Sequence record: LR746137
DNA length: 64,000 nucleotides
DNA from: Escherichia phage vB_EcoM_UP17
Direction: 5' to 3' (one strand)
Below the pieces are notes generated by a model, which saw only the letters and a program-made list of their open reading frames with translations, did no database searches and was not told the DNA's origin. Both the position numbers and the translations under genes were made by a program. How positions within the stretch are numbered: the stretch's first letter is position 1; each line of letters opens with the position of its first letter. Shown here piece after piece: positions 1 to 64,000 of the stretch.

Positions 1-126
1 CTAGATGCGTCTTATGGAGCACTAAATGATACAGAAATAGCAACTACTGCTAACGCAGTAACAATTTTGCAATTAACGTATCCTGGTGTGGGTGATATCG
101 TGGACATGGTTGTTGTAACACGATAA
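1..126 (+). CDS. 3' end of upstream gene (partial), unknown product
   Basis: Open frame 1 ending TAA 124-126, followed by terminator hairpin and T-run. Confidence 0.3.
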   Translation, partial: LDASYGALNDTEIATTANAVTILQLTYPGVGDIVDMVVVTR

Positions 127-128
127 CA

Positions 129-155
129 GAAGCCCCGAAAGGGGCTTTCTTTTTA
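129..155 (+). terminator. Rho-independent terminator
   Basis: AGCCCC-GAAA-GGGGCT hairpin 131-146 followed by TTCTTTTT. Confidence 0.6.
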
Positions 156-167
156 TGGAGGGTTTAA

Positions 168-2843
168 ATGTTTCCAATTCCAATATTTACTATTATGACC
201 AGCACTGGTGTCGTTCCTCTGCCAGCAGGTATTGTTAAAAAAGTAATCACTTTAGATTACCCAGATAATGCTGGTAATTCTAACAGCAGTTTAGCAATTT
301 TGCTTAATGATGGTAGATTGTTTACTCAAGGCGCAAACCTTTTTGGTGAGATTGCAGATGGAACTCGTAGTGCACGATTCAATAATTTCCACTTAGCTTC
401 TACTGTAGTAGCGGATGTGTTTACCGCAGATCGTTGTTTTGTTATTAAAACTAACAGTGGGGGATGGCAATATTCAGGATTGACAGCAGGATTGGTAGGA
501 TCTATAGCAGCAGGTGGTACGGACGCATGTGTAACTACTTGGACCAGCTTTCCATCTGTAATAACAGGGACTATCTCTTTAGCCAATCTTAAAGAGGTTA
601 AGGGAGGATATAACAACACTCTCTGGTTAATGAATAGTGGTGTTCTTTACGGATCTGGTCAAAACACAGTAGGCAGTTTAGGTGCAAGTACTACTAACGA
701 AGTTTCTACTCCTCGTCAGATAACAAGTGCAGCAGTTGCTTTTGATGCAGGTTACAACCAATGCTCTTATGTCAACAATGTGGGAACCTTGCGTGTTTGT
801 GGAGCTAGTAAAGGTTTAGCAGGTAATAATAACACAACAACAGCTTTTGTCAATGCCAAGATATCCGCTACTGAAACAGTGTATGTCAAAGATTACATCA
901 ATACAGTTTCCCAGACAATAGTTGTAGGAGATACCTCCGGTGGCACGGGTGCAGTAAACTACTTATATGTTAGATCTAATACAGAAACAACCTACACTAA
1001 ACTGGATACCTTTGCAGCAGGTTTCTCAACATGGAAATTTCCACCAAGCCGCCACTCTTTTTTCGTTGGGATCAATAATTCCTTGTGGGCTATTGGTAAG
1101 AACTACACTGCAAACTTAGGTTTGGGGTATGATTCTGCGAGCGGAGATCCACTTCAAGTGGGAAAACCAGTTAAACCTGAAGGAGTGGGTTCCTGGGATA
1201 TAAACAAGCTCACAAGCGTTCATACGCTGAATATGGATGTTACTAACCAATTAGGTTATCAAGGAACCTTTTTCGTTTATAATGGAGATATGTATTATTC
1301 CGGTATTTGGAAAGATGGAAAAGCCTCGTATCTGTTCAATAGTGGTCTAAACTATAATAAATTCACACCAATAGCAAGCTCCGTGATTACGGGTGATATT
1401 CTGGCAACTGGCTTAACTACGGATTCTTTAGGAATTTGTATTGTAGGTGGAACTAAACAGTTGACACATTCTGTTAGCCCAGAAGGAGGTAAACTTTTCA
1501 ATATTAAATATACTTCTTCTGCCCCTGCAAACATGACAATATCGTCTACTGGTTTAATGACTTTCCATGCAGAAGGTGGTTTTGATGCAGGTATGACAGC
1601 CTTAAACGCTGAAGGAACAACTTTATCAGATACCTCTGGAGGATATGCTTCAACATTGAGTGTTTACACCCCTAGCTTATCTGCGATGGATGTAGGAACA
1701 ACACAAACAATGGTAGCAGAAATAACGCCAACAGGAGCAGCAAGCTTACCTGGCATGGTTGTTGAGTATTTCTCTAATGACCCTACGGTAGCAACAGTTG
1801 ACCCCGTTACAGGCGTTATTACAGCGGTTGCTGATGGAGGTTGTCGTATCGGTTGTAGAGCAACTTATCAAGGTGTGGTAACTGCCGAAGATAGTTCTTA
1901 TCTCACAGTGAATGCTGTGGTGATTGTGATGGATTATGATTTGACGCAAGAAACTATTCCGGCGGATGTAAAGGTCAACAGGAGTAACCGTTATGCCAGG
2001 GCTTCTGGAGATATCCTTGTACCTACAGAGAGTTCTGCTCCCGTAGCACCTTTAGAATATGTTGGTACAACTCCACAAGGTAGACGTGTTGTAGCAGCCA
2101 ACCGTACACATATCTTTATCAACAATAACTTGACAACAGCTTCCCCGTGGTTGAAGACGAACTTGACAGTCACAGCATCAACAATCAACTCTCCGGTTGG
2201 AACTACGGCTAACACTTACAAGTTAACACCTTCTACAACTTCAGGACAACATATTTTATCAGCAGTGAATACAGCTTCTGATATTACAGCAGGTAAGCAC
2301 TGGGCGGCATCCGTATTCTTGAAGCCAGATGGGATCACTAAAGTGAAACTCAAATTGACTTCAGGAGATGAGATTAACGAAGGGACTTATGATCTTGTAG
2401 CTGGAACATTTACAGGTGCAGATGCAAACATAATCGATATGGGGAATGGTTGGTATCGTGTAATTCTACACAAAGTGACAGTTGCCAAACAAGCATCTAT
2501 AACCTATGAGATTATAGCTTTGAATGCAAGTGGATCAGACACTTTCGCAGGAGATGGTACGGCAGGTCTTATTGCTTGGGTTCCACAGCTTGAGATGGGG
2601 GATATGACAAATCCAGTTTGGGCGGGGACACCATTTGTTTGTTCTTATGCACGAGACACTACCAGTGCTGTTACCTTCACTATTCCTAAGAATGGACATA
2701 CTGGCGTGGACATTTACCACACTGATGGTACTGTGCAACGAGAGGTCTTCACTGGTACAGCTACAACTTGGATGTTGACGTTCACCGCCGCAAGTGCGGA
2801 TTGGGGATCGAAGTTCATTACAGGTTTGAAATATTACGACTAA
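168..2843 (+). CDS. Tail fibre / receptor-binding protein with Ig-like (Big_2-type) segment
   Basis: 891 aa, Gly/Ser/Thr-rich repeats, Ig-like stretch (VTAEDSSYLTVNAV), SD GGAGGG before ATG; only rightward gene in the left arm. Confidence 0.55.
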   Translation: MFPIPIFTIMTSTGVVPLPAGIVKKVITLDYPDNAGNSNSSLAILLNDGRLFTQGANLFGEIADGTRSARFNNFHLASTVVADVFTADRCFVIKTNSGGWQYSGLTAGLVGSIAAGGTDACVTTWTSFPSVITGTISLANLKEVKGGYNNTLWLMNSGVLYGSGQNTVGSLGASTTNEVSTPRQITSAAVAFDAGYNQCSYVNNVGTLRVCGASKGLAGNNNTTTAFVNAKISATETVYVKDYINTVSQTIVVGDTSGGTGAVNYLYVRSNTETTYTKLDTFAAGFSTWKFPPSRHSFFVGINNSLWAIGKNYTANLGLGYDSASGDPLQVGKPVKPEGVGSWDINKLTSVHTLNMDVTNQLGYQGTFFVYNGDMYYSGIWKDGKASYLFNSGLNYNKFTPIASSVITGDILATGLTTDSLGICIVGGTKQLTHSVSPEGGKLFNIKYTSSAPANMTISSTGLMTFHAEGGFDAGMTALNAEGTTLSDTSGGYASTLSVYTPSLSAMDVGTTQTMVAEITPTGAASLPGMVVEYFSNDPTVATVDPVTGVITAVADGGCRIGCRATYQGVVTAEDSSYLTVNAVVIVMDYDLTQETIPADVKVNRSNRYARASGDILVPTESSAPVAPLEYVGTTPQGRRVVAANRTHIFINNNLTTASPWLKTNLTVTASTINSPVGTTANTYKLTPSTTSGQHILSAVNTASDITAGKHWAASVFLKPDGITKVKLKLTSGDEINEGTYDLVAGTFTGADANIIDMGNGWYRVILHKVTVAKQASITYEIIALNASGSDTFAGDGTAGLIAWVPQLEMGDMTNPVWAGTPFVCSYARDTTSAVTFTIPKNGHTGVDIYHTDGTVQREVFTGTATTWMLTFTAASADWGSKFITGLKYYD

Positions 2844-2850
2844 TAAAAAA

Positions 2851-2879
2851 GGGAACCCGCAAAGGTTCCCTTTTCTTTT
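2851..2879. terminator. Bidirectional terminator between convergent genes
   Basis: GGGAACC-CGCAAA-GGTTCCC hairpin flanked by A-run and T-run. Confidence 0.6.
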
Positions 2880-2906
2880 ATAAAAACTCTTTATAAATCA
2901 ATAAGA

Positions 2907-3794
2907 TTAGAATGGGATATCATCGTCGAAGTCCATTGGAGGTTCTTCTTGATTGCTTGGAGTTGGTTCTGGTTGTGGTTCAGGTTTCTTCTCTTCTTTC
3001 TTCTCTTCTTTCTTAGGTTGTTCTGCGGAACCACGAATGGCAGCAGCAACTTTATCAGACAGAGCCAGAACTTTACGAGCAGAGTCAATCAGATCTTCTA
3101 CAGATACAGTCTTAATGGTATGGTCTTTACAAGCATTGAGAATAGCGTGACCAACAGATGCCCCAAGATCATAATCATTAATATCAACGCCACGAGATTC
3201 AGCAATTTCAGATTTCAGCGTGACAGTTGCAGATTGAACAACCCCAGCGATATCGAAAGCATCGCCTTTAACACCATTACGAATCAGTTCCAGTGCACCA
3301 TTTACTGCGTGACCAGTTTCCAGACCTACAGTATCACGTTTTTTATAGGACTGCTTAGGAGCAGCATCGTTGGAACCTTTATTGCCAGAAGATTTGTTAG
3401 ACTTCTGAACACCATCGGTAGACAATACTGTAATACGAGATTTTTTAGTATTGTAGTAAGTCTTACCGCCTTTATTATCAACGCGATCAATATCAATACT
3501 TACTTCTACACCTTTTTCAATAGTGATCCAATTATCACCTTCTTTGACTTGCAGGTTTTCATAACCTTCTTTCAGTTCAATGTCACCAAGAGAAATCCAA
3601 ACACCTTTCTCATCTGGTTTAGCACCTTTCTCTTTCAGAACAAGAGAAGCTCGGTGAGTTGAAACAATCGTTTTCCCTTCCCAATGAAAAGTTTTAGGTT
3701 CAGCGAATTTATCCAGTTTAACGTAGTCTACGATACCAGTTGCATAAGTTACGGTTTTGCCTTTACGATCAGTTTCAGTATTAATTACGGACAT
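2907..3794 (-). CDS. Single-stranded DNA-binding protein-like
   Basis: 295 aa, Gly/Lys-rich linker, acidic tail ending MDFDDDIPF (identical to bacterial SSB tip). Confidence 0.55.
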   Translation of the reverse strand: MSVINTETDRKGKTVTYATGIVDYVKLDKFAEPKTFHWEGKTIVSTHRASLVLKEKGAKPDEKGVWISLGDIELKEGYENLQVKEGDNWITIEKGVEVSIDIDRVDNKGGKTYYNTKKSRITVLSTDGVQKSNKSSGNKGSNDAAPKQSYKKRDTVGLETGHAVNGALELIRNGVKGDAFDIAGVVQSATVTLKSEIAESRGVDINDYDLGASVGHAILNACKDHTIKTVSVEDLIDSARKVLALSDKVAAAIRGSAEQPKKEEKKEEKKPEPQPEPTPSNQEEPPMDFDDDIPF

Positions 3795-3810
3795 TATTAT
3801 CTCCTCTACA

Positions 3811-4203
3811 TTACATTAATTTTGCACAGAAAGAGCGGAGTCTTTCCATATCATCTTGCTCTAACAGGTATTTACCTTTACCTATTCCAACTCCAATTTC
3901 ACCATTAGGAAAATGAACTATTTGCACTGGGAAACCTCCGAGTTTAATTGTGGCAGCTTTGCCTTCTTCGTCTATAACGTTTCGGATTGTATCTTGCAGT
4001 GAAATGAATTCTTTGTTTGTAACAGTGGTTTCAATTATTTCAGATGTTTCGACACGAGCAGTTAGCTTCTTGTTTCCACCTTGAATAACCAAAATTTGAA
4101 AATAAAAAGAGTTGTCAAGACCTACAACATTTTTCTCAACTAGTGTCAAACTGGTATAGTTTCCATAAACAGTTTCAACAGCTATCTTAGAACGTTCAGT
4201 CAT
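3811..4203 (-). CDS. Hypothetical protein
   Basis: 130 aa ORF in co-directional gene string. Confidence 0.45.
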   Translation of the reverse strand: MTERSKIAVETVYGNYTSLTLVEKNVVGLDNSFYFQILVIQGGNKKLTARVETSEIIETTVTNKEFISLQDTIRNVIDEEGKAATIKLGGFPVQIVHFPNGEIGVGIGKGKYLLEQDDMERLRSFCAKLM

Positions 4204-4248
4204 TGAATGCTATCCTATCATAAAATGTTTAATATTGTCAAGCTTTAA

Positions 4249-4842
4249 TTACCAAGGAATATCATCTTCTTCCAATCTGGTATCTACTTGAGGTGGACGT
4301 GGAACCTTAACCTCTTTCACAAAACGAAGATATGGGAAACGTGTAGCAATTTTAATAACATGTTTGGCATCTTCTCTAACATCTTTGTGCAAGAAGCAGA
4401 TCCCTGTTTCCAAGGTTGTTTCAAAATCTTTAGAATAATAACAGTCCTTCCCATCAAATGCAGCCTGGCAGATGGAAAGATCAAACTCATTTAGAAAGGT
4501 TGTCATTACATTTGGGTCCATGATCATAAGGTTGCAAAGCTGACCGTCACGTTCAAACTCAAAAACGTGTTTAAGACCAGTGCCACCTTCATAACTATCA
4601 GAAGCCTCTTTGTTTCCTAGTTTACGAATATTGGTTCCCATTAAAGCAGATGCAATTAATCCTTGTATTTGTTCTTCAGTCCGATGTGCAGGAAGGGATG
4701 TATAGAAATCCAGATCACGTCCAGCAATATCAAGAATACGCCAATCACGAACAGCACCGCCAGCCAAGACAGAATTAGGATCAGCGATCTTTAATACGGT
4801 AAGAATTTCTTTGGCAATATTGATTTGTTTTGATTTAGTCAT
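4249..4842 (-). CDS. Hypothetical protein with SSB-tip-like acidic C-terminus
   Basis: 197 aa, ends LEEDDIPW. Confidence 0.5.
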   Translation of the reverse strand: MTKSKQINIAKEILTVLKIADPNSVLAGGAVRDWRILDIAGRDLDFYTSLPAHRTEEQIQGLIASALMGTNIRKLGNKEASDSYEGGTGLKHVFEFERDGQLCNLMIMDPNVMTTFLNEFDLSICQAAFDGKDCYYSKDFETTLETGICFLHKDVREDAKHVIKIATRFPYLRFVKEVKVPRPPQVDTRLEEDDIPW

Positions 4843-5053
4843 TGATACGCTCCACAGTTACTTTTACAACATCGTCCATATTAATCTCATCCCCCAAGAC
4901 CTCAATAACACCTTCCTCATAAAGTCGAGCACATTCTTCCCACACTTCAGCTTCCGTCATTCCACCTGCAATCTTATTTGCAAGACCTTTAATAACATCT
5001 TCATTTTGTTCATCAACAAGAATTGAAACATTAAAGCTCACTAATTTACGCAT
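4835..5053 (-). CDS. Hypothetical small acidic protein
   Basis: 72 aa, SD AAGGAG upstream, 8 nt overlap with next gene. Confidence 0.45.
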   Translation of the reverse strand: MRKLVSFNVSILVDEQNEDVIKGLANKIAGGMTEAEVWEECARLYEEGVIEVLGDEINMDDVVKVTVERIND

Positions 5054-5063
5054 TGTTTTCTCC

Positions 5064-5216
5064 TTATACTTCTAAACGGAAAGTTTCTTTAGATACAAAA
5101 TCGTATCCACCTTTTTCAAGCCAGTCATTATAAACCTCATCGGCTTGAGACTCTATCATAAAATACCGAGTGGTAATTTCGTCTCCGACAATACGCACAA
5201 TTTTATAGCAAATCAT
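5064..5216 (-). CDS. Small ORF (50 aa), not in ORF track
   Basis: ATG 5216, TAA 5066-5064, stop overlaps SD of next gene; hand-translated without internal stop. Confidence 0.25.
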   Translation of the reverse strand: MICYKIVRIVGDEITTRYFMIESQADEVYNDWLEKGGYDFVSKETFRLEV

Positions 5217-5230
5217 GATACCATTTCCCA

Positions 5231-5443
5231 TTAATCTTCCTCCAGATCAATTTCATTATAACAATGTATGCAGAAACCATCATTGTGCATATGTTGTTCA
5301 TAAGACATATCTTTACCACAAGACCAACAACGGATATCCCCATCGTCCCATTCACGTTCTTCTTCGCCTTCAAATTCATCTGGTAGGTAAGGCATACCAA
5401 AGTAGTCTAAATCGTAACTCATATCTTCTCCTACCGAGTCCAC
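5231..5443 (-). CDS. Small zinc-ribbon-like acidic protein
   Basis: 70 aa, CxxC...CxxC, acidic termini. Confidence 0.4.
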   Translation of the reverse strand: MDSVGEDMSYDLDYFGMPYLPDEFEGEEEREWDDGDIRCWSCGKDMSYEQHMHNDGFCIHCYNEIDLEED

Positions 5444-6009
5444 TCCTTACGTTGTTCAATATGTTCGAGCATATCGTTATACAATGTTTTAAGATGTGGA
5501 ACAACTCTTTGATCTTCTGTTTCAAAAAACTTTGTAAGCTGTTCTGCTTTAGCTTTCAACCAACAAAGATGTGCTTGGAGTTCCGTATCGAAACGACCGA
5601 GTGTTATGATACGTCCTCCGATTTTAATATGGGCCTTATACTTCTTACGATCCTTCTCATAATTACATCCTACCATTTGACCTGACTTTTTTCTGTAGGC
5701 TAAAAACTTATTAAGATTTCCAGAAATCATTAAGCAAGTATCAGGGGAGTAGACTCCCCCTCCCATAAGATCCTTATCAAGTTCCGAGTTTTCCCAGTCG
5801 TCCCAAGTTTCCAACCAAGAGTAGAAGTTGGAAAACAGCTTCCACTCTTCACAAACCGTCACTCCATGGTAAACGACATCTCTTGCCTGTTGGCAAGATG
5901 AATAACACCTTCCCAACATTGCCATCCATTTCATATAAGCAGGGTGCATAACCCCTTCAGGAGATCTTGCAGTAATGCTCCCATCAAAAACACCGTGACC
6001 ATAAACCAT
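5431..6009 (-). CDS. AP2-domain DNA-binding protein, homing-endonuclease-like
   Basis: YMKWMAMLGRCY...VTVCEEW motif plus AP2-like YKAHIKIGGRIITLGRFDTELQAH; sits next to polymerase gene. Confidence 0.45.
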   Translation of the reverse strand: MVYGHGVFDGSITARSPEGVMHPAYMKWMAMLGRCYSSCQQARDVVYHGVTVCEEWKLFSNFYSWLETWDDWENSELDKDLMGGGVYSPDTCLMISGNLNKFLAYRKKSGQMVGCNYEKDRKKYKAHIKIGGRIITLGRFDTELQAHLCWLKAKAEQLTKFFETEDQRVVPHLKTLYNDMLEHIEQRKEWTR

Positions 6010-6038
6010 AAAAACTCCTTAATAAGTAATAGGTTAGA

Positions 6039-8636
6039 CTAATGGCAACTCGCCCAGGAATTACCCACATCATATCCAGCAGTAAGCTGAACATTAAGAT
6101 TGTAAAATTCTCCAGCCTTAGTAACAGCTAAGGCAGCAAGTTCACCTGCCCGACTATAGGCTGTAAACCATCCACCTTTGGGAGATTCATGAATGTTAGC
6201 CCAAATTTGTCCCGTCTCTTTTTCCTTATTATGCTTCCATTCTTCAACTTTAGCAAGGCATTCTTTATCAATTTTCTTTTGTTCTTCAGGATCGTCTACT
6301 TTCTTCCAACCTAATGATTCAGGTGAAAACCATTTGAATTCTACAAGGTTACGAGAAACTTCAAGCTGGGCTTCATCGTGATATGCAATCATTTGTTGCA
6401 CGAAGTCTTTATTCTTCCAGTCATCTTTAAAGAAGTCAACACTTAGCCCTTCTTCTTCGATCATGTCATCATAAATAACCATTGCACGTTTAGCACAGAT
6501 AACCCCACCACTTTGGAACAGAGAGTTAAGAATCGCGTGAGCAGAACGAGTAGGAACCTTACGACCGTCAATACCCAAAACATATTGTTTACCAGTCTTA
6601 ACCCAAAAATCGTTTAAACGTTCTTTAAGACGCGCCAATGGGAATGCAGCTTCCCAGAAAGCATCGAACACCAATTGACCTGTAAACTTGTCGCTACCAA
6701 TTGTTTTAGCAACCTTGTCGGCTTGTGCACCATAGGTAATACCATACTTAACAGATTTAGCAGGACTACGTTCAAATTTACGTCCAATAGTTTCAGTGAT
6801 ACGTTTTGCCATCATTGTGTGAACATCGTTAGGTTTCTCTAACAACAGAGCGTTACAATATTCGTGTGGCTCCGGCTCGTACCGCCAACAGTAGTGTGAT
6901 TCAATTTTTGCTTCCAAAGAGTCGAAGTCGTAGCCGATCTGGAAGTATTTAGGAACCTCTACACCAAACAAGTTACGCATCTCCCACCCAAACAAAGATG
7001 TGACACGAGGAATATTAGCTACAGATCTATGCTTCATACGAGAGGTTGCAGCATCACATGTAGCGGCTGGGGTAGGAATACGCCCATCCGCCCTTACTGC
7101 GGCTAAGAAACCTTTATCGTATTCTTGATCTTCTTCATCTTCTTCCCAATCAGCACCGCCACCTAAAATAGAGTTCCTACGATGCTTATACGTTAAGTAT
7201 TCTACAATCTGTGTAGCATAAGGGAATTTCTCACCTAAAGCTTGCAGGTTAGGACAGATTTCTTTTTCCTGACCTTTGGTAAAACATGGGTTAGTCAATA
7301 CTTTAAGACCGCGACCTTTACCTTTTGCTATACGCTCTTGAATCTTCCTTTCCAGGGTTTCCGGTGTGCACTCCAGATGATCACAACGATCCTGACAAAA
7401 ATTAGAAGATAGGGTTTGCTCAACGTAAGCTCGAATACCTTTCTGAAGTTCTTCCTCGCTCTTTTTAATCTTGGTGCCAGATTTAAGAGTCAAGTCTTTA
7501 TCTTTATATTCAGACGGTACCCAACCTAATCCTACAAGCCAGTTTTTAATATGGGTTGTATCGTTCAATGTTGCAGGAATGTTAGGATCACATAGAGGCT
7601 CATCTGCTGCAACTGGCAGTTTCCACTCTTTCCCCAACATAACTAACCACCAATCGCCATCCCTCTCTTCCAAATGACCATCATGTTTCTTAGCAAAATT
7701 GATCATATGGTTAGTTGGCTCTAAGTTCTTTTTAATTTGCAACTTAGGTGGAATAAAAGCCTTAAGATAACCTTTTGTTGCTGGTTTAGGTGGCAAAATA
7801 GGCTCAACAAGTAAACGAAGACGCTCCATTTCTGCATCCAAAAAAGCAAGGTTCTCTTCTGCTTGTTTCATGTTAAAAGCAAACCCACGGTGTTCCTGGC
7901 GTGTAATAATGTCTGCTACACGTTGTTCAAGTTCAAATGGACCTTCCCATTTATCATAATCACCCCATTCTTCCATAAGGTAATTATATACGCTCGTATT
8001 GGCTTTGTTGTCATAGATACAGTAATAAAGCATATCCGCAGCAAAAGTCTTAAATCGATCTTCTTCTGGAATCTCTTTACGGAAATCTATTTTTACATCA
8101 CCACCTGCTTTTCGAGAAAGTGCTGCCAAGCTATGTCCTGATTTGCCCTCAATCTTTCGATCTGGGTTTAACACTTTACTCAAAATCAAGGAGTCAATAA
8201 GTTTTACCTTATTTTTGCCCCACGTATTATATTTAACACTGTAATCTAATCCATAAAACAGTTTTGTAGCCAACCAGTCGTAGTTGATACCGTTGTGAGC
8301 CACAGCCATTTCAACCAGATATTCAGGCTTGTCTTTAAAATAACCTTCATGATTAATAAAATCTGGGAAATCTTTTAGTTGAAAATGTGTGTAATCTTGC
8401 GCCACATACTCTTTAAGAACATATGTGTATTTACCATCTGACTCTTCATAAGGACGCCCATCAAAGATGTATTTAGGGCCATCGTGGAAAGCTACTATTT
8501 CTCCTGTTTCATGGTTCTCTAAGACAATACAGTGCATTTGAAATGTGTCTTTGAGACGATAAGGACTAGCTAAATAATCAATAGTGTCATTATTCAACAA
8601 TCCGTTTGCTTCAATATCCCATGTAAACTTACTCAC
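6039..8636 (-). CDS. DNA polymerase, family A, with 3'-5' exonuclease domain
   Basis: 865 aa, Exo I-like WDIEANGL, motif B-like KYGITYGAQ, motif C-like YHDEAQLEV. Confidence 0.85.
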   Translation of the reverse strand: MSKFTWDIEANGLLNNDTIDYLASPYRLKDTFQMHCIVLENHETGEIVAFHDGPKYIFDGRPYEESDGKYTYVLKEYVAQDYTHFQLKDFPDFINHEGYFKDKPEYLVEMAVAHNGINYDWLATKLFYGLDYSVKYNTWGKNKVKLIDSLILSKVLNPDRKIEGKSGHSLAALSRKAGGDVKIDFRKEIPEEDRFKTFAADMLYYCIYDNKANTSVYNYLMEEWGDYDKWEGPFELEQRVADIITRQEHRGFAFNMKQAEENLAFLDAEMERLRLLVEPILPPKPATKGYLKAFIPPKLQIKKNLEPTNHMINFAKKHDGHLEERDGDWWLVMLGKEWKLPVAADEPLCDPNIPATLNDTTHIKNWLVGLGWVPSEYKDKDLTLKSGTKIKKSEEELQKGIRAYVEQTLSSNFCQDRCDHLECTPETLERKIQERIAKGKGRGLKVLTNPCFTKGQEKEICPNLQALGEKFPYATQIVEYLTYKHRRNSILGGGADWEEDEEDQEYDKGFLAAVRADGRIPTPAATCDAATSRMKHRSVANIPRVTSLFGWEMRNLFGVEVPKYFQIGYDFDSLEAKIESHYCWRYEPEPHEYCNALLLEKPNDVHTMMAKRITETIGRKFERSPAKSVKYGITYGAQADKVAKTIGSDKFTGQLVFDAFWEAAFPLARLKERLNDFWVKTGKQYVLGIDGRKVPTRSAHAILNSLFQSGGVICAKRAMVIYDDMIEEEGLSVDFFKDDWKNKDFVQQMIAYHDEAQLEVSRNLVEFKWFSPESLGWKKVDDPEEQKKIDKECLAKVEEWKHNKEKETGQIWANIHESPKGGWFTAYSRAGELAALAVTKAGEFYNLNVQLTAGYDVGNSWASCH

Positions 8637-9430
8637 TATTCCTCCTTTCTAATGTTCTCCAGAACCCACTGAAGTTCTTTTAAACTTAAACTTCTTACTC
8701 CCGCAGTTTTACTAGCTTCAGCTTTAAGTAACGGGTAAGCCTCAATGATACGCGTTTTAAGATCAGAAGTCAAGGCTTTTAAAAAATAGGTAGATGCTTC
8801 AGATAAAGAATCTTCTTCTGATAACACTTTACCTGCACTTGCCCCCGCTCTCCTAACGGCTATATCGTAGTCTTTACTGTTACCTAATACGAATAGTCGA
8901 TTCTCTCCTAAAACAACGGGAGAACGCTTCTCGTTGCGTTTAATCCATATCTGGAATACACAAGGAACATCCCAAGGTTCTCCATGAAGAATAAAAGACC
9001 CTTTTGGACATTCTTCTTCGTAAAGAAGATGCATATGGGGATTTAGTTTGTGTGCAAAAAAGATTTTTTGAAATGTGCGAGGCAAGATAAAACAAATACC
9101 ACCTTCGTTATCCAGCATTTCAGCACAATGGTTAAAGAACTTAATGGCAAGACTAGCATTTTTTCCAAATGGAGGATTACCGACAAAAGCAGTTACACTA
9201 CCAACAGACTCAACAGATTGAGCTAAAAAATCTGCCTCAATACAATCTTCAAACTTAGGGTCAATATCAAAAGAAGTTATGTTTTTAAAACAAGAAGAGA
9301 AAGCTCCTTCTCCCGCAGATGGTTCTACGTAGTTAGCTTCCTCTCCAAAAATTTCTTTGATCTTATCACATAAGAACCCCGCATAAGCGGGGTTAGTGTA
9401 ATATTGATCAAGTGTGTTCAACTTGCTCAA
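8636..9430 (-). CDS. DNA N6-adenine methyltransferase (M.TaqI-like)
   Basis: SAM motif EPSAGEGAF, catalytic NPPF (VGNPPFGKN). Confidence 0.65.
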   Translation of the reverse strand: MSKLNTLDQYYTNPAYAGFLCDKIKEIFGEEANYVEPSAGEGAFSSCFKNITSFDIDPKFEDCIEADFLAQSVESVGSVTAFVGNPPFGKNASLAIKFFNHCAEMLDNEGGICFILPRTFQKIFFAHKLNPHMHLLYEEECPKGSFILHGEPWDVPCVFQIWIKRNEKRSPVVLGENRLFVLGNSKDYDIAVRRAGASAGKVLSEEDSLSEASTYFLKALTSDLKTRIIEAYPLLKAEASKTAGVRSLSLKELQWVLENIRKEE

Positions 9431-9439
9431 TAGTCCTCC

Positions 9440-9871
9440 TTAGTTGTTAGCGAACTCAATAGTGAGGTCAACTTTACCATCGTCAGAAATAACCATGTTT
9501 TTGGTATTTTTAAAGATGATATCTACTTTACCTTCACTTACACGACAGAATGCAACACCATCTGCAACTTTATCAATATAATATTTGTAAGAAAGAATAC
9601 CCACTTTACTACGACCAGCACCTTTTGTGAAAGAAGGGCTTACATCGAAACGGAAACCTTTAGAAGAAACAACACGGTAAGAACGTCCAGTTGGAAGATG
9701 TTCAATAACAGAGACATTGTTCTCAACAACTTTTACAGCAAACTCTTCAGGATGATCCTCAACAATCATATGTGGGATGGCAAATGCCAACGCTTGTTTG
9801 TGTTTAATAACACCAGCACCCAGAGCACCAGCAGCTTTAACTTTTGCATTCAGATTGATTGTCATACGCAT
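9440..9871 (-). CDS. Hypothetical protein
   Basis: 143 aa, SD GAGGAG, own promoter upstream. Confidence 0.5.
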   Translation of the reverse strand: MRMTINLNAKVKAAGALGAGVIKHKQALAFAIPHMIVEDHPEEFAVKVVENNVSVIEHLPTGRSYRVVSSKGFRFDVSPSFTKGAGRSKVGILSYKYYIDKVADGVAFCRVSEGKVDIIFKNTKNMVISDDGKVDLTIEFANN

Positions 9872-9904
9872 TTTTACTTCTCCTCTTGTTTGGTTGATGA
9901 GACA

Positions 9905-9933
9905 AGTATAAGTCCCTTCCGTAAAGTTGTCAA
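9905..9933 (-). promoter_or_regulatory. Sigma70-like promoter
   Basis: Minus strand TTGACA (9933-9928), 17 nt spacer, TATACT (9910-9905). Confidence 0.5.
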
Positions 9934-9949
9934 CAGGTATTTTTAATAA

Positions 9950-9965
9950 AAGGGCCGAAGCCCTT
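9950..9965 (-). terminator. Stem-loop at 3' end of primase-helicase gene, possible weak terminator
   Basis: AAGGGC-CGAA-GCCCTT overlapping stop codon, short T-stretch. Confidence 0.3.
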
Positions 9966-11742
9966 AATAGTTGCTATCCGTAGGCAAATTAGCAGGATTG
10001 TTGAAATACTGCTCTTTGTCATGCAGAGTTGCAGTTCTAATGTCATAGTAAAACTGCCCTGCCGGACCAGTTTCCGAGAACTCACGGTTTTTTAGGATAA
10101 AGCAATGAGTCGTATTGCGTTCTACAGGGTCTTCAGCGGCTTTATCTCGTTCCAGAGCCAAGGTAATACCAGCACCTTTAGCCAAGAAACTACTACCCAT
10201 TGCATCGTCCTCTGTTAAGTGTTCATTGCCACCATTAGCCGATTTCTTAACGTGTGAGATGACGATAATAGTTATAGCATACTCTTTCATGATGCGCTTC
10301 AACCATGTTGCTAACTCTTCCTGGGCTTGAACATCCATACCAGAAAGCAAATCAGAATAAGGGTCGATAACAAGAATTGTTACTCCAAAATAGATGATCA
10401 TCTCCAAAACTTTTTCTTTGATAGACTCCACATCTGCTCCACGATCATCACACACATAAAAACGTGGTGATCCATCTTCTCTTTCGTAAAAATCTAGGAT
10501 TTTTTCTTTATTCTCTTCCAAGATTTGAAATTTCTCTTCCGGTGTTTTCCTGTGTAGAGGAATATGCAGGAACGAGGACAACAGGTTACGAGAATATTTC
10601 TTATAAGTTGCTTCCAAGGACAGAATACCTAGGGTATGTTCTGGGTGCGCAACAATAATATGTTTGGTGATCTCGTTCACCATCAAAGTTTTACCGATAC
10701 TGGTCTTTGCCAGGATAACTGTAATCTCTTCCTCTACTAAACCACCACCCAGCATGTTTGCAGCTACACGCATAAAAGGAGGCAAGGTAATCATCTTGGA
10801 TTCCAAGCATTCTAATGCGGCTTCATACAAGACATTAGAAGCATAAACACCTGCTGGGGTGTATAGACGAGCACTCCAAAAAGCTTTTACGAAATCTTTT
10901 GCACGACCTTCTTCCAGATACTGATTGGCATCCTTAAGATCCATCTGCATACGGTAGACTTTGTTACGAGGCAGCACCTTAACAATATTTTCAAATGCCT
11001 CATTACCTGCTTTGTCATTATCCATGCAAACAATAATCTTCTTAAATTTTTCAAAGAAAGGGTATTGTGCCTGAACTTGTTTATACATACTGGTTTCACC
11101 AGTTGTGCCACTAACTACTGCTGGGAGTTCATATTTGTTGTCCAAGTTTTCAGACAGCATTTGATAAGCTGCCAGAGCATCGTGTTCACCACCTGTAATT
11201 ACCACAGTGTGAGAACGGTCTGCAAAACGAATTTGTCCAAAAAGATCTACATCTTTACCTACTTGACCAATAGGTTTACTGAAATCTTTAGGATGAATAC
11301 GACGCTTAAAACCAACCAATTCTTTACCGATGGTAGTTGGATATAAACAACTTTCTACTACCATCTGGTCCCCTTCCTGACGGTATTCATAACGAACACC
11401 ATAGAAAGATGAAACTTTTTCTTTAATGCCTCGATAACCACGTGGGTTGGTTGATGTTTCTTGAACAATTTTACGATGAATCTGTTTATTAAATTCCGAA
11501 CCCACAATCTCCTCCTCTTCTTCTAAAACTTCACCATTTTCTCGTAACCATTCTACGCTAGGAATAGTGTATTCACACGCAAAGCACTTAGCACCTTTAT
11601 GCTCTCCATTAGAATCTAATCCATAAACCATCAGGTTATTACGAGAGCGATCCTTGCCATTTTTCATGCAGCGCGGACAACCTGTATGCCCTTCCTTGCT
11701 AAGATCAACATCAAATCCATATTTAGTTATAATGTGCGACAC
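9964..11742 (-). CDS. Primase-helicase (T7 gp4-like)
   Basis: N-terminal Zn ribbon CPRC...CFAC, TOPRIM (GGEHD...MDNDKAGN), Walker A AKTSIGKT. Confidence 0.85.
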   Translation of the reverse strand: MSHIITKYGFDVDLSKEGHTGCPRCMKNGKDRSRNNLMVYGLDSNGEHKGAKCFACEYTIPSVEWLRENGEVLEEEEEIVGSEFNKQIHRKIVQETSTNPRGYRGIKEKVSSFYGVRYEYRQEGDQMVVESCLYPTTIGKELVGFKRRIHPKDFSKPIGQVGKDVDLFGQIRFADRSHTVVITGGEHDALAAYQMLSENLDNKYELPAVVSGTTGETSMYKQVQAQYPFFEKFKKIIVCMDNDKAGNEAFENIVKVLPRNKVYRMQMDLKDANQYLEEGRAKDFVKAFWSARLYTPAGVYASNVLYEAALECLESKMITLPPFMRVAANMLGGGLVEEEITVILAKTSIGKTLMVNEITKHIIVAHPEHTLGILSLEATYKKYSRNLLSSFLHIPLHRKTPEEKFQILEENKEKILDFYEREDGSPRFYVCDDRGADVESIKEKVLEMIIYFGVTILVIDPYSDLLSGMDVQAQEELATWLKRIMKEYAITIIVISHVKKSANGGNEHLTEDDAMGSSFLAKGAGITLALERDKAAEDPVERNTTHCFILKNREFSETGPAGQFYYDIRTATLHDKEQYFNNPANLPTDSNY

Positions 11743-11754
11743 TTTGTTCTCCTG

Positions 11755-12033
11755 TTAAAATGGTTCGTTAGTCTCCATCATATATTCTGCTTCTAGTTCT
11801 TCCATGTGCTTTCTAAATTGGAAAGCAATTTCTGCTACAGTTACATTTAAATCTTTTTCAAAAACTTCTGTAGAGCCTTCGTAAAAACGAATACCGTCAA
11901 TTAAAAGCCCTCCGTGGTAATCCCAATCACTTTCACGAGAAAGCGGGTTAGGCTCTTCATAATAGTAATCCACCTCCACGACTAAGGCTTTCCCGTTACG
12001 AGTGGTGTATTCAAAATCAAAAGTGTTAATCAT
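11755..12033 (-). CDS. Hypothetical protein
   Basis: 92 aa acidic ORF. Confidence 0.45.
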   Translation of the reverse strand: MINTFDFEYTTRNGKALVVEVDYYYEEPNPLSRESDWDYHGGLLIDGIRFYEGSTEVFEKDLNVTVAEIAFQFRKHMEELEAEYMMETNEPF

Positions 12034-12977
12034 TATAGCTCCTCAAATAAAAGTCTACGACGCTCATTCAACACATCAATGTGATAATGAGTCCTGACAT
12101 ACTTAGCTAATGCTAATCCTTTCTCCATGCAAACATCGGGAGCACTTAATAAGTATTCCGTAATATCTTTCCACTCGGAAGGTGTTTCAGCAAAGAATAG
12201 CAGATCTTTAAACTCTTGTGTATGATAATTCTCACGAGGAGAACAGATCAAAGGTAAACCCTTAGCACCTGCCTCAAGAATTTTAAGATTGCTTTTTGCA
12301 TTGTTAAACACGTTATCAATCAATGGCGCAAGACTGATTTGATGACCATCGTAAGATTCCATGTAGTTGGCATATGGTCTTACACCTTCATAAACACAAG
12401 TTGGTGCTACATTTTCTCTGATCACAGACCATTCACGACTACTTAAAACTTCAGAATCCCTACGAAAACCACATATTGTAAGATCTTTACCAAAATCGGG
12501 CAAGATAGCCAAATCTTGTTTATGTGTTTCACTTCCAGCCCAGACTAATGGAGTTTTGGAGTAGCGATCACGGGTCAACACAAATTGGCCTTCATCGTAA
12601 GGAAGTCCATTAGGGATTATGTGCACATTATCATTGTATTGTGAAAGTTCAACTTGCAAAGCAGGTGTCGTAGTTGTAACAAGATCGCTGTGCTCTAAAA
12701 ACCATTTTAAATGTTCACGAATACCTGATTCAAAAATACCTTCTAACATGTGTCCTTTTGGAATAACTAAAGAGTCATCCAAATCCATAACCATTTTAAA
12801 GCCTAGGTTTTTAAGGGCTAAAAAGCCCTCTTTACCTTTTGTTGGCACCCCGTTAAAAACGAAAACGTTGTGTTTAGGTTGTGAAGAGAACTGCCTTGAG
12901 TAAGGCAGCACTACCCTATGGAAATCGCAGACACTATAATTGATTCCGTTACGATTGTCAAGAATTATTTGTCCCAT
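12033..12977 (-). CDS. Glycosyltransferase, GT-B fold (paralog A)
   Basis: IIPNGLPYDEGQF and KILEAGAKGLPLICS motifs; paralog of 12985-13932. Confidence 0.5.
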   Translation of the reverse strand: MGQIILDNRNGINYSVCDFHRVVLPYSRQFSSQPKHNVFVFNGVPTKGKEGFLALKNLGFKMVMDLDDSLVIPKGHMLEGIFESGIREHLKWFLEHSDLVTTTTPALQVELSQYNDNVHIIPNGLPYDEGQFVLTRDRYSKTPLVWAGSETHKQDLAILPDFGKDLTICGFRRDSEVLSSREWSVIRENVAPTCVYEGVRPYANYMESYDGHQISLAPLIDNVFNNAKSNLKILEAGAKGLPLICSPRENYHTQEFKDLLFFAETPSEWKDITEYLLSAPDVCMEKGLALAKYVRTHYHIDVLNERRRLLFEEL

Positions 12978-12984
12978 ACTTCAC

Positions 12985-13932
12985 CTACAAACTTTCAATA
13001 ACCTGGCGTCGCAACTCGTTTGCATCTGCCAGATTATAATGTGTTCGAACATGTTCAGCCAAGAACAAGCCACGATCTTCCCGATAGTTTGGATTGCGAA
13101 GAAGCTTAACAATTTCGTAATGCCATTCTGCTTTATTCTCTGCGTAAGCAACAGCGCGAGCATCTACAGGGTTAAAATAAGGTAATACCTTAGAACAAAC
13201 AATTGGAATACCTTTTGCTCCAGCTTCCAGGATTTTGAGATTACTTTTACAATTATTAAAATCATTATCTACCAAAGGAGCTATAGCAATAGCATGACTT
13301 TCGTAAACACTCATGTAATTATCTAAATCTTTTACAGCGGCTTTATATTTGGCATTTGGTAAATTTCTGCGAATCTTAATCCACTCTTGTCCTGTGATGC
13401 TTTGTGATGCTTCATATCCCGCAATAGTAAGAAGTTCATCATCGAAAGTATTAGAGACTAGTCGTAAGTCTGGTTCGTGACTAGCACCGCCAGCCCATAC
13501 AACAGGGGTACCGGATGAACGATCATTTGACAAAGTGAATTGTCCACTATCAAAAGGAAGTGCATTTCGGATCACAACAACATTCCTATTTAAGTGACGG
13601 ATCTTATATGCCAAATATTCCGTGGTTACAATAACCACATCCGCAAGCTTAACCATAGCTACAATAGCATGAGTGTTTGACTCGTATAGACTTGCTAAAT
13701 AATGTTCTGGATTGAGTTGGTAGAAATCATCTAAATCTACAACAATCTTAACACCTTGACGTTTCAAAGATAAAACGTATTCTGCACCTTTAGAGTGGAT
13801 ACGGTTAAACACAACAACATCTTTCTTAGGTTGAATATTATTGTTGTTAAAGGGCATAACAATACGATGATAGTCACAACCGCTATGAGGTTTTGCATCA
13901 ATTTTTAGTTTAGACCATTTTTTATTTGACAT
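12985..13932 (-). CDS. Glycosyltransferase, GT-B fold (paralog B)
   Basis: VIRNALPFDSGQF and KILEAGAKGIPIVCS motifs. Confidence 0.5.
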   Translation of the reverse strand: MSNKKWSKLKIDAKPHSGCDYHRIVMPFNNNNIQPKKDVVVFNRIHSKGAEYVLSLKRQGVKIVVDLDDFYQLNPEHYLASLYESNTHAIVAMVKLADVVIVTTEYLAYKIRHLNRNVVVIRNALPFDSGQFTLSNDRSSGTPVVWAGGASHEPDLRLVSNTFDDELLTIAGYEASQSITGQEWIKIRRNLPNAKYKAAVKDLDNYMSVYESHAIAIAPLVDNDFNNCKSNLKILEAGAKGIPIVCSKVLPYFNPVDARAVAYAENKAEWHYEIVKLLRNPNYREDRGLFLAEHVRTHYNLADANELRRQVIESL

Positions 13933-14605
13933 GTGCTAGTGCCTCCTCATAGGAAATTCGGATTTTCCCATTTTTAATATCCTCTAAAGATGCTTTATAT
14001 TCTTCCCAGTTAATCCCAATAGCAGCTTCTTTCTCTTCTTTTGTCAGATTAGCAAAAGGCATAGGATTGTTTCCAAAAACATCGTCTGGGTGGATATAAG
14101 CCATGATACGAAGTGGACAAGGTGTTGCCTGAATACCATGATTCAAACCAGCAGCTTGCAAACGGTGTCCCCATTCAGCATCTTCAAAACCATAACCGTG
14201 AGTGTAAGGACGGAAATAACCCATCTTCTCAACAACGGCACGAGAATACATTGCAAATTGACACATTGCAAGTTCCCAGAGAATAACTTCTCCTTTGCTT
14301 CCAACAACTTTATCTTTGAAATACTCCGGCATACCAAAGAAATCCCATCCTCCAGAGACAGCTTGATCTACAAAGTATGTTTCCCATCCCTCCATGACTG
14401 GGTAGCAATCGTCGTCAAAAATAAACCAATAATCATAACCTTCTTCATAAAACTGGTGCATAAGTTCATTCCTGGCATAAGCTACACCTTTACGATCTGG
14501 ATCGTTGAATACTCGAAAATCTGCACGTGGATCTGTTACAAGGTAGTCTTTAAGTGGACGGACACCTACAGTGATAACACCCACTCCGATTTTAATATTT
14601 TCCAT
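13922..14605 (-). CDS. Glycosyltransferase-like, GT-A fold
   Basis: DxD-type FIFDDDCYP, GYGFEDAEWGHR. Confidence 0.4.
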   Translation of the reverse strand: MENIKIGVGVITVGVRPLKDYLVTDPRADFRVFNDPDRKGVAYARNELMHQFYEEGYDYWFIFDDDCYPVMEGWETYFVDQAVSGGWDFFGMPEYFKDKVVGSKGEVILWELAMCQFAMYSRAVVEKMGYFRPYTHGYGFEDAEWGHRLQAAGLNHGIQATPCPLRIMAYIHPDDVFGNNPMPFANLTKEEKEAAIGINWEEYKASLEDIKNGKIRISYEEALAHVK

Positions 14606-14613
14606 TTTCTCTC

Positions 14614-15177
14614 CTAAATAGTTTTACTGTGATCATGACAGTGTAATAAATGATGTATAGACCGTTGAGGATTTGTTTGACCTAATCTGTAAATGTGAAA
14701 CAGATACATTCCCCGCATCAATCCTAACCTCTTTCCTTTTTCATGTAAAGTGCGAGAGAAAATTAAGTCGAATTGGATAGATTTTTCTTCGAAAGGAATT
14801 TCATTCCACAATGATTTTCTAAAAAGCAAAAAGAAACCTGCCAGAGGTGTTCCGAAAGGAACTTCTTCAACATTTACTTTATGATATTCTCTTGCAATCT
14901 TAGCATATTCTATATGGTTTAGAATATCGGGATCATCGTTAATTTGGTTAGAGAAAAGCTGATAACCACTACCTAACCTGTTACAAGTTGCACCTATTAC
15001 ATCAAAAGGCGGGTTTGACATAACAAGCTCTTCAAGCAAAGATGGTTGATCAGGTAGGAGGAACATCGTATCGGTATCTCTTAAACACACCCAACTATCA
15101 TCTGGAAGAACGGCAATGGCTTCATTGATAGCCTTGCCGATATTTCCTGTCAGATAGGGAGTAATATAATAAATCAT
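14614..15177 (-). CDS. Glycosyltransferase-like, GT-A fold (tentative)
   Basis: LRDTDTMF DxD-like motif. Confidence 0.3.
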   Translation of the reverse strand: MIYYITPYLTGNIGKAINEAIAVLPDDSWVCLRDTDTMFLLPDQPSLLEELVMSNPPFDVIGATCNRLGSGYQLFSNQINDDPDILNHIEYAKIAREYHKVNVEEVPFGTPLAGFFLLFRKSLWNEIPFEEKSIQFDLIFSRTLHEKGKRLGLMRGMYLFHIYRLGQTNPQRSIHHLLHCHDHSKTI

Positions 15178-15193
15178 TCTCCCCTCCGTTATA

Positions 15194-15385
15194 TTAACTG
15201 TCGGCTACAATCCCACGTTTAATCATTTCCTGTTGGATCTGGATCACACGATCTCGTGCTTCCATGTATTCTTTAAAAGATTCTTGGAGATGATCACGAG
15301 CTACATCCCGTAGTTTAATCAGTTTGTCGTTTGTCACTTCTTGAAGAGAGATCTCGCCAGTTTCATTGGTCCCAAGCGTTTTCAT
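15194..15385 (-). CDS. Hypothetical small protein
   Basis: 63 aa ORF. Confidence 0.4.
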   Translation of the reverse strand: MKTLGTNETGEISLQEVTNDKLIKLRDVARDHLQESFKEYMEARDRVIQIQQEMIKRGIVADS

Positions 15386-15641
15386 TTACAACCTCCTTAA
15401 TAGCTACTGCACAGTTCTTACAAATACATTGACCTTTGTTCTTAGAAATTTCAATGTAAGGTTCATTTTCGTTTTCTCCGCGTCGTGAGTCGTATATTAC
15501 TGTATTGAAGCAGACAACGCAAATGTTTTTAATAACGACATATTTTTGCACTTTTTGTTTAGTGCGAAAATTGACTTCAATGACTTCTCCCATCAGTGAA
15601 TCTCCCCTAAAATGTTGTTTTGAGACATTACTGCGGAGCAT
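15363..15641 (-). CDS. Small Cys-rich zinc-finger-like protein
   Basis: CVVCF...CICKNC. Confidence 0.4.
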   Translation of the reverse strand: MLRSNVSKQHFRGDSLMGEVIEVNFRTKQKVQKYVVIKNICVVCFNTVIYDSRRGENENEPYIEISKNKGQCICKNCAVAIKEVVNENAWDQ

Positions 15642-15940
15642 TCTACAGCATCATGAGTCCTTGCAAAACGCTCCCACAACACAGCATCTACTTTAAGGAC
15701 CATACAAGGATAAATACTGTCGTTAATCATGTCAATGCTATATTTATCTACATCCTTTTCATCTTCCATAAACAGAGTAGCATATGCTTCCAAATGTTTA
15801 CGGGTGTAGTATACATCCTCTTCGGTAAGACCAACAACCAGGTAACTTGCTACAACAACAGTATTATCTTCTTGCATTTTAACTCCCCTTTGGTAGATAG
15901 AAACCATGCACTTTATCTCGATAAACAAGACGCATATCAC
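15593..15940 (-). CDS. Hypothetical protein
   Basis: 115 aa ORF; start may lie downstream of the overlap. Confidence 0.4.
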   Translation of the reverse strand: MICVLFIEIKCMVSIYQRGVKMQEDNTVVVASYLVVGLTEEDVYYTRKHLEAYATLFMEDEKDVDKYSIDMINDSIYPCMVLKVDAVLWERFARTHDAVECSAVMSQNNILGEIH

Positions 15941-16400
15941 GTTCCCAGTGTGTCCTTATATTCCGTTTCTTGAAGTATAGCGCACCTTTAGTAACATCTA
16001 AAACAGATCGCAATTCAGGAAAATGTTTCTCTAAATAAAGTAAACGCTCCGCTATTGCTTTTGCTTCCTGCCACTTATCTTTCTCTGTTACGTTAAAAGT
16101 TTTCGCATATGAGAATTGCCCTTTCTGGAACAAGACTCCTCTGACTGTGTTAGGGAAATAAGCATCATTTCTTCTGTTGATCACTACATTCCCAACGGCA
16201 TTCATTCCTTTTTTACCCAGACCGCGACCTTCTGCGTAAATTGCACAAGCTAATAGAATTTTATCATTATATTGCTTTGTACATTTGTGAACTACTTTAG
16301 CGGTTTTTACGTTTGCAGCTTCGGCTTTCGCCATAACAGGTGTAAATGTAAAAGCAGTTAAGGATAGTAACGCAACTGTTACAAAGTTTTTTATCAGCAA
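15879..16400 (-). CDS. Secreted cell wall hydrolase (SleB-like)
   Basis: N-terminal signal peptide, CAIYAEGRG...VGNVVINR motif. Confidence 0.55.
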   Translation of the reverse strand: MLIKNFVTVALLSLTAFTFTPVMAKAEAANVKTAKVVHKCTKQYNDKILLACAIYAEGRGLGKKGMNAVGNVVINRRNDAYFPNTVRGVLFQKGQFSYAKTFNVTEKDKWQEAKAIAERLLYLEKHFPELRSVLDVTKGALYFKKRNIRTHWERDMRLVYRDKVHGFYLPKGS

Positions 16401-16500
16401 ATTTTGCCTCCTTTTTAAGTTAACGAACTTCTAGTATAACACGATAGAGGCTTTATTGCAAGAGGGGGATTTCTCCCCCCTCAAAATCATTTGTTAATTA

Positions 16501-17103
16501 TTATGGACATTCATACCATTCTTTTTTACCACCGAAGGCCATCACCACATCGCAAATATCCAGACCAGCTTTACCTACACCATATGCTTTCAGCTTCCAT
16601 TCCCCATCTTCACGAACCAGCGAAGCCACGTGGCAGATTGTGTTGCCAGCTACTTCAGGAGCCAGGAAGTCAAAATCCAGAATTTCCACATTGCGCTCGG
16701 AGTCGAAGATTTTAAGCATACCTTCAGAAGCATGACCAAAACGTTTCAGACCTGTATCATCATCAATGGTCAGAACAAAGGCAATCTCTTGTGCATCAGG
16801 AGAGATTTTAGCCAGAGTAATATCAATCTGCTCCATGCTGCCAGTTCCATCACGAACATCGTCACCAGCGAAGGTAGAACGTTCAGGATCAAACTTGTTA
16901 GCATAGCAAACCAGATGACGTGCAGACAGCATTTCAGGATTGCCAGCGGCATTATGACGACAAACCAGTGCACTTACATCCAGATCCAGTTTAGAATCAG
17001 ATTTCCAAGAGAATTCCAGGCGCAGTTCTTTCAGAGCCGGAGCAACTTTCTTCAGGGAAATTTTTTCGCTAGAACCTTTTTTCAGGGAAATTTTATCAGT
17101 CAT
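16501..17103 (-). CDS. terD: TerD-family protein
   Basis: 200 aa, ISLKK N-terminus, LDLDVSA, Ca-binding-like GDDVRDGTGSMEQI. Confidence 0.7.
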   Translation of the reverse strand: MTDKISLKKGSSEKISLKKVAPALKELRLEFSWKSDSKLDLDVSALVCRHNAAGNPEMLSARHLVCYANKFDPERSTFAGDDVRDGTGSMEQIDITLAKISPDAQEIAFVLTIDDDTGLKRFGHASEGMLKIFDSERNVEILDFDFLAPEVAGNTICHVASLVREDGEWKLKAYGVGKAGLDICDVVMAFGGKKEWYECP

Positions 17104-17118
17104 CTTTTGTCTCCTCTA

Positions 17119-17388
17119 TTATTTAAGTGTAATACCAGTTACAGTCAATTCTACTTCCAAAAGCTTAGATGTGTTTTGGATTGATACTAATTGTGCATGA
17201 TGGTTTAGTTCTACAGCAGAATAATCATTTTCCCCATCATCTACTTTTAAATAAACAATGATTTCACTAAGGTCTAAACCATTTTCGTCAAATGCATTTT
17301 CATAGACGAAAGTATCTCCTACATCCAAATCTTTAATGGTAAGGCATCGTTTATTTACTTTTTGCTCATCAATTTCGAAGTTTAACAC
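17119..17388 (-). CDS. Hypothetical protein, paralog of 18410-18688
   Basis: Shared DLDVGxTF...GLD...TxITLK with 18410 ORF. Confidence 0.45.
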   Translation of the reverse strand: MLNFEIDEQKVNKRCLTIKDLDVGDTFVYENAFDENGLDLSEIIVYLKVDDGENDYSAVELNHHAQLVSIQNTSKLLEVELTVTGITLK

Positions 17389-17617
17389 TTCTTCCTCCTA
17401 ATGTTATCTCCGGTTTGTATATACGAAGAATTATAGCATTTTCATTTTCTTTGTCAACCCATTCTTCATAATCGGGCCATACATGAATCTCTACTCTACT
17501 TACAATATCTTCCATTCGCACAGTCCCAATGAAATACTCTTTGAGACTGCGCATAATGAAAGCTTCTCTCTCGCGCCAATAATTTTCTACGACTTGAGAG
17601 GCAAGCTCGTCGATCAT
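17369..17617 (-). CDS. Hypothetical protein
   Basis: 82 aa ORF. Confidence 0.4.
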   Translation of the reverse strand: MIDELASQVVENYWREREAFIMRSLKEYFIGTVRMEDIVSRVEIHVWPDYEEWVDKENENAIILRIYKPEITLGGRSVKLRN

Positions 17618-18408
17618 TTTTTAGCACCTACTTTAACAACCCACTCTCCGAACTCTTCAGATAAGAGTTTGTCATAAAGCTCTGAATCTGTCAAGTCTAA
17701 ATCTTTAATGCCAATAAAACCAACATTATCATAAGCATTTGCCAGTTCTTTCAGGAAGCCAAACTTCTCATTACCAACGCCAACCATGAACCAATAAATA
17801 GGTTTATTCTTATTCTCTTCAATAAGACGACGAACAGCACTAGGATCACCATTCTCACCATCCGTTTGGAAGAATACAACACCAGGGGTAACGTCAGCAC
17901 CTGGTTCAGATACAGCTACAACCTTTTCACGCTCTACAGATACTGTTTCAGTTTTACCAAGCAGACGATTAAAGAAGCCTTTCTTTGGAGCCTCCTCTTG
18001 TACCACTTGTTTAGTGGTAATATATTTGGTAACAGTGCCAAAATACTCGTCGTAGATATCTGCCATTACAGGGGCGTAGTTTGTTCCACCTCCGATACGA
18101 ACATTACGCATACATTTACCAACATAATCATCGTAAACGTCTGCTGTTGCTGGGGTAAGCTCTTGAGAACTCGTATTGAAGGCCCACATATCAATTTGTT
18201 CATTATCGTCGAACAGCATACCAAAAGGAAGCAGTTTACCTACAAAATCACTCACTACCCCACTAGAATATAGACCATGCATACTACCAGAAATATCTAG
18301 AGCACATGCTACACGAAGAACAATCTTACCTTCATTCAGGTTCTTATTCTTTTTCAGAGAGAAAGCAAGGTTTTCTTGACGTTTTTTCAGGCTGATTTTC
18401 TCGGACAT
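17614..18408 (-). CDS. vWA-domain protein (TerY-like)
   Basis: MIDAS motif DISGSM, ISLKK N-terminus like TerD. Confidence 0.55.
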   Translation of the reverse strand: MSEKISLKKRQENLAFSLKKNKNLNEGKIVLRVACALDISGSMHGLYSSGVVSDFVGKLLPFGMLFDDNEQIDMWAFNTSSQELTPATADVYDDYVGKCMRNVRIGGGTNYAPVMADIYDEYFGTVTKYITTKQVVQEEAPKKGFFNRLLGKTETVSVEREKVVAVSEPGADVTPGVVFFQTDGENGDPSAVRRLIEENKNKPIYWFMVGVGNEKFGFLKELANAYDNVGFIGIKDLDLTDSELYDKLLSEEFGEWVVKVGAKK

Positions 18409-18409
18409 A

Positions 18410-18688
18410 TTATTTCTCCTTCTTAAGTGTAATATTGGTAACTTCTAAATCTACTTCCACCATATTTGTATCTGGTGGGATGCAATGAGTATAGCCTCGT
18501 TGTGCTAGTGATCCATTAATACAGATCGCACTGTTTGTGGAATTTTTAATGAACACCAAGTTACGGTAGGTATCCAACCCTGCGTCTTCATAGGCATCAT
18601 AATACATGAATGTGGCCCCTACGTCAAGATCTTCGAAAGCAATAGGTAAATCCTGACCTTTTTCTTCTTGAATATTGAATCTAAACAC
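18410..18688 (-). CDS. Hypothetical protein, paralog of 17119-17388 (start revised to GTG)
   Basis: GTG at 18688 sits 5 nt after GAGGAGG and removes the 74 nt overlap with upstream gene. Confidence 0.4.
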   Translation of the reverse strand: MFRFNIQEEKGQDLPIAFEDLDVGATFMYYDAYEDAGLDTYRNLVFIKNSTNSAICINGSLAQRGYTHCIPPDTNMVEVDLEVTNITLKKEK

Positions 18689-19244
18689 GCATACCTCCTC
18701 TACCAATTTTGAAGCCCAAATCGTAAGCTTCCTTAGTGATCTTTTGTAACTCACTTATAGGAAGTGTTACAAGAGGATCATCTTCTTCAATTTCCATCTT
18801 GTCATCTTCTGTTTCAATGAGAGTATTATGCACTTTGTGATAAGGGTTGTCAACACGTTTAAACTTATTCTTTTCTGTGCTGAAAAAACAATCTGGATCT
18901 TCTTCACCATCACCCCAACCTTGATTAGGATCTCCGTCAGATTGTTCTGTAGGGATTTCACCTGTAAAGTACTCTTCCAGCACCATAGCAATACCGTCCC
19001 TTGGATTTGAGGAATGCATTAAATCACAAACCTTACCCCAATCCATAGCCCATTCGAACCGTTCACGAACGCCATTTTCATCCTCTTTTCCAGAGAAAAC
19101 ACAACCATAACTATCATAGTTGCCATACATCTCTTCAATAACAACACCGTCTTTCAAAAGAAAGAGGTAGCAAGGTGATCCGTCGAAAGAAGTAGAAAGG
19201 GCAGCTTTGCCCGATTCTTTGCACAAAAAACTAAAACAACCCAT
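18681..19244 (-). CDS. Hypothetical protein
   Basis: 187 aa, acidic C-terminal half. Confidence 0.45.
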   Translation of the reverse strand: MGCFSFLCKESGKAALSTSFDGSPCYLFLLKDGVVIEEMYGNYDSYGCVFSGKEDENGVRERFEWAMDWGKVCDLMHSSNPRDGIAMVLEEYFTGEIPTEQSDGDPNQGWGDGEEDPDCFFSTEKNKFKRVDNPYHKVHNTLIETEDDKMEIEEDDPLVTLPISELQKITKEAYDLGFKIGRGGMRV

Positions 19245-19441
19245 TACAAACCCTCCTTCAGATTATCAAGAGCTACAGTGGTTTCACAAAATTCTCCATA
19301 AGCTTTATGATGTTCCAGAAAAGCTTCGGGTCCACCCCAGTCATTATCTTGTGTATTCCAGCCATCAATAAAAGCATCTTCAATGATTGTGATCAGTTCC
19401 TGTCGAGTCAACGTAATGGTATCAGGCTTTGGATTATGCAT
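19244..19441 (-). CDS. Hypothetical small protein
   Basis: 65 aa ORF. Confidence 0.4.
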   Translation of the reverse strand: MHNPKPDTITLTRQELITIIEDAFIDGWNTQDNDWGGPEAFLEHHKAYGEFCETTVALDNLKEGL

Positions 19442-19607
19442 CTTCTTCCTCCTCTAAAATATGAAACCCATAGCTACAATAGTCCTGAAAGGTTTCGTGT
19501 GCAAGATCTTCTATATCCTCTTGAGACATATCATCTTCAATTTCGATATCCACAACCTCATTGCATCCACACCAAGCAGTTTCAATATTCACCCGTAATA
19601 TTTTCAT
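19434..19607 (-). CDS. Small acidic ORF (57 aa), not in ORF track
   Basis: ATG 19607 overlaps upstream stop (TAATG), GGAGGAG SD, hand-translated codon by codon. Confidence 0.35.
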   Translation of the reverse strand: MKILRVNIETAWCGCNEVVDIEIEDDMSQEDIEDLAHETFQDYCSYGFHILEEEEDA

Positions 19608-19804
19608 TACTCCTCCTCCTCATTGAAGTCAATATCTGCAAGGAGTTGGAATTTACGGAAGTTACGACAACCTTCATAAATATAACAATCACGACAAACT
19701 GCTAGAACACTTGGGGGATATATGCCTCCCATCGGTGCGAATCGTTTTTCGTCATCATAACGGACACCAATGTCTTCATCAATTATATAGATACGGATTC
19801 TCAT
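19607..19804 (-). CDS. Small Cys-rich protein
   Basis: 65 aa ORF. Confidence 0.4.
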   Translation of the reverse strand: MRIRIYIIDEDIGVRYDDEKRFAPMGGIYPPSVLAVCRDCYIYEGCRNFRKFQLLADIDFNEEEE

Positions 19805-20913
19805 TTACCAAGCCCTCGTTTCACAGCAGCTACCATCCCGTCTTCCAGAGATTGAACTTCATTAATATAATCAACACGAGCAGCACGGGCTTCCGTATTG
19901 ATGCGGTTAGTTTCTTCCAACATCTTAACCAAGTTTTCCTGATCGTGACGCAGAGTTTCAATATCCAACACTTGACGGTTAGCCAGTGCTGCTGCTTCGA
20001 TCTGATTCTGTGTAGCAAGATCGCTACCCAGTTTAATTGCCAGGTTAAATTCATCAAGAACGTTATTCTGCGTCTCTGCTGCTTTCATTTGACGTAAGCT
20101 CTCGATATACATTGAGAAGTTAGCAGAGTAAGCAGGAATAACATTATTTACTATGTTACGCGCAGATCGCATTAAGCTTGCAGAAACTTTTTGCATACCT
20201 TGTACACGCGGTCCCATTTGGACACACAGTAGGCGCAATGCCTTTAAATCTGCAATACGAATCTCCAGAAGATCCAAAGTGTCTCGGATCACTTGTCGCT
20301 GTTCTACTGCATCTTCTGGAAGAGCAGCCAAAGCTTGTTCTTCTTTTTCATAGGTTGCTGTTAGAAGCTGCATATCTCGGTTCAAACTTGCAGCATATTG
20401 TCCAATAGCTTGATGCAGTTTTTCAAGATATACCAAGGAATCTTCTTCTTTGCGAATATCCATTTGAAGGTTCTTTACCAACTCTTCAATACGGTTATTA
20501 ACATTATCAAACTCCCCAAACAGGTCTTCTTTCATACCCATAACTTTTTTAATGAGTTTAGTAATACCTTTGCTTTGTTTAATAGAGTTTGGATCAAGTT
20601 GTTTTGCCTGTTTAATCAAAGCTGTGAGTCGTTCACTCATCTGATCGCCTTGATTACTACGTTGATGTTTTAATACCTCGGCATTCAAGGAACGCAAGGT
20701 TGTTCCTGCCTCTGCCCCAATCTCTTCGATCTCTTGTCGGGTCATAGAAGGCAAAACTGGAACGTCTTGTGGTGCCGCTGGTGCATAAACAGGACTGGCA
20801 TCTAACACGCTTGGAGCGAATACAGATTTACTTGCATCTGTTGTTGCAGCAAATACGCTCATTTCAGGCTTCTTCTGACCACCAGTAGCTGCTTTTAAAA
20901 ATGGACTTGTCAT
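19801..20913 (-). CDS. TelA-like coiled-coil protein (tentative)
   Basis: 370 aa, size and coiled-coil character fit TelA; sits with TerD/TerC. Confidence 0.4.
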   Translation of the reverse strand: MTSPFLKAATGGQKKPEMSVFAATTDASKSVFAPSVLDASPVYAPAAPQDVPVLPSMTRQEIEEIGAEAGTTLRSLNAEVLKHQRSNQGDQMSERLTALIKQAKQLDPNSIKQSKGITKLIKKVMGMKEDLFGEFDNVNNRIEELVKNLQMDIRKEEDSLVYLEKLHQAIGQYAASLNRDMQLLTATYEKEEQALAALPEDAVEQRQVIRDTLDLLEIRIADLKALRLLCVQMGPRVQGMQKVSASLMRSARNIVNNVIPAYSANFSMYIESLRQMKAAETQNNVLDEFNLAIKLGSDLATQNQIEAAALANRQVLDIETLRHDQENLVKMLEETNRINTEARAARVDYINEVQSLEDGMVAAVKRGLGK

Positions 20914-21500
20914 TCTTCATTCTCCTCTTCTGCATCTCTTATATATGGTGAAACACCGTACTCTTTAGCTACTTTAACCCAATCGTCCCATTTATACAAC
21001 CATAATTTTCCTTCGGTCCCTTCTTTATCTGATTTCAACCACATATTCGGTTGCTTACCTGGGTACATGCGATTAGGTTTACGATTATAACCTCTAACAC
21101 ATCTTGTCGCAAACCTATCTACCAGAACAAGAACATATTTATATTCGTGGTTCAACGGCTCTTTGGAAGTGGCTTTAGGATTAGCCCCTAATTCTGCTGC
21201 CAGTTTTTGCCAATGAGCACCGTGCCTACTAAACTTACCCATACAACCATCAATAGCATGAGCAATTTCGTGCTTCATTGTATCCACGATCATATCTCTT
21301 GTGGAGTTCTTATGCAAGTGCCAATTTACAACAACAATTTTATCTCGGTAGTTGCACCAACCGAAAGAGTTATTCACTTTGTTTCTAACACAAGCTTTAT
21401 ATCCTGCTTCACGTAACATGTTGTAGTAAACAGGAAAATCTTCTTTTATTTCCTGCATCACTTCCCACCACAAGAGTTGCAAGTCTCTCTCGGTATGCAT
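20910..21500 (-). CDS. SprT-like zinc metallopeptidase
   Basis: HExxH (MKHEIAHAIDG). Confidence 0.5.
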   Translation of the reverse strand: MHTERDLQLLWWEVMQEIKEDFPVYYNMLREAGYKACVRNKVNNSFGWCNYRDKIVVVNWHLHKNSTRDMIVDTMKHEIAHAIDGCMGKFSRHGAHWQKLAAELGANPKATSKEPLNHEYKYVLVLVDRFATRCVRGYNRKPNRMYPGKQPNMWLKSDKEGTEGKLWLYKWDDWVKVAKEYGVSPYIRDAEEENEE

Positions 21501-21503
21501 AAC

Positions 21504-22097
21504 TTACACCTTAAAAGCGAAATGCGTGGTCGTGGCTTCAAAATCAGGGCCAGATAAACTTGCACTGAAATCTGAAATATTTGTAATTAAAAAGCTTTTA
21601 TGCATACCTAACACAGCCACGCTTTCAATATCTTCTACTAACATTTCAATCATGTTAGAAACATGGCTGAACGTAGAGTTTTGTTTTTTGATGGTGTAGA
21701 AAGAAAGATTCCCACCTGCTATATAAGATACCTCTTCAAAATCTTTAATCGTATATTGTGTGCCATCAGTAAAGAAAATGGTAGCTTTATTAGTAGCACG
21801 TTTCTTGTTTTTTGGTCCTTTTTTACGTTTACTGCGAGTAGGCAAACCGTTTGGAAATACCGTAGCTACAAATTCTTCAGGAGAAACCTCCTTACCGAAA
21901 TCATAACCGTAAGAAACAGCGTCTATAAACTCGTCGTCTTCATTTTTAAAATAATGAAAATAGGGCCAATTTGAGAGATTATCAAGCATCTTATGCTCAT
22001 CCACAGCAGAGAACGTATCCCTCAAAGCCCGTGTGATTTGCAAAGCATTAGGCAAACTTTTAACACCTGTAATGGAAGTACGAATAGAAATTGTCAT
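21504..22097 (-). CDS. Hypothetical protein
   Basis: 197 aa ORF. Confidence 0.45.
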   Translation of the reverse strand: MTISIRTSITGVKSLPNALQITRALRDTFSAVDEHKMLDNLSNWPYFHYFKNEDDEFIDAVSYGYDFGKEVSPEEFVATVFPNGLPTRSKRKKGPKNKKRATNKATIFFTDGTQYTIKDFEEVSYIAGGNLSFYTIKKQNSTFSHVSNMIEMLVEDIESVAVLGMHKSFLITNISDFSASLSGPDFEATTTHFAFKV

Positions 22098-22111
22098 TGT
22101 TTTTCTCCTTA

Positions 22112-22549
22112 TTAACGTCGCTTGCTACGAGATGAACTCTTTTTACTTAAAGGGCTATTGTAAGATTTACGAGTTGTATAGCTACTATTTGTTTTAAAAG
22201 TTTGTCTCGGCTTTTCATAAGTTTTTATCTCTTGTTTAGGCTTACTATAAAAATTAGTTTTCGGTTTAGGTGTATTATAATGCTTATTAATAATCGTTCT
22301 GTTATCGTTATAATCCCCACTGCTACGATTACTACCGCCACTCATCATATGCCCTAACAACATACCTGTAGCAAACTCACCAACACCGCTACTACTAGAA
22401 CCGCCACCATTGTTGATAATAGTTGTATCTCCGTCAGATCCTTGTTGAGCGTATTGTTGAGGAGGTTGTTGGTATTGTGCAGGATTTGTTTCATCCTCGC
22501 AAGCTGTTAAAAAGATACAACCAATTAAAATCAGGGCTAGTTTTTTCAT
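22112..22549 (-). CDS. Lipoprotein, Gly/Ser-rich (start revised)
   Basis: MKKLALILIGCIFLTAC signal peptide with lipobox; ATG 22549. Confidence 0.5.
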   Translation of the reverse strand: MKKLALILIGCIFLTACEDETNPAQYQQPPQQYAQQGSDGDTTIINNGGGSSSSGVGEFATGMLLGHMMSGGSNRSSGDYNDNRTIINKHYNTPKPKTNFYSKPKQEIKTYEKPRQTFKTNSSYTTRKSYNSPLSKKSSSRSKRR

Positions 22550-22736
22550 ATTTGCTTTCCTCGTTTTGGCTATTAATACATCTGTGTTTGAAATCTCCAG
22601 AGAAGCAATAAAGTTGCTCTCCATCTCGGTATAAACTCACTTTACTGCCGTTGATTACGCTTGTCAATACAAAAATTACAACAAACAACCCTATTGCAAA
22701 ACAAATATTTTCAAACACAATCAACAAGTATTTCAT
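22491..22736 (-). CDS. Small membrane protein (tentative)
   Basis: 81 aa with hydrophobic helix; overlaps lipoprotein start. Confidence 0.3.
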   Translation of the reverse strand: MKYLLIVFENICFAIGLFVVIFVLTSVINGSKVSLYRDGEQLYCFSGDFKHRCINSQNEESKYEKTSPDFNWLYLFNSLRG

Positions 22737-23083
22737 TTTAAAAATACCTCATCATCAGTTTCATTATCCCAGAAGAACAAATCCCAACCATTAGGATCAT
22801 TCCACTTGGCTGCTGGAGAAGTCCAGAGTTGTTCGATATCAATATTCAAAACTTCACCGTTTCGTTTTGAAACAGCTTTAGTTAATTCCCAACGAGATAC
22901 AGGTTCTACCTCTCCTGAACCACTTCCACAACAAGCTACTACGTTAGGAGGAAGGTTAATTGGATCTTTGGTCACAATCATAACGCTTACCCCAGGGTAA
23001 ACTTTTGAAAGATAATCTGAAACGTAATCCACATCACCACATAAGTCCCAAACAAGTTCTTGAATTTCATCAAAATTGCTCAT
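22733..23083 (-). CDS. Hypothetical protein
   Basis: 116 aa ORF. Confidence 0.45.
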   Translation of the reverse strand: MSNFDEIQELVWDLCGDVDYVSDYLSKVYPGVSVMIVTKDPINLPPNVVACCGSGSGEVEPVSRWELTKAVSKRNGEVLNIDIEQLWTSPAAKWNDPNGWDLFFWDNETDDEVFLK

Positions 23084-23125
23084 AAGTCTCTCCTATAAAA
23101 TAGCCTCCCGAAGGAGGCTCATCTA

Positions 23126-24100
23126 TTAAACAGCAGCTTCTTCTTTTTCAGGGAAGATAAAGCTTGCAATAACACCAAGAGCTAATGTGCCTAGAACAAT
23201 CATCAAACTTACGTTAGGGGAAATATCATGCGGGAGGAATGACCACTTGGCATGAAGTGTTTCACCGAACGGGTGATACATAAGTTTAGCACCAACAAAC
23301 ACCAGAACCACAGCAACAGCTTTCTCTAAGTGAACCAAATATTTCACAGCAACACTTAACACAAAGAAAAGTGCACGTAAACCAAGAACAGCCATCAGCA
23401 TTGCAGAATAAACTAGCAGAGGTTCTTGTGTCACACCGATCACAGCCGGAACTGAATCAAAAGAGAAGACAATATCTGTAAGCTCAATAACAAACACACA
23501 AAGAAGAGCAGGAGTTGCATATTTAATACCATTCTTAATGGTAATGAACTTTTCACCATCCAGCGCATTGTGCACAGGCAGAACTTTACCTACTAAACGA
23601 ACAGCCCAATGCTTAGAGTAATCAATATCCTCTTCTTCGTCACCACCTTTGATGATAGCCACGGCAGACCAAGCTACAATCAAACCGAACAACACTTGGA
23701 CCGACCAATGAAGGTTAAACAAAGCGGTCCCTGCTGCAACAAAAATACCTCGGAAGACAATGGCTCCTGCAATCCCCCAAAGTAGAATTTTATGTTGGAG
23801 ATGTGTGCTCTTAATTCCAAAGCTTGCAAAAATTGCCATGAACACCATCAGGTTATCTACAGAAAGACTCTTTTCCAACACATAACCACTTAGGAAAAGC
23901 GCGGCAAACTCTTTACCATGTTCTACCCAAATGAATGCGTAATATCCTAAAGCTAAAGCAATCCAAAAAACAGACCAAAGCAAAGCAGATTTAATTCCAA
24001 TTTCTTTATTCTCTTTATGACCAAAGAAATCGATACCAATAGACAATGCCAAAATACTAATTAAAACAACTACATCAATAATTGGGAAACCGAGTTGCAT
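23126..24100 (-). CDS. terC: TerC-family integral membrane protein
   Basis: Multiple TM helices, duplicated motifs SVDNLMVF and FSFDSVPAVIGV. Confidence 0.8.
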   Translation of the reverse strand: MQLGFPIIDVVVLISILALSIGIDFFGHKENKEIGIKSALLWSVFWIALALGYYAFIWVEHGKEFAALFLSGYVLEKSLSVDNLMVFMAIFASFGIKSTHLQHKILLWGIAGAIVFRGIFVAAGTALFNLHWSVQVLFGLIVAWSAVAIIKGGDEEEDIDYSKHWAVRLVGKVLPVHNALDGEKFITIKNGIKYATPALLCVFVIELTDIVFSFDSVPAVIGVTQEPLLVYSAMLMAVLGLRALFFVLSVAVKYLVHLEKAVAVVLVFVGAKLMYHPFGETLHAKWSFLPHDISPNVSLMIVLGTLALGVIASFIFPEKEEAAV

Positions 24101-24179
24101 TCTTTTCTCCTCTCTTTGCGGGGAACTATTCCCCGCTTCATGTGATATATCTTACTCTTTTTAAGAATTATGTCAACAC

Positions 24180-24407
24180 TTATTTTGTTGAATGAGAGGA
24201 AAAGATTCCTCGTAATACCGCCAGAATAAACGAAACACAAACCACGGTCCAGAAGGTTACTGGGACAGTGATATCTGCATGACCCATAACTTCAGCAACA
24301 TAGTTGTAAGCCAGCAACAGTAACCAAGCTGGAATCAAACTAAGCATAAAAGCAATAACAAAAAAGCTTACCACTGCAACAATACCTGCAAAAACACCCA
24401 TACTCAT
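24180..24407 (-). CDS. Small membrane protein
   Basis: 75 aa, two hydrophobic helices. Confidence 0.45.
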   Translation of the reverse strand: MSMGVFAGIVAVVSFFVIAFMLSLIPAWLLLLAYNYVAEVMGHADITVPVTFWTVVCVSFILAVLRGIFSSHSTK

Positions 24408-24413
24408 CTCCTC

Positions 24414-24887
24414 TTAAAGTTTATAAATAGTCACATCGTGACCTGTTTTTACTAAAGTTTCTTCAATCATCACTTGGATGATAGCCCAATTGCCTCCAGC
24501 ATATCCAGCGCCAATCATAGGTAAGCCGATCTTACATTTTTGGTCACGGAGAAGCAAATCATTAGCCATAGCTATTAGTGCATCGTAAAGTGCATCATAG
24601 TCCAACTGACGACCTTTAGCATTGTATCCGTAACGGTATTGCCCGTATAGATTATATACCAAAGGGTCTGATTGTTCGTCTGGCACCCCTAAACTAAAAC
24701 AACCTAGTTTACTTTGATCACCAGCCATTGTGTCTAAGTCTGCTGCATATGCGTAAGGAAATGCTTGTTTGATTTGTGGGGCAATACCTGCCCCCATATT
24801 ACACATACAGTTGCAACAATGAGCAATAACAGTTACTTCACCTGCTTTAGCGGCATCAATAAGATTACCTGTTTTCATTTTAAGCAT
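24414..24887 (-). CDS. Macro-domain protein
   Basis: VIAHCCNCMCNMGAGIA matches macro-domain signature. Confidence 0.55.
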   Translation of the reverse strand: MLKMKTGNLIDAAKAGEVTVIAHCCNCMCNMGAGIAPQIKQAFPYAYAADLDTMAGDQSKLGCFSLGVPDEQSDPLVYNLYGQYRYGYNAKGRQLDYDALYDALIAMANDLLLRDQKCKIGLPMIGAGYAGGNWAIIQVMIEETLVKTGHDVTIYKL

Positions 24888-24899
24888 TTTAGCTCCTTA

Positions 24900-25727
24900 T
24901 TACAGAATGTGTTGTTTTGTGTAACGATCCAAGAATTCAAAGTTTTCAGCATACTTTGAAATTCGGTTGTAACCTTCTCCCAAACATCCGAAGAAAAGTT
25001 GCTCTACATAGTAGTGTGGCAATTGGCTAAGAATGATTTTGAAGTCTTCGTGATTTTGGCCCATAAGATACTTAATAGGACGAACAAGGCACTGTGCATC
25101 ACGTTCTTCATTAATCATTTTAACAAACGCTTCTGGTGTATTAATGTAGTTAAAATTCAGTTTAGCTTCGGTATCTGCTTGATTACCTTCATATTTTGCA
25201 AAATACAAGAAGTAAACATCATTTTTAACTTGATTTTCATCAAGGATCTCAATCAGTTTGTCTTCATGCGTTCCAGTGATATTTACATCATCAATGAATA
25301 CAAGCTTCTTATCACCCCAGAATTCTTTGTTGCAGTAGAATGTATCCCCATCAATAAGTTTCTTACGACTAGCTTTATCCAAGAAACCATAATCGTTGAT
25401 ATAGCTAACTTTACGATGAATAATGTCCAGTTCTGCTGAACGACCTTGATCATATTGTGATTGCAACATGTTAAAGTAATTAATAAAATGATCTGTCATC
25501 ATTGTTGCAGCATTATGCACATGGTTGTAAGGAGAAGGAATGATAACAAATTGTTCCCCAATATGTTTCATTGCCACTTGAGCAAAAAACTGAAGTGCCA
25601 ATTCTTTACCCATACGACGCGCGGCTTGGTTACTACCAAATTTCAATTTTGAATAATCTTGGATATCAAAAGTAGCAGTTTCCAGGTCATCAAATTTATT
25701 TGCAAAAATTTGAGTTTGATTACGCAT
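24900..25727 (-). CDS. Phosphoribosyltransferase-like protein
   Basis: PRPP-binding-like KKLVFIDDVNITGTHE. Confidence 0.45.
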   Translation of the reverse strand: MRNQTQIFANKFDDLETATFDIQDYSKLKFGSNQAARRMGKELALQFFAQVAMKHIGEQFVIIPSPYNHVHNAATMMTDHFINYFNMLQSQYDQGRSAELDIIHRKVSYINDYGFLDKASRKKLIDGDTFYCNKEFWGDKKLVFIDDVNITGTHEDKLIEILDENQVKNDVYFLYFAKYEGNQADTEAKLNFNYINTPEAFVKMINEERDAQCLVRPIKYLMGQNHEDFKIILSQLPHYYVEQLFFGCLGEGYNRISKYAENFEFLDRYTKQHIL

Positions 25728-26376
25728 TTACAATTTCTCCTCTTTTAAGTTTCTCTAGTAAGTCATTAGGGTTCTTAATATGACAGAAGTTAAATCCTAA
25801 GTCAACACATTTTCCATCATATTCTTCACTATCGCCTACGTGCAATACTTCGTGCCCTAACAGAGGGATCGGAGAATACGTGAGCGTGCGAGCAAAGAAT
25901 CGCGGATCTGGTTTACAAAGTAAAGCTTCATCCGAGAAATGGGTGAACTCAAAACAATTCCAACTATCAAACTTACAAGCACGACGCAGGATATCCCCTG
26001 ATATGAAGTTGGTATTGCTCTTAATACTCAAATCATAACGTCCCGAAAGATACAGCAAGTACATCGGCAGATCCACGGCTACGTGTGGTGGAAACTTAAG
26101 GAACCACTGTTCACACTCGAAACGAAGCTTTGCAGACTTCCAAGGTGTTATCCCAAGTTCAGAACCAAGTCTTTCCCAGGCGTATGCTGCACACTCGGCT
26201 TTGCCTTGAAGTGCTGCATTATCCAGTTCCTTTTTGATCTTCTTATAAGCTGCTCTTGCTTCCACTTCCGTAATATCTCCATATTTTGCGATAGTCCAGG
26301 CTCGCATGTCTGCGTAATTGGAGTTTGCTGTGATCAGTGTGTTCCATACATCAAAAGAGATATGTTTAATAGTCAT
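25720..26376 (-). CDS. HAD-superfamily hydrolase-like
   Basis: N-terminal FDVWNTL, C-terminal HVGDSEEYD. Confidence 0.4.
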   Translation of the reverse strand: MTIKHISFDVWNTLITANSNYADMRAWTIAKYGDITEVEARAAYKKIKKELDNAALQGKAECAAYAWERLGSELGITPWKSAKLRFECEQWFLKFPPHVAVDLPMYLLYLSGRYDLSIKSNTNFISGDILRRACKFDSWNCFEFTHFSDEALLCKPDPRFFARTLTYSPIPLLGHEVLHVGDSEEYDGKCVDLGFNFCHIKNPNDLLEKLKRGEIVNA

Positions 26377-26377
26377 A

Positions 26378-26983
26378 TTAAGCCCACCATGCGTCTAAGT
26401 TAAGATTACTGTCCACTACCACTTGTTCTATGTGGTAGCCTTTTATCTGTATCCCACTGTTCAAGAGCATATCATACGCTTCATTGAAACGCAACTTATC
26501 TTCTGCGGAATATAAGCGAGCATTATAAAATCGGTAATCAACTTCTTCAGCATTAGAAGAAATACGGAAGAAGTTTGTTTCTACTTCGGGATCACTTGCT
26601 GAAGTCTTAATGTGAACTTCTCCGTAATTTTCTTTACTTAGATCCATGAAAAGAACACAGGCAACATGTTTAAACATTCGTTCCAGTTTGTAACGAACAA
26701 CATTGAAACCTGCATTCTCAAGTTTTTCTACACACTGCAACATTAAAGTAGTGTCGAGATCGCTTTGATACTTTGTTAACATACGATCACGTTGAGACTT
26801 TGTATCCCGATGTAAATCAATTGTTGTGCATTTGGCACCAATAATCTTAGCTGCTTTCATCAACTCTTCAGAACTAACGTTAGATAAAGTAAGATGAAAA
26901 TGGGCTTTCCACACTTTTTTAGCAGGGACACCAAAAGATTTATCCCCACTATTCGGCATGTTGACTACTACACTATGTTGCAT
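26378..26983 (-). CDS. Hypothetical protein
   Basis: 201 aa, one HxTx motif. Confidence 0.45.
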   Translation of the reverse strand: MQHSVVVNMPNSGDKSFGVPAKKVWKAHFHLTLSNVSSEELMKAAKIIGAKCTTIDLHRDTKSQRDRMLTKYQSDLDTTLMLQCVEKLENAGFNVVRYKLERMFKHVACVLFMDLSKENYGEVHIKTSASDPEVETNFFRISSNAEEVDYRFYNARLYSAEDKLRFNEAYDMLLNSGIQIKGYHIEQVVVDSNLNLDAWWA

Positions 26984-26998
26984 TACTTATCTCCTCAC

Positions 26999-27190
26999 TT
27001 AAAATGGAAGTCTTTGAAGTTCATCTCCTCCGATATCAAGTAATTTAGCAACATCTCGATCAGAAAGCAACTCTTTTCTTTGTAAAATATCCACAAGGGT
27101 TGCAAGAATGTCCTTAACGTCCCGATCACTGTTCTTCAAAAGTTCTCCTGCCGTCCCTACTCTATCTCCTACAGCAAAATATGTAACCAT
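26999..27190 (-). CDS. Hypothetical small protein (start revised)
   Basis: Internal ATG 27190 preceded by GGAGG; removes overlap with nrdG. Confidence 0.35.
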   Translation of the reverse strand: MVTYFAVGDRVGTAGELLKNSDRDVKDILATLVDILQRKELLSDRDVAKLLDIGGDELQRLPF

Positions 27191-27203
27191 GAAACCTCCT
27201 AAG

Positions 27204-27674
27204 TTAATCTGATTGCCAACCACTTGCCGTTTTGGTCCATAATCTTTGATTATCTGACCCTCTGAAAGGTTTTGTAGTTGGATTGTTTATTTCATACTTT
27301 CCGTCTACAATAATGTCAACAAGATTTTTAATATACAAAGGCACTTCCTCAAAAGTATATCCTGTATACACCATTATATCTTTGCTTGACCCATAAACGT
27401 CTCTAACCTTTTCTATAAGGTTTTTAACATTGTAAATATTCTGCGGATCTAATGGCTCCCCTCCTAAAATTGTTAAACCTTTTACAAACGGTCTTGACAA
27501 ATCTTTTAAAACTTGCTCTACATTTTCGTGAGTGAACGGTTTCCCATAAGAATAAGACCAGGCTTTTTGGTTAAAACAGCCACGACAACCGTGGCTACAA
27601 CCACTAACCCAGAGGGAGCACCTAACTCCCTCACCATTAATAAGATCTACAGGTTCATATCCTGCAAAATTCAA
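27204..27674 (-). CDS. nrdG: Anaerobic ribonucleotide reductase activating protein (radical SAM)
   Basis: CSHGCRGC (Cx3Cx2C) cluster, directly downstream of nrdD. Confidence 0.8.
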   Translation of the reverse strand: MNFAGYEPVDLINGEGVRCSLWVSGCSHGCRGCFNQKAWSYSYGKPFTHENVEQVLKDLSRPFVKGLTILGGEPLDPQNIYNVKNLIEKVRDVYGSSKDIMVYTGYTFEEVPLYIKNLVDIIVDGKYEINNPTTKPFRGSDNQRLWTKTASGWQSD

Positions 27675-29485
27675 AGATGTTTCTCCCTTTGCAAAACTTC
27701 CTGCATTTTACCTTTGTTGTAAGGCCGTGAATTAGGGGCAGAAAGATACCCTGATACACGTCTAACTACAGAAATAGTTTCTTCTTCATGGTTGCCACAA
27801 TCAGGACACTCAAACCCTTTAGCCGTTGCCTTAAATTCTCCATGAAAACCACACTTAAAGCATTGATCCACGGGCTGATTAATACCAAAATAGTGAATAT
27901 GTTCATAAGCGTAGTCTACTAAAGTCTCCAAAGCTTCTAAGTTATTCTTTAAGTTTGGTGTTTCGACATAACTTATGTTACCACCATTACTAATCTGTGC
28001 AAAACCTGCTTCATAATCCCATTTTTCAAAAGGATTTGTTACCAACCACACAGGTTGATGAAAAGAGTTAGTAAGATAGTCTCTTTCTACCAAACCTGGG
28101 TATTTTTCATTTAAAGCTGTTGCAAACTTATAGCACAAAGATTCTGCTGGAGTTCCATAGAGACTAAACGCCAGCTTAGATCGTTCTTTAAACACAGCAC
28201 ACACATCTTTCATATGTTGCAGAATGCTTTTACCAAGTTCCTTTTTATCTTTTTCTTCTGGATAAAGGATTTCCAAAGCTTCGGCAAGACCTACATAACC
28301 AATACTAATAGAAGCATAACCACCTTCAAACAAAACACCAATTTCATCATTGGCATTTAAACGCGCTAAAGCCCCTTCCATGAAAAGAATAGGGTTTTCA
28401 GATGCTTTGGTATGTCTGATACGGTTTACACGTAGCATGTGAGCATCGTAGGCTATCTCCATATGTTTATTAAGAAGATCGGTGAAAGATTCTCCTTTAC
28501 TTCTCGCTTCCGCAGCGATCAGAGGTAAGTTGATAGAAACTACTCCAAGGTTGAATCGTCCATCGTATTTTTCTCCTTGTTCGGTGGCATAGTACGACAA
28601 AAAGGAACGACAACCCATACTCGTAACAGTACCATCTGCTGATCCCGTAACTTCTTTGTTCAAAGGAACAGAAATAAAATCTGGATAAATACGATCAGCA
28701 CAACATGCCAAAGCTTGTTGCTTAAGGTCATAGTTAGGATCACTAGGTTTCATGTTAACACCTTCTTGTAAAAAGAAAATAACTTTAGGGAATACAGGCG
28801 TTACATGATCTTTGCCTAGACCGTTACTATGCACTTTAAGATAGTTAGCTGTAATCATTCTGCCAAAAACAGAGGTATCCAGACCCATACTGATTGTAAT
28901 AAAAGGAGATTGTCCATTAACACTCATTAAAGTATTAACCTGATACAAGAGAGTTTGCATAGCATCATATACATCTTGTTCGGTCATTTCTAGGGCTTCT
29001 TTCCTTGCATAACAACCGTAGCGACGTTTGGTTATCTCCATGTTTTTAAGGAAACTAGCTTCAACATAAGGACTAAGACCTTTATCAATGTGCGCACACG
29101 TCTGACCTCCATACTGACTGGAGGCAACAGCTTGGATAATTTGAGTTAGCACTGTGGTAGCTACCCCAATAGATTTTGGTTTTTCTATCTGTGCGGCTCC
29201 GATCTTAAAACCATTCTCTAACATATCTTGATAATTAACAAGACAACAGTTTGTAAGAGGAGAGAGTAGATAATCCAAGTCGTGAATATGTCCAAAACCT
29301 TCTGTATGCCACTCTGACAAGTTTTTTGGCAGTATCTGTGTCATTGCCATATGTTTGCTTAAAATCCCCGCCAAGAGATCCCTATGCGTGTTAACGAGGT
29401 GGGAAGGTTTGTTTGCATTCTCTCTAGTGTATGTTTCTGAAGTGCGATCTAAAAAAGAAAAAACATCTTGGTACAAATCTTTCAT
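27671..29485 (-). CDS. nrdD: Anaerobic ribonucleoside-triphosphate reductase
   Basis: 604 aa, C-terminal Zn ribbon CFKC...CPDC, glycyl-radical RVSGY. Confidence 0.85.
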   Translation of the reverse strand: MKDLYQDVFSFLDRTSETYTRENANKPSHLVNTHRDLLAGILSKHMAMTQILPKNLSEWHTEGFGHIHDLDYLLSPLTNCCLVNYQDMLENGFKIGAAQIEKPKSIGVATTVLTQIIQAVASSQYGGQTCAHIDKGLSPYVEASFLKNMEITKRRYGCYARKEALEMTEQDVYDAMQTLLYQVNTLMSVNGQSPFITISMGLDTSVFGRMITANYLKVHSNGLGKDHVTPVFPKVIFFLQEGVNMKPSDPNYDLKQQALACCADRIYPDFISVPLNKEVTGSADGTVTSMGCRSFLSYYATEQGEKYDGRFNLGVVSINLPLIAAEARSKGESFTDLLNKHMEIAYDAHMLRVNRIRHTKASENPILFMEGALARLNANDEIGVLFEGGYASISIGYVGLAEALEILYPEEKDKKELGKSILQHMKDVCAVFKERSKLAFSLYGTPAESLCYKFATALNEKYPGLVERDYLTNSFHQPVWLVTNPFEKWDYEAGFAQISNGGNISYVETPNLKNNLEALETLVDYAYEHIHYFGINQPVDQCFKCGFHGEFKATAKGFECPDCGNHEEETISVVRRVSGYLSAPNSRPYNKGKMQEVLQREKHL

Positions 29486-29585
29486 TATTAATCCTTATTT
29501 TGTGAGTAGAACTATTATTCTACCTCTTCCAACCGAAAAAAGCTTTGAGGAAAATCAAAAAAGGCGCAAAGTGCGCCTTTAAGTT

Positions 29586-30932
29586 TTATCGTTTGGAGAG
29601 GAATTGTCTTCCCATGATCTTACCGTTCTTTACAGCGGTCCCATCGTGTCCATTATAATCCCAAGTTCCATCAATGTTACGCAAGAAGCTATCACGAACA
29701 GTGTAGGCTTTACCGTTCTCTACTTTACTTTCTTCCACAATGATTGCCATAACAAGCTTATTTTCAATTTCGGTAGTAACCGATTCTTTAATACCTTCTG
29801 TAACTTCACGATCATATTGGATATAAACTCGCTCCTCGGTCACTTGCACGTCTACCACATTTTTAAATGTGTATGTCTGCTGTGTAGTGTAAAGGACACG
29901 AACAACACTCTTCTTACCTACTGGCGGCTTCTGACGACGCTTGCGGTAACGTGGAGACGGGTTAAGTTCAATATAACCTACAATATCTGATCCATCTCCA
30001 GAGTGGCTCCAATAAAACGTCTCTGCCAAACCTTTTCCTTGGTCCCCATTTCGAAAAAGAACATTAACAGGACCATCACAAGGGCGTCTACCTCCAATGT
30101 GGGCTTGGTATTTTGCTGTTCTTGGGAGAACAAAATATTCTTCAATCTGCCATTCACTATCGTATTTCTCCCATTCAAAGTGGTTGGCTTTGCATACTTC
30201 TAAAACACCATTTTTGTAACGGACTTGAACAAAGTCCTCACAAGGTTGAATACCTGTATTAGGAATATAGGTAGGCTCTGTGTCTTCTGGTTCAAAAGTC
30301 TCTTTTTGTTGTTCCACATCTTCCACTTTTCTTACATGCTTAGTATAAAACATATCTTTAAACTCCTGTGCTTCAACCTCAACTGCAAATTCATGTTCTC
30401 TGATAGCCGGAGGCACAAGGCTTCCACACTCAAGATGTAGAGCATCCAGACCTGCCATTTTATCGTAAAAGATAACTTTTCGATACTTCTTACCGTCTTC
30501 TGGAATAGCAGGGTCTACTCGTTTAAGACGGGAAGCATCGCTTTTAGTCCAAAAACTCTTCCCTGTCGTATTATTGAAAGTAGTAATCATTTCTCCAATT
30601 TCTTCTTCAGAAAGGTTACTAGTGTCTGTGTAAACATCTTCAATTTTTAGCATTTTAGTTTTCTTAAGAATTAAATCTAGCATTGCATCTCCTGTAAAAC
30701 GTAGCTCATTATCTCCTACTGTCGGCTCTCCAGAAAATTCATTGGTCCCGACTGTGTGACAGACGTATGGAAAATTTGTGCAACCGTGTAAAAGAGCATA
30801 TTGTCCTGTAAGTTGAGGATCTGTCTCTTTAGTCCAACCATATGCAATTTCAATAGCTTTGCAAAGCCTATCGAACAAGCCCCGATTGTTTGCCGCTGTT
30901 ACCAAATCTTGCTTATGTGTATATACATTCAT
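29586..30932 (-). CDS. Hypothetical protein
   Basis: 448 aa ORF. Confidence 0.5.
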   Translation of the reverse strand: MNVYTHKQDLVTAANNRGLFDRLCKAIEIAYGWTKETDPQLTGQYALLHGCTNFPYVCHTVGTNEFSGEPTVGDNELRFTGDAMLDLILKKTKMLKIEDVYTDTSNLSEEEIGEMITTFNNTTGKSFWTKSDASRLKRVDPAIPEDGKKYRKVIFYDKMAGLDALHLECGSLVPPAIREHEFAVEVEAQEFKDMFYTKHVRKVEDVEQQKETFEPEDTEPTYIPNTGIQPCEDFVQVRYKNGVLEVCKANHFEWEKYDSEWQIEEYFVLPRTAKYQAHIGGRRPCDGPVNVLFRNGDQGKGLAETFYWSHSGDGSDIVGYIELNPSPRYRKRRQKPPVGKKSVVRVLYTTQQTYTFKNVVDVQVTEERVYIQYDREVTEGIKESVTTEIENKLVMAIIVEESKVENGKAYTVRDSFLRNIDGTWDYNGHDGTAVKNGKIMGRQFLSKR

Positions 30933-31483
30933 AATAACCCTCCTCGTTTTATTGCAATAGATGCCCTAGGCTCTGCGATACCAGTGGCGTATAAATACGG
31001 ATGACCTTGTGGAGAAGTTCTCATCCCAAACGAACCTAATTCTAACCCATACATATCTTCCACGTCAAGACCAATATCTGTCTCTATGATTTGAGTTTGA
31101 ACTTTGTAATACGTCCAAAAGAAATAGCGCATAGTTTCGGCATATTCTTTGATGGATGCTCCTGGATAAAACTCAATAATCTCTAACTTCAAGAAAATGT
31201 TAAAATGAACATCATCTAACTCTTCCTCTGTTCGGTAGCAAGGTGTTAGAGCCATGTAAGGATGGTCTGTTGAAAATTCAAACCCATCCTTCTCCATCTG
31301 GAGGAAAGATTGTTCCGCACTTGCGACATAATATTTACCATTAGGATGCCCCAAGGGGCGATCCTCTTTACCTTCTGGTAATGTGTATGCAAGGATATCC
31401 GCATCTACAAGATAAGGGACTTCCAACATCTCTGCAAATCGCCCGTAGTAATCAATAGCTTGAGCAATAACAGCTACGTTCAT
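30929..31483 (-). CDS. Hypothetical protein
   Basis: 184 aa ORF. Confidence 0.5.
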   Translation of the reverse strand: MNVAVIAQAIDYYGRFAEMLEVPYLVDADILAYTLPEGKEDRPLGHPNGKYYVASAEQSFLQMEKDGFEFSTDHPYMALTPCYRTEEELDDVHFNIFLKLEIIEFYPGASIKEYAETMRYFFWTYYKVQTQIIETDIGLDVEDMYGLELGSFGMRTSPQGHPYLYATGIAEPRASIAIKRGGLL

Positions 31484-31731
31484 GATCTTCCTCCTGTGCG
31501 GAAAGCGCGTTTAGTAATGTTGGACATAATGATCAAATCTTGTAAAGTCATGTCTGGGAACTGTTGTTCTAAAACTCCTTCGACAGCACCTACAATATCT
31601 GATAATTCCACAAGTTGCATTATTTTGCAATCCTGTTCAACAGCATCAAAAAGTTCTTCTACTTCCTCTTTAATCTTTTCTATGCTGCCATAAGGTTGTT
31701 TCTTAATGTCTGTTATGTGATACCCTGCCAT
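31480..31731 (-). CDS. MazG-like nucleotide pyrophosphohydrolase (tentative)
   Basis: EEVEELFDAVEQ ... ELSDIVGAVEGV. Confidence 0.35.
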   Translation of the reverse strand: MAGYHITDIKKQPYGSIEKIKEEVEELFDAVEQDCKIMQLVELSDIVGAVEGVLEQQFPDMTLQDLIIMSNITKRAFRTGGRS

Positions 31732-33324
31732 TTAACGATCCTCTCTGATTTGATTAATCTTACGAGCAAGGGCAGCTATAAGCTTATCTTCTTCGGATAC
31801 AGGAGCCGTGCTCTTACCTAAACGATGCATGTCTAAAATCTCTTGAACAGTCCGGTTCCATTGAAGACATTTAATACAACGGGTATGTGCAACATACAGA
31901 AGATTTCGTTCTGATTCTTCAAGACCTACCCACTCACCCTTCTTATCATAGTTGGAAGGGAAGTCATTTGCAACAATAACCTGATCCCACTCCAAACCTT
32001 TTGATTTGTGGGCTGTAGTTAAAGTAACTTTAGCCGTTGGAGAGTTACGGTGCATACGTAAAGTGTATGCAATGTTATTAGCTTTACCAGAAACAACAAT
32101 GTTTAAAAGTCGTTTTGCATCAGGATCTGATTCTGCACACTCTACAAACTCTTCCCAAGAAGTGTAAGGTAGAACTGTCTCATGTTTAACTTTGTCCAAA
32201 TCACCTCTACGTAAAGCATTAACACTGTCAACCATAGAAATGAAATCTTTGGTATCTACGTTAATAATAATCTCTTCTCCGTTAGCGATTCGGTCCATAG
32301 CTTCGAGCAACAAAGTCAAATTCTTACGGAAAATAATGGTATAAGGTTTACTATAATCTACCACATCAGAATGAAAACTTCCAGTGACAGTATCATAACC
32401 TTTGCCTACCAACGGATGCTTCAGAGGTGAGCGATCAGAAAGGATCGCATTAGCAATATCCGCAACTTTAGGACCGAAACGGAAACAAGCTGTCAGAGGC
32501 AACTCAATACCATATGTAGCCGTTTGTTTCATCATATTCTGACTTCCACGGAACTGATAAATACTCTGAAATTCATCACCCACAACAACAATACGTTTAG
32601 CAGATTTAGCATTTCGAAGAATAGACAGAAATGCAGGGTTAACATCCTGGAATTCATCTCCGAAAATAATATCATACCCTAAATCTTCTTTACTTAACTC
32701 AAAGAGTTTCACATAAGTGTCATGAGTCATAATGGTTTCTGATTTAGGATCAATGCGCTCACGCCAAAGTTGCTTCGCATATTTAACAACTTCGTTAATA
32801 AGTTTTTGTTCGTTGATGTTTTTACGTTTAAGATCTGACATGTGCACTTTAGGAAAATGTTTATGTCCAATATGTTCATCGTCAGAAAACTCATATTTAG
32901 CTAAAGTTTGTTTTACCATTAACCCGATCATCGCACGAGTCAGTAGCACTTTACCATTTTTATCAATCAAGTTCTGAATTTTGAATTTCTTGGCAATCTC
33001 ACTGCCAGTTCCAGCTACGTTAACATATTGCCCTTCTGGTCGAGACAATTTGTGTCGAAGGTTTTGTGGAAGACGCTGGTAACAAATCGAATGTAGTGTT
33101 CGGCACATAACGTTAGGAGGCATTTTACGTCGAGCTTCCTCTGCCATACTTTTGTTAAATGCCAAGTATAGAATACTATCGTTTGTGCCATTAGCCAACA
33201 TATACAGTGTTGACGTTTTACCTGATCCAGATTTAGCTTGAATTGTAACGAAACGATTTTCTTTATACCCGCTTTCAATAGCATATTGTTCATCGGTAGG
33301 TGTAAAACTCAATTGTGTAGACAC
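31732..33324 (-). CDS. SF1 DNA helicase (UvrD/Dda-like)
   Basis: Walker A AKSGSGKTS, Walker B-like IIFGDEFQD, motif VI-like TAHKSKGLEWD. Confidence 0.6.
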   Translation of the reverse strand: MSTQLSFTPTDEQYAIESGYKENRFVTIQAKSGSGKTSTLYMLANGTNDSILYLAFNKSMAEEARRKMPPNVMCRTLHSICYQRLPQNLRHKLSRPEGQYVNVAGTGSEIAKKFKIQNLIDKNGKVLLTRAMIGLMVKQTLAKYEFSDDEHIGHKHFPKVHMSDLKRKNINEQKLINEVVKYAKQLWRERIDPKSETIMTHDTYVKLFELSKEDLGYDIIFGDEFQDVNPAFLSILRNAKSAKRIVVVGDEFQSIYQFRGSQNMMKQTATYGIELPLTACFRFGPKVADIANAILSDRSPLKHPLVGKGYDTVTGSFHSDVVDYSKPYTIIFRKNLTLLLEAMDRIANGEEIIINVDTKDFISMVDSVNALRRGDLDKVKHETVLPYTSWEEFVECAESDPDAKRLLNIVVSGKANNIAYTLRMHRNSPTAKVTLTTAHKSKGLEWDQVIVANDFPSNYDKKGEWVGLEESERNLLYVAHTRCIKCLQWNRTVQEILDMHRLGKSTAPVSEEDKLIAALARKINQIREDR

Positions 33325-33338
33325 GTATTTCTCCTCTC

Positions 33339-33854
33339 TTAATAAAAACTCTTGACAATCCTCATCATTTCCTTAGCTCTGCTGGCGTAAGGTTCTTTTA
33401 GATTAGGTGGCAAATGTGCATTAATGTATCCCATTTGTTTTTCCCATGTCCATTTATCTTTAAATCTTGGCATGGTGTCTCCTGCTAAACTGTTTTCTTT
33501 TCGTGTTTGAATAATCCAATTACATGGAAAATGCACACCACCTTTACGGAAGGGAATATAATGTCCCAATGTGAATGCCTTATTGTTCTTTAAACGTCCA
33601 GCTAAATTAAGATTAACAATAAGACTACGAAACACGTAGTATTGATAAAGATTGTCAACAGTATATACAGAGTAGTATGCTCTAAGTGCATTATCTCTAC
33701 TAAGATTACCAACATCCAAACTGCACCAGTTTAAATTACTTGGATCGTAGTTGTGATTATCAATCCATTCTTCTCTTTCCTCAAATTCTGCATTAACAGC
33801 AGATTGCCCTGCTGTAGATACAAAAAGAGAATTTGCATCAAAGAACATACTCAC
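33339..33854 (-). CDS. Hypothetical protein
   Basis: 171 aa ORF. Confidence 0.45.
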   Translation of the reverse strand: MSMFFDANSLFVSTAGQSAVNAEFEEREEWIDNHNYDPSNLNWCSLDVGNLSRDNALRAYYSVYTVDNLYQYYVFRSLIVNLNLAGRLKNNKAFTLGHYIPFRKGGVHFPCNWIIQTRKENSLAGDTMPRFKDKWTWEKQMGYINAHLPPNLKEPYASRAKEMMRIVKSFY

Positions 33855-33861
33855 TCCCCCT

Positions 33862-34272
33862 TTAGTTTACATCATTTAGAGCATTACCAATCTTTAAGAT
33901 AATAACATCGTTAAGAGCTTCTTCTCCATTAAGGCCAGAGAAAGCAGGAGTAACGAAAGTTACCATATAATAATGGTCTTCTTGTAGGATTGCGATAACG
34001 CCGTCTAGTTTAACATCTCCTGTGAAACGAAAAACTTTCAACTTTTGTTCTAAAGGAAGATCTCCTTCAACATTTAAAACCATATCTCCGACACCAAACT
34101 TTTCTGCCCCGATGTAGATGTAAGCTTGGTCCTCTTTTTTATGATAATACAATGTTGCTTGTTTGTCTTGTAGTGTTGTGATACCAAACACATCTACATC
34201 AATAATATTTTTCAAAAATTCTCCTCCCAAATCCAATAATTGTCTACATAAGTAGGATGCCTTTTGTCCCAC
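33862..34272 (-). CDS. Hypothetical protein
   Basis: 136 aa ORF; true start may be downstream. Confidence 0.4.
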   Translation of the reverse strand: MGQKASYLCRQLLDLGGEFLKNIIDVDVFGITTLQDKQATLYYHKKEDQAYIYIGAEKFGVGDMVLNVEGDLPLEQKLKVFRFTGDVKLDGVIAILQEDHYYMVTFVTPAFSGLNGEEALNDVIILKIGNALNDVN

Positions 34273-34580
34273 TCTTTTCTAGCCCAAGCCACGGCTGCTA
34301 CCAATACATCTCCATGACAAGGTTGAGGGGAGCAGAAGCAAACTAAATCTTTCCCTTCTAACTCTAATAAATCTTCAAGAGTGATCTTACCACAACGAAT
34401 TTGCTCCCACAACCACTCTTTATACCTTTGTATGGTTGATCCTCGTGGTTCATCATCTTTTAACTTAAAAGGGTTTGCAAACTTAGAGGCTTTTAGTCCC
34501 ATGTGTGGCATTGCTCTACCAATATAAACAGCACCTTCTGGAATTGTTTTGCCTAAATGGTAAAAGTTTAATACCTTCAT
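34212..34580 (-). CDS. Hypothetical protein with Cys/His motif
   Basis: CFCSPQPCHGDVL. Confidence 0.4.
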   Translation of the reverse strand: MKVLNFYHLGKTIPEGAVYIGRAMPHMGLKASKFANPFKLKDDEPRGSTIQRYKEWLWEQIRCGKITLEDLLELEGKDLVCFCSPQPCHGDVLVAAVAWARKEWDKRHPTYVDNYWIWEENF

Positions 34581-34581
34581 A

Positions 34582-34944
34582 TTAACCTAAACACATACGT
34601 GCGATCAGACCCTGGATGAGTTTATCTGCTTCTTCACGATCATAGTCGGTATCTTCTATACCACCATCTTCGTCACGATAAACTTTACCTTCCAAGTAGC
34701 CAGCATCGATCAAACCAATAATCAAATCGAACTGCCAGCAAGAGTTACCGAAAGGGCGTTTTCCACTGAAACTATCTTCTTCTTCCCAAAGTGTAGAGAG
34801 CAGTCGTCTGAAATATTCACGCACAGTAACAGTTCCAAGATCATCGTCTTCAAAAACAACATCTAAAGCATCTGGTTCAGCTTTCTCTACAACAGGCACA
34901 TAACGTTGACCATTAATAACAACATCTACAATCGTTTCTCTCAT
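34582..34944 (-). CDS. Hypothetical acidic protein
   Basis: 120 aa ORF. Confidence 0.45.
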   Translation of the reverse strand: MRETIVDVVINGQRYVPVVEKAEPDALDVVFEDDDLGTVTVREYFRRLLSTLWEEEDSFSGKRPFGNSCWQFDLIIGLIDAGYLEGKVYRDEDGGIEDTDYDREEADKLIQGLIARMCLG

Positions 34945-35303
34945 TTTTCCTCCTTCTTGTATTCTAAGAACATGTCAACTTCATAAGCTGTCCGTTCATC
35001 AAATTTACTAGGATCTACTAAAATAAAAAGTTGTTTGTTTATATCTTGAAACTCTTTTACTACAATGTAAAGGTGTTTCTTACACGAGAAGCCTGTTGCT
35101 TGATAAGCATCACCCCAATCATCCACACCTTTTAATGTTTCTACATACTTACATTTTATTTTATCTTTACCGTCTTGGTAAAGTGCTTCACCTCCGAACC
35201 ATGTGAAGAATTTAGTGCGATCTGCCCCAACCTTAAAGCCGTCACGAGCAAAAACACCAGTAGAGGCTAATAACAGCAAGGCAAACAGCACTTTTCTCAT
35301 CAC
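34941..35303 (-). CDS. Secreted protein
   Basis: Signal peptide MMRKVLFALLLLASTGVFA. Confidence 0.45.
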   Translation of the reverse strand: MMRKVLFALLLLASTGVFARDGFKVGADRTKFFTWFGGEALYQDGKDKIKCKYVETLKGVDDWGDAYQATGFSCKKHLYIVVKEFQDINKQLFILVDPSKFDERTAYEVDMFLEYKKEEK

Positions 35304-35608
35304 ATCTCCTCGTCGGACTTCAAGGCTTTAGAGAATACCACATTAAACATTTCACCGCAACCATTATTAACGTAATACATGATATAATTATCATCTTCGT
35401 CTACAGGCGCACGGTACTCAAGTTCATAACTGTATAGGTTAGAATTACTTGTGCAACCTTGTGGATACCAAAAATAAAGTTCATCACCGGATTCTACCCA
35501 TTTAAGACCCGTCCGATCTTCAAACACCAATGTAGAAGGATTTTCTGAATCTTTCACAGCTTCTTCGTAATACTGATGAACCGTAACTGCTAATGATAAT
35601 GTACTCAT
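35300..35608 (-). CDS. Hypothetical protein
   Basis: 102 aa ORF. Confidence 0.45.
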   Translation of the reverse strand: MSTLSLAVTVHQYYEEAVKDSENPSTLVFEDRTGLKWVESGDELYFWYPQGCTSNSNLYSYELEYRAPVDEDDNYIMYYVNNGCGEMFNVVFSKALKSDEEM

Positions 35609-35778
35609 ATAACCTCCTCATAGCCTTTGCAGACAACTAAACGCCAAGTCTTTTTATAGTGCTCTCGGATCTCAAGAGCAGCGTGATAAGATGGAATGTG
35701 TTGTGCTAAAAGCATCCATTCACAGTCCACACCCATACGTCCGTAAAGTGCATACTTGATTACTTTGTTTTTAGTCAC
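35605..35778 (-). CDS. Small ORF (57 aa, GTG start), not in ORF track
   Basis: GTG 35778 six nt after AGGAGA, TGA overlaps next ATG; hand-translated without stops. Confidence 0.3.
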   Translation of the reverse strand: MTKNKVIKYALYGRMGVDCEWMLLAQHIPSYHAALEIREHYKKTWRLVVCKGYEEVI

Positions 35779-35797
35779 AACACTTCTCCTTAGTTAA

Positions 35798-35995
35798 TTA
35801 AACTTTTTCCCAAGTACCAAAAGCACAGGAAGGATAGATCCCAACTTGAGGGTTTCCGTTATCATCTTTGAAAGTAAAACTGTTGTTGTCTTTATCAAGA
35901 ACTGTAGAATAAATCTTACCAACAGTAACGCAGTTGGAAGCTTGACCTAGTTCGGTAAGGGTAAGACATTTCATTTTCTGTTTCTTTGTAGCCAT
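35798..35995 (-). CDS. Hypothetical small protein
   Basis: 65 aa, SD AGGAGAT, promoter upstream. Confidence 0.45.
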   Translation of the reverse strand: MATKKQKMKCLTLTELGQASNCVTVGKIYSTVLDKDNNSFTFKDDNGNPQVGIYPSCAFGTWEKV

Positions 35996-36025
35996 TTATA
36001 AAATCTCCTTAGTAAGTGAATCTTT

Positions 36026-36055
36026 ATTCTACACAAAGAACTCTGCACATGTCAA
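36026..36055 (-). promoter_or_regulatory. Sigma70-like promoter
   Basis: Minus strand TTGACA, 18 nt spacer, TAGAAT. Confidence 0.45.
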
Positions 36056-36077
36056 GTAACTCTTTGTCAGATTAGTC

Positions 36078-36347
36078 TTAATGATTGGTGATGTTGATGA
36101 CAATCTTAGTTTCAACCTTAGCCCAACAGGAGTCTGCTTCATTAAAACGACTATTCACAATATATTCTCCTGCACGAGAACCTGTTAAGCACACTGCACC
36201 TGTATCTGTAGCCAAATAGTATTCCCGTTCTTGTTCATCTACTTCTGCAATGTAATAGTAGAAAACAGACATAGGTTCAATTTCAGCTAAACGGTATAAC
36301 TTTGGAACAGGGGATTTCTCGATAAACTCAACAGAAGTTTTACTCAT
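36078..36347 (-). CDS. Hypothetical protein
   Basis: 89 aa ORF. Confidence 0.45.
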   Translation of the reverse strand: MSKTSVEFIEKSPVPKLYRLAEIEPMSVFYYYIAEVDEQEREYYLATDTGAVCLTGSRAGEYIVNSRFNEADSCWAKVETKIVINITNH

Positions 36348-36580
36348 TTGTTTTCTCCTAGATCTAAACTAATTAAGAAGTCACGAAGGATGATCATTTG
36401 TTCTGTAGACAATGATAATACACCTTCTCCATAAATATCACCAGACCATTCAGCAGTTAGATCTAGTGTACCAGTACCAGGAAACCAATCAATAGTGATC
36501 TGATTACCATTAGAGTCAGGTAGTATTTCACTGACTAACATAACACACTCTCCTATTATTGTTCTTGATCTTACGATCAT
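36344..36580 (-). CDS. Hypothetical protein
   Basis: 78 aa ORF with long structured leader. Confidence 0.45.
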   Translation of the reverse strand: MIVRSRTIIGECVMLVSEILPDSNGNQITIDWFPGTGTLDLTAEWSGDIYGEGVLSLSTEQMIILRDFLISLDLGENK

Positions 36581-36710
36581 CTACCGATAAGAACAAGTAC
36601 TTAAATCTCTGTTCTTCGAACATCTAACGATAGAGATTAATCTATTACATAATCTATACTCGCTATCGCTCGACCCTTCGGGGTTAGGGTAGCATATTTT
36701 TTGAAAAAAG

Positions 36711-37067
36711 TCAACACTTATTTTTGGTAAGTAGATAAATCAATTGTTCACCTGCTTCTGGTGCATATAGTGCTTTAGTATCGAAGTCAAAGAAGTGAGT
36801 GACCCCTGTTACTTTGGATGCCTGAATAGATAATCGTGCAAGCTTAAGCAGATTATCCATTTCCGCAATCTTTGCACGAAACACCGCACGTGTAGCGTCA
36901 AAAGCTGCATGTGGCATGTATTTACGATTTAGACTACTACGTTTAAATTTACGATAATCTGCAATGATCCTGTTACGTTCTTTGTTCAAGTGCTTTACCA
37001 GTGCAGTATATACATGTGGTTCTTTGTTAGCCATTGTTAATCTCCTCTTCATATGTTGGTAGTGCAT
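36711..37067 (-). CDS. Hypothetical basic protein
   Basis: 118 aa ORF. Confidence 0.45.
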   Translation of the reverse strand: MHYQHMKRRLTMANKEPHVYTALVKHLNKERNRIIADYRKFKRSSLNRKYMPHAAFDATRAVFRAKIAEMDNLLKLARLSIQASKVTGVTHFFDFDTKALYAPEAGEQLIYLLTKNKC

Positions 37068-37239
37068 GGTATGCGATCACAGGTGCCAAGTCAAAATAAA
37101 AATGACCATTGATAACAGCTATCGTGCCATTGCGTGTTTTGTTAACTTCACAGAATCCCTTCTTGCCATTTGCCATGATTACAAGCCACTCTCCGATAGG
37201 AACATCCTCGGTACCAGATACTTTAATCCATCCACTCAC
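37027..37239 (-). CDS. Hypothetical protein
   Basis: 70 aa ORF. Confidence 0.4.
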   Translation of the reverse strand: MSGWIKVSGTEDVPIGEWLVIMANGKKGFCEVNKTRNGTIAVINGHFYFDLAPVIAYHALPTYEEEINNG

Positions 37240-37496
37240 TTTACCTCCCCTTTGTAATCGGACACTATACCAGGTCTTACTTTTGCCTTAAGATGTTTCA
37301 ACTCTGCCATAGGAGTTGCCACTTGTATAAGGTTAATAATTTCAACCTCGTAGATAGTATACTCATAACCCGCATACTTCCCGATGGAATGCAGGTACTT
37401 GATAGCATGTTCAGGTGAATCTGCTTCAACATACCCCAAATCTTTTGTAGTGCGGCCTTCACAGTCGCCTTCTGTAGTTACGTGATAAAGTGTCAT
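37236..37496 (-). CDS. Hypothetical protein
   Basis: 86 aa, SD GAGGAGG. Confidence 0.45.
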   Translation of the reverse strand: MTLYHVTTEGDCEGRTTKDLGYVEADSPEHAIKYLHSIGKYAGYEYTIYEVEIINLIQVATPMAELKHLKAKVRPGIVSDYKGEVK

Positions 37497-37642
37497 AAAA
37501 CCTCCTCATAGTAAGGTAAAGCCTTGATCAGTTGTTCTGAAGTGCCATTTTGCACCCACGTAACACCCTTGTCAAGAGAAACATACCCTTTCTTATTGAT
37601 AAATTTACGGAGACAACCAGTGAACTTGTTTTTGTAGATCAT
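37493..37642 (-). CDS. Small ORF (49 aa), not in ORF track
   Basis: ATGA overlaps at both ends; hand-translated without stops. Confidence 0.3.
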   Translation of the reverse strand: MIYKNKFTGCLRKFINKKGYVSLDKGVTWVQNGTSEQLIKALPYYEEVL

Positions 37643-38073
37643 TTCTTCTTTCCTTTCTTTAATTTGTTGTGACCTTTACCCTTATAAAGCTTGTGATTAC
37701 GAGCAGACGGGTTATTTTGGTTCTCCAGTCGGCTAACAGGTGTATTCCAAAGGTTTCCTGCTACAAAAGATGCTGCCACAAGTTCTTCCAGGTATACAAA
37801 ATCCAAAGCAGGTATCTTTGTTCCCCTCATCTCGCGTTCTACATTAGACAACACTCCTTCTTCCTTACTGTCTTCTTTTTCAATTACAGACCAACCCTCT
37901 TCCTGCCAAGCTTCCCCTCTGAACCAAGTTTCCATGTTACAACCTTGTTCGTCGAGAATAACACCATCTCGCATCTCAAACCATTCACCACCGCAAAAAT
38001 AGCTGTGTTCAACACGCCTACCTTCCTTCATTGCTTCTTTAGCTTCGGTCCAAGTCAGTTTGATGTTTTGCAT
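37639..38073 (-). CDS. Hypothetical protein, first gene of leftward arm
   Basis: 144 aa, SD GAGGAG. Confidence 0.5.
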   Translation of the reverse strand: MQNIKLTWTEAKEAMKEGRRVEHSYFCGGEWFEMRDGVILDEQGCNMETWFRGEAWQEEGWSVIEKEDSKEEGVLSNVEREMRGTKIPALDFVYLEELVAASFVAGNLWNTPVSRLENQNNPSARNHKLYKGKGHNKLKKGKKK

Positions 38074-38103
38074 TTATTTTCTCCTCTCGTTTTGTATGAG
38101 TTG

Positions 38104-38131
38104 ATCTTAACAGGACTAAAAAGCATGTCAA
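38104..38131 (-). promoter_or_regulatory. Leftward promoter of divergent pair
   Basis: Minus strand TTGACA (38131-38126), 16 nt spacer, TAAGAT. Confidence 0.45.
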
Positions 38132-38134
38132 TAC

Positions 38135-38163
38135 TTGATCTGAAATTATTTTCAGGTATCATA
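38135..38163 (+). promoter_or_regulatory. Rightward promoter of divergent pair with palindromic spacer
   Basis: TTGATC, spacer containing CTGAAATTATTTTCAG palindrome, then TATCAT/ATCATA. Confidence 0.45.
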
Positions 38164-38187
38164 TATGAATATTAACAAGAGAGGTAG

Positions 38188-38481
38188 ATGATGAACATTA
38201 CTTTAGCAACTAAGAATATTTCTGAAACAATTAACGGTTTTGGTGTTATTGTAGCCTTGCACGGTAACAACGAGAAATGGTTGGCTTCTTTTGAAGAGGA
38301 TCGTCAACACAACATCATTTTAGACGCTCCTATAAAAGTTATGCATATCCTTGGTGAAAACAAAGTGCTCACTTCCTCCCGTTCAAAGGAACAAATTACA
38401 AACGAACTAGTAAAACTGCTTGACAATGTTCTTAATATGTTTGATAATGCCCCCATCGACACAAAACGTGTCTTAATGTGA
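38188..38481 (+). CDS. Hypothetical protein
   Basis: 97 aa, SD GAGAGG. Confidence 0.5.
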   Translation: MMNITLATKNISETINGFGVIVALHGNNEKWLASFEEDRQHNIILDAPIKVMHILGENKVLTSSRSKEQITNELVKLLDNVLNMFDNAPIDTKRVLM

Positions 38482-38493
38482 GAGGAGAACCAA

Positions 38494-38781
38494 ATGTATT
38501 ATTCACAAAATGAAGTAGCAAACATTAAACTGGCAGTGGGCGATCTTATTGTGTCACCTAACTACTATTGGGATAACACAGATTTGGTTGAAGTAGTAAC
38601 CCATGTTGGAGTTGAAGGTATTGTGCTCTACACACTAGGTGGAGGTGTTGTTGGGGAAATGGAACGTTATACGACAACGAAGAAACTGGTAAGCTCTTAT
38701 CACATGTTTTTACACCAAGGTTCGGAAGAGTATACAGCTTTCTTGTTGAAATTAGATGCAGATCGGGAGAAGGCACGATGA
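38494..38781 (+). CDS. Hypothetical protein
   Basis: 95 aa, SD GAGGAG. Confidence 0.5.
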   Translation: MYYSQNEVANIKLAVGDLIVSPNYYWDNTDLVEVVTHVGVEGIVLYTLGGGVVGEMERYTTTKKLVSSYHMFLHQGSEEYTAFLLKLDADREKAR

Positions 38782-39134
38782 AAATTGTACACGATGAAAT
38801 TCAAATAGAAGAAAGTGACCTGATGGATTTGGATGCAGCTTTGGGGAAGGTAATCTATGCAGGAATTAAAGCCTTCCGTGAGAAGGCAAACAATAGCACG
38901 TTTGTCATGATCCCCACTAAACTGATGCGTGTTTTGTATCCAAATAGAAGTGCGCCGTATACAGATGAAGAAGAGGATACAGGTAGAAGAGAGTGGTTAA
39001 ATATTTTAGAAAAGATGGAGAATGCTTTTATTGATAGCGGTAATCCAGAAATCGTGTATGCTGAAGATCAAAGGAAGGCACGGTTAGAGGGCCGTCTTTT
39101 ATTCGCTAGTTATTTTGATAATCTTTGGAGCTAA
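38778..39134 (+). CDS. Hypothetical protein
   Basis: 118 aa, ATGA overlap with upstream gene. Confidence 0.5.
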   Translation: MKIVHDEIQIEESDLMDLDAALGKVIYAGIKAFREKANNSTFVMIPTKLMRVLYPNRSAPYTDEEEDTGRREWLNILEKMENAFIDSGNPEIVYAEDQRKARLEGRLLFASYFDNLWS

Positions 39135-39136
39135 AT

Positions 39137-39313
39137 ATGTCTGAATTCTTCACAATGGCTTTCTTAGGGATCTATCTGATTATTAGTGCTGTTGGCTTAA
39201 TCATGTCTCTAATAGAGGAAATGGGAATTAAGTGGAATTGTGCATTCGGTATAGCTCTTATGCTCACTCCAGTTTGGATTTACATTTGCAAATCGGTTGA
39301 ACTAATTGGTTAA
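39137..39313 (+). CDS. Small membrane protein
   Basis: 58 aa, two hydrophobic helices; ATG 39137 preferred over track TTG. Confidence 0.45.
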   Translation: MSEFFTMAFLGIYLIISAVGLIMSLIEEMGIKWNCAFGIALMLTPVWIYICKSVELIG

Positions 39314-39323
39314 TGGAGGTAAT

Positions 39324-39662
39324 ATGTTTAGTAAAGAAATGAGAGAGGTAATCGCTACTCTGGTAGTTGATCATGGTGTTGAAGTTGAGCGTCACGTTTG
39401 GAAAGATGAGCCTCCTTTCTTTGATTTGGCATCACGGGCTAAAAGTCACATGTATCTCCTTGAAGATGATAAGGATTTTATTCTGCGTATGCGTTATGAT
39501 CGAGAGTTTAGAATTCCTCTTGACACAGATCCTGGTGATGTAGTATTGTGGTTGGCAGAGCATTTCGCATTTAACGCTCTACATGGAAGAAGTTTTGGTA
39601 ATGAACGTTGGGATACCATTTGTCGTAAACATAATATTGAACCAGAATACGGGAGTATGTAA
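39324..39662 (+). CDS. Hypothetical protein
   Basis: ATG 39324 after GGAGG. Confidence 0.5.
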   Translation: MFSKEMREVIATLVVDHGVEVERHVWKDEPPFFDLASRAKSHMYLLEDDKDFILRMRYDREFRIPLDTDPGDVVLWLAEHFAFNALHGRSFGNERWDTICRKHNIEPEYGSM

Positions 39663-39913
39663 TGTTAAGCGTTAAGCCTAAGATGATCAGTGAAGACCAG
39701 AAAGATTTCATTTACAAGTGTGGACGAATCTGGAGAGAGTATACCAAGGGTAACGAGGTCGTGGTGGTTACTGAACACCAGATTGAAATCTCTGATCTTT
39801 TCGGTGATTATTTGCAAGTGATCAAATTAGGCATTGACAGAGGTTTGGTGCAGGTGTTAACATTATCCCAAGTTGAAGCAGAACACTTAGACAAAATCAT
39901 TGTCGAGTTCTAA
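39662..39913 (+). CDS. Hypothetical protein
   Basis: 83 aa, TAATG overlap. Confidence 0.5.
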   Translation: MLSVKPKMISEDQKDFIYKCGRIWREYTKGNEVVVVTEHQIEISDLFGDYLQVIKLGIDRGLVQVLTLSQVEAEHLDKIIVEF

Positions 39914-39926
39914 GAGGAGAAAGAAT

Positions 39927-40091
39927 ATGATCTCTTTAGAATCAATAGCTTTTAAGAAAGGGTATACCGCAGGGTTCAAGTTTGGTATGTTTAATAAAGT
40001 AAATCCATATTGTCCAAAGACACACAAAAAGGAATTCGAAGAATGGGAAGATGGATTTTCTAAAGGCTACCAGGCAAAGGGTTGGTTGTAA
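39927..40091 (+). CDS. Hypothetical small protein
   Basis: ATG 39927 after AGAGGAG. Confidence 0.45.
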   Translation: MISLESIAFKKGYTAGFKFGMFNKVNPYCPKTHKKEFEEWEDGFSKGYQAKGWL

Positions 40092-40100
40092 GGAGAGAAT

Positions 40101-40265
40101 ATGATTTTAAACTTCATCATCAATTTGTGTTTGACATTGGGACTACTTTGTGCAATAGTATCCCCTCTGGTTGGTGAATATTGTTCAGAACTGGCGATGT
40201 TTATAGTTCTTGGTGCGGCTATTGCTAATATGTTTGTCGCTGCGATTTGTATGTTGTGGGAATAG
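40101..40265 (+). CDS. Small membrane peptide (54 aa), not in ORF track
   Basis: ATG 40101 after AGGAGAG, hydrophobic throughout. Confidence 0.4.
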   Translation: MILNFIINLCLTLGLLCAIVSPLVGEYCSELAMFIVLGAAIANMFVAAICMLWE

Positions 40266-40276
40266 GAGGGAAGTTT

Positions 40277-40633
40277 ATGAAAAAATTAATCTTAGCCACA
40301 TTGCTGGCTACCGTAAGCTTCACCACTTACGCTCAAAAATTTGTAGCAGTTAAAACGGATATTGGTAAAGATGTTGTGATCACAGGCAACAAATTTTACT
40401 ATACACCTGGAAATGGTGTTCTGGAAGAGTGCCAAGATGTTGAGGCATATACAGGAAAAGAAGATAACACGGAACGTCCTTTTTATTCGATTATAGCTAC
40501 TTGCAAAAATGAAATAGTAGCTATTAAACAATACAAAGATGCTCCTGGAGGAGAGTACTTATTAGTCAAGAATATTAAGAGTGAAAAAACTGCAAAGTTT
40601 ACAGTAATTATTTTAAAAGGAGAAACGTTCTAA
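40277..40633 (+). CDS. Secreted protein
   Basis: ATG 40277 after GGAGGG, signal peptide MKKLILATLLATVSFTTYA. Confidence 0.5.
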   Translation: MKKLILATLLATVSFTTYAQKFVAVKTDIGKDVVITGNKFYYTPGNGVLEECQDVEAYTGKEDNTERPFYSIIATCKNEIVAIKQYKDAPGGEYLLVKNIKSEKTAKFTVIILKGETF

Positions 40634-41772
40634 TGAAATACACTATTTTTGGAGATGTAGCTGTTGTAAATAAGGAATATGGCGTTGAAGCTAATAAACT
40701 TCCTGCTGGAGTTTGGGTTGTCAACTGCGATCCGCACGGTAACTACTCTTTAGTGCGTGGCGAAAGTTTCTCTCTTCCGAACACTCTTTATGGGGAAACT
40801 AAAGACCGCGCCGCACATGTTATTAAAACATTTGCTCGTCGTAGTAAAGAAGGTAAAAATACCGGGGTGTTACTGACAGGGACAAAGGGCAGTGGTAAGA
40901 CGATGTTAGCTAAACTGATTAGCATGTCCCTAATGTCCACAGAAGGTTTAGGTATTCCAACCATTTTGGTGACACAGCCTTACACAGATGCTGGATTCTT
41001 AGAATTTATGAGTAAAATTACAGATCGTGCTGTTGTTTTATTTGACGAGTTTGATAAAGTGTACGCTAAGAAAGAAGATCAGGAAGCACTGTTGACCTTG
41101 TTGGATGGAACAGGAAGTGGAAATAAACTTTACATCCTCACTAAAAATAGTGGCTATATCTCGGAATATTTTGTAAACCGTCCTAGTCGTATCTACTACA
41201 GTTTCAATTACGATAAACTGTCTAGTGAAACTATGTTAGATTACTTGGATAAGAACTTGGTAAATAAAAAGCACGTAGATAACTTCCAACGTTTATGGGA
41301 TGTTAGCACAGAGTTGTCTTTCGATGTTATTCAAGGCATTGTAGAAGAATTGAATTTCTATCCAAAAATGACTTTTAAAGAATGTCTTGAAATGATGGGT
41401 ATTTCTTTAGGGAACGATGCTAAATGGAATGTGGCTTCTATCGTAGCTAATGGCAAAACCTTGAAGGTGAATTGGATCAATAACTGGCACGACTTCACCC
41501 CTACTAAGTTTTTGTCGGGTGCTTGTTCCCTGAACATCTATCTACAAAGTTTGAAAGATGATGAAGTGGAAGCAATGGAAACCAACAGTTATGTTATCCT
41601 GGATGAAGATGGTGATCCACATATTGATCTATGTGCAACGGCTGATGGTCTAACTTGTGATCTGATTGAAGGTGGTAAGATTCTGGTTATGAGCACTACA
41701 CCAGGAAACACTCTGCGAGTGGTGCTGGAGCCTGTAACACAACGTTCCACCACACTGGGTAGCGTGTTCTAA
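40633..41772 (+). CDS. P-loop ATPase (AAA+-like)
   Basis: Walker A GTKGSGKT, Walker B VVLFDEFD. Confidence 0.5.
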   Translation: MKYTIFGDVAVVNKEYGVEANKLPAGVWVVNCDPHGNYSLVRGESFSLPNTLYGETKDRAAHVIKTFARRSKEGKNTGVLLTGTKGSGKTMLAKLISMSLMSTEGLGIPTILVTQPYTDAGFLEFMSKITDRAVVLFDEFDKVYAKKEDQEALLTLLDGTGSGNKLYILTKNSGYISEYFVNRPSRIYYSFNYDKLSSETMLDYLDKNLVNKKHVDNFQRLWDVSTELSFDVIQGIVEELNFYPKMTFKECLEMMGISLGNDAKWNVASIVANGKTLKVNWINNWHDFTPTKFLSGACSLNIYLQSLKDDEVEAMETNSYVILDEDGDPHIDLCATADGLTCDLIEGGKILVMSTTPGNTLRVVLEPVTQRSTTLGSVF

Positions 41773-41788
41773 TAAGGCTCCCTTATTA

Positions 41789-41811
41789 AACCCGCTTCGG
41801 CGGGTTTTGTT
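41789..41811 (+). terminator. Rho-independent terminator
   Basis: AACCCGC-TTCG-GCGGGTT then TTTGTT. Confidence 0.55.
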
Positions 41812-41851
41812 ATATTGACTTCAGACTTATAGGGAGAGAGGATAGATATAG

Positions 41852-43054
41852 ATGGCGAAGACGTTAGAACAGTATATAGGAGAATGTAAACCAATAGCGG
41901 AAGCTAAAGGATATGAGATTATAGGGATTGTAGAGCCATTTAAAGGTGTGCACACGAAGATGATCAACTTCTGCCCTAATCATGGGGAGTGGAGAACATC
42001 CACATTTGCCAATTTTAAACGTGGTAAGTCTGGTTGCCCTAGGTGCAAAAATGAGAAAGCAAGACAAGACAACAGTAAAAACCTAGATTATTACCTTTCG
42101 GAATGTAAGCCTATTGCTGAAGCTAAGGGAATCGAGATTTTAGGCATTAATGGAGAGTTTATAGGTGTACATACAAAGATGATCAACCTTTGTCCTGAGC
42201 ACGGGGAATGGCGAACATTAACATTTCATAATCTTAAGGGTGGTAGTGGTTGTCCTAAATGCGGTAACAAAAGATCTAGGAATTCTAAAATACTTCCAGA
42301 CGATCAGCACATACAAGACTTCATTAATACAGGAAAGTTTAAAGAGGGTACAATCTTCACTAAAACAGATAAAAAACGAGGCCGCGATTCTTTATGGTGT
42401 GTAGAGTGTCCTGCCTGCTCTCACGATGAGTATGTGCAAGCTGGGGTGTGTGATGGTAAGTTTTATGTCGCAGGGAATGACCTTAAACAAGGGAAGATTC
42501 CTTGCCGTTGTGCAACTAACTGTCATTACACAGAAGCACAGATTACCTATAGGGTAAAAAAGGCAGTAGAAAGGAAAGGGTATATCTGGGTAGGTTGGAT
42601 CGGGAAACCGTCTGTAAGATTAGGTAAGTTTAAATATGGATGTAAGAAACATGGGGTACAAATAGGACGTGCCAGTGGTTTGTTAAATCATGGCACTGGT
42701 TGTCCGCAATGTGCTAACCAGACACAACAACAATGTTACATTAACCACATTCATGATGAACAAGGTATTCTCTGTGCTTTGAAATTTGGAATTGCCAATA
42801 ATAGTGATCGCCGTATCAAAAAACAAAATAGTCGTAATGTGTTTACTATGAAACAGGTCCAAGTGTGGCACTTCCCTACTGTGAAGCAATGCAAAGATGC
42901 AGAAAAGCGTTGTAAGCGTGTCCTTCACACGGAAGCAGTGAGCAAATATTCTATGCCAGATGGCTACACAGAGACAGTGGAGTTATCTTGCATGGCATCA
43001 ATACAAAATATTTATAAACTTTATGGTGGAACATTACAGGAGGAAACATGTTAG
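41852..43054 (+). CDS. Zn-ribbon repeat protein, possible nuclease-like C-terminal domain
   Basis: Duplicated HTKMINxCPxHGEWRTxTF...GCPxC module; C-terminal ALKFGIANNSDRR. Confidence 0.4.
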   Translation: MAKTLEQYIGECKPIAEAKGYEIIGIVEPFKGVHTKMINFCPNHGEWRTSTFANFKRGKSGCPRCKNEKARQDNSKNLDYYLSECKPIAEAKGIEILGINGEFIGVHTKMINLCPEHGEWRTLTFHNLKGGSGCPKCGNKRSRNSKILPDDQHIQDFINTGKFKEGTIFTKTDKKRGRDSLWCVECPACSHDEYVQAGVCDGKFYVAGNDLKQGKIPCRCATNCHYTEAQITYRVKKAVERKGYIWVGWIGKPSVRLGKFKYGCKKHGVQIGRASGLLNHGTGCPQCANQTQQQCYINHIHDEQGILCALKFGIANNSDRRIKKQNSRNVFTMKQVQVWHFPTVKQCKDAEKRCKRVLHTEAVSKYSMPDGYTETVELSCMASIQNIYKLYGGTLQEETC

Positions 43055-43413
43055 TTGACGTTCAAATTATGCGCAACGAAAGAATGGACTTCTTTGAAGC
43101 AGTAGAGAAACATCTGATCCGATGGGACTATGAATTTGTTCCTGCTGGATGTGGACCAGTAGAGCATTTAGCGGAAGACGACGATGTATACATGATCATT
43201 CGTCAAGTGTACCAGACAGACCAGTGTGAAGAAACTCCCGAACTGATTTTGTTTGAGTGTAAAGATCTTGCAAAATATTTTGACTATGGCGGAAAAGAGG
43301 GTCATAATCTCTCCAGATACAATAAACGTCTACTTATCTTAGACTACATGCGGAACAACAAACACAAACTCATCGACGCAGACGCAGTTTATGGCTACTG
43401 GTGGATGGACTAA
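43048..43413 (+). CDS. Hypothetical protein
   Basis: 121 aa ORF. Confidence 0.5.
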   Translation: MLVDVQIMRNERMDFFEAVEKHLIRWDYEFVPAGCGPVEHLAEDDDVYMIIRQVYQTDQCEETPELILFECKDLAKYFDYGGKEGHNLSRYNKRLLILDYMRNNKHKLIDADAVYGYWWMD

Positions 43414-43426
43414 CAAAGGAGAAACT

Positions 43427-43606
43427 ATGGCACGTTTAGCAGATCATGAAATCTTTAAACCTATTCTGAACCACTATGATGAACTTAAAGCAGTGTTGGA
43501 TTGTTATAGAGAGGATGAAGAACGTTTGGAAGTCAATCTTAAGATAGTTCTGATGAAAGCTTTTCAAGACGGGCAAGCTAAAGTTTTAGAAGGCATGAAA
43601 AAATGA
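43427..43606 (+). CDS. Hypothetical small protein
   Basis: ATG 43427 after AAGGAG. Confidence 0.45.
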   Translation: MARLADHEIFKPILNHYDELKAVLDCYREDEERLEVNLKIVLMKAFQDGQAKVLEGMKK

Positions 43607-44145
43607 GAATAACTGATGAATATGTATTCTTCTTTTCACATAAAGATGTGTTTAGTAATTGGTATATTGCACCCTTTACAGAAACTGAACCAGGTTACAA
43701 TGAGACTTTCTGTTGTGTTGAGCAATATATGATGTGGCGTAAGGCTTTGCTGTTCAAGGATCATGCGATTGCAGCAGCTATCCTTGATCACTCAACTATA
43801 CGTGACAACGAGAGGAAACAAGCATACTACAAACGTATGGGTCGAGCGGTATCTGGTTTTAATAATGATATGTGGGAAGAGAACCGTGAGCGTATTGTTA
43901 TGCGAGGCTTATGCTTGAAATATGTACAGAATCCAGATTTGTATGCAGACTTACACCTTTACCAATACAAAACGTTTGTTGAAGCAAGCCCCTACGATAA
44001 GGTTTACGGAATTGGAATGGGGATGTATGAACCAGGGGTGCTAAACCCTGCTACCTGGAAAGGGCAGAATCTTTTAGGCAAATATCATAATAAACTGATC
44101 GAAATACTTTTCCCAGACAAAATACCGCAAAGACGATATTTGTGA
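43603..44145 (+). CDS. NADAR / YbiA-like domain protein
   Basis: VFFFSHKDVFSNWY...CCVEQYMMWRKALLF. Confidence 0.5.
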   Translation: MRITDEYVFFFSHKDVFSNWYIAPFTETEPGYNETFCCVEQYMMWRKALLFKDHAIAAAILDHSTIRDNERKQAYYKRMGRAVSGFNNDMWEENRERIVMRGLCLKYVQNPDLYADLHLYQYKTFVEASPYDKVYGIGMGMYEPGVLNPATWKGQNLLGKYHNKLIEILFPDKIPQRRYL

Positions 44146-44200
44146 TATTTTAACTTTTTTCATTTTTAGAACAAAGGTGTCACTTTGTAGCACAGAAATA

Positions 44201-44235
44201 AGGCTCCTACAGCACCGTAGAGAGCCTGTTATTTT
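44201..44235 (+). terminator. Rho-independent terminator after NADAR gene
   Basis: AGGCTCCTAC...GTAGAGAGCCT stem-loop then GTTATTTT. Confidence 0.45.
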
Positions 44236-44390
44236 GTCCTATACAAACCCTTGTCTTTTTCAGTTTGCATCACTAGGATTCGATCTGAGTGGGTTCCTGA
44301 AGGTCTGCCAATAAGATTAAAGGTTATCTCAAATTCCCACTACCTATTATCTCAAAAATCCCTCAAATTATTTAAACTTTTTAAGAATTT

Positions 44391-44565
44391 ACAAAAGTGA
44401 AAGTTGAAAACCAAAATTTAAAGTTTAGGAAAATTATCTTAAAATGTTAGATACAAAACAAAACTCAAAAGTCAAGGAAAATTTTAAAAATTTTGCGCGC
44501 CCACAGTATTTAAAGTTTTTTTGCTTTTACAAAAATGAAAGTACAAAAGCAAAATTTAAAGTTTA
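44391..44565. repeat. Two AT-rich ~37 bp direct repeats 138 bp apart
   Basis: ACAAAAGTGAAAGTTGAAAACCAAAATTTAAAGTTTA vs ACAAAAATGAAAGTACAAAAGCAAAATTTAAAGTTTA. Confidence 0.5.
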
Positions 44566-44613
44566 CAAAAATTTTTATGCAGGTGAAAATGAGAAGAGTT
44601 CTCATATGGAAAT

Positions 44614-44635
44614 GCAAATGATAATGATTCGCATT
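44614..44635. promoter_or_regulatory. Fur-box-like motif 1
   Basis: GCAAATGATAATGATTCGCAT, 14/19 to GATAATGATAATCATTATC. Confidence 0.35.
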
Positions 44636-44670
44636 TAAGTTTATAAATGAGATTGATTCTTATTTAATAA

Positions 44671-44693
44671 GGTAAATGATAATCATTCTCATT
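44671..44693. promoter_or_regulatory. Fur-box-like motif 2
   Basis: GGTAAATGATAATCATTCTCATT, 16/19 to Fur consensus; 14-mer identical to motif 3. Confidence 0.4.
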
Positions 44694-44923
44694 TAGAGAA
44701 TGACGCGCAGGGGCGGTGTTTGTCTCGCGCTCCCGTGTCCCCTCGCCATGTAATAAGAATAACAGATCCAGCCAGGAAAGCAAGCGATTATTTTATCTTT
44801 ACATTTCTTTACAAATATATAGCGCCCAGCCTACCGGCGATCAACCTTCCAACCAGTGCCCCCCTGGTATGTTAGCCCCGCCTTTACGCCGTGGGGTGGC
44901 GCTTCCTCTTCTGTATGTAAAAC

Positions 44924-44952
44924 AGTATAAGCCCGATCCCTGGGCTTGTCAA
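44924..44952 (-). promoter_or_regulatory. Near-consensus promoter abutting stop of 88-aa gene
   Basis: Minus strand TTGACA, 17 nt spacer, TATACT; no ORF with SD in the downstream ~250 nt. Confidence 0.4.
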
Positions 44953-44954
44953 GA

Positions 44955-45221
44955 TTATTTTTTGTTTTCTTGCCAGGATAGGACACCTAACCAAAAATAC
45001 ATATCGCCCCGCGCCCCTGGTGGTATCTTGCTTTCCCCGCCGCCACTGCAAGCCCATAGATAACCATTTGCGAACGTATCAAAATGATCTATCTCTTCCA
45101 CCTTATGATCGCCCAGGTTGAGAACGGTTTCAACCTTTAAGCCCGTTGCGCTTGCTACCTGGTGCACCGTGCCGCCTTGCCAGCCCAATGAGTGCATAAG
45201 GTGTAATGTAGTATTTGTCAT
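44955..45221 (-). CDS. Hypothetical protein in GC-rich island
   Basis: 88 aa non-repetitive ORF, own promoter, opposite strand to surrounding genes. Confidence 0.35.
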   Translation of the reverse strand: MTNTTLHLMHSLGWQGGTVHQVASATGLKVETVLNLGDHKVEEIDHFDTFANGYLWACSGGGESKIPPGARGDMYFWLGVLSWQENKK

Positions 45222-45268
45222 GGTATCGCCCTTTCTTTGATGTGCGCCCTGGTTGGCGCGGTAGAAAG

Positions 45269-45297
45269 ATGATAGCCCTTTCTTTTATATATAGCAA
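45269..45297 (-). promoter_or_regulatory. Promoter for 88-aa island gene
   Basis: Minus strand TTGCTA, 17 nt spacer, TATCAT. Confidence 0.4.
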
Positions 45298-45330
45298 GTA
45301 AAAAGAAAATAAAAAAGATTGAAAAAGTGA

Positions 45331-45389
45331 TTGACGTTCGCCAGGTGGCGGCATAATATTTACCACGTAGGGCGGCAATGGTGCCGCTC
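45331..45389 (+). promoter_or_regulatory. Promoter-hairpin unit
   Basis: TTGACG-17-TAATAT, then 10 nt, then hairpin GGGCGGCA-ATGG-TGCCGCTC (45370-45389). Confidence 0.55.
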
Positions 45390-45408
45390 ATTATTTGGAG
45401 TTAAAATC

Positions 45409-45606
45409 ATGGCAACATTGCACATTGTGGCGAAAGCTGGACAAATAAACGTGGTAGTAAACGGTTTTACTGAGTTCAGTCATCCCCAGGATGATCATGA
45501 AACGGTTTTATCTTTCATTGATTCACTGTTAGAAATGGGAGTAATTACAGAAGACCAGCACGCTACAAAATGCAAACGCGTTAATCAGATTGCAGGAATA
45601 GAATAA
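45409..45606 (+). CDS. Early small protein
   Basis: ATG 45409 after GGAG; track start 45331 is TTG inside -35. Confidence 0.5.
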   Translation: MATLHIVAKAGQINVVVNGFTEFSHPQDDHETVLSFIDSLLEMGVITEDQHATKCKRVNQIAGIE

Positions 45607-45612
45607 AAAGTA

Positions 45613-45675
45613 TTGACAACAACCAACAACCTGATAAGATGTATCACATAGGGCGGCGGAATGGTCCAGCCGCTC
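45613..45675 (+). promoter_or_regulatory. Promoter-hairpin unit
   Basis: TTGACA-16-TAAGAT, hairpin 45651-45675 with AATGGT loop. Confidence 0.5.
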
Positions 45676-45698
45676 ACAACAGAAGAGAGATTATAATC

Positions 45699-45971
45699 AT
45701 GGCATCATATAGCGCAACAATGATCGTAGCTGGCACCACTGGTAAACCTATGAGCGGTGGCGGATCTTTCGCAAATATCAACATCGACGGGCGTTTATCC
45801 CTGGACGCAGCGATCACCGTGGCGCGGGAAACATTTAAGAAAGAATGTAAATTCAATAAACAAGATTATCTCGGTTTTGCTATTGAAAAAACCGCGCGCT
45901 TTGTTGATTATAAAAGCCCGAAAATGGTTGATACTACACTAAAAGCGCAAGATGTAGCATTTTTGCTTTAA
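45699..45971 (+). CDS. Early small protein
   Basis: ATG 45699 downstream of hairpin. Confidence 0.5.
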   Translation: MASYSATMIVAGTTGKPMSGGGSFANINIDGRLSLDAAITVARETFKKECKFNKQDYLGFAIEKTARFVDYKSPKMVDTTLKAQDVAFLL

Positions 45972-45974
45972 GGT

Positions 45975-46030
45975 TTGACATTAGCGAATAATTTACTAAT
46001 ATGTTGCATAAGGCGGGAATAGTTCCCGCT
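45975..46030 (+). promoter_or_regulatory. Promoter-hairpin unit
   Basis: TTGACA-16-TAATAT, hairpin GCGGGAA-TAG-TTCCCGC. Confidence 0.5.
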
Positions 46031-46047
46031 ATTTGTAAGGTGGTAGA

Positions 46048-46305
46048 ATGTTTTACATCAAATTAAAAGGTCACGTGATCGCGTTCAAAGATAACGCTTT
46101 TTACAGATTAGCAAAATATGCGTTAATACATCCCCACTATGTTTATATAAGGGGGCGTGATGAAATAAATATCTTTGATCAAACAACATGCGAGAACATC
46201 GAGATCCGCAAGGTTGGCGTACGTGATTATCGTACATCTTTCTACCCTTGCAAAGATTCCGCAAGTCTTTTTAAAGTATGCCAATTGTTGAAAAAAGGTG
46301 GTTAA
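46048..46305 (+). CDS. Early small protein
   Basis: 85 aa, SD AAGGTGG. Confidence 0.5.
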   Translation: MFYIKLKGHVIAFKDNAFYRLAKYALIHPHYVYIRGRDEINIFDQTTCENIEIRKVGVRDYRTSFYPCKDSASLFKVCQLLKKGG

Positions 46306-46306
46306 T

Positions 46307-46864
46307 ATGGGCCGCGAATATGTGATCCAGTCTTGGGTAAAACATGAAGCAGATGATCCGCGCATCATTCCCGATCATCTTATCGATGAATCCACGGGGT
46401 ATAGCGGTGAGCAAATAGGTAACAGATTAGCACGTAGTAACGGCAACGTAAAAGCGCGTTATTTGCGCCCTGGCTGGCTGGCAAATGGTAACGCTGATTT
46501 ATCCAGTGCGGAAGATGCGAGCGACGGCGCGAAAGATAATCCTTTGTACAAAGTTGATCCGGCTTTTCGTGTCCTGGATGAATACCCCAGCAAGATAGCG
46601 GCGCTTGATGAAGCACTGGAAAGTAAGCGCATCACCTGGACCGCTTACAACATGGCAAAAAACGTACTTGATGGTAAATTGATTCAAGCCGAAAGAAAAT
46701 TAGCCAAAATTGCAGCCATAGCCCAGGAGGAAGACGAGGAGACAACGGAAGAGGAAGAGTACGAAGAGATCCCGCCGTTGTTGTGTGTTGATGCTTTTCC
46801 TGATTATCAGCCGACAGAGGAAGAAAAAAGGATCGCACTAGAAAACTTTGAAAATAGTCTTTGA
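46307..46864 (+). CDS. Early protein with acidic C-terminal region
   Basis: ATG 46307 after AGGTGG; EDEETTEEEEYEE. Confidence 0.5.
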   Translation: MGREYVIQSWVKHEADDPRIIPDHLIDESTGYSGEQIGNRLARSNGNVKARYLRPGWLANGNADLSSAEDASDGAKDNPLYKVDPAFRVLDEYPSKIAALDEALESKRITWTAYNMAKNVLDGKLIQAERKLAKIAAIAQEEDEETTEEEEYEEIPPLLCVDAFPDYQPTEEEKRIALENFENSL

Positions 46865-46919
46865 CATATCGCCGCCACTAGCATAATATTTACCACGTAG
46901 GGCGGCAATGGTGCCGCTC
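46861..46919 (+). promoter_or_regulatory. Promoter-hairpin unit
   Basis: TTGACA overlapping upstream stop, 17 nt, TAATAT, hairpin 46900-46919. Confidence 0.5.
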
Positions 46920-46946
46920 ATAGTGAAATTATACAAGAGGCTTACA

Positions 46947-47042
46947 ATGATTAATAAAGAAAATAGCTTGACGGTTGGAACGATTAACGCTATCATTCTA
47001 GCCGTTCCATTTTGGATTGTAGTGGCGGTTATTATTTTCTAA
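46947..47042 (+). CDS. Hydrophobic micro-peptide (31 aa), not in ORF track
   Basis: ATG after AAGAGG; MINKENSLTVGTINAIILAVPFWIVVAVIIF. Confidence 0.3.
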   Translation: MINKENSLTVGTINAIILAVPFWIVVAVIIF

Positions 47043-47051
47043 AAAATATTC

Positions 47052-47112
47052 TTGACAACGTTTTTTAATCTGATAAGATGTGTCACATAGGGCGGCGGAA
47101 TACTTCCCCGCC
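47052..47112 (+). promoter_or_regulatory. Promoter-hairpin unit
   Basis: TTGACA-16-TAAGAT, imperfect hairpin 47090-47112. Confidence 0.5.
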
Positions 47113-47133
47113 AAAACAAAAAAGGGTAACACA

Positions 47134-47496
47134 ATGAGCAAGCAAATCAATACTATCATGTTTAATCTGGTATCTTTCCGCGATGATATGAAAAATTTAC
47201 CACGTGAAACGGTTGATATTCATGTTTCAGCTTATCGCGCCCTTATTGATATGTTACCGCTAAAACGTGATCAACATGCCGCTAATATGATGCTTAATGC
47301 TATGCTTAAAAAGATGATTCAAACGGATCTTACTCTGGCGTATGAGTATCAAGGGCGCTTATATGCTACTTACAACAAAGCGGTACCTGGTCTGGGAAGT
47401 ACCGAAGAGTTGCACGGCTTAAACCTGGATCAAAACAATTGGGATAGTATGCGCCGCGTTATGGTATGGGCCGAAAGCGGTAAAATTTACGAATAA
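47134..47496 (+). CDS. Early small protein
   Basis: ATG 47134 after AAGGG; track GTG start lies in hairpin. Confidence 0.5.
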   Translation: MSKQINTIMFNLVSFRDDMKNLPRETVDIHVSAYRALIDMLPLKRDQHAANMMLNAMLKKMIQTDLTLAYEYQGRLYATYNKAVPGLGSTEELHGLNLDQNNWDSMRRVMVWAESGKIYE

Positions 47497-47502
47497 AAAC
47501 GG

Positions 47503-47559
47503 TTGACACTGTTTAAAATTCTGGTATAGTTTATCACGTAGGGCGGCAATGGTGCCGCC
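47503..47559 (+). promoter_or_regulatory. Promoter-hairpin unit
   Basis: TTGACA-16-TATAGT, hairpin 47541-47559. Confidence 0.5.
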
Positions 47560-47579
47560 AACAATAAAAGGTTAACATC

Positions 47580-47759
47580 ATGGCTATCATTGCAAAAACT
47601 GAGATTATAGGTTTAGATTCGATCCTCCTGGCTTATGAGGAAACTTTAAAAATGTATGTAGTGACCTATGGTGATTATGTGCGTGAATACGAATACATTG
47701 ATCTTGCTTTCGAATGTTACATTAGCCAGGTCAATAAAGCCTATAACGATTATCGTTAA
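47580..47759 (+). CDS. Early small protein (59 aa), not in ORF track
   Basis: ATG after AAAAGG; frame anchored to flanking track genes. Confidence 0.4.
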   Translation: MAIIAKTEIIGLDSILLAYEETLKMYVVTYGDYVREYEYIDLAFECYISQVNKAYNDYR

Positions 47760-47778
47760 AAGTTTTAGTCTTATACTA

Positions 47779-47830
47779 TTGACAATGAGTGATAGTATAA
47801 GCATAATAACTTTTATCGGGAATACTTCCC
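47779..47830 (+). promoter_or_regulatory. Promoter-hairpin unit
   Basis: TTGACA-17-CATAAT, hairpin GGGAA-TAC-TTCCC. Confidence 0.5.
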
Positions 47831-47856
47831 ACTAACCAAAAAGAGAGAGTGACACC

Positions 47857-48222
47857 ATGGCTATTAATATCAATGTTTCCGCTTATGCTACCCTGGCTGA
47901 CACGGCTAAAATTGAATTATCCAGCATTGAGGCGGTGCATATTAGCGCCCGTCGCTGGTTTCAACAGTCCTACGGTAACACATATTTTTCTTTAAGCGTG
48001 GACGTTGAGATCGGCGGTAAACTGATCGAAGTGGTTAACGTGCCGTTTCAATATGGTTATGGTGATCATTTTGATACCGTCGCTATGGAAGAATTTAGCA
48101 AGGTTGTTGACCTGGAAGGCAAGGAATTTTCACGCGGCGCGTATCTTTCCCGTTTTTGCCGTGACAATGGGATCACTGTATACAGTCATGCAAGCGATGT
48201 TAAACGTAAAAAAGATTTATAA
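47857..48222 (+). CDS. Early small protein
   Basis: 121 aa, SD AGAGAGAG. Confidence 0.5.
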   Translation: MAININVSAYATLADTAKIELSSIEAVHISARRWFQQSYGNTYFSLSVDVEIGGKLIEVVNVPFQYGYGDHFDTVAMEEFSKVVDLEGKEFSRGAYLSRFCRDNGITVYSHASDVKRKKDL

Positions 48223-48228
48223 AAGTAG

Positions 48229-48287
48229 TTGACAGCACGAATAAAAAGCGTAAAATGTTTTATATCGAGAGCGGGAATAGTTCCCGC
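48229..48287 (+). promoter_or_regulatory. Promoter-hairpin unit
   Basis: TTGACA-16-TAAAAT, hairpin GCGGGAA-TAG-TTCCCGC. Confidence 0.5.
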
Positions 48288-48312
48288 CTCACTGAAAAAA
48301 GAGATTAACATC

Positions 48313-48552
48313 ATGGCTAAATCTAAAATGTATAACGGTCACAAAAACAAAACTCATTGGAATGTAAGCCTTTGGATTAATAACGATGAGTCATTATACC
48401 GCACCGCGAAAGAATTTATTAGTTATAATTCTAACCGTAATGATGCGGCGTGTGATATGATGCTATTCCTGGAACAGATTGGACAAGATAAAACACCGGA
48501 CGGATTCAAGTATAGTAAAACTGCAATCCGCGCCGCGATGGTTGGAATGTAA
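48313..48552 (+). CDS. Early small protein
   Basis: ATG 48313 after AAGAGA. Confidence 0.5.
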   Translation: MAKSKMYNGHKNKTHWNVSLWINNDESLYRTAKEFISYNSNRNDAACDMMLFLEQIGQDKTPDGFKYSKTAIRAAMVGM

Positions 48553-48561
48553 TAAAAACAG

Positions 48562-48616
48562 TTGACAACGTTTAAAATTAGTGTAAGATGTATCACATAG
48601 GGGCGACAAGCGCCCC
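48562..48616 (+). promoter_or_regulatory. Promoter-hairpin unit
   Basis: TTGACA-16-TAAGAT, hairpin GGGGCG-ACAAG-CGCCCC. Confidence 0.5.
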
Positions 48617-48638
48617 TCCTAACGAAGAGAGAAAAATC

Positions 48639-48866
48639 ATGGCTATCAATATTGTTCGCGTATCCGGCACCGTTGGCACTTCCCAGGTTATTGCAGTTGT
48701 AACAAACAAAAAGATTAATGATGTATGTGAGATCTTGAATAAGTGGGCTGTTGCTAATTTTGGGGAATATGCAAGCGTCGAGTACATCGAATCCTACCAG
48801 GTGCCAACCATCAGCCTGACCGATCTCAACGTTGATCGCCTGTTATGCCTGGATGAATTAATCTGA
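48639..48866 (+). CDS. Early small protein
   Basis: ATG 48639 after GAAGAGAGA. Confidence 0.5.
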   Translation: MAINIVRVSGTVGTSQVIAVVTNKKINDVCEILNKWAVANFGEYASVEYIESYQVPTISLTDLNVDRLLCLDELI

Positions 48867-48875
48867 AAAAGATTG

Positions 48876-48933
48876 TTGACACCGGAAAGAAAAAGAGTAA
48901 ACTGTATTACGTAGGGCGGCAATGGTGCCGCTC
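48876..48933 (+). promoter_or_regulatory. Promoter-hairpin unit
   Basis: TTGACA-16-TAAACT, hairpin GGGCGGCA-ATGG-TGCCGCTC. Confidence 0.5.
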
Positions 48934-48956
48934 ACAACAGAAGAGAGATTATCACG

Positions 48957-49169
48957 ATGGCTAATATCCGCACACTGTTAAAAAATGCAAGTCAAGTTTT
49001 ATTTTCAGATGACGAGTATTTCAATAAAGACATTACAGGCGTGAAGAATATCAAAGATGTAAAAAGTGTTATGGGTATATATTGCAATGTTAAACGTGTT
49101 GGAACGTTCGGTGATAAAGTATTGTACCAATCAGGTGATTACAATTTTACTTTGACGATTATTTCATAA
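48957..49169 (+). CDS. Early small protein
   Basis: 70 aa, SD AGAAGAGAG. Confidence 0.5.
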   Translation: MANIRTLLKNASQVLFSDDEYFNKDITGVKNIKDVKSVMGIYCNVKRVGTFGDKVLYQSGDYNFTLTIIS

Positions 49170-49174
49170 AACGC

Positions 49175-49235
49175 TTGCAATACTGCAAAATAAAGTAAAC
49201 TGTATTACATCAAGGCGGCGGAATGGTCCACCGCC
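49175..49235 (+). promoter_or_regulatory. Promoter-hairpin unit (weaker promoter)
   Basis: TTGCAA then TAAACT-like, hairpin 49212-49235 with AATGGT loop. Confidence 0.4.
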
Positions 49236-49259
49236 TAACAAAGAGAAGAGGAAAATATC

Positions 49260-49427
49260 ATGATCACTTTCGCTACCCGTGAAGCCGCTCGCAACGTTGC
49301 ACGTAAAGTTAACGCCGCCAACCTGGGCGCTACTTTTAAAGCCCCGGTGAAAGATGAATCAGGCAAATGGATCTTCCCTGGTCTGCGTCACGCTGATAAG
49401 CTAGGCACTTTAAGCCTTAAAAAATAA
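49260..49427 (+). CDS. Early small basic protein (55 aa), not in ORF track
   Basis: ATG after AGAGAAGAGG; begins MITFA like the next gene. Confidence 0.4.
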   Translation: MITFATREAARNVARKVNAANLGATFKAPVKDESGKWIFPGLRHADKLGTLSLKK

Positions 49428-49430
49428 TCG

Positions 49431-49468
49431 TTGACTTTTCGTTATAGCGCCTTATAATGGGCGCTATA
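49431..49468 (+). promoter_or_regulatory. Promoter with -10 hexamer inside a 9-bp hairpin loop
   Basis: TTGACT-16-TATAAT; TATAGCGCC and GGCGCTATA pair around loop TTATAATG. Confidence 0.45.
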
Positions 49469-49501
49469 GAGAAGAGAAACCACTACTGACAAGGAAACAC
49501 C

Positions 49502-49723
49502 ATGATCACTTTCGCTATTGTCGCCGTTGTTGCTGGTCAAGTTTACGTAAACGATACATTCACCACAGAAGACAAGGCCGCAGGAGACATAACCGCCGTT
49601 TACAATGAGTGCAAGGCAGTAGAAAGGATGTTAGCGCCTTGTATGTTAATGAGTGAACGCCAGGACGGGATAACAGTGTTTACTAACATTGAGACAGGGT
49701 ACCAAATGGTAGTAACAAAATAA
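49502..49723 (+). CDS. Early small protein
   Basis: 73 aa, N-terminus MITFA shared with 49260 ORF. Confidence 0.5.
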   Translation: MITFAIVAVVAGQVYVNDTFTTEDKAAGDITAVYNECKAVERMLAPCMLMSERQDGITVFTNIETGYQMVVTK

Positions 49724-49726
49724 AGC

Positions 49727-49784
49727 TTGACACGGATTTAATTTTCAGTAAACTGTTACACGTAGGGCGGGAATAGTTCCCGCT
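49727..49784 (+). promoter_or_regulatory. Promoter-hairpin unit
   Basis: TTGACA-16-TAAACT, hairpin GCGGGAA-TAG-TTCCCGC. Confidence 0.5.
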
Positions 49785-49801
49785 AAAAAGAGAGAAAGAC
49801 C

Positions 49802-50155
49802 ATGAAAGCACAAAATGCAATTAAAGAGTACATCCTTGCCGCTATCGATTTTAATGATTACGGTATTACAACCGAAAAAGAGAAGATCGCGGAATTGATG
49901 CGCCGTTTTAATTCCGAGTACTGGTACCCTGATAACCAATCACGTTTTAATTATAGTATTGTTAAAGCACTTGCATCATGGTTACAAGGTTTGCCATCAG
50001 ATATTAATATCGCTTTCGAATATTGGGAAATTGATCGCTTGTTAACATCCTGGGGATACATTAAAGAGAATAGCAGCGATGATAAAATCCAACGAGAAAG
50101 GGAAAATTATTGGCTTTATATTGCAGGCGTGATCCTTGCTTGCTCTTATGAATGA
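49802..50155 (+). CDS. Early small protein
   Basis: 117 aa, SD AGAGAGAAAG. Confidence 0.5.
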   Translation: MKAQNAIKEYILAAIDFNDYGITTEKEKIAELMRRFNSEYWYPDNQSRFNYSIVKALASWLQGLPSDINIAFEYWEIDRLLTSWGYIKENSSDDKIQRERENYWLYIAGVILACSYE

Positions 50156-50161
50156 TAAACC

Positions 50162-50215
50162 TTGACAATTTTACAAAACAGTTTAAATTAATAATATAGC
50201 GGCAATGGTGCCGCT
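50162..50215 (+). promoter_or_regulatory. Promoter-hairpin unit
   Basis: TTGACA-16-TAAATT, hairpin AGCGGCA-ATGG-TGCCGCT. Confidence 0.5.
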
Positions 50216-50234
50216 CATATAAAGAGGAAACAAA

Positions 50235-50381
50235 ATGAATACATCTAATCGCGCAGAAAAAATTCAATCTTCCAAGATCCGTAAGGCCTGGAATGAGGAA
50301 GTGATCCGCAAAGGCGACAAGCGCAATAAAACAAAGCGCGGGAAGAGTGACAAATATAATTGGATGGATTTAGAGGATTAA
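50235..50381 (+). CDS. Small basic protein (48 aa), not in ORF track
   Basis: ATG after AAGAGG; Lys/Arg-rich. Confidence 0.35.
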   Translation: MNTSNRAEKIQSSKIRKAWNEEVIRKGDKRNKTKRGKSDKYNWMDLED

Positions 50382-50389
50382 CATAACAA

Positions 50390-50415
50390 GGGCGCACCAA
50401 GCGCCCTTTCTTTTT
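50390..50415 (+). terminator. Rho-independent terminator
   Basis: GGGCGC-ACCAA-GCGCCC then TTTCTTTTT. Confidence 0.6.
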
Positions 50416-50436
50416 ACATGTAGAGGATAAACAAAA

Positions 50437-50622
50437 ATGATTTTAAACGAGCTTAAAACAGCCTACAGCGCAACATTAAAAATAGCCGTGCGTTACCGTG
50501 ACGAATACGGTTTTATCGCGCAGGGCGTGATCCTGGGCTTTTCTGACGATGGTTTGATCTATGTTGATGCACATCACAACAAGGTTAAACCTGAAAACGT
50601 CATTAGCATAAAATATCTTTAA
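50437..50622 (+). CDS. Early small protein
   Basis: 61 aa, SD GAGGATAA. Confidence 0.45.
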   Translation: MILNELKTAYSATLKIAVRYRDEYGFIAQGVILGFSDDGLIYVDAHHNKVKPENVISIKYL

Positions 50623-50628
50623 AAGTGG

Positions 50629-50688
50629 TTGACACCATAACCGGACCTGTTAAACTGTATTACATCAGGCGGGGAATAGTTCCCCACC
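50629..50688 (+). promoter_or_regulatory. Promoter-hairpin unit
   Basis: TTGACA-16-TAAACT, hairpin GGGGAA-TAG-TTCCCC. Confidence 0.5.
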
Positions 50689-50707
50689 ATACAAAAAGGT
50701 AAATATT

Positions 50708-50914
50708 ATGATCACCGCAAAACAAGAAAAAATCATTATCGACGTTGCAGCCGTTGCCGCTATTGCTATTATTGGATCTTATTATGATACCCGTTTCCCG
50801 TCGGCTATGCATGAGGTCGCCGCCGTTGCATCAGTTGGCGTGCTGTTTTACGTTGGTAAACGCTATTTATCACCAATGATTAACAAGCTGACACCGTGGA
50901 AAAATAAAGGTTGA
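50708..50914 (+). CDS. Early small membrane protein
   Basis: 68 aa, hydrophobic core. Confidence 0.5.
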   Translation: MITAKQEKIIIDVAAVAAIAIIGSYYDTRFPSAMHEVAAVASVGVLFYVGKRYLSPMINKLTPWKNKG

Positions 50915-50965
50915 TCCTGTTTTACATTGTGTTATAGTTATCGTGTAGGGCGGCAATGGTGCCGC
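50911..50965 (+). promoter_or_regulatory. Promoter-hairpin unit
   Basis: TTGATC-16-TATAGT, hairpin GGCGGCA-ATGG-TGCCGC. Confidence 0.45.
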
Positions 50966-50985
50966 GCCCCTTTGAGGATGCAATC

Positions 50986-51270
50986 ATGAGTAAAGCTAAC
51001 ACCGTGCTAATGTTTTCCCTGGTTAATGATCCCGCTTACTTGTCCAACATGACGCAGGAGGGTGACACATTAACGGCAACATTCACCAATAAGCTTGACC
51101 GAGTGATCATCATCTCACTGAAAACAGTTAGTAAAGGCTTTTACTCGTTAGCTTATCATTGGATCACCGATACCGATGAGACAAGCCAGGACTATAGCGC
51201 CCCTTTCCCTGAATCAATGGCACGGGAGATCATCGCCGCCGTTGTAAATGATGGTTTGTTTACTGCATAA
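50986..51270 (+). CDS. Early small protein
   Basis: ATG 50986 after GAGGATG. Confidence 0.5.
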   Translation: MSKANTVLMFSLVNDPAYLSNMTQEGDTLTATFTNKLDRVIIISLKTVSKGFYSLAYHWITDTDETSQDYSAPFPESMAREIIAAVVNDGLFTA

Positions 51271-51288
51271 AATAATTCAGAAAAAGGC

Positions 51289-51345
51289 TTGCAATCATTT
51301 TGGGATAATGTATATTTAATGCATAGGGCGGCGGGAATAGTTCCC
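51289..51345 (+). promoter_or_regulatory. Promoter-hairpin unit
   Basis: TTGCAA-17-TATATT, hairpin GGGAA-TAG-TTCCC. Confidence 0.45.
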
Positions 51346-51368
51346 AAAGCAAACGAGAGGATTACACG

Positions 51369-51488
51369 ATGAGCAAGTACACAGTAGAATACACGGTAGA
51401 AAATCCGGCAGTATCCGAAGGTAAAAAGATGACATTTGCCATCAGTATAATCGCTTTCGTTGTCACTATCTTATCAATCATCTTATAA
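51369..51488 (+). CDS. Hydrophobic micro-peptide (39 aa), not in ORF track
   Basis: ATG after GAGAGG; C-terminal TM segment. Confidence 0.3.
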   Translation: MSKYTVEYTVENPAVSEGKKMTFAISIIAFVVTILSIIL

Positions 51489-51498
51489 GGTGCACACC

Positions 51499-51678
51499 AT
51501 GAAAACATCAGACGTTATCAAATCATCCAAGATTATTAAAGAGATCGCCCTTGCCACTGGCATTGAGATCGAGGAAGTGATCGCGCTCAATCTTACAGAA
51601 GACAACTTGCGCAGCTATGAAACGGAAAGCGTGAAAGCAAGTGGCGCGATCCTGGCATATAATCCGGCTAACAAATAA
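51499..51678 (+). CDS. Early small protein
   Basis: ATG 51499, 10 nt after previous stop. Confidence 0.45.
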   Translation: MKTSDVIKSSKIIKEIALATGIEIEEVIALNLTEDNLRSYETESVKASGAILAYNPANK

Positions 51679-51679
51679 C

Positions 51680-51734
51680 TTGACAAGCTGAATCAACCTG
51701 ATAAGATGTATCACATAGGGGCGACAAGCGCCCC
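51680..51734 (+). promoter_or_regulatory. Promoter-hairpin unit
   Basis: TTGACA-16-TAAGAT, hairpin GGGGCG-ACAAG-CGCCCC. Confidence 0.5.
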
Positions 51735-51755
51735 GCCTAACAGAGAGATAGAATC

Positions 51756-52034
51756 ATGACCATCACCAAATTATCCACCGAAGAAATCGAACAAGTGCTG
51801 ACTACTAATCTGCAAGATTGGAAGCGTGAAGCAGATTTGCAAGCGGTTTGCAAGCTGAATGCAGAATTAACGGAAAATGATATTGACACTATTGTTAGCC
51901 CCGATTTTTATGATGCTATTCATGATGATTCGATTATCCTTGAAACACTGTTAGATAACACTTGGATCAATCCTGATTTGGCAGCTTATGACCGTAGCGC
52001 CTTTATCACTATCCACAATATTTACAACCGTTAA
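51756..52034 (+). CDS. Early small acidic protein
   Basis: 92 aa, SD AGAGAGATAG. Confidence 0.5.
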   Translation: MTITKLSTEEIEQVLTTNLQDWKREADLQAVCKLNAELTENDIDTIVSPDFYDAIHDDSIILETLLDNTWINPDLAAYDRSAFITIHNIYNR

Positions 52035-52043
52035 GGGGATAAC

Positions 52044-52154
52044 ATGAATCCGAAAGACATGCAAGCCTGGAAAGGGTATGATGATCTAAGCGCCTTGCGC
52101 AATAAGTCAAGCCGTAACCTTAGACGATTGGAAGCAAAGAAAAAGAAAAAATAG
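52044..52154 (+). CDS. Small basic ORF (36 aa), not in ORF track
   Basis: ATG after AAGGGGA; Lys-rich tail. Confidence 0.3.
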   Translation: MNPKDMQAWKGYDDLSALRNKSSRNLRRLEAKKKKK

Positions 52155-52155
52155 T

Positions 52156-52213
52156 TTGACAAGTCCGCGTAGTCTGGTAATATGTATCTTGTAGGGCGGC
52201 AATGGTGCCGCTC
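52156..52213 (+). promoter_or_regulatory. Promoter-hairpin unit
   Basis: TTGACA-16-TAATAT, hairpin GGGCGGCA-ATGG-TGCCGCTC. Confidence 0.5.
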
Positions 52214-52232
52214 ACAAGAAGAGAGAAAAATC

Positions 52233-52517
52233 ATGAAAATCACAAAAAGCCTGACTAATTATGCAGCACGTCGCGGATTATGTTTAACCGTTGAAAACTT
52301 AGGGAAAGAAGACTTTTTGTGTTTTTGGGAGCTTGAGAATGATTGCGAGTGGATGTTTTCTTATTCTATCTGCGAAGATCAAAACGGTTGTTTGTTAACC
52401 TGGCGCGGTAATATCTATTTACCGGAAGAAATTAAAGAAGAGCTACCAGGTACGATCATGACAGAGAGACAGCTTAAGGAAGTGATCAATTTTGTAGGGC
52501 AAAACATTAAAAAATAA
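52233..52517 (+). CDS. Early small protein
   Basis: ATG 52233 after AAGAAGAGAGA. Confidence 0.5.
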   Translation: MKITKSLTNYAARRGLCLTVENLGKEDFLCFWELENDCEWMFSYSICEDQNGCLLTWRGNIYLPEEIKEELPGTIMTERQLKEVINFVGQNIKK

Positions 52518-52518
52518 T

Positions 52519-52581
52519 TTGACAGCAGGCAAACAACGTAGTAAAGTTTATTACATAGAGCGGCGGAATGGTCCACCGCTC
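52519..52581 (+). promoter_or_regulatory. Promoter-hairpin unit
   Basis: TTGACA-17-TAAAGT, hairpin 52558-52581 with AATGGT loop. Confidence 0.5.
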
Positions 52582-52602
52582 ACAACAGAAGAGAAACAAA
52601 TC

Positions 52603-52773
52603 ATGATCCCGACTATGTTTTATGTATCGCGCAAAGGTCACAATATTTTTTGGTCTGAAGATTTAAATGAAGCTATGACGTTTGCCCGTGATCGTGTTGC
52701 TATCGGTGGCGTTAACATCACCGTAACCGATGAAAATGGTATTGAATACTATAACGGCGACGATGAAGAATAA
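52603..52773 (+). CDS. Early small protein
   Basis: ATG 52603 after AGAAGAGAAA. Confidence 0.5.
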   Translation: MIPTMFYVSRKGHNIFWSEDLNEAMTFARDRVAIGGVNITVTDENGIEYYNGDDEE

Positions 52774-52810
52774 TTGACAACCTGAAAGCTGTATTTTTAA
52801 AATACAGCTT
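52774..52810 (+). promoter_or_regulatory. TTGACA followed by perfect 8-bp hairpin
   Basis: AAGCTGTA-TTTTTAAAA-TACAGCTT directly after a -35-like hexamer. Confidence 0.35.
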
Positions 52811-52831
52811 AGAAAATGTAGTAAATAAACC

Positions 52832-52893
52832 TTGACAATGGTTTGTTATCTGGTAAAGTGTACTACGTAGGGCGGGGCAATGGTGCAACGCCC
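52832..52893 (+). promoter_or_regulatory. Promoter-hairpin unit (variant hairpin)
   Basis: TTGACA-16-TAAAGT, hairpin GGGCGGGGCAATGGTGCAACGCCC. Confidence 0.45.
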
Positions 52894-52911
52894 ATTAATG
52901 AGGGTAGAATC

Positions 52912-53016
52912 ATGTTAGAGAAAATTTTCACGGTTGCAGTGGTTGGCCTGGCGTTATCGGTTGGAGTAGTTGCAACTATGGCTAACATGATCCTATCTTC
53001 CCACGGTATCGGTTAA
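52912..53016 (+). CDS. Hydrophobic micro-peptide (34 aa), not in ORF track
   Basis: ATG after GAGGG; single TM-like segment. Confidence 0.3.
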   Translation: MLEKIFTVAVVGLALSVGVVATMANMILSSHGIG

Positions 53017-53026
53017 GGTGAAACAA

Positions 53027-53242
53027 ATGATCACGAACAAAACAGGCAAAACGGAATTTTTACGCGGCTTACAAGTTGGTAAGCCTGAGATCTGGCATTG
53101 CACGAAGTCCGCGCATAATGAAATGAAAGATTTCACCGCTACTTTACAACGTGTTAAAATATCTATTACGCAGAAAAAAGCCTTATTAGTAGTAGAAAAC
53201 GAGATCCCGCAAACTATTATTATTGTCGAGCGTACAGCATGA
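53027..53242 (+). CDS. Early small protein
   Basis: ATG 53027 after AAGGTG. Confidence 0.45.
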   Translation: MITNKTGKTEFLRGLQVGKPEIWHCTKSAHNEMKDFTATLQRVKISITQKKALLVVENEIPQTIIIVERTA

Positions 53243-53625
53243 AAACAGAAATCATTATTGAAATCATCAACGGCTATAAAGAAGCCTTTATTTTTGCTGA
53301 ATCAGCAAGGGATCATGAAGGTAATTTTATTGATAACTTAGACGATTATGATTTTTCTCCTAGTGCGGATCAACGGATCGCCCAGGATGTAACAGTCTTT
53401 ATTAATGCTAATCTTGCCGCTATCTCTGAGGCAATGAGCGACGGCGCAACAGCCAACCAGATCGGGAATGATTTACATTTTACCCGTAACAGTCACGGCG
53501 TAGGCTTTTGGGATCGCCCTGAAATATACACCACTAACACGGCGAACCGCCTAACCAATGCAGCTAAGTTTATGCCGAACGTGTCGGCTTACATTGGTGA
53601 AGATAATTTGATTTATATTGAATAA
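53239..53625 (+). CDS. Early protein
   Basis: 128 aa, ATGA overlap with upstream gene. Confidence 0.5.
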   Translation: MKTEIIIEIINGYKEAFIFAESARDHEGNFIDNLDDYDFSPSADQRIAQDVTVFINANLAAISEAMSDGATANQIGNDLHFTRNSHGVGFWDRPEIYTTNTANRLTNAAKFMPNVSAYIGEDNLIYIE

Positions 53626-53631
53626 AAAGTA

Positions 53632-53689
53632 TTGACACAGATCGCCAGTGTGCTAATATTTACCACGTAGGGCGGCAATGGTGCCGCTC
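53632..53689 (+). promoter_or_regulatory. Promoter-hairpin unit
   Basis: TTGACA-16-TAATAT, hairpin GGGCGGCA-ATGG-TGCCGCTC. Confidence 0.5.
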
Positions 53690-53708
53690 CCCGAAAAAGG
53701 TAAACATT

Positions 53709-53900
53709 ATGAAAACCATCTCCTACCTGGAATCGAATAACATGTTTTTTGCGCCCGTTGATGAAATCATCGAAGCATTAAACAACGAGGAAGGGATCAA
53801 AGGTTTATCTTATAGCCAACTTTTAGGAATGGTTGCAGCAAATGAAGAGCTTGCTTACTATGTTGAAAATTTTGATGAAGCTGTAATCTTTACAAAATAA
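53709..53900 (+). CDS. Early small acidic protein
   Basis: 63 aa, SD AAAAAGG. Confidence 0.5.
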   Translation: MKTISYLESNNMFFAPVDEIIEALNNEEGIKGLSYSQLLGMVAANEELAYYVENFDEAVIFTK

Positions 53901-53903
53901 TCC

Positions 53904-53960
53904 TTGATCTAATCTCTTAGATAACTTATATTTAATGTGTAGGGCGGCAATGGTGCCGCC
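53904..53960 (+). promoter_or_regulatory. Promoter-hairpin unit
   Basis: TTGATC-17-TATATT, hairpin GGGCGGCA-ATGG-TGCCGCC. Confidence 0.5.
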
Positions 53961-53978
53961 GATAACGAGGAAAGTAAA

Positions 53979-54278
53979 ATGGAAACTATCGCTATTGTTA
54001 CCGTAGAAAAGCTGGTTGTTGGTGATGTATTCGCGTTAATGGTGCCTAACAGCAGCAAGCTGGGCGCTTATGAAGTAATGGATCATAAAAATGAATCATT
54101 TGGCGACGGTTGCACAATGGCGGTAAAATCTTTAAAGGATGGAATCATCCGCCAGGCTAACTGGCACAAAGGGAATCAAGTCGGTTTAATATCAGCTAAT
54201 TTCTTGCCAGAAGAGCAAACGTTAGACCAACTATCAGGCGGTAAGACGTTAGCCGAACTACTGGAAACAGCGATCTAA
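53979..54278 (+). CDS. Early small protein
   Basis: 99 aa, SD GAGGAAAG. Confidence 0.5.
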   Translation: METIAIVTVEKLVVGDVFALMVPNSSKLGAYEVMDHKNESFGDGCTMAVKSLKDGIIRQANWHKGNQVGLISANFLPEEQTLDQLSGGKTLAELLETAI

Positions 54279-54286
54279 TCAACAAA

Positions 54287-54302
54287 GGGGCGGCAACGCC
54301 CC
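54287..54302 (+). promoter_or_regulatory. Leader hairpin with GCAA tetraloop, no obvious promoter
   Basis: GGGGCG-GCAA-CGCCCC, 20 nt before ATG 54323. Confidence 0.4.
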
Positions 54303-54322
54303 ACATCAGAAAGGAAAAGATT

Positions 54323-54559
54323 ATGAGTATTGCAACAGTATTAACCGCCGTTAAAACCGCTGAATCATCCGGCTTGCATGTTGAGCTTATAGATCAACCA
54401 GGTGGCGATCTCCTTGTCCAGGTTTACCCGCCGAAAGTAGGGGATGATCATTATTGGTGTTATTCTGATACGTTCGAACAAGTAGACACGAAAGCGATCA
54501 CAACCTTTATTTTAAAAGCCGTTGAAGAAAATAACTTTCATTATAACATCAATCAATAA
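54323..54559 (+). CDS. Early small protein
   Basis: 78 aa, SD AAAGGAAAAG. Confidence 0.5.
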   Translation: MSIATVLTAVKTAESSGLHVELIDQPGGDLLVQVYPPKVGDDHYWCYSDTFEQVDTKAITTFILKAVEENNFHYNINQ

Positions 54560-54569
54560 ACCATAAGCA

Positions 54570-54584
54570 GGGCGGTAACGCCCC
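54570..54584 (+). promoter_or_regulatory. Leader hairpin with GTAA tetraloop
   Basis: GGGCG-GTAA-CGCCC upstream of ATG 54614. Confidence 0.4.
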
Positions 54585-54613
54585 ATTAAACGCAATAGGA
54601 AGAGGATAGACGT

Positions 54614-54898
54614 ATGAAAAAGATGATCGCAGTAGTTGCCCTGGTTGTTGGTATTAACGCGCCTACACTGGCTAATGAGTTGCCAGAATCCATCACGCTA
54701 ACCGACATCAACGCAGTGAATCGGATCGGTGTTAATTATCGCCTATGCCTTGCCGCTAAAACTTTCCAGGACGGCACGACAGAGTACTACGGATTCGAGG
54801 GTATCCGCTGCGGTGAGCTTGCACGCGACCTTAAGGAAGATCCAGACCTTGAGGCCATACCGATGACCGTAAACGGTAAAGCCCACGTAAACCGCTAA
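54614..54898 (+). CDS. Secreted small protein
   Basis: Signal peptide MKKMIAVVALVVGINAPTLA. Confidence 0.5.
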   Translation: MKKMIAVVALVVGINAPTLANELPESITLTDINAVNRIGVNYRLCLAAKTFQDGTTEYYGFEGIRCGELARDLKEDPDLEAIPMTVNGKAHVNR

Positions 54899-54900
54899 CC

Positions 54901-55035
54901 ATGAGAAAGGTAATCATCACAATGGGGATCGTAGTAGCAACGCTGGCGCTTATCCCTTTCATGGTTGAACATGTGCTGATCAGTGTTGTCCTTATAGTCA
55001 GTGACCTATTGGAAACGGTTGGCACCTGGTTTTAA
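54901..55035 (+). CDS. Hydrophobic micro-peptide (44 aa, or 37 aa from internal ATG 54922), not in ORF track
   Basis: Two hydrophobic segments; weak SD; terminator follows. Confidence 0.3.
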   Translation: MRKVIITMGIVVATLALIPFMVEHVLISVVLIVSDLLETVGTWF

Positions 55036-55043
55036 GATAATAA

Positions 55044-55070
55044 ATAGGGCTTGCAATAGTCCTATTTTTT
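55044..55070 (+). terminator. Rho-independent terminator
   Basis: ATAGGGC...GTCCTAT stem then TTTTTT. Confidence 0.5.
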
Positions 55071-55209
55071 GTTATACTTGTTGAACGGGCGGCACCTGGG
55101 AGCAGGGGAAGATAATCACCGGAAGACTCCGCTATATATTGATAACTAACGCCTATCAAACAACAAAACATCAAAGGAACAAACTATCAAATCTTTACAA
55201 TTCCACCTA

Positions 55210-55270
55210 TTGACACCGGATCACGCTTACACTATTATTTATCACGTAGGGCGAGCAATACAGCAAGCCC
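55210..55270 (+). promoter_or_regulatory. Promoter with degenerate hairpin
   Basis: TTGACA-17-TATTAT; GGGC...GCCC short stem at 55249-55270. Confidence 0.45.
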
Positions 55271-55287
55271 ACAAAGAGGAAAATAAA

Positions 55288-55656
55288 ATGAGCAAATCAG
55301 CAATTAAAGCACTTGAAAAAGCACAAAAAGTGATCGCCACTTCCACCACTGGCACAAGTATTAATCTGGTCGCTTACTTGGAAGATGAAACTATCCGTAA
55401 AAATTGGCGTAATGCTGATTTACTGGCTTGCTTATTGATTAATAGTGTCGCTAATGCTTTCCAGTGTGAAACAGCCGAGAGCCTAGAGGAAAACTTGTTT
55501 GATAATATGGATCAAGCCATTGAAACCTATATACAATCAAACCTGGATAACTGGAACAGTAAAACATGGCCCGACAATTTACGCGATACAACTGATCAAC
55601 TGATCCGCCTTGCCCTGATGGTTGAACGCGATAACATTCACAACCGCACAAAGTAA
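55288..55656 (+). CDS. Early protein
   Basis: ATG 55288 after AAGAGGAAAA. Confidence 0.5.
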   Translation: MSKSAIKALEKAQKVIATSTTGTSINLVAYLEDETIRKNWRNADLLACLLINSVANAFQCETAESLEENLFDNMDQAIETYIQSNLDNWNSKTWPDNLRDTTDQLIRLALMVERDNIHNRTK

Positions 55657-55713
55657 GATTATACAAGGGCGCACTAAGCGCCCTTTAACGTAAAGAAATG
55701 TAAATAATGCGCT

Positions 55714-55750
55714 ATCCCCTATTGACAGGGGATCGGCGTTATATTATATT
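55714..55750 (+). promoter_or_regulatory. Promoter whose -35 sits in the loop of a 7-bp inverted repeat
   Basis: ATCCCCT-ATTGAC-AGGGGAT; TTGACA 55722-55727, TATAT-rich -10 about 17 nt on. Confidence 0.4.
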
Positions 55751-55795
55751 TAACTCACTGGCAGCAAACAACGAAACGAAACAAAGGACAACACC

Positions 55796-56215
55796 ATGAA
55801 CATTAAATCAAATAATCCAGCTTACTCCTTCGACAACGCTTTTTGTCACGGTAGCGCCGCTAAAGGATTCGAAATCGATGGTAAATTGGTTATCGTGAAC
55901 GTTGACGGGGAAGAGGTTGCAGTATATCCGGTAAACGATGTTAAAAGCCGTTTACAATGCCGCATGGATGTTACCGCATATCAGCTTGATCCGATCCGTG
56001 TAGTTGCCCTGGTATTAGAGGAAGAGATCAAAGCAATGCATCACAGCAATAAGTTTATTGGTGACGCGCAGGATAATATGAACGTTTGCCGCCATAAAGT
56101 TAATGAAGCCTTGAAAGAGTATGGTTTTAAGGATCTGATGATTAAACGTGATGAAAAATTCCGCTTTCGTAATGACCTGGCAAACCGGATCTACTCAATC
56201 TATGAAGCGTTATAA
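55796..56215 (+). CDS. Early protein
   Basis: 139 aa, SD AAAGGACAA. Confidence 0.5.
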   Translation: MNIKSNNPAYSFDNAFCHGSAAKGFEIDGKLVIVNVDGEEVAVYPVNDVKSRLQCRMDVTAYQLDPIRVVALVLEEEIKAMHHSNKFIGDAQDNMNVCRHKVNEALKEYGFKDLMIKRDEKFRFRNDLANRIYSIYEAL

Positions 56216-56230
56216 TTGACAACAAAACAA

Positions 56231-56257
56231 GGGGCGCACCAAGCGCCCTTTCTTTTT
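56231..56257 (+). terminator. Rho-independent terminator closing the early array
   Basis: GGGGCGC-ACCAA-GCGCCC then TTTCTTTTT. Confidence 0.6.
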
Positions 56258-57028
56258 GCCCGAACAATGTTGATAGCTTTCGCCTATGAAAAACCGACAC
56301 AGAACAAAATTGAATAAATCGCGGTATCGAGCTAATCAACCATTAAACGAATAACCATACCTCCCAGGGTAACAGGCTGTTAGAGAGCCATTTAAAGCGG
56401 TTAAAATCGATCAACAACCAACAACAAACCATCAAAAACACCCTTTTACCTCCTTTCTAGTGCAATGATAACCATTATCATCTATCCATGTTTATCTATG
56501 CAATATAAGTGCATAACTATAATGTTGATAATAGTTCGCAACAACTAACTAACCAACAACCTAAAACAATAAGCAAACTAATCATAATCAAAGGAATAAT
56601 AGCAAGATGATTGATAACGACAAACAATCAAACCATGATGAATACTAAGCAAGATAACGATAACACGACAAAACAACCAACTAACGAACAATAACAAACG
56701 AAACCATTAAAATAACAACTATTAGCAAAATAGTGCCTGAATGAAATCATTACAAAACGAATCATTCACAGAGTCATCATTAGCACGCTATGCCGGACAC
56801 ATAGCGAGCTAATAATAAGCCAACTACACCCCAACAATCATAACCATCGGTGATGGTTATTTCTTGTTACTGCGTAGCTTGCAATAATTGCAAGCGTAAT
56901 TACGCTTACACTTATTGCGCTGGCTTATTATTAGCATTATATGTAATTACTGAGATCATAACATTAGCGCAATAACAATAATCATTGTGGTAATTACGTA
57001 AGGAAACAATTAGCATGGCAATAATTAT

Positions 57029-57176
57029 GGGGGCAATGGGAGGATGATTATCATCATTCCGATACATTGCACACTATGCACATAATGAGATAAAAAGCAA
57101 TACTTTTGGGGGCGAAATGTTACCGCCACAGGCGGGAATGTTGAGCACTAAGAAAAGAGCAAATATTACGGGGGCG
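57029..57176. repeat. Three iteron-like GGGGGC(G/A)A direct repeats
   Basis: GGGGGCA at 57029, GGGGGCG at 57108 and 57170, each in TNNGGGGGCNAAT context. Confidence 0.45.
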
Positions 57177-57275
57177 AATACTATCGCTACGCGATATGTT
57201 AAGCACCTTCTCTTAAACGTAAATAAAATCAGAAAATTCTTGATTTATTTTGGCTTTTATGTTAATAAACGTTTA

Positions 57276-57296
57276 AATAATAATCATTCTCATATA
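57276..57296. promoter_or_regulatory. Fur-box-like motif 3
   Basis: AATAATAATCATTCTCATATA; ATAATCATTCTCAT identical to motif 2. Confidence 0.35.
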
Positions 57297-57453
57297 AATA
57301 ATAGTCTGCTTGTCATGAGCGGGATCAGTTGACAGTGTTCCGTCATATGATGAAGTTGCCAACCCCTTGATAAATAAGTGTTTGTGTGATTTATAATCAA
57401 GTGGCCCACCTTGTCGCTACGTTGGCATGAAGCTTGCATAAGTCATTGAATAC

Positions 57454-57478
57454 GAATGATAATTATTCTCATTCGCAT
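57454..57478. promoter_or_regulatory. Fur-box-like motif 4
   Basis: GAATGATAATTATTCTCATTCGCAT. Confidence 0.35.
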
Positions 57479-57589
57479 GATATTTGGGAATTGTCGCTGC
57501 GTGGACCTGACGGCCCGAAAATTCGCGTTAAGCACTTCTTACGTATACGCCATGATTATTGCCATATCATATTGATTCTATTAGATATT

Positions 57590-57787
57590 CTTGCCATGAT
57601 TGCCATGAAACAGGGTGTGTCGAAATAATCTCTCCCCGTAGATATTTTGGGTTACTTTTTATACAAGAGTAGGGTGTCAAAAATAATCGGTATATATGGG
57701 ATAATTGATAGGAATCCCCTATGATAATTCGATTGTAATTCCCTAAGATTGATCGTATGATGTTGGTGATTGATGATTGCCATGAAA
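57590..57787. repeat. TTGCCATGA-type short repeats
   Basis: CTTGCCATG/ATTGCCATGAAA tandem at 57590-57610, GATTGCCATGAAA again at 57775-57787. Confidence 0.4.
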
Positions 57788-57814
57788 GATGGCTAACGAT
57801 GAGAGGGGATTATC

Positions 57815-58159
57815 ATGCAAGAGAGTAAAAATGTTCCGTTGAGTAGTTTACGTCTAATGAAGTTTTACAAAGCTTGGCTTGCTGGTGAGGTAGAAGGTCA
57901 CACAACGAGTGGTTTGTGCATATGTTTGATTAAGTATGTAGAGGGAACATATCCTGATGAACTGTTACCTCGTCTACAACAGGAGATGAGATCACAATTT
58001 ATTAGTGCAGGGTTGGATTACAATTTCCCGTTTAATGAGGGTGGCTATGAGGAATACACGTTTGAACATAGAGCATGTATTTGCCATAAAAACAAACATC
58101 GTATACAATGGGTGCTAGATAGAATTCAAGATTACGAAGGAGAGAAAAATGACAAATAA
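57815..58159 (+). CDS. Small protein, paralog family A (copy 1)
   Basis: Shared FYKAW...TTSGLCxCL...AGLDYNxPFN...RxQWVxDRI. Confidence 0.5.
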   Translation: MQESKNVPLSSLRLMKFYKAWLAGEVEGHTTSGLCICLIKYVEGTYPDELLPRLQQEMRSQFISAGLDYNFPFNEGGYEEYTFEHRACICHKNKHRIQWVLDRIQDYEGEKNDK

Positions 58160-58517
58160 TATTCCGTTGAGCAGTGCAGAATTGCTTCGCTTCTATAAAG
58201 CATGGATTGCCAACTATCCTGCAATGAATCGCACAACGAGTGGCTTATGTGGTTGTCTGGTAGATTATGTAGATGATTTTGTTGGTGAGACAACTAGAGA
58301 AGAAGATAGAAGATGGCGGGATAGTTTGTTGGACCGCTTGAAATATGAAATGAGGAAACAATTTACATGTGCAGGGCTGGACTACAATCTTCCGTTCAAT
58401 GCAGATTGCATGGATTACCTTTCAGAGTGTATAAACTTGGCGTGTCATACCAACACGTTACGTCTTCAATGGGTAAAAGACAGAATTGAAGATGCAAATA
58501 ATGCTTGCATTGAATAA
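58149..58517 (+). CDS. Small protein, paralog family A (copy 2)
   Basis: Same conserved blocks as 57815 ORF. Confidence 0.5.
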   Translation: MTNNIPLSSAELLRFYKAWIANYPAMNRTTSGLCGCLVDYVDDFVGETTREEDRRWRDSLLDRLKYEMRKQFTCAGLDYNLPFNADCMDYLSECINLACHTNTLRLQWVKDRIEDANNACIE

Positions 58518-58566
58518 AGATGTTTGTATAATGGATGACATAACAGATAGCCAATGAGGAGATGAA

Positions 58567-58788
58567 ATGAAAAAGTTGAAAACTGTCGCAATGTTCCTGA
58601 CTGATCCTACACGTGTGCAAGCACTGGCTAAAGCCAGTCGTGTAGCTGTAGAATTCCAAAACTTTAAGCCGTCCGTTGTGACAGGCAGTGAAACGTGTGT
58701 TATCGATTTCATTAACGAATACTTCCGAGGGAATCCGGTTGGTCGTTACTTCATTAAAAACTTGAAGGATGCGGAGCAGGTACAATGA
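58567..58788 (+). CDS. Hypothetical small protein
   Basis: 73 aa, SD GAGGAG. Confidence 0.5.
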   Translation: MKKLKTVAMFLTDPTRVQALAKASRVAVEFQNFKPSVVTGSETCVIDFINEYFRGNPVGRYFIKNLKDAEQVQ

Positions 58789-59024
58789 TCCTTCCAGTAG
58801 ATAATGAGATAGCTATGAATGTTCTGGATACAGAATACTTCTACAATCACTACTCTGAGACAGAGTGGATGAACACGCAAACTCTAAAAGAGAAGACGCA
58901 AGCTTTGATTAAGTGTGATCGCTACTTGCAACGTGCCGAGGAAGATAATATAACATTAGCATCTCGCGCACGACGCGTTTCTATTTTCAATAAAATGTTA
59001 GCATTATGGGGAGGTAGAAAATGA
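58785..59024 (+). CDS. Hypothetical small protein
   Basis: 79 aa, ATGA overlap. Confidence 0.5.
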   Translation: MILPVDNEIAMNVLDTEYFYNHYSETEWMNTQTLKEKTQALIKCDRYLQRAEEDNITLASRARRVSIFNKMLALWGGRK

Positions 59025-59482
59025 GACAACCATCTATACTGGAAGCGCATGTGCAATGTGTTGTAGATTATGTCAAAGAACACTCAAGTTTGTTGAATGT
59101 AACCTGTGCAGTGCAAAACGATGTAGGTATTGTCTGTGTGCAACATATCTTATCTGAAACTCGTTATGAAGTATTTCGTGCCACGTTGTTTGGATGTGAT
59201 CGAGTGCATGTAAACTTCCTGGACTCCAATTATCGTTATGCTTTAGAAAATATTGATGATTATCTTCCTTGCTCTCCGACCGGATATGTGATGATAGCAG
59301 CAAATGAAATAACACCAAGCAACAGTGAGCGGGAAGCTTTGTTACGGAAGAAAATACGCCAACTGCAAGTGTTGAATGAACTGAAAGAAGAGATCGAAAA
59401 AGAACTAAAAGAAGATTTTGGTATGCTTCCAAAAGATGCTTTGAAATGGTATGATGAGTTAGGAGGAGAAAGTTATGAATAA
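59021..59482 (+). CDS. Hypothetical protein
   Basis: 153 aa, ATGA overlap. Confidence 0.5.
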   Translation: MRQPSILEAHVQCVVDYVKEHSSLLNVTCAVQNDVGIVCVQHILSETRYEVFRATLFGCDRVHVNFLDSNYRYALENIDDYLPCSPTGYVMIAANEITPSNSEREALLRKKIRQLQVLNELKEEIEKELKEDFGMLPKDALKWYDELGGESYE

Positions 59483-59669
59483 AGGAACTACTGTATATTT
59501 AGTGACTAAGAACACCCCAGGTTGGAGTCAGTGCACAACAACTCCATATAAAATCTGTGCAACACTGGAATTAGCACAACGTGCAGAAGCAGAAGTTGAT
59601 GCTATGCGATACAGTTACGGTGAAATCATTCCTTTTACTCTTGAACAAGAAGGAGCACATCATGTTTAA
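59475..59669 (+). CDS. Hypothetical small protein
   Basis: 64 aa, SD GGAGGAG. Confidence 0.45.
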   Translation: MNKGTTVYLVTKNTPGWSQCTTTPYKICATLELAQRAEAEVDAMRYSYGEIIPFTLEQEGAHHV

Positions 59670-60117
59670 AGTAGGGTTTACTTATAAATTCAAAAGCGTT
59701 GCTGACCAAGGAGATATGGCAACACATGACAAAGCAAATATTGCTGTTTGCCAAGTGATTGGAAACGAAGTTTTCAAAGTTATGAATACAGATGATAAGT
59801 ATGGTCATGTTCTTGAGTTTTATATCAATGGTACCCTCTATACAGCAGGTGTTACCCCAGGGTTTAATTCGTATACTTATTTGATTGATAACGAAGAATT
59901 TAAATATTTTGAAGAAGTAAAGGAGGAAACAATGGGTAAAGCAGAACCACAATGGCATGTTGTGATCGTAGGATCAGAGTGTGTAGATGTTTGTTCTAGT
60001 TTTGAAAAAGCTTCTGAAGTCGCTACAAAAGCTAAGAAGGATTATCCGTCGAAGACGGTTGAGATTTACACTCGTGTTGCAGTAGCAAACGCCACAATCA
60101 CTATTGATAAGGAGTAA
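59662..60117 (+). CDS. Protein, paralog family B (copy 1)
   Basis: ATG 59662 after AAGGAG; MFKVGxxYKF start and VEIYTRVAVAN tail shared with 60123 ORF. Confidence 0.5.
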   Translation: MFKVGFTYKFKSVADQGDMATHDKANIAVCQVIGNEVFKVMNTDDKYGHVLEFYINGTLYTAGVTPGFNSYTYLIDNEEFKYFEEVKEETMGKAEPQWHVVIVGSECVDVCSSFEKASEVATKAKKDYPSKTVEIYTRVAVANATITIDKE

Positions 60118-60122
60118 AGCCA

Positions 60123-60581
60123 ATGTTCAAAGAAGGTCATGTCTACCGTTTCCAGGATGAAGATTATATGCGACTATATTCTACCTTTGATAGCAGTATT
60201 GCTGCTATCATTGGAGAGAATTTTTTCGAGGTGTTGAGCACTGATGCAAATGGTAATATCTTGTCAATGGTTGTAATAGGTATGAGAGACGGTATTATCA
60301 CTGCTGGTGATGGGGATCGTTACATAATCAATTCTGCTCATATAGATTATTTTGTTGACGGTGGTGTTCGTGGTGGTCGTGGAAAACCCCAAGAAGAACC
60401 TGTTGATACAACAAAAGAAGAGTGGTATGTTGTAATGACTGATGACACCTGTATTTCTGGATTTGAAAGTTATGAAGAAGCTTTGAAAGAAGCAGCAGAG
60501 CATAAAATGGCTAATCCTACAGAAGAGGTTGAAGTTTATAAACGTTTGGTTGTTGCTACCATCGGCGTATCTTTTGTTTAA
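60123..60581 (+). CDS. Protein, paralog family B (copy 2)
   Basis: MFKEGHVYRF ... VEVYKRLVVAT. Confidence 0.5.
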   Translation: MFKEGHVYRFQDEDYMRLYSTFDSSIAAIIGENFFEVLSTDANGNILSMVVIGMRDGIITAGDGDRYIINSAHIDYFVDGGVRGGRGKPQEEPVDTTKEEWYVVMTDDTCISGFESYEEALKEAAEHKMANPTEEVEVYKRLVVATIGVSFV

Positions 60582-60593
60582 AAGGGGAATGTT

Positions 60594-61031
60594 ATGTTTA
60601 AAGTTAATGCTGTTTACTGTTTCAAAAGCAAAGCTGCATGTGAAGCTTTCTCTATGATCTCTGATGAAAATTTCAAAATGGCAGCTTTGATTGAAGGGTC
60701 TTGTTTCCGCGTCGAAGATGTTAGTGAATCAGGCTCTGTTTGCTCATTGACTTTATTGGACAGCGGAGATATTATTAAAGCTGGACAGTATCCGTTCAGG
60801 AGTTGGGAGATATTGTTAGCTCGCGGAGAGCGTAACTTTTTTATGTGCGTGTCTGCGGGGGAAGTTGTGAAAGAAACTAAGGATGTTTCTGTTTACAATT
60901 CTGAATTTATAAGTTATAGTGAGTATCAACATCTGGAAGGCATTGTTGGTCACTTGTTATCTCTGATTGACGTTGAATGTGACCTGCCTGAATCATTGAA
61001 AGAAGAGTTGAAAGCATTAGATCTGTTATAA
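60594..61031 (+). CDS. Protein, family B-related N-terminus (copy 3)
   Basis: MFKVNAVYCF start. Confidence 0.45.
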   Translation: MFKVNAVYCFKSKAACEAFSMISDENFKMAALIEGSCFRVEDVSESGSVCSLTLLDSGDIIKAGQYPFRSWEILLARGERNFFMCVSAGEVVKETKDVSVYNSEFISYSEYQHLEGIVGHLLSLIDVECDLPESLKEELKALDLL

Positions 61032-61058
61032 TGTTTCGCACAACGAAAGGAGAATAAG

Positions 61059-61358
61059 ATGAATCTGACCGAACAGTTACGCCGTATTGCAAAAGAAGCT
61101 TCCTTCAACTTCCCTGTTGAAGAAGTGATCGAGACATGTTTTGCTGAAGCACGAGCGGGAAACTCTTCAAGAAATTTCACGCCATCTGATTTTGGTCTGG
61201 ATAATTCACCTACCCACCCAGGGGAGATCTACAATCAGGTGAAGTGGATGGATGAAGCAGTAGCAATTCTTCGTGAGCGTGGGCTTATTGTTTATAAAGA
61301 AATGGATCTGAACGGGGCATACGAGTGGATCACTATTGATTGGTCCGAGGTGAAATGA
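61059..61358 (+). CDS. Hypothetical protein
   Basis: 99 aa, SD AAGGAG. Confidence 0.5.
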   Translation: MNLTEQLRRIAKEASFNFPVEEVIETCFAEARAGNSSRNFTPSDFGLDNSPTHPGEIYNQVKWMDEAVAILRERGLIVYKEMDLNGAYEWITIDWSEVK

Positions 61359-61591
61359 TGAAAGGTAATAAGATGAAAGTTAATCAGGCACCGAGCGCAT
61401 ACACTTTGTGGCTTGCGCGAGCGTTACACCAGACGATCAAAAACCCTAAGAAGCCAATGAAGAGCGGGAAGAAGTTTATGTCTAAGGGCAAAACAACCTT
61501 TGGCTTCACTCGTATGTCTGTTAAGATGAAAAGACTGGGGTATAAGCCAAACTACGCTCGTTACCCTTCTGAATACAACTGGTTCGACTAA
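61355..61591 (+). CDS. Hypothetical basic small protein
   Basis: ATG 61355 after GAGGTG, ATGA overlap; alternative starts 61358 or 61373. Confidence 0.4.
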   Translation: MMKGNKMKVNQAPSAYTLWLARALHQTIKNPKKPMKSGKKFMSKGKTTFGFTRMSVKMKRLGYKPNYARYPSEYNWFD

Positions 61592-61606
61592 AAAGGAGAA
61601 CAAAAC

Positions 61607-61825
61607 ATGAAAACATCTATTCGCGTAAAACATGATCCAAACAGCAGTTACCCATACGCATATGTTGAACGTCATGAAGGGGACTATTACACCATAAAAC
61701 GTAAAGTCCCAACTGATACAGGGTTTAACTTTGATGTTATTGCACTGGATGATCAAGGTGTTGATAATCTGGTGAATGCATTACTCGCATTGAAGGAAGT
61801 ACGATATGAAAATCCGACTAATTGA
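61607..61825 (+). CDS. Hypothetical small protein
   Basis: 72 aa, SD AAGGAG. Confidence 0.5.
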   Translation: MKTSIRVKHDPNSSYPYAYVERHEGDYYTIKRKVPTDTGFNFDVIALDDQGVDNLVNALLALKEVRYENPTN

Positions 61826-61997
61826 AAAGGGTGATACCATCTTCGAAACCCGTAAAGGTGAAATCACAGAGATTCCAGAAGAAAGATCAACAATCCTTGT
61901 TGATGGTGTTTTGAAATATTGCTGTAGTGTCTATAAATCTTACGAGAAGGATCAGTATGGCGATCCAGAAATCTGGTTTGTAGGAGATGTGTATTAA
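61806..61997 (+). CDS. Hypothetical small protein
   Basis: 63 aa ORF. Confidence 0.45.
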   Translation: MKIRLIEKGDTIFETRKGEITEIPEERSTILVDGVLKYCCSVYKSYEKDQYGDPEIWFVGDVY

Positions 61998-62006
61998 GGG
62001 GGTAAA

Positions 62007-62366
62007 ATGAGCGGAGAATTTCGTAAAGTAAAAGATATCTCCTTGTTTGAAGGAGATGTTGTTAGGATCAACGGAAGATTGTTAAAATTTCACCAATTGA
62101 TGTATCCAAGCACAACACGCAATGTGATGGTGATCTTCCAGGACGCTTTTGCTGCCAGCGATTACACTCCGTATTCAGCAGAAACTGAAGTATATTTTGA
62201 AGGATATGTTGATCGACCACTTGCAAAAGAGATGTGGGACAAGTATCATATAAACATTACAGATTCACGGGGTGTCTTCTGGAACTACCCTAGCGAAGGT
62301 AAAGTGGCTTTCGATTCTTGTGATCGTTTAGCCGAAGAGATTGCCGAATGGCGTGATGCTAACTAA
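62007..62366 (+). CDS. Hypothetical protein
   Basis: 119 aa, SD AGGGGG. Confidence 0.5.
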   Translation: MSGEFRKVKDISLFEGDVVRINGRLLKFHQLMYPSTTRNVMVIFQDAFAASDYTPYSAETEVYFEGYVDRPLAKEMWDKYHINITDSRGVFWNYPSEGKVAFDSCDRLAEEIAEWRDAN

Positions 62367-62381
62367 AACAGGAGAAAGATT

Positions 62382-62558
62382 ATGGCTACTTTTCAACAAC
62401 TAAAAGACGTTTCACGTCTAGTAAGAAAAATCCGAGAGGCAGACGCTGCTGTGCGGAATGCACTAACGCCAGCAGAGCGTGAAGATCTTGAAGATGAGGT
62501 GAAAACAGCCGAGAATGCTTTTGCTGCGTATCTTTCAACACTGTATACAGGAGGTTAA
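62382..62558 (+). CDS. Small protein (58 aa), not in ORF track
   Basis: ATG after CAGGAG, stop overlaps next ATG (TAAATG). Confidence 0.45.
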   Translation: MATFQQLKDVSRLVRKIREADAAVRNALTPAEREDLEDEVKTAENAFAAYLSTLYTGG

Positions 62559-62873
62559 ATGTCAGAGGAACTTAAAGAATTTTATCAGGCATATCATAAC
62601 TGGCTATTAGCTGGTGCTCCAGATAATAATCCTTTCTGGCATGATAAAGGTTTGTGCAGTTGCCTCTATCTTTGGTCTGGTGGCTATGATGATCTAAATT
62701 ATGAAATGCAAATGCAATTTCGAGAAGCAGGGTTGTCTGAAGAATACCCGTTTGATGACGGAGACTGGTTTAAATATGATTTTGCACAAAGAAACGGGCT
62801 ATTGCATTTGAATGCCGCCCGTATAAAATGGGTAAAAGACCATGCTACACAGGAGGATGTGCAATGCCAATAG
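62559..62873 (+). CDS. Small protein, paralog family A (copy 3)
   Basis: FYQAY...KGLCSCL...AGLSEEYPFD...RIKWVKD. Confidence 0.5.
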   Translation: MSEELKEFYQAYHNWLLAGAPDNNPFWHDKGLCSCLYLWSGGYDDLNYEMQMQFREAGLSEEYPFDDGDWFKYDFAQRNGLLHLNAARIKWVKDHATQEDVQCQ

Positions 62874-63064
62874 TGTTTAGTTTCTTAGTAATTGTTATGG
62901 TTGTTCTTTTCGCGGCATGGCTTTGGGATTTTGACCCAGGAGCAGCGCAGCAAAGAGCTACAGACTGGAAAGAACAATGTATTGTGCTCAAACATGAACG
63001 AAATGCGGAGAAATTTCTTGACCTGGAGTGTGATCGCCTTGTAAGATACAAGCAAGATAAATAA
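62864..63064 (+). CDS. Small membrane protein
   Basis: ATG 62864 after GGAGG; TM helix. Confidence 0.45.
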   Translation: MPIVFSFLVIVMVVLFAAWLWDFDPGAAQQRATDWKEQCIVLKHERNAEKFLDLECDRLVRYKQDK

Positions 63065-63078
63065 CCTTGAGGTGCAAA

Positions 63079-63267
63079 ATGGTAATTGAGATTAAACTTG
63101 AATATGCTGGGGCTGTTGCTCTGATCGCACAAATGCTTGGAGCAAAGATTGAAGAAGTGTATATCAATGCCTGGAGCGTAGAGATTGATGTTCCTATGGA
63201 CAACATTGCTAATCGCTTGCTGGTGGCAGAGTGTGAACGCACCAACATAATCTACAAAGGAGCATAA
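63079..63267 (+). CDS. Hypothetical small protein
   Basis: ATG 63079 after GAGGTG. Confidence 0.45.
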   Translation: MVIEIKLEYAGAVALIAQMLGAKIEEVYINAWSVEIDVPMDNIANRLLVAECERTNIIYKGA

Positions 63268-63268
63268 T

Positions 63269-63490
63269 ATGAAAATTAGAGTTTGTGATGTATTGGGTTA
63301 TGTTGGTTTTGAGAATGTTCAGATTCCTTTTGTTGTTGAAGCGCATCTTGTTAGCGATGATATGACAACATTCTTTGTTACGATAGAAGAAATGTCCAAA
63401 GTTGAGGGATGGGAGTGGTTTGAAGAAGATGTTTGGGAAGGTTGTGATTACGTATTTTTCTCTGACGAAGTGAATGTTCTTTCGGAGTAG
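63269..63490 (+). CDS. Hypothetical small acidic protein
   Basis: 73 aa, SD AAGGAG. Confidence 0.5.
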   Translation: MKIRVCDVLGYVGFENVQIPFVVEAHLVSDDMTTFFVTIEEMSKVEGWEWFEEDVWEGCDYVFFSDEVNVLSE

Positions 63491-63492
63491 GT

Positions 63493-63699
63493 ATGTCTTG
63501 TTTTACAAAAGCAGTGTCCATATGTAAGAAACAGTATGAAAGTGATTACGGAATATTTAATATTCCAGCAGATCATACAGAGTATTGTTCATGTGGTGGC
63601 AGAATGAAGAAAACAGTGATTTATGCGGATAATGGAGATGAACTTGTTCCAGTTATGGTTTGCAAAGCTTGTCATTCTGTTAAAACATTAAAAGCGTAA
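63493..63699 (+). CDS. Small zinc-ribbon protein
   Basis: CSCGG ... CKAC. Confidence 0.45.
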   Translation: MSCFTKAVSICKKQYESDYGIFNIPADHTEYCSCGGRMKKTVIYADNGDELVPVMVCKACHSVKTLKA

Positions 63700-63702
63700 G
63701 GA

Positions 63703-63775
63703 GTCGGGACACCCGACGATTGGAGCTAAAAATTTTGCGTACAACCCTTTCCGCCCAACAGGGGCGCGTCGGGTA
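63703..63775 (+). promoter_or_regulatory. GC-rich structured intergenic element
   Basis: GTCGGG-ACA-CCCGAC hairpin; ACCCGACG pairs with CGTCGGGT about 50 nt on. Confidence 0.3.
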
Positions 63776-63794
63776 AATAAAGAGGAGAGTTTAT

Positions 63795-64000
63795 ATGAAA
63801 AAGATCATCGTAGGTTTATTGTTACTCATTGCATCACTCGGAACAGCAAATGCGTCTCAAGTTTATGAGTGTGTGTCAGATGTGGTTGTTAAAAATCTGA
63901 AAGGTGAAGTGATTTCTGGTCCTAAGAAAATGGCTTCTGTTGTCATTAATAAAGATAACTCCTTTATCCTTAAAAATTCAGGTGGTGCTTTGATGAGTGG
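63795..64000 (+). CDS. Secreted protein (5' partial, runs off window)
   Basis: ATG after AGAGGAGAG; signal peptide MKKIIVGLLLLIASLGTANA. Confidence 0.45.
   Translation, partial: MKKIIVGLLLLIASLGTANASQVYECVSDVVVKNLKGEVISGPKKMASVVINKDNSFILKNSGGALMS

Follow-up and report, generated by a model that had tools for sequence, protein, structure and literature searches.

A 197-aa accessory enzyme of a phAPEC8-like E. coli myovirus (Phapecoctavirus) ends in LEEDDIPW, and we consider it well supported, as far as sequence can tell, that this tail is a functional docking motif of the SSB-Ct type. We say so because the tip is conserved next to a variable linker, because the tail is predicted to be disordered and because Trp-ended tips of the same kind are found on bona fide SSBs. 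The DDDIPF tip of bacterial SSB is the docking site for replication and repair proteins, with E. coli SSB ending in MDFDDDIPF. Bacterial genome maintenance recruits its proteins mainly through SSB tips, and here such a tip is conserved on an enzyme that is not an SSB. As for its role, we give about an even chance to a docking tag that would tether an active Gad2-family mini-nucleotidyltransferase (NTase) to an SSB-tip-binding protein at sites of replication or repair.

Two SSB-Type Tails in One Gene Block

The features discussed below lie in the window, i.e., the whole 64,000-nucleotide stretch of DNA analysed:

2847..2874, no strand given: hairpin terminator closing the block that includes the polymerase, NTase and SSB-like genes, shared with a convergent tail-fibre gene
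2907..3794, minus strand: ORF of the 295-aa SSB-like protein (stop codon 2907-2909)
2910..2936, minus strand: tip MDFDDDIPF of the SSB-like protein, from the sequence
3811..4203, minus strand: conserved 130-aa ORF between both tip-bearing genes (PHROG 16560, E 1e-76)
4212..4241, minus strand: match to a sigma-70-like promoter (TTGACA-18-TAGGAT, with TG) that separates the 130-aa ORF from the NTase gene (a consensus match only)
4249..4842, minus strand: ORF of the 197-aa NTase (stop codon 4249-4251)
4252..4311, minus strand: C-terminal linker and tip of the NTase, predicted disordered (residues 178-197, VKVPRPPQVDTRLEEDDIPW)
4252-4275, minus strand: tip LEEDDIPW of the NTase, as read from the codons
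6039..8636, minus strand: DNA polymerase I-type polymerase heading this leftward block (annotated as DNA polymerase I in Shigella phage SF1-1)

The NTase gene sits between the DNA polymerase and SSB-like genes in one terminated block, and the trio of NTase, 130-aa ORF and SSB-like protein is syntenic across Stephanstirmvirinae (FKP3, VEcB, SF1-1, L131, Tr1). The 130-aa ORF codes for a conserved protein without assigned function. In the promoter scan, the total count of promoter matches in the region was not above that in shuffled sequences.

An earlier note on this DNA had pointed to both tails, and we could confirm them in the respective ORFs: the 295-aa protein terminates in SNQEEPPMDFDDDIPF (last residues PPMDFDDDIPF), and the 197-aa protein in PRPPQVDTRLEEDDIPW (last residues LEEDDIPW). 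The note had described the second gene as lying "two genes away", which agrees with the single gene, the 130-aa ORF, found in between; it had also called the two proteins unrelated, in line with the NTase fold of the one and the OB-like beta and helical domains of the other. Ends of the acidic-IP[FW] type were carried by 2 of the 404 window ORFs (at least 40 aa long), only these two. The same pair was also the only one among 861 ORFs of Shigella phage SF1-1 (98.8% identical), where the scan covered bases 1-143,471 of the 145,957-base genome.

The 295-aa protein was modelled by AF2 (pLDDT 78) as an OB-like beta domain (residues 1-130), a linker, a four-helix domain (156-253) and a disordered, Pro/Glu/Lys-rich tail linker followed by the tip. 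The beta domain matched OB folds weakly, namely 2k75 (prob 1.0, E 0.03), Stn1 and D. radiodurans SSB (E 0.085). The Pfam SSB family gave no match on this protein, which belongs to PHROG 4477, and SSB PHROGs were matched by its tail alone; positions 132-177 of the NCBIfam enterobacterial SSB profile NF006533, the profile end being the tail, align to residues 254-295. A DDDIPF-type tip was present on all of at least 120 homologues of the SSB-like protein, and its last six residues are the same as in the E. coli SSB-Ct hexapeptide, DDDIPF (PMC5872125). We also looked for recent capture of this tail from the chromosomal ssb and saw no sign of it: among 5426 E. coli genomes, the last 107 bases matched ssb in just 32, with 38-49% of the query covered at 82-90% identity.

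The 197-aa Protein Is a Minimal Nucleotidyltransferase

As a minimal nucleotidyltransferase, the shorter of the two tip-bearing proteins belongs to a large phage family (more than 1000 cluster representatives) named Gad2 by Pfam. It matches PHROG 10174 and 1614 ("nucleotidyltransferase"), and its motif A reads GGAVRDW...DLDFY. Since this catalytic motif is invariant throughout the tip-bearing clade, the protein is apparently an active enzyme rather than a decoy. The AF2 model of the core is of only moderate confidence (pLDDT 68); a Foldseek search against the PDB returned CCA-adding enzymes (TMq about 0.5, ~200 columns), the alignment corresponding to the N-terminal half of these 415-450 aa enzymes (TMt about 0.28), and the BFVD structure matches were phage mini-NTases (E 7e-13). 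Neither Pfam nor NCBIfam offered an above-threshold family for the NTase itself: PF01743 (PolyA_pol) scored 13.8 bits against a gathering cut-off of 23, and an E of 1e-3 was reached by only 1 of 13 close homologues. The link to Gad2 came from precomputed PF26128 "Gad2" matches alone, on P0009, P0241, P0251 and other homologues ("weak" for P0241 and P0251). In the hhalign check that followed, A4 aligned with the verified B. laterosporus Gad2 with a probability of 72.6% and E 3.2e-5 over 124 columns, spanning Gad2 residues 15-142 only. Comparison of the NTase profile with PDB sequences gave Cas12f matches only, which we regard as spurious. That the 197-aa protein might be an SSB in its own right was ruled out by the NTase fold; it has no OB fold and no SSB family match.

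Such a fold calls to mind an enzyme of RNA, acting in CCA-type tRNA 3'-end repair or in a poly(A)-type reaction, with a tail that would lie outside the SSB interactome and be some other docking motif or a lineage remnant. CCA-adding enzymes are indeed the best fold matches in the PDB, GenBank labels such proteins "tRNA nucleotidyl transferase / poly(A) polymerase", and SF1-1 possesses 10 tRNA genes along with an RNA ligase/phosphoesterase cluster. However, CCA is already encoded in 10/10 of these tRNA genes, and the NTase gene is located in the replication block, away from the tRNA and RNA-repair genes. The protein is also too short (197 aa vs. about 400) and devoid of the tRNA-binding body and tail domains, its PolyA_pol score falls below the cut-off, motif B (RRD) is absent by eye, and the tip appears too conserved and too SSB-like for a remnant. 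Overall, we deem a role in RNA metabolism quite unlikely. A search of the 64-kb window for tRNA genes found none.

Form and Conservation of the NTase Tail

W197 directly precedes the TAA stop codon, which places the motif at the very C-terminus with a free carboxylate, and this terminal position is common to all tip-bearing homologues. Compared with the SSB-Ct pattern, EEDDIPW matches in the acidic run, the Ile and the Pro, while the end residue is Trp instead of Phe; every DIPW member ends in W, not F. In the AF2 model, residues 178-197 have pLDDT <50, so that the last 20 residues are predicted to be disordered.

The linker in front of the tip is rich in proline (PRPPQ) and varies between homologues. 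In a set of ten, with identities of 58-96%, it differs by indels and substitutions, whereas DDIPW is found in nine and DSFPW in the remaining one. Conservation in homologues was a check that the earlier note had named for its idea, and the tail turned out to be kept and not lost. In several homologues, the place of the F in the MDFDDDIPF tip of SSB, six positions ahead of the C-terminus, is taken by an aromatic or hydrophobic residue. In the more distant Citrobacter phage Tr1 (Stephanstirmvirinae), KDIPW alone is retained after a quite different linker, and in L125, an NTase ending in DDDIPW is paired with DFDDDIPF on the SSB-like protein; such comparisons of NTase tails with cognate SSB tails draw on a handful of genomes. 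The DNA coding for the tip is nearly identical among homologues and too short for a codon-level test of purifying selection.

Could such a short motif, just five residues, be a chance resemblance without function? Given the amino-acid composition of the window itself, the expected number of DDIP[FW] C-termini is 4.9e-7 per protein and 1.3e-4 for a genome of 260 genes. Moreover, many phage SSBs use the same end, and the tip persists in homologues at 58-96% identity and beyond, in spite of the variable linker. Because of this conservation, we regard chance as effectively refuted.

The tails of E. coli SSB, T7 gp2.5 and T4 gp32 fold back onto their own DNA-binding domains. By analogy, the acidic tail of the NTase could be an intramolecular regulator that folds onto the enzyme's own nucleic-acid surface and autoinhibits it until displaced; in gp2.5, the acidic C-terminal tail regulates DNA binding (PMC10359462), and the NTase tail has the flexibility and the length needed to contact the core. 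Against this, residues 1-177, which form the core, are acidic as well (net charge about -4, pI 5.6), and the tail is not docked on it in the AF2 model. It is also D-I-P-W-COOH that is conserved and not the overall charge, as Tr1 with its KPKDIPW illustrates. Autoinhibition thus seems to us decidedly improbable.

In the family at large, tails are unrelated in most of 150 representatives. The tip-bearing NTases P0136, P0241, P0153, P0229, P0289 and that of Tr1 have tipless nearest relatives, and we therefore read the association of tip and NTase, from these sequences, as recurrent or long retained. A scan of viral contigs with the A1 profile yielded 4 loci only, and no related loci of the distant tip-bearing P0136 and P0241 were found in viral contigs. 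Likewise, tblastn with P0134 and P0145 gave no isolates beyond Stephanstirmvirinae-like phages, Tr1 excepted.

Orthologues from Justusliebigvirus, found in the same gene order, are without IPW and end in LDDAWDDDKI, LDQAWDDL or FNNEEFKI. These NTases carry a different acidic-aromatic tail, although the SSB-like protein of these phages retains DFDDDIPF and their hosts are similar. Such a pattern argues against an obligatory host target of the NTase tip.

SSB-Type Tips Elsewhere in Viral Contigs

Among the IMG/VR matches listed for DDIPW followed by TAA, 109/120 truly ended an ORF of 80 aa or more, and these C-termini fell into 25 clusters. The DDIPW-ended SSBs in viral contigs included PF00436 SSBs, gp2.5-like and Enc34-type proteins; the SSB of L101, with its W-ended tip, matched PF00436 at E 6e-37. 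Since W-ended tips occur on bona fide SSBs, terminal Trp appears to be a natural variant of the tip, known from viral-contig SSBs and not shown for E. coli. Proteins other than SSBs ended in DDIPW as well, namely a DEAD/ResIII helicase, a dNMP kinase and an AAA_5 ATPase. In two further cases, a single genome encoded two tips: DDIPW of a Pam3 gp34-like protein along with EEEIPF of an AEP primase, and DDDIPW of an SSB along with a PolB-exo-like exonuclease ending in LDEIPF. Such evidence suggests that SSBs widely share their tips with further DNA enzymes of phages (helicase, primase, exonuclease, kinase, ATPase). In the searchable literature, we found no account of such tip-sharing and nothing relevant on DDIPW, SSB-tip mimics or a phage NTase with SSB.

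A Proposed Docking Tag on an Accessory Enzyme

Putting these observations side by side, we propose the following scenario for the docking tag. The folded core of the NTase would end near residue 175 and be followed by a flexible linker of roughly 20 residues, capped by a short linear motif of the SSB-Ct type, (acidic)-D-I-P-W-COOH. This tip would dock in the type of pocket that receives DDDIPF-COOH of SSB, placing its terminal aromatic residue in a hydrophobic pocket and its free carboxylate on a basic residue. A replication, recombination or repair protein of host or phage origin might act as the receptor; the DNA polymerase I-type polymerase that heads the block is a candidate phage partner for the acidic tails. 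Docking would tether the enzyme, during phage replication, to the sites at which 3' ends and SSB-coated ssDNA undergo processing. A point against is that such a tip leads the enzyme to tip receptors and not directly to ssDNA. Binding to an SSB-tip pocket, the identity of the receptor and the nucleotidylated target are all things that we infer. The terminal W may not fit E. coli pockets built for Phe, and a receptor of its own is possible. Of the tip mimicry suggested in the earlier note, the SSB-Ct-type motif on a conserved tail, predicted to be disordered, is well supported; the Justusliebigvirus tails speak against an obligatory host target.

Competition with SSB tips for the same pocket would be a built-in side effect of the docking tag. 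One may go further and suppose that competition is the main purpose, the tail serving to occupy SSB-tip pockets on host proteins (such as ExoI, RecQ, RecJ, PriA or SSB-sensing defence proteins) and to block their recruitment to SSB-coated phage ssDNA, with the enzyme body being secondary. The tip does resemble the host tip over 5-8 residues, the family takes its name from an anti-defence protein, and a review lists several defence systems as sensors of phage SSB (PMC12904381). However, the tip-bearing clade shows strict conservation of the catalytic motif, a host-type tip is already present on the SSB-like protein of the phage itself, which is presumably far more abundant, and the Justusliebigvirus relatives do without IPW in similar hosts. 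We find a competitive decoy unlikely; an address tag is the more likely function, because the protein is a conserved, apparently active NTase of the Gad2 family.

According to Yirmiya et al. (preprint 10.1101/2023.05.01.538930), anti-Gabija activity is known only for the Gad2 of SPbetaL7 and its B. laterosporus homologue. The mechanism of Gad2 is still unsolved (PMC12904381), and since this is the only characterised relative, the tail is a rare clue to where Gad2-type enzymes act. It is tempting to suppose that the tip is a portable address tag, grafted onto accessory enzymes, which delivers a Gad2-type NTase to a host tip-binder or defence component, or to the DNA ends handled by the tip-binder. 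The enzyme would there nucleotidylate its target and block immunity that senses DNA ends or SSB, such as Gabija; in that case, the tail would reveal where the Gad2 family acts. We rate this extension, too, as unlikely.

Comparison with Known Systems

The NTase shares with the class II CCA-adding enzymes and the poly(A) polymerase head (PF01743) the fold of head and neck and motif A (GGxVRD...DxD). Its motif D/E-like stretch, EDAKHVIKIATRF, may be compared with the CCA-enzyme consensus EDPLRxLRAxRF. Unlike these enzymes, it is half-size, lacks their tRNA-binding body and tail domains and stays below the Pfam threshold; by eye, motif B (RRD) cannot be made out, and His stands in place of the templating Arg in EDxxR.

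Gad2 (Gabija anti-defence 2, PF26128) is likewise phage-encoded and has the same type of N-terminal NTase domain (AGG...DLDxYF...FDxxxC). However, verified Gad2 proteins are 394-400 aa long, and their C-terminal ~250 aa are missing from the 197-aa protein. Among the supplementary-table entries listed for Gad2 homologues, no SSB-type C-terminal tip was seen.

The tails of T7 gp4 and gp2.5 are both Phe-ended and use common sites on the polymerase. Through its acidic C-terminal tails, gp4 docks on basic patches of T7 polymerase and is tethered to the replisome (PMC12593628). Here, as in T7, a non-SSB protein and a phage SSB or SSB-like protein both bear acidic tails; the T7 motif, however, is not IP[FW], and its carriers are core parts of the replisome, whereas ours is an accessory NTase.

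The bacterial SSB-Ct differs in that our carrier is an enzyme without an OB fold, the terminal residue is Trp and the linker measures only about 15 residues. It is alike in that the NTase tip stands at the extreme C-terminus after a linker predicted to be disordered and combines an acidic run, a hydrophobic residue, Pro and an aromatic residue, D-D-I-P being identical; in some NTase homologues, the first F of the SSB tip also has its counterpart in an aromatic residue, six positions from the C-terminus.

Two Acidic Tips in One Gene Block

The earlier note described two neighboring proteins that both end in an acidic tip of the bacterial SSB type (DDDIPF in E. coli SSB), and both tips are indeed present in the window:

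2907..3794, minus strand: SSB-like protein, 295 aa, C-terminus ...EEPPMDFDDDIPF, followed directly by TAA
4249..4842, minus strand: 197-aa protein (NTase), C-terminus ...RLEEDDIPW, followed directly by TAA

No other acidic-IP[FW]-type end occurs among the window's 404 ORFs (≥40 aa), and just 2 of the 861 ORFs of Shigella phage SF1-1 (bases 1-143,471 of 145,957) have the same kind of end. Given the amino-acid usage of the window, the expected frequency of a DDIP[FW] C-terminus is 4.9e-7 per protein. A small SF1-1 ORF beside the anaerobic ribonucleotide reductase genes (L133 49110-49334; 74 aa as the longest ORF, overlapping the 63-aa annotated CDS gp204, 49143-49334) ends in ...GGDELQRLPF; this LPF end is weak, lacks an acidic run and is probably unrelated to the tips.

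The window shares 95-99% identity with phAPEC8-like E. coli and Shigella myoviruses (Phapecoctavirus, Stephanstirmvirinae), SF1-1 being the best match (98.8%). The 3' end of a leftward gene block holds both tip-bearing genes. In the well-annotated SF1-1, the order of this block is primase/helicase, a hypothetical gene, a Dam-type methyltransferase, DNA polymerase I, an HNH endonuclease, three small ORFs, the nucleotidyltransferase, the 130-aa ORF, the SSB-like gene and the terminator. The conserved 130-aa ORF (window 3811-4203; PHROG 16560, without known domain) invariably separates the NTase and SSB-like genes in Stephanstirmvirinae, and a putative sigma-70-like promoter (4241-4212) lies immediately upstream of it. 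The HNH endonuclease gene between polymerase and NTase (window 5431-6009), found in some relatives and absent from others, looks like a mobile homing endonuclease. In many 98% identical phages, the alignment falls into two pieces, with 82% of the query covered. SF1-1 also carries 10 tRNA genes and, clustered together, genes for a phosphoesterase, an RNA ligase and an ATPase that resemble RNA-repair modules (L132 17011-19118 and 23595-25485).

The SSB-like Protein

Pfam recognized no SSB domain in the 295-aa protein; matches to SSB PHROGs, and to positions 132-177 of the 177-position NCBIfam enterobacterial SSB profile, are confined to its last ~40 residues. In the AF2 model (58-sequence alignment, pLDDT 78), a beta domain (1-130) is joined by a disordered linker to a four-helix domain (156-253), and a disordered tail rich in Pro, Glu and Lys follows. 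Weak OB-fold matches of the beta domain were the 2k75 OB domain, Stn1, D. radiodurans SSB and a telomere end-binding protein. Judging from this predicted architecture, it is reasonable to regard the protein as a putative SSB. A DDDIPF-type tip was found in all 120 SSB-like homologues listed, at identities down to ~30%. The SSB-like protein of this phage group is atypical in lacking a Pfam SSB domain, in its divergent OB-like beta domain and in the extra four-helix domain preceding the tail. This helical domain might serve as a receptor for tips.

In 16 of the 120 homologues listed (P0013, P0025, P0041, P0053, P0060 and P0066 among them), DDDIPF is internal, being followed by an extension of 15-17 aa, (A/S)P(I/L/V)GL(Q/P)Y..., e.g., APIGLQYGRNFLHCF. 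Such loci include:

L131 4001-5399: SSB-like locus with extension after the tip
L134 5061-6498: SSB-like locus with extension after the tip
L002 5026-5973 (VEcB): SSB-like locus with extension after the tip

At the two loci inspected, a 164-aa ORF with CxxC and HH motifs begins within the extension. It has no Pfam match and, by eye, resembles an HNH-type endonuclease. Since this ORF starts inside the extension, the latter may derive from insertion of a mobile endonuclease precisely into the conserved DNA that encodes the tip. The extension would bury the Phe carboxylate of the tip. The window copy is without the insertion; in phages with the extended protein, the NTase is the only protein of the module with a free IP[FW] end.

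A Small Nucleotidyltransferase Related to Gad2

The 197-aa protein matches PHROGs 10174 and 1614 ("nucleotidyltransferase"), with a sub-threshold match to the PolyA_pol head. Its AF2 model (pLDDT 68) is good over about residues 1-120, while residues 178-197 are disordered. PDB fold matches are class II CCA-adding enzymes, in their head and neck portion (top, T. maritima 3h39; TMq about 0.5). In BFVD, the protein matches a large set of phage proteins (roughly 140-430 aa, mostly 170-230 aa; E down to 7e-13) whose annotation reads poly(A)-polymerase head or tRNA nucleotidyltransferase, and a profile search of 1.8 billion cluster representatives gave 1053 relatives at E ≤ 1e-3, almost all 170-250 aa long. 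The RRD of motif B could not be recognized by eye in the 197-aa protein, and its motif D/E stretch, EDAKHVIKIATRF, has His at the position of the templating Arg of CCA enzymes. A CCA-type role in tRNA maturation, though conceivable, finds no support in domain content, gene position or need; CCA is already encoded in all 10 tRNA genes of SF1-1.

Motif A (GGAVRDW...DLDFY) is invariant. Given this invariance, and with a host-type tip already available on the SSB-like protein of the phage itself, the NTase tail is less likely to be a pure decoy competing for SSB-tip pockets.

Precomputed Pfam matches assign PF26128 (Gad2) to members of the family. Gad2 is a 400-aa anti-Gabija protein of Bacillus phage SPbetaL7 with a predicted nucleotidyltransferase domain (10.1101/2023.05.01.538930), its mechanism being unresolved as of 2026 (PMC12904381). 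The experimentally verified B. laterosporus Gad2 (supplement of 10.1101/2023.05.01.538930) aligned with the family profile in hhalign (E 3.2e-5, probability 73%) over the N-terminal 124 columns only. The window NTase thus has the catalytic domain of Gad2 without its C-terminal ~250 residues, and is a relative of Gad2 rather than an established member. Supplementary table 9 of the same study also lists homologues of Gad1 (anti-Gabija 1), from siphoviruses of the gut with RF39 hosts, that have an SSB-tip-like stretch, ...ELGEIDDDIPFEHK..., inside the protein.

Conservation of the NTase Tip

The earlier note proposed checking the tail in homologues, and it is conserved there: at 58-96% identity, nine of ten end in DDIPW and one in DSFPW, while the 10-20 residues ahead vary in length and sequence. 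Several carry an F, Y or M at the place of the F in the SSB tip DFDDDIPF, six positions from the C-terminus (FQDDIPW, FEDDIPW, YKDDIPW, MDDDIPW). A 153-kb viral contig encodes both an NTase homologue (59% identity) ending in DDDIPW and an SSB-like protein ending in DFDDDIPF. In Citrobacter phage Tr1, from another Stephanstirmvirinae lineage, the linker is quite different and only ...KPKDIPW is retained. Autoinhibition by the tail is disfavored, since it is the specific end and not charge that is conserved, and since the NTase core is itself acidic (net charge about -4).

Farther away, tip-like ends occur in the family representatives P0136 (PDDIPW), P0241 (SNDIPW), P0153 (ESIPY), P0229 (KPIPF) and P0289 (DLIPF), whose nearest relatives are without the tip and often have other acidic-aromatic ends (e.g., WDEEF, SDDDF, EFAW). 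Justusliebigvirus orthologues (35% identity, gene order unchanged) end in LDDAWDDDKI, LDQAWDDL or FNNEEFKI, and the SSB-like protein there retains DFDDDIPF. The IPW tip is thus preserved within individual lineages, recurs across the family and can be replaced.

The distant homologues P0241 and P0251 (L129 6691-7608; L130 10001-10990) have an extra N-terminal domain of ~100 aa and different tails (SNDIPW, SDDDF). Both are surrounded by genes for dNMP kinase, thymidine kinase and NUDIX; L129 adds MazG, and L130 adds DNA-ligase-like and RtcB genes.

Trp-Ended Tips in Viral Contigs

Scanning IMG/VR for DNA encoding DDIPW followed by TAA gave at least 120 loci. Chance matches should mostly lie in short out-of-frame ORFs; among the 120 matches listed, 109 were true ends of ORFs of at least 80 aa, usually preceded by a low-complexity linker. 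Proteins with a DDIPW end are thus common in viral contigs, and those among these matches form at least 25 unrelated clusters (L004-L123). They include classical PF00436 SSBs, gp2.5-like, Enc34-type and three other PHROG SSB families, as well as a 601-aa DEAD/ResIII helicase, dNMP kinase, an AAA_5/CbbQ-type ATPase, Pam3 gp34-like proteins and DUF6511. Paired tips were also found within one genome: a Pam3 gp34-like DDIPW protein adjoins an AEP primase ending in EEEIPF, and an SSB ending in DDDIPW lies near a PolB-exo-like exonuclease ending in LDEIPF. In L130, one of two contigs with distant NTase homologues, the NTase ends in SDDDF and a FEN-like protein in DDDYDF. The protein in the corresponding position in L129, the other contig, is unassigned and likewise has an acidic tail with terminal Phe. 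The presence of DDIPW on classical SSBs and other phage proteins indicates that Trp is a natural variant of the tip, and its presence on a helicase, a kinase and an ATPase, together with the paired tips, points to tip-sharing with non-SSB DNA enzymes as a broader phage habit. W-ended and F-ended tips on neighboring genes were seen in L026, L028, L029, L087 and L101.

A Possible Role of the Tail

The best-supported reading is that the NTase tail is an address tag. The flexible tail would dock its D-I-P-W-COOH end into a receptor pocket for SSB tips and so hold an active nucleotidyltransferase at the replication or repair machinery; competition with SSB tips for the pocket would be an automatic consequence of docking. 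That the Trp is invariant, and that Justusliebigvirus has lost the tip, hints at a receptor that is lineage-specific and possibly phage-encoded.

Our literature search found nothing on DDIPW or SSB-tip mimics, nor on an SSB-type tip on Gad2-family or other phage nucleotidyltransferases. The NTase tip offers a direct experimental handle on a widespread, uncharacterized enzyme family. Three elements were already known separately: the SSB-Ct motif, the sharing of tails in T7 and the Gad2 family. The closest worked example of acidic-tail tethering is the binding of the acidic gp4 tails to basic patches of the T7 polymerase (PMC12593628).

Follow-up and report, generated by a model that had tools for sequence, protein, structure and literature searches.

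[quoted passage not shown]

Is the short open reading frame (ORF) that adjoins the DNA polymerase gene of Escherichia phage vB_EcoM_UP17 (LR746137) an ordinary phage gene, or a mobile gene that homes to this place? We analyzed a 64,000-nucleotide stretch of this genome (the window), in which an earlier note, made from the sequence alone, had seen a homing-endonuclease-like gene with an AP2-like segment at 5431-6009. The ORF list of the window holds this ORF as the note described it, on the minus strand, with an ATG start, 192 aa and a TAG stop. The motifs quoted from it were all found, namely YMKWMAMLGRC at residues 25-35, VTVCEEW at 50-56 and YKAHIKIGGRIITLGRFDTELQAH at 124-147. The note was also right that the ORF adjoins the polymerase gene, but not that it lies upstream: as the ORF and the polymerase gene (6039..8636) are both on the minus strand, the ORF is downstream (3') in the direction of transcription, 29 nt past the polymerase stop codon. 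Only in plus-strand coordinates does the word "upstream" hold. The features of the locus are collected in Table 1.

Table 1. Features of the polymerase-adjacent locus, with positions in the window.
Feature	Position	Strand	Evidence or description
Homing-endonuclease-like gene, free-standing, with divergent HNH-like domain and AP2 domain	5431..6009	-	PHROG, hhalign, AlphaFold2
Putative nuclease (N-terminal) domain, residues 1-112	5674..6009	-	Four helices, then a beta-beta-alpha unit
Beta-beta-alpha core, residues 75-103	5701..5787	-	DSSP on AlphaFold2 model
AP2 DNA-binding domain, residues about 113-160, three strands and a helix	5530..5673	-	
C-terminal helical region, residues 161-192, without family assignment	5434..5529	-	Helices H161-164 and H170-185 in model
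Spacer of 29 nt, polymerase stop codon to ORF start	6010..6038	-	Contains ribosome-binding site AAGGAG (6015-6020)
Last five codons of polymerase gene (A-S-C-H-stop), synonymous hot spot, candidate recognition/cleavage region	6039..6053	-	
Downstream junction, ORF TAG stop (5431-5433) and GGAG ribosome-binding site of next gene (5428-5431)	5423..5433	-	
Family-A DNA polymerase gene, 865 aa, intein-free allele, upstream neighbor	6039..8636	-	Pfam DNA_pol_A E=1.4e-13
Small conserved gene, 63 aa, phAPEC8 gp080 homolog, downstream neighbor in Phapecoctavirus	5231..5422	-	phrog_25582 E=5e-47

The source phage is phAPEC8-like (genus Phapecoctavirus, subfamily Stephanstirmvirinae). The 5.3-kb region around the ORF shares 98.8% identity with Shigella phage SF1-1 and, with the ORF excluded, 98.7% identity with phAPEC8. 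The ORF is a real gene rather than a chance reading frame, given its match to PHROG 953, its 78 database homologs (including the identical protein of Escherichia phage vB_EcoM_UP17), its dN/dS of 0.06-0.20 and the ribosome-binding site AAGGAG that stands 5 nt ahead of its ATG. At the other end of the ORF, one base is shared between its TAG stop and the GGAG that serves the next small gene as ribosome-binding site. A consensus scan found no promoter or terminator specific to the ORF, and the one terminator-like hairpin that it placed within the ORF is at chance level. As no promoter or terminator of its own was detected, the ORF is probably co-transcribed with the polymerase gene. The GC and GC3 of the ORF showed no useful difference from those of its flanks, and no paralog was present within the window.

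PHROG 953, annotated 'HNH endonuclease', matched the 192-aa protein at E=2e-68, and weaker matches to other 'HNH endonuclease' families in PHROGs covered either its N-terminal part or its AP2-like part. For this protein nothing meaningful was matched in Pfam or NCBIfam and nothing at all in PADLOC, and Pfam AP2 (PF00847) stayed below its gathering threshold, with no match even at E<=10. An AlphaFold2 model of the whole protein, built on an alignment of 49 homologs (pLDDT 95.8, pTM 0.87), has an AP2 fold, a three-stranded sheet packed on a helix, at residues about 113-160. For this region AP2 domains took the top rank in Foldseek, and the family profile matched the AP2 protein WRI1 in the PDB (E=1.2e-5). 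Pfam AP2 was matched at E<=0.01 by 12 of the 49 close homologs and by 18 of the 123 representatives gathered with the N-terminal-domain profile. Structure and profile evidence therefore bear out the AP2-like segment, although the Pfam model misses the 192-aa protein. Searches of PDB sequences, by phmmer with the protein and by hmmsearch with family profiles, returned AP2 domains and no HNH chain. A single match to a deoxycytidine kinase in these searches was regarded as chance.

We then turned to the N-terminal domain. DSSP on the whole-protein model gave strands E75-78 and E93-96 and helix H97-103, and a separate model of residues 1-112 (pLDDT 92) showed four helices, a strand at 76-78, a loop, a strand at 93-95 and a helix from 97. 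In His-Me finger proteins the catalytic His, which is nearly universal, stands at the C-terminal end of strand 1, often preceded by an acidic residue that helps metal binding, and the first helical turn supplies an Asn or His that binds the metal (PMC5714182). The beta-beta-alpha-metal fold of this superfamily is present in the modeled domain: D78-K79-D80 flank the end of strand 1, Y87-S88-P89 and C92 lie in the loop before strand 2, and N100 lies in the helix. Metal ligands are likewise in place, with N100 in the helix and the acidic D78 before the catalytic position. The catalytic His is not, as this position is Lys79, which, like D78, Y87 and C92, is invariant in alignments of 49, 30 and 123 homologs; in the same alignments D80 and N100 are either invariant or kept in 90% or more of the sequences. 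A profile search with the N-terminal domain covered 1.84 billion proteins, in representative clusters at 50% identity; 40,062 of these clusters were matched at E<=1e-3, and 1,713 of them reached E<=1e-30. An xLDKDx motif is kept in 133 of the 148 top representatives, and in tandem-duplicated relatives the DKD and N are lost in one copy and kept in the other.

Of the two domain types for which the earlier note had proposed an HMM search, AP2 was matched in homologs, as described above, whereas Pfam HNH models matched neither the 192-aa protein nor any of the 49 and 123 homologs. In hhalign the N-terminal domain profile scored a probability of 0.1% against a 35-sequence canonical HNH_3 alignment, built from a search with ICP1 gp80, and the family alignment gave nothing against the single canonical HNH_3 endonucleases ICP1 gp80 and gp28. 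The sole link to the HNH superfamily that we recovered for this domain was structural, to PacI. PacI is also without the His and uses a Tyr in the inter-strand loop instead; of the three His-less groups of the superfamily, two are thought to be inactive (PMC5714182). The invariant Tyr87 is situated in the same inter-strand loop as the catalytic Tyr of PacI, and Y87 or K79 could act in catalysis. As modeled, the fold and metal ligands are those expected of a His-Me finger with Lys as the putative general base, and the term 'HNH-associated' is best read here as a divergent, PacI-like beta-beta-alpha-metal fold. Because no canonical HNH model matches and the catalytic His position is a Lys, nuclease activity is predicted rather than observed.

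The Lys in place of the catalytic His and the missing HNH profile match would also suit a different history, in which the gene is a domesticated, nuclease-dead descendant of a homing endonuclease. Its product would act as a sequence-specific DNA binder by way of AP2, for example by repressing or tuning transcription around the replication genes or by interfering with co-infecting relatives, and the gene would be inherited and exchanged by ordinary recombination instead of its own cleavage. His-less His-Me groups are often inactive (PMC5714182), and CapR and the CapR+AP2 'CasPR' repressors offer precedents (bioRxiv 10.64898/2026.02.23.707548; PMC10448857). However, D78, K79, Y87, C92 and N100 occupy active-site positions and are invariant or nearly so, which would be unexpected if catalysis had been lost, and the protein is without a CapR domain. 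With the evidence on dispensability and on the polymerase tail given below, we regard the nuclease-dead binder as unlikely.

There is no Pfam model for the N-terminal domain family, and we found no biochemical study of it in the literature. [quoted passage not shown] This branch would use PacI-like or novel catalysis to drive homing to polymerase 3' ends of the rV5 type or, if it is dead, would belong to widespread homing-endonuclease-like selfish genes that spread without cutting.

BLASTP matched the 192-aa protein to Gp59 of Vibrio phage ICP1 (9e-18, 32% identity over 150 residues), hhalign aligned the two over 172 columns (probability 99.9%, E=1.5e-32), and an LDKDI...Y.PE.C...N motif is common to both. 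Gp59 is among the three proteins from which Barth, Dunham and Seed (2023) derived the IPA-HNH group of homing endonuclease genes (PMC10448857); of Gp59, Gp115 and Gp209, our comparison was made with Gp59. In that study the N-terminal domain of IPA-HNH proteins was too divergent for the HNH_3 Pfam profile and was tied to HNH by HHsearch, an AP2 domain was found at the C-terminus, and 29% of the genes were near DNA polymerase genes (PMC10448857). The genes form multi-copy, neighborhood-hopping families in ICP1, Barba and Flaumdra phages, and are abundant in Barbaviruses and Flaumdraviruses (PMC10448857). Our own sequence comparisons, by hhalign against HNH_3 proteins and their alignment, did not reproduce the HHsearch link to HNH. 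The gene described here combines N-terminal homology to Gp59, a C-terminal AP2 domain and a location adjacent to the polymerase gene, and ICP1 gp59 itself directly follows gp58, an rV5-like DNA polymerase gene. The 'homing-endonuclease-like' reading of the earlier note is thus upheld through homology to a founding IPA-HNH member.

A tblastn search of the phage collection matched 1,433 records, with Vibrio phages (816) and Rheinheimera phages (115) followed by Bacillus, Escherichia and Pseudomonas phages, and in some relatives there were two to three homologous places per genome. The gene type has been known since 2023, and ORF 5431..6009 adds a phapecoctavirus member to it. The names nieznany, Phapecoctavirus, Justusliebigvirus, VEcB, phAPEC8 and rV5 do not occur in those supplementary files of PMC10448857 that we searched, and our literature search found no paper describing this gene in phapecoctaviruses. 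Labels in related records vary between 'hypothetical protein', 'HNH endonuclease' and 'AP2 domain-containing protein'.

To compare the junction among related phages, an 86-nt probe was taken across that of phAPEC8, covering the gp080 start, a hairpin and the polymerase end. This junction was contiguous, and the site hence empty, in 52 phage records; most phAPEC8-like phages have the empty site. Six records carried an ORF between Phapecoctavirus flanks over the full 5.3-kb query (SF1-1, 536P1, nieznany, iGC_PHA_EC001, EF1-1 and the RefSeq copy of nieznany), and phiWec181 carried a 73%-identical homolog at the same site. By tblastn, homologs with 60% amino-acid identity or more were present in 38 records, mostly of Justusliebigvirus. 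In Justusliebigvirus (alia, ESCO32) and in Klebsiella phage KP2025 the homolog (62-78% identity) begins 27-29 nt past the polymerase stop and is followed by a nucleotidyltransferase gene or another ORF. The polymerase is the only flank common to all the occupied sites, those of Phapecoctavirus, Justusliebigvirus, KP2025 and ICP1.

Alignment of the two kinds of site placed the boundaries of the insertion exactly. The empty site reads polymerase stop, TCTAACGTATTGTTTTATAAGG, GGCTTCTGCCCCTTTA, TAGGAGAAGAT, ATG of gp080, and contains the hairpin GGGGC-TTCT-GCCCC, of which AAGGGG is the first arm. The occupied site reads polymerase stop, TCTAACCTATTACTTATTAAGG, AGTTTTT-ATG...ORF...CGG, TAGGAGAAGAT, ATG of gp080. 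Sequence up to ...TATAAGG is thus followed by the ORF in place of 16 nt of the hairpin and then by TAGGAGAAGAT, which occupied and empty sites have in common. What remains of the first hairpin arm serves in the occupied allele as the ribosome-binding site of the ORF, and the polymerase-proximal part of the spacer at 6010..6038 is homologous to the empty-site spacer. A third state was found in VivaForever and Eryne, in which a 137-nt spacer holds the 5' UTR of the ORF, its ATG and its degenerate last ~110 nt; this remnant, the product of an internal deletion of about 470 bp, retains the C-terminal region of the 192-aa protein in degenerate form. The comparison with related phages that the earlier note had called for therefore revealed signatures of mobility, namely empty sites, diverged alleles and a remnant. 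Presence and absence, diverged alleles and the remnant together differ from conserved synteny without a mobility signature, the pattern that the note had set against its own reading.

Comparison of alleles showed a history separate from that of the flanks. The dS of the ORF was ~1.0 both against nieznany and against iGC_PHA_EC001, whereas over the final 300 polymerase codons the same two comparisons gave 0.34 (nieznany) and 0.15 (iGC_PHA_EC001). The alleles of the ORF are older than their flanks and, with the dN/dS given above, are under purifying selection. The iGC_PHA_EC001 allele is almost identical to that of UP17 over its 3' 150 nt and diverged over the rest, indicating recombination inside the gene. 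Among close relatives the gene is therefore present or absent at a precise site and discordant in history with its flanks, as in a cycle of invasion and decay.

These data also bear on the simplest alternative, that phages of this subfamily inherited the ORF vertically as an ordinary accessory replication gene, neither mobile nor encoding a nuclease, and that many lineages have deleted it. Its synteny after the polymerase gene in Phapecoctavirus, Justusliebigvirus, KP2025 and ICP1, its flank-like composition and the internal deletion in VivaForever and Eryne would all agree with such a gene. Vertical inheritance, however, leaves the ORF dS of about 1.0 against a flank dS of 0.15-0.34 without an explanation. 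The downstream neighbor moreover changes between genera while the polymerase side alone is constant, empty sites are clean, with a hairpin instead of the gene and no remnant, and the family is multi-copy and neighborhood-hopping (PMC10448857), with the two to three homologous places in some relatives noted above. We consider this explanation very improbable.

The end of the polymerase gene proved to be a hot spot of synonymous change. Positions 6011-6051 contain 15 mismatches to phAPEC8, compared with ~1 per 100 nt elsewhere over about 3.9 kb. Seven of these differences, each of them synonymous, are found within the final 13 nt of the polymerase gene. Among 10 phapecoctaviruses, nucleotide diversity was 0.292 in the last 15 nt of the gene and 0.019 in the preceding 156 nt, and the encoded peptide ...WASCH* was conserved with one S-to-T change. 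Such a hot spot is supportive of a target in this region, as a recognition or cleavage site caught in an arms race at the DNA level would be expected to vary in this way. We considered whether the recoded tail is an immunity mark specific to carriers and rejected this, as the gene-less nepoznato has the same GCGAGCTGCCATTAG polymerase tail as the carrier nieznany and other recodings occur among empty sites, with at least four different recodings in gene-less phages. Since recoding is common to carriers and empties, the hot spot, taken here as a property of the site, may reflect past invasions or escape rather than current immunity.

For the nuclease-dead DNA binder introduced above, strong purifying selection and a constant position across genera are points in favor. 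The ORF is dispensable, however, as most close relatives are without the gene and one lineage has let it decay, and the synonymous hot spot fits an arms race over DNA cutting or targeting and not a housekeeping regulator.

Our preferred reading, which we hold to be likely on sequence evidence, is that the ORF is a free-standing IPA-HNH-type homing endonuclease gene whose homing target is the polymerase-3'-end/intergenic site in rV5-like phages. This reading draws together the domain architecture, the homology to Gp59, the precise presence and absence, the older alleles, purifying selection, the remnant and the hot spot. Certain observations count against it: there is no Pfam HNH match, the hhalign probability to HNH_3 is the very low one reported above and the catalytic His is a Lys; the recoding of the polymerase tail is found in non-carriers as well; the base composition of the ORF is like that of its flanks; and the same slot across genera, together with strong purifying selection, would also fit a useful, domesticated function.

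If the gene does home, the following course of events can be proposed. The ORF, presumably without a promoter of its own, would be translated from the replication-gene transcript by way of its own AAGGAG site. During co-infection with a gene-less relative, the AP2 and helical parts of the protein would bind the polymerase-3'-end/intergenic region of the empty genome, where the GGGGCTTCTGCCCC hairpin, present only in empty sites, is a plausible, if speculative, binding element; AP2 domains favor GC-rich DNA (PMC10448857). The beta-beta-alpha-metal domain would then nick or cut close by, with the final polymerase codons as the likeliest place. One conceivable geometry, also speculative, has AP2 on the G4/C4 hairpin and the cut among the hypervariable codons of the polymerase gene, at a distance of about 20-35 nt. 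By analogy with homing endonucleases generally, the cut genome would be repaired by recombination with the carrier genome and would receive the ORF and neighboring markers from it. The carrier genome itself would presumably be immune, as its hairpin is replaced and the flanking 41 nt hold the 15 substitutions.

The second candidate named in the earlier note, at 41852-43054 with duplicated Zn-ribbon modules, is also present, and its 400-aa product carries zinc-ribbon modules of the CapR and DUF723 types. This protein has a weak MUG113/T5orf172-type match at its C-terminus and is unrelated to ORF 5431..6009.

For annotation, the gene at 5431..6009 can be named an IPA-HNH-type free-standing homing endonuclease gene (putative activity). 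Relatives carry an intein inside the polymerase gene, and the homing-endonuclease-like gene lies after it; selfish elements have a hot spot at the polymerase 3' end in Stephanstirmvirinae phages. Such a hot spot bears on polymerase-based phylogenies and taxonomy, and on phage engineering at the locus. Empty, occupied, decayed and recoded alleles at a single site amount to a natural experiment, and of wider interest is the D-K-D...Y...N constellation, kept without the canonical His in a very large domain family.

Among known systems, ICP1 Gp59 shares with the 192-aa protein the N-terminal and AP2 homology, the LDKD...Y.P..C...N motif and the slot after an rV5-like polymerase gene. The two differ in length (272 aa in Gp59) and have 32% identity, the roughly 60-residue N-terminal extension of Gp59 is missing here, and the 192-aa protein comes from Stephanstirmvirinae coliphages rather than from a Vibrio phage. 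Free-standing homing endonucleases of T4-type phages (MobE, SegG and others) are likewise encoded by intergenic selfish ORFs beside essential genes, with presence and absence among relatives and an expected co-conversion of flanking markers, as for the ORF here. Their nuclease family differs from the one predicted for our ORF.

The canonical HNH_3 (HNN)-AP2 endonucleases of phages and cyanobacteria, which belong to His-Me finger group 2 (Magnani et al., 2004, as cited in PMC10448857, PMC2248197 and PMC5714182), have the same order of a nuclease-fold domain followed by an AP2 domain. Like the ORF here, their genes are free-standing, dispersed and subject to decay in phage genomes (PMC2248197), and the distance from the catalytic position to the helix Asn is 21 residues in both, as counted between invariant columns of the two alignments. 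They differ in that no N-terminal profile similarity is detectable and in that their D/N-H dyad is D-K here. PacI (PDB 3m7k/3ldy; His-Me finger group 20), the structural match, has no sequence-level similarity to the 192-aa protein and is without an AP2 domain. Membership of the CasPR/CapR group was considered for the 192-aa protein and rejected, as there is no CapR match. CapR/CasPR proteins are phage-encoded too and use AP2 for sequence-specific DNA binding, as is predicted here, and they set a precedent for action without cutting (bioRxiv 10.64898/2026.02.23.707548). CasPRs, however, need the CapR zinc-finger domain and are without a nuclease-like domain, whereas the 192-aa protein keeps its active-site-like motif.

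Empty sites, that is, junctions after the polymerase gene that lack the ORF or its homologue, carried a GGGGC-TTCT-GCCCC hairpin, which was missing from the window. This hairpin may act as a terminator or as an RNA-stability element. Insertion of the ORF deletes it, and therefore transcription or read-through into gp080-082 (gp080 being the small phAPEC8 gene whose homologue follows the ORF in the window) may differ between carriers and non-carriers. In VivaForever and Eryne, the spacer at this junction retained the 5' UTR, the ATG and a degenerate 3' end of an endonuclease-like gene, and a 31-aa 'hypothetical protein' is annotated on it in both records. This spacer is a decayed copy of the same gene as the ORF.

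The polymerase gene itself contained an in-frame, intein-like insert in relatives, at a point corresponding to window positions ~6888-6893, after polymerase residue 582. The insert was 245 aa long in anhysbys, iGC_PHA_EC001 and ESCO32, reading CVPMD...ITITGN followed by Cys, and was longer than 245 aa in nieznany, ukendt and nepoznato (gene of 3570 nt); the PaulScherrer record is annotated 'intein-containing DNA polymerase precursor'. The allele in the window (6039-8636) is without the intein. All four combinations of presence and absence of the intein and the downstream ORF were found among the phages compared, showing that the two assort independently. In Klebsiella phage KP2025, where the homologous AP2 gene lies downstream of the polymerase gene, the annotation splits the polymerase into two CDS with 477 bp between them (2714-3190), a gap which may represent another insertion in the polymerase gene, be it an intron, an intein fragment or a frameshift.

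At a cut-off of E<=1e-3, a profile of the N-terminal domain of the ORF (residues 1-112) matched 40,062 representative clusters, whilst a Pfam scan of 172 proteins matched no model to this domain in any of them. Some relatives were tandem duplications, with the DKD + Asn motif lost in one copy.

Several phage records call for comment. The unverified partial genome of Escherichia phage MRostami-2023b has an N run exactly at the expected ORF position, flanked by carrier-type sequence (TAG TCTAACCTATTGC...AAGGAG...NNNNNNNNN TAGGAGAAGAT), and this is probably an assembly gap spanning the gene. In the phage collection (MG065650.1, OP562383.1 and others), records under the names 'Campylobacter phage B15' and 'Acinetobacter phage vB_AbaM_ABPW7' showed 95-98% identity to phapecoctaviruses of E. 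coli across the searched regions, and their host labels may be unreliable.

Features at the polymerase junction and second endonuclease candidate
Feature	Sequence	Coordinates	Strand	Remark
Empty site with hairpin, then TTTAT	phAPEC8 (L001)	1724-1772		between polymerase gene and gp080
Endonuclease-like gene remnant	VivaForever (L010)	2394-2530		137-nt spacer after polymerase gene
Endonuclease-like gene remnant	Eryne (L011)	2394-2530		137-nt spacer after polymerase gene
Second endonuclease candidate	window	41852-43054	+	400-aa protein

The earlier note had also proposed a second candidate with duplicated Zn-ribbon modules; its product contained two DUF723 zinc-ribbon modules, together with three CapR-homology stretches and a weak MUG113/T5orf172-type match at the C-terminus, and was assigned to phrog_681 'endonuclease'. 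The same slot in relatives held a span of similar length (65-100% coverage), with alleles diverged beyond alignment. The protein has the domain layout of the T5orf172-type homing endonucleases reported from ICP1.

Follow-up and report, generated by a model that had tools for sequence, protein, structure and literature searches.

A portable glycosyltransferase block of Phapecoctavirus that may build a rhamnose-containing glycan on a non-DNA acceptor

Glycosyltransferases (GTs) encoded by viruses act on different acceptors. In phage T4, the alpha- and beta-glucosyltransferases, which have a GT-B fold, glucosylate 5hmC, an acceptor that is created by a dCMP hydroxymethylase. Every known phage DNA glycosylation begins at 5hmC, 5hmU or 5hoC, and the arabinosyl-5-hydroxycytosine systems of RB69, DLP3 and HY126 combine a flavin-dependent ThyA homolog with restriction-resistant DNA (PMC13326640). 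DNA bases are also the acceptor of small GT-A enzymes that carry a DxD motif, namely TAGT/JGT and the beta-glucosyl-HMC-alpha-glucosyltransferase (Ggt) of phage T6. In other systems the acceptor is a protein. The capsids of the mycobacteriophages Che8 and Rita carry glycans (Freeman et al. 2023, as presented in PMC11256854), and these phages have several GTs and no DNA-precursor pathway. The chlorovirus PBCV-1 uses soluble, early-expressed GTs, including rhamnosyltransferases, to glycosylate its capsid protein, the oligosaccharide being built on the major capsid protein (PMC9614988). In bacteria, adhesins are glycosylated by cytoplasmic GT-B enzymes such as GtfA/GtfB and SdgB. HMW1C and TibC are further enzymes of this kind.

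The DNA analyzed here, a stretch of 64,000 nucleotides referred to as the window, belongs to a Phapecoctavirus and is 99% identical to phAPEC8. It had been predicted to contain four GT genes at positions 12033-15177, located between a primase-helicase and a cell-wall hydrolase and close to an NPPF-type adenine methyltransferase. Both the genes and their position proved to be correct: the block consists of two paralogous GT-B genes (GT4-like) and two unrelated GT-A genes, all on the minus strand, whose orthologs in phAPEC8 (gp071-074, corresponding to ORF4-ORF1) were already annotated as glycosyltransferases. The block and its surroundings are organized as follows.

8636..9430, minus strand: gamma-class N6-adenine DNA methyltransferase (NPPF), flank outside the module (phrog_799, DNA methyltransferase, E 1.1e-10)
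9964..11742, minus strand: primase-helicase, flank outside the module (RefSeq annotation of phAPEC8 gp076)
11755..12033, minus strand: small ORF, gp075 ortholog, 92 aa, no assigned function (phrog_4240, function unknown, E 6.4e-33)
12033..12977, minus strand: ORF1, gp074 ortholog, 314 aa, the second of the two GT-B paralogs (phrog_7162, E 1.9e-145)
12985..13932, minus strand: ORF2, gp073 ortholog, 315 aa, GT4-like glycosyltransferase with a GT-B fold
13922..14605, minus strand: ORF3, gp072 ortholog, 227 aa, compact GT-A glycosyltransferase of GT2 type, conserved as the partner of GT-B (phrog_2456, E 1.2e-78)
14614..15177, minus strand: ORF4, gp071 ortholog, 187 aa, GT-A glycosyltransferase of minimal size, opening the block
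15879..16400, minus strand: cell-wall hydrolase of SleB type, signal-like sequence at its N terminus, flank outside the module (Pfam Hydrolase_2, 63.9 bits)

ORF1-4 form one translationally coupled operon, and their products are soluble and cytoplasmic. The gaps between ORF4 and ORF3 and between ORF2 and ORF1 are 8 and 7 nt, respectively, ORF2 overlaps the stop of ORF3 by 11 nt, and the start of the small ORF overlaps the stop of ORF1 by 1 nt (junction TAATGA); it is uncertain whether this small ORF is a member of the pathway. No minus-strand terminator-like site is present between 16400 and 11742, and the primase-helicase is probably co-transcribed downstream of the block. Promoter-like sites were not above chance (55, versus 43.2 expected, sd 6.8). 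The products of ORF1-4 contain no hydrophobic segment long enough to span a membrane, the maximum 19-residue Kyte-Doolittle mean being 1.65. The block sits in the replication/early-middle region; in the coordinates of phAPEC8, ~45 kb separate it from the head genes. The methyltransferase encoded at 8636..9430 has an NPPF motif (residue 85) and the sequence EPSAGEGAF (residue 36), and RefSeq names its ortholog 'putative DNA N6-adenine methyltransferase'.

Fold and HMM assignment placed all four ORFs in glycosyltransferase families. ORF1 and ORF2, which are 41% identical, each have two Rossmann-like domains with GT-B topology. The stretch K229-S-N-L-K-x-L-E236-x-G-x-x-G241 is invariant in 36 members of the GT-B family and corresponds to a nucleotide-sugar-binding motif in the C-terminal part, containing a conserved Glu and having a putative catalytic role; ORF1 keeps 25/25 of the family-invariant residues checked. 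ORF1 scores 25.2 bits with Pfam Glyco_trans_1_2 (cut-off 25), and the Glyco_trans_1 family scores of ORF2, 22.8 and 20.4 bits, are under the cut-offs of 27 and 25. The nearest structural neighbors of the GT-B proteins include PglA/PglH-type enzymes, PimA, WaaG, WaaB, TarM and WbnH. The structural neighbors further comprise the adhesin-glycosylating GtfA, SdgB and Gtf3-like GT-Bs as well as GT-A and GT-B enzymes modifying proteins or metabolites (BshA, the selenosugar synthase SenB and a tetrahydrobiopterin glucosyltransferase). The T4 alpha- and beta-glucosyltransferases rank only 19th and 36th among the structural neighbors and have no sequence relation to ORF1-4 (phmmer, none at E<=10). The isoelectric points of ORF1-4 (5.7, 8.5, 4.9 and 6.0), set beside those of T4 beta-gt (9.05) and alpha-gt (6.1), are non-discriminating. 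PDB-sequence profile searches with the GT-B, ORF3 and ORF4 families gave nothing significant.

ORF4 has a Rossmann-like fold of GT-A type and carries a DxD motif, and SpsA, RmlT, TarP and TarS are among its structural neighbors. The profile of its family shows no relation to that of the ORF3 family, in which F63-D64-D65-D66 and Y138-G139-x-E141-D142 are invariant. By its sequence features, ORF3 can be classified as a GT2-type GT-A glycosyltransferase. Its direct score with Pfam Glycos_transf_2 is 13.3 bits, and a deep profile search with its family (1523 representatives) picks up proteins of 245-285 aa at E 1e-21 to 1e-29. Among 28 remote relatives, 27 pass Pfam GT2 (best E 2.1e-17), compared with two for TAGT. 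A TAGT identity had been a lead for ORF3, and sub-threshold matches to this Pfam family were present in 17 of 18 family members. However, ORF3 itself reaches 19.5 bits with PF20691, below the cut-off of 27.5, its matches to TAGT and to phrog_842 (E 7.6e-6) are limited to the DxD region, and hhalign gave probabilities of 0.5% (ORF3 family) and 0.4% (ORF4 family) against T6 Ggt. The lead was therefore abandoned after the remote kin had turned out to be GT2 enzymes.

What is new is that ORF4, ORF3 and one GT-B gene constitute an ancient portable phage module, present on hundreds of viral contigs and usually located just upstream of the terminase. In a set of 79 viral loci, an ORF3-like gene adjoins the GT-B gene in at least 32, an ORF4-like gene is present in 16, and the flanking sequence sampled contains a large terminase gene in 44. 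With ORF4, ORF3 and GT-B abbreviated as 4, a and B, the gene orders are 4aB, aB4 and 4aBB; tandem GT-B pairs occur, among the loci surveyed, only in Stephanstirmvirinae-like ones. Natural fusions of an ORF3-type GT-A with a GT-B also exist (P0215 and P0216). Prophages of Pseudomonas, Enterobacter and Serratia, as well as metagenomic phages, have the cassette immediately upstream of their terminase, portal and capsid genes, and the prophage gene directly upstream of GT-B is 38-43% identical to ORF3. A ParB-DNA methylase gene neighbors the module in 12 loci. The homolog in Streptomyces phage Zuko adjoins the terminase gene and an NDP-sugar epimerase/dehydratase-family gene (RefSeq: UDP-glucose dehydrogenase), and the ORF4-like domain of gp40 of Cellulophaga phage phi12:1 is encoded between the portal and capsid genes, beside a Methyltransf_24 gene. 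It is also new that chromosomal homologs of bacteria sit by adhesin genes: in Burkholderia dolosa and two Trinickia species, these non-phage homologs follow an inverse-autotransporter adhesin gene and a gene for a conserved protein of 555-571 aa. It was ruled out that the latter protein is a GT-A enzyme.

Genes elsewhere in the genome point to a sugar that may be transferred. The rmlA-D genes, which pass the NCBIfam equivalog cut-offs, co-occur with the GT block in both genera, Phapecoctavirus and Justusliebigvirus. Most isolates have all four genes, and rmlC and rmlD are kept even in isolates without rmlA and rmlB. The co-occurrence with phage rmlC and rmlD, likewise a new observation, points to dTDP-L-rhamnose as a donor, and L-rhamnose is probably among the sugars transferred. 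We tentatively favor the view, to which we give somewhat less than an even chance, that the enzymes form a soluble pathway for a short glycan containing rhamnose, which is attached to something other than DNA, virion proteins being the most plausible acceptor. ORF4, ORF3 and the two GT-B paralogs would then act in sequence to make an oligosaccharide of up to about four sugars, for which phage RmlC and RmlD, together with RmlA and RmlB in most isolates, would supply dTDP-L-rhamnose and host UDP-sugars would provide the remainder. One or more phage structural proteins could receive the glycan in the cytoplasm, either ahead of assembly or while it proceeds, and the virion would then have a glycan coat like those of Che8 and PBCV-1. 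With the mycobacteriophages the block shares several phage GTs and the lack of a DNA-precursor pathway, a glycan shield on the capsid being the function proposed here, and its related cassettes sit beside head genes. It is unlike them in having a Gram-negative host and a dedicated dTDP-rhamnose pathway and in lacking BLAST-level homology; a bridging tblastn with Zuko gp5 found no mycobacteriophages. The likeness to PBCV-1 (A064R and others) extends to virus-encoded soluble cytoplasmic GTs, ~200-aa GT-A rhamnosyltransferase domains and an own synthesis of rhamnose nucleotides (PMC9614988).

The assignment of virion proteins as acceptor would rest on context and analogy: the position of related cassettes near head-morphogenesis genes, the adhesin neighbors of the bacterial homologs, a link by gene neighborhood that hints at a protein acceptor, and the adhesin-glycosylating GT-Bs among the structural neighbors, which show no specific sequence relationship. 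Several observations argue against it. In the phage itself the block lies in the replication region and not in the structural-gene module, so that the association seen in the relatives is absent in the window, and genes for DNA modification, too, typically lie just before the terminase. Most GT4/GT2 structural neighbors act on lipid- or glycan-linked acceptors, and we did not find a published report of a glycosylated virion protein in Stephanstirmvirinae. Moreover, for the cassette to work across phages with unrelated capsid proteins, a protein acceptor would have to be loosely defined.

The original prediction was that the phage may hypermodify its DNA, with a protein or host surface glycan as the alternative; our analysis supports this in part, either a protein or a glycan of the envelope being the probable target. 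That GTs put rhamnose-containing sugars on the phage DNA as anti-restriction, by a sparse or sequence-specific, ThyA-independent route, is an idea already in print as speculation (PMC7552041; PMC10844046). Apart from the TAGT matches, it is in line with the location of the block among replication genes with a DNA methyltransferase nearby and with the pre-terminase position of the module, sometimes beside a ParB-DNA methylase, and a universal acceptor would account for its portability between unrelated phages. Nevertheless, we consider it very unlikely. No hydroxymethylase had been visible in the window, and this holds for the complete phAPEC8 genome: T4 gp42 matched none of the six-frame ORFs of phAPEC8 and the window (phmmer, E<=10). 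Apart from ThyX (Pfam Thy1, 33.3 bits) there is no TS-like gene, and none of the 79 related viral loci contains a ThyA homolog. In the search for base modifiers that the prediction had called for, the 20 larger proteins scanned (19 from the window and phAPEC8 gp156) were free of base-hydroxylase, TET/JBP and transglycosylase domains, and there was no TET/JBP in the RefSeq annotation and no C5-methylase partner. Because an acceptor-making enzyme is lacking, DNA rhamnosylation in these phages has no genomic basis. None of the GTs has a specific relationship to the validated DNA GTs alpha-gt, beta-gt and Ggt; the similarity is that of the generic fold, and many other enzymes are at least as close to ORF1-4 as the known DNA glycosyltransferases are. 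Published data on close relatives also contradict restriction resistance. HincII RFLP worked on Phapecoctavirus and Justusliebigvirus isolates carrying the same block, and phi92-like phages with the block are "exceptionally susceptible" to RM systems (PMC8594841). Phage phiPau is BREX-sensitive by ~7 logs and is not in the class attacked by BrxU, an enzyme that depends on modification. We take phiPau to be Justusliebigvirus Paula. The papers on BME3 and ZCKP1 contain neither DNA-modification nor virion-glycan data. To the idea that the module is an unrecognized nucleic-acid glycosylation system operating without a ThyA-made hydroxylated pyrimidine, for instance by sparse sequence-specific DNA rhamnosylation around packaging, we give hardly any credence. 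The modification density that this idea proposes would be too low to block HincII or the tested RM systems.

The soluble GTs might instead act at the inner face of the membrane on Und-PP-linked units or on intermediates of lipid A-core or ECA, to which they would add sugars that include rhamnose, and/or they might divert dTDP-4-keto-6-deoxyglucose from ECA. The phage would thereby mask or deplete its own receptors, resulting in superinfection exclusion or less progeny loss on debris. The structural neighbors of the GT-B proteins from PglA/PglH to WbnH and those of ORF4 fit this explanation, the receptors of this phage group are ECA and the LPS outer core (PMC8594841), and the authors of the ZCKP1 study proposed a cell-surface modification impeding superinfection (PMC6141743). 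In addition, the retention of rmlC and rmlD alone in some isolates suggests that the host ECA/O-antigen precursor pool is used. The biochemistry of E. coli RffG/RffH underlies this argument. However, membrane segments are absent, as are partners such as a flippase, a polymerase, a ligase or a Gtr-type protein, the cassette of temperate relatives lies among late genes by the terminase and not at a lysogenic-conversion position, and there is little envelope turnover late in the lytic cycle; on balance, we regard an envelope target as rather unlikely. Gtr-type seroconversion (GtrA flippase, GtrB, GtrC) was rejected because ORF1-4 include no membrane proteins; moreover, the phage is lytic and the block has no such neighbors. 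The target could also be a host protein or small molecule, modified for takeover or anti-defense, such as a nucleoside-like metabolite of the adjacent Ter-cluster PRTase/HAD module, an immune signaling molecule or a host factor. The block is probably part of one long minus-strand transcription unit with the TerD/TerF/TelA/TerC/PRTase/HAD cluster, and BshA, SenB and the tetrahydrobiopterin glucosyltransferase are among the structural neighbors. Yet many phages with the module have no Ter genes at all, and it would be unusual to inactivate one target with a series of three or four GTs. No specific homology to a known toxin or anti-defense GT was found, and we regard such a target as improbable.

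The host ranges of Phapecoctaviruses and phi92-like phages are very broad, and therapy and biocontrol have repeatedly been proposed as uses for these phages. If virion proteins are indeed the acceptor, a phage-made rhamnose glycan on the particles would have consequences for their stability, their clearance and their recognition by antibodies, as has been shown for mycobacteriophages, and this would be the first case of virion glycosylation in phages of Gram-negative bacteria. The practical outcome is a negative one: the popular assumption of DNA rhamnosylation contradicts the published restriction data and should not be invoked for the host range of these phages. The three-gene module and its adhesin-linked bacterial relatives provide a defined, testable family in which the acceptor can be sought. 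Pfam and PHROG scans of recurrent unknown neighbors of the module in a phage lineage of 30-35 kb added no further function; those recognized are TerL, ERF, DnaA_C, Lin1244_N, a hexapeptide acetyltransferase and the ParB-methylase.

The DNA derives from a phAPEC8-like myovirus of the genus Phapecoctavirus (subfamily Stephanstirmvirinae). Over positions 11700-15700, identity reaches 99.3% with phage TSP7_1 and 99.1% with phAPEC8, and about 64 records share at least 95% identity; phAPEC8 is collinear with the window from ~98,150 across its record end to ~12,200. The four glycosyltransferase (GT) genes of the original prediction were found exactly where it had placed them (12033-15177), all on the minus strand, in the following order of transcription:

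14614-15177, minus strand: ORF4, 187 aa
13922-14605, minus strand: ORF3, 227 aa
12985-13932, minus strand: ORF2, 315 aa
12033-12977, minus strand: ORF1, 314 aa

The genes are separated by 8 nt (ORF4/ORF3) and 7 nt (ORF2/ORF1), or overlap by 11 nt (ORF3/ORF2); ORF1 overlaps a 92-aa ORF without assigned function by 1 nt, and a Shine-Dalgarno-like sequence is present at each gene of the block. Since no minus-strand terminator-like site was found from the upstream hydrolase gene to the downstream primase-helicase gene, the block is likely co-transcribed with the replisome genes. ORF4 to ORF1 correspond to phAPEC8 gp071-gp074, which are already labelled "glycosyltransferase" in RefSeq; the predicted GT identity is supported, and at the annotation level it was already known.

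ORF3 contains two invariant motifs, F-D-D-D and Y-G-x-E-D, and its Pfam matches (TAGT, GT2 and Glyco_transf_7C) are all below threshold. Because a weak TAGT match recurs in 17 of the 18 members of the ORF3 family, this lead was tested. The family profile is unrelated to T6 Ggt, a validated DNA-base enzyme (hhalign probability, 0.5%). Searching 1.8 billion representatives with the profile returned 1,523 relatives, and the distant ones of 245-285 aa carry a genuine Pfam GT2 domain in 27 of 28 cases, versus a weak TAGT match in only two of the 28. These results speak against a TAGT-type enzyme, and ORF3 is, judged by its profile, a compact GT2-type GT-A enzyme. None of the four proteins encoded by ORF1-ORF4 contains a hydrophobic segment of membrane-span length.

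A tblastn search of 50,697 phage records detected ORF2 in 146 and ORF4 in 141. The block is common to the Stephanstirmvirinae, including Phapecoctavirus, the phi92-like Justusliebigvirus (66-72% identity) and Klebsiella relatives, and further matches occur in a few Streptomyces, Arthrobacter or Cellulophaga phages. Blocks of this type are also present in records named Campylobacter phage A145, A110a, B15 and C3, Acinetobacter phage vB_AbaM_ABPW7 and Pseudomonas phage PsgM04F; the ABPW7 DNA is 98.3% identical to the window, the GT-B proteins of A145 and PsgM04F show 72% and 79% identity, and mislabelled hosts or contamination are the probable explanation. Beyond the subfamily, the adjacency of an ORF3-like gene and a GT-B gene is conserved, as in prophages of Pseudomonas silvicola and Enterobacter huaxiensis, whose ORF3-like partners share 43% and 38% identity with ORF3. 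Among 79 viral contigs sampled out of at least 572 matches, the GT-B gene has an adjacent ORF3-like gene in at least 32 loci (40 via BLAST clustering) and an ORF4-like gene is added in 16; with 4, a and B denoting ORF4-like, ORF3-like and GT-B genes, the orders 4-a-B, a-B-4 and 4-a-B-B occur, the GT-B tandem being confined, in this sample, to Stephanstirmvirinae-like loci. Independent evidence that these enzymes act jointly comes from two natural fusion proteins (P0215 and P0216, 550 aa each), in which an ORF3-like GT-A domain (residues 1-217) precedes an ORF1/ORF2-family GT-B domain (about 275-498). Further ORF3-like proteins (392-680 aa) have either additional domains without annotation or GT-A domains in tandem.

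Five independent contexts in temperate phages show the cassette flanked by lysis genes on one side and by terminase, portal and capsid genes on the other and co-oriented with them, and a large terminase gene is present within the sampled flanks of 44 of the 79 loci. A sugar-nucleotide epimerase/dehydratase gene lies directly upstream of the Enterobacter cassette. A distinct lineage of phages, 30-35 kb in size, carries the cassette with the replication module on one side of it and the large terminase gene on the other; a hexapeptide acetyltransferase or ParB-DNA methylase gene sometimes adjoins it. The homolog of Streptomyces phage Zuko is preceded by a RefSeq "UDP-glucose dehydrogenase" gene, by Pfam a member of the NAD-dependent epimerase/dehydratase family, and followed by the terminase gene. 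In Cellulophaga phage phi12:1, the ORF4-like domain of gp40 is encoded between the portal and prohead protease/capsid genes, next to a Methyltransf_24 gene. In the window phage, the block sits in the replication region, away from the head genes.

The original prediction that the phage hypermodifies its DNA finds no support, and the evidence argues against bulk DNA modification by the block. The idea is in print as speculation (PMC7552041; PMC10844046). Known phage DNA glycosylation attaches sugars to 5hmC, 5hmU or 5hoC, made by ThyA homologs (PMC13326640). A phmmer search with T4 gp42 detected no ThyA homolog among all six-frame ORFs of the complete phAPEC8 genome and the window; none was found in the 79 related viral loci either. 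The annotated phAPEC8 "thymidylate synthase" is of the ThyX type, its record noting likeness to genes in PVP-SE1 and rV5, and no base-hydroxylase, TET/JBP or transglycosylase domain was found in 20 larger proteins (19 of the window plus this ThyX). In a collection of APEC phages, HincII RFLP, whose recognition site GTYRAC contains all four bases, typed all isolates but three Tevenvirinae (PMC10269720), which implies that the DNA of Phapecoctavirus ESCO25 and ESCO37 and of Justusliebigvirus ESCO8, 9 and 32 was cut. The BASEL phi92-like phages are "exceptionally susceptible" to restriction-modification systems (PMC8594841). They carry a GT block that is ~71% identical and, in at least JohannJBalmer, rmlA-D too. 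Phage phiPau is, by our own identification, presumably Justusliebigvirus Paula. Its BREX sensitivity is about seven logs, and it is not one of the phages against which BrxU, a modification-dependent enzyme, acts (PMC8565348). Among the structural neighbours of ORF2, T4 alpha-gt and beta-gt rank only 19th and 36th, and the nearest viral structures are those of uncharacterised GT1 proteins from phages and giant viruses. The pre-terminase position of the cassettes also fits DNA-modifying genes. We give sparse or site-specific DNA glycosylation a low probability.

As for the sugar donor, phAPEC8 RmlA, B, C and D all exceed the NCBIfam equivalog cut-offs; their genes lie ~70 kb from the block, beyond the window (record positions 37131-40409), and the rml region and the block co-occur in Phapecoctavirus and Justusliebigvirus. 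Only the rmlD-rmlC part was matched in the phapecoctaviruses ESCO37, Mt1B1_P17, WPEC1 and ZCKP1, in ECO340P2 and ABPW7, and in Klebsiella phage KP13-26. rmlA and rmlB are dispensable, but rmlC and rmlD are always kept, suggesting that dTDP-L-rhamnose is the product required; dTDP-4-keto-6-deoxyglucose could be supplied by ECA or O-antigen enzymes of the host.

The block is a new member of the known phage-encoded glycosylation cassettes, with a putative function. Our tentative reading is that soluble GTs would act one after another and assemble a short glycan that contains rhamnose; its acceptor would be something other than DNA, with virion proteins as the most plausible choice. Virus-made virion glycans are described on mycobacteriophages Che8 and Rita (PMC11256854); the GT-B family studied here has no BLAST-level relation to mycobacteriophage GTs. 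In chlorovirus PBCV-1, soluble, early-expressed GTs, including rhamnosyltransferase domains, decorate the capsid protein (PMC9614988). We found no literature report of glycosylated Stephanstirmvirinae virions. Remodelling of the host envelope by the GTs seems rather unlikely, and glycosylation of a host protein or small molecule is more doubtful still. Just one context is clearly not that of a phage: a chromosomal island conserved in Burkholderia dolosa and two Trinickia species, found at the following loci:

L007, 3025-8440: Burkholderiaceae island
L010, 3742-10026: the same island, in Trinickia symbiotica
L101, L103, L104: the same island

In it, an inverse-autotransporter adhesin gene is followed by a gene for a conserved 555-571-aa protein (34% identity between genera) and the GT-B homolog, with two conserved genes without assigned function on the opposite strand; in T. 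symbiotica it lies amid the housekeeping genes queA, purF, cvpA, folC and accD. By gene order, the island resembles adhesin-plus-glycosyltransferase operons, for which HMW1C and TibC are comparison cases, and GtfA and SdgB are among the GT-B structural neighbours. The main value of the analysis is that it does away with a misleading assumption and delimits a widespread module for experimental study.

Directly downstream of the hydrolase gene lies a complete phage-borne Ter-type cluster (16501-26983, minus strand):

16501-17103, minus strand: TerD, 98.9 bits
17614-18408, minus strand: vWA-TerF-like, 130 bits
19801-20913, minus strand: TelA, 115.6 bits
20910-21500, minus strand: SprT-like
23126-24100, minus strand: TerC membrane protein, 138.3 bits
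24414-24887, minus strand: Macro domain, score at cut-off
24900-25727, minus strand: ComF-like PRTase, 142.5 bits
25720-26376, minus strand: HAD hydrolase, weak match

We take it to resemble the Ter-dependent stress-response system with a nucleoside-like-metabolite module (Anantharaman, Iyer and Aravind 2012). Upstream of the TerD gene, the region of small ORFs contains a promoter-like site that matches the sigma-70 consensus perfectly (17457-17430, minus strand; TTGACA, 16 nt, TATAAT, extended-10 TG), and a strong terminator-like hairpin (23119-23102) lies just past the TerC gene. Between the polymerase gene and the upstream genes, a 192-aa ORF (5431-6009, minus strand), whose segment is missing from phAPEC8 (blastn gap 5433-6028), gave no Pfam match and by eye looks like a candidate AP2/HNH-type homing endonuclease. 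The phAPEC8 160-aa gene labelled 'DNA methyltransferase' (66487-66966; 16487-16966 in locus L014) is flanked by the portal and head-decoration/major-head genes, and its odd position and size suggest that it may be misannotated. A 400-aa protein (41852-43054, plus strand), annotated as 'endonuclease' in phAPEC8, contains three CapR homology domains, DUF723 and a weak MUG113 match. Finally, the GC skew turns from negative to positive near 38 kb, coinciding with the switch from minus- to plus-strand genes, and this marks position ~38000 as a point of divergent transcription.
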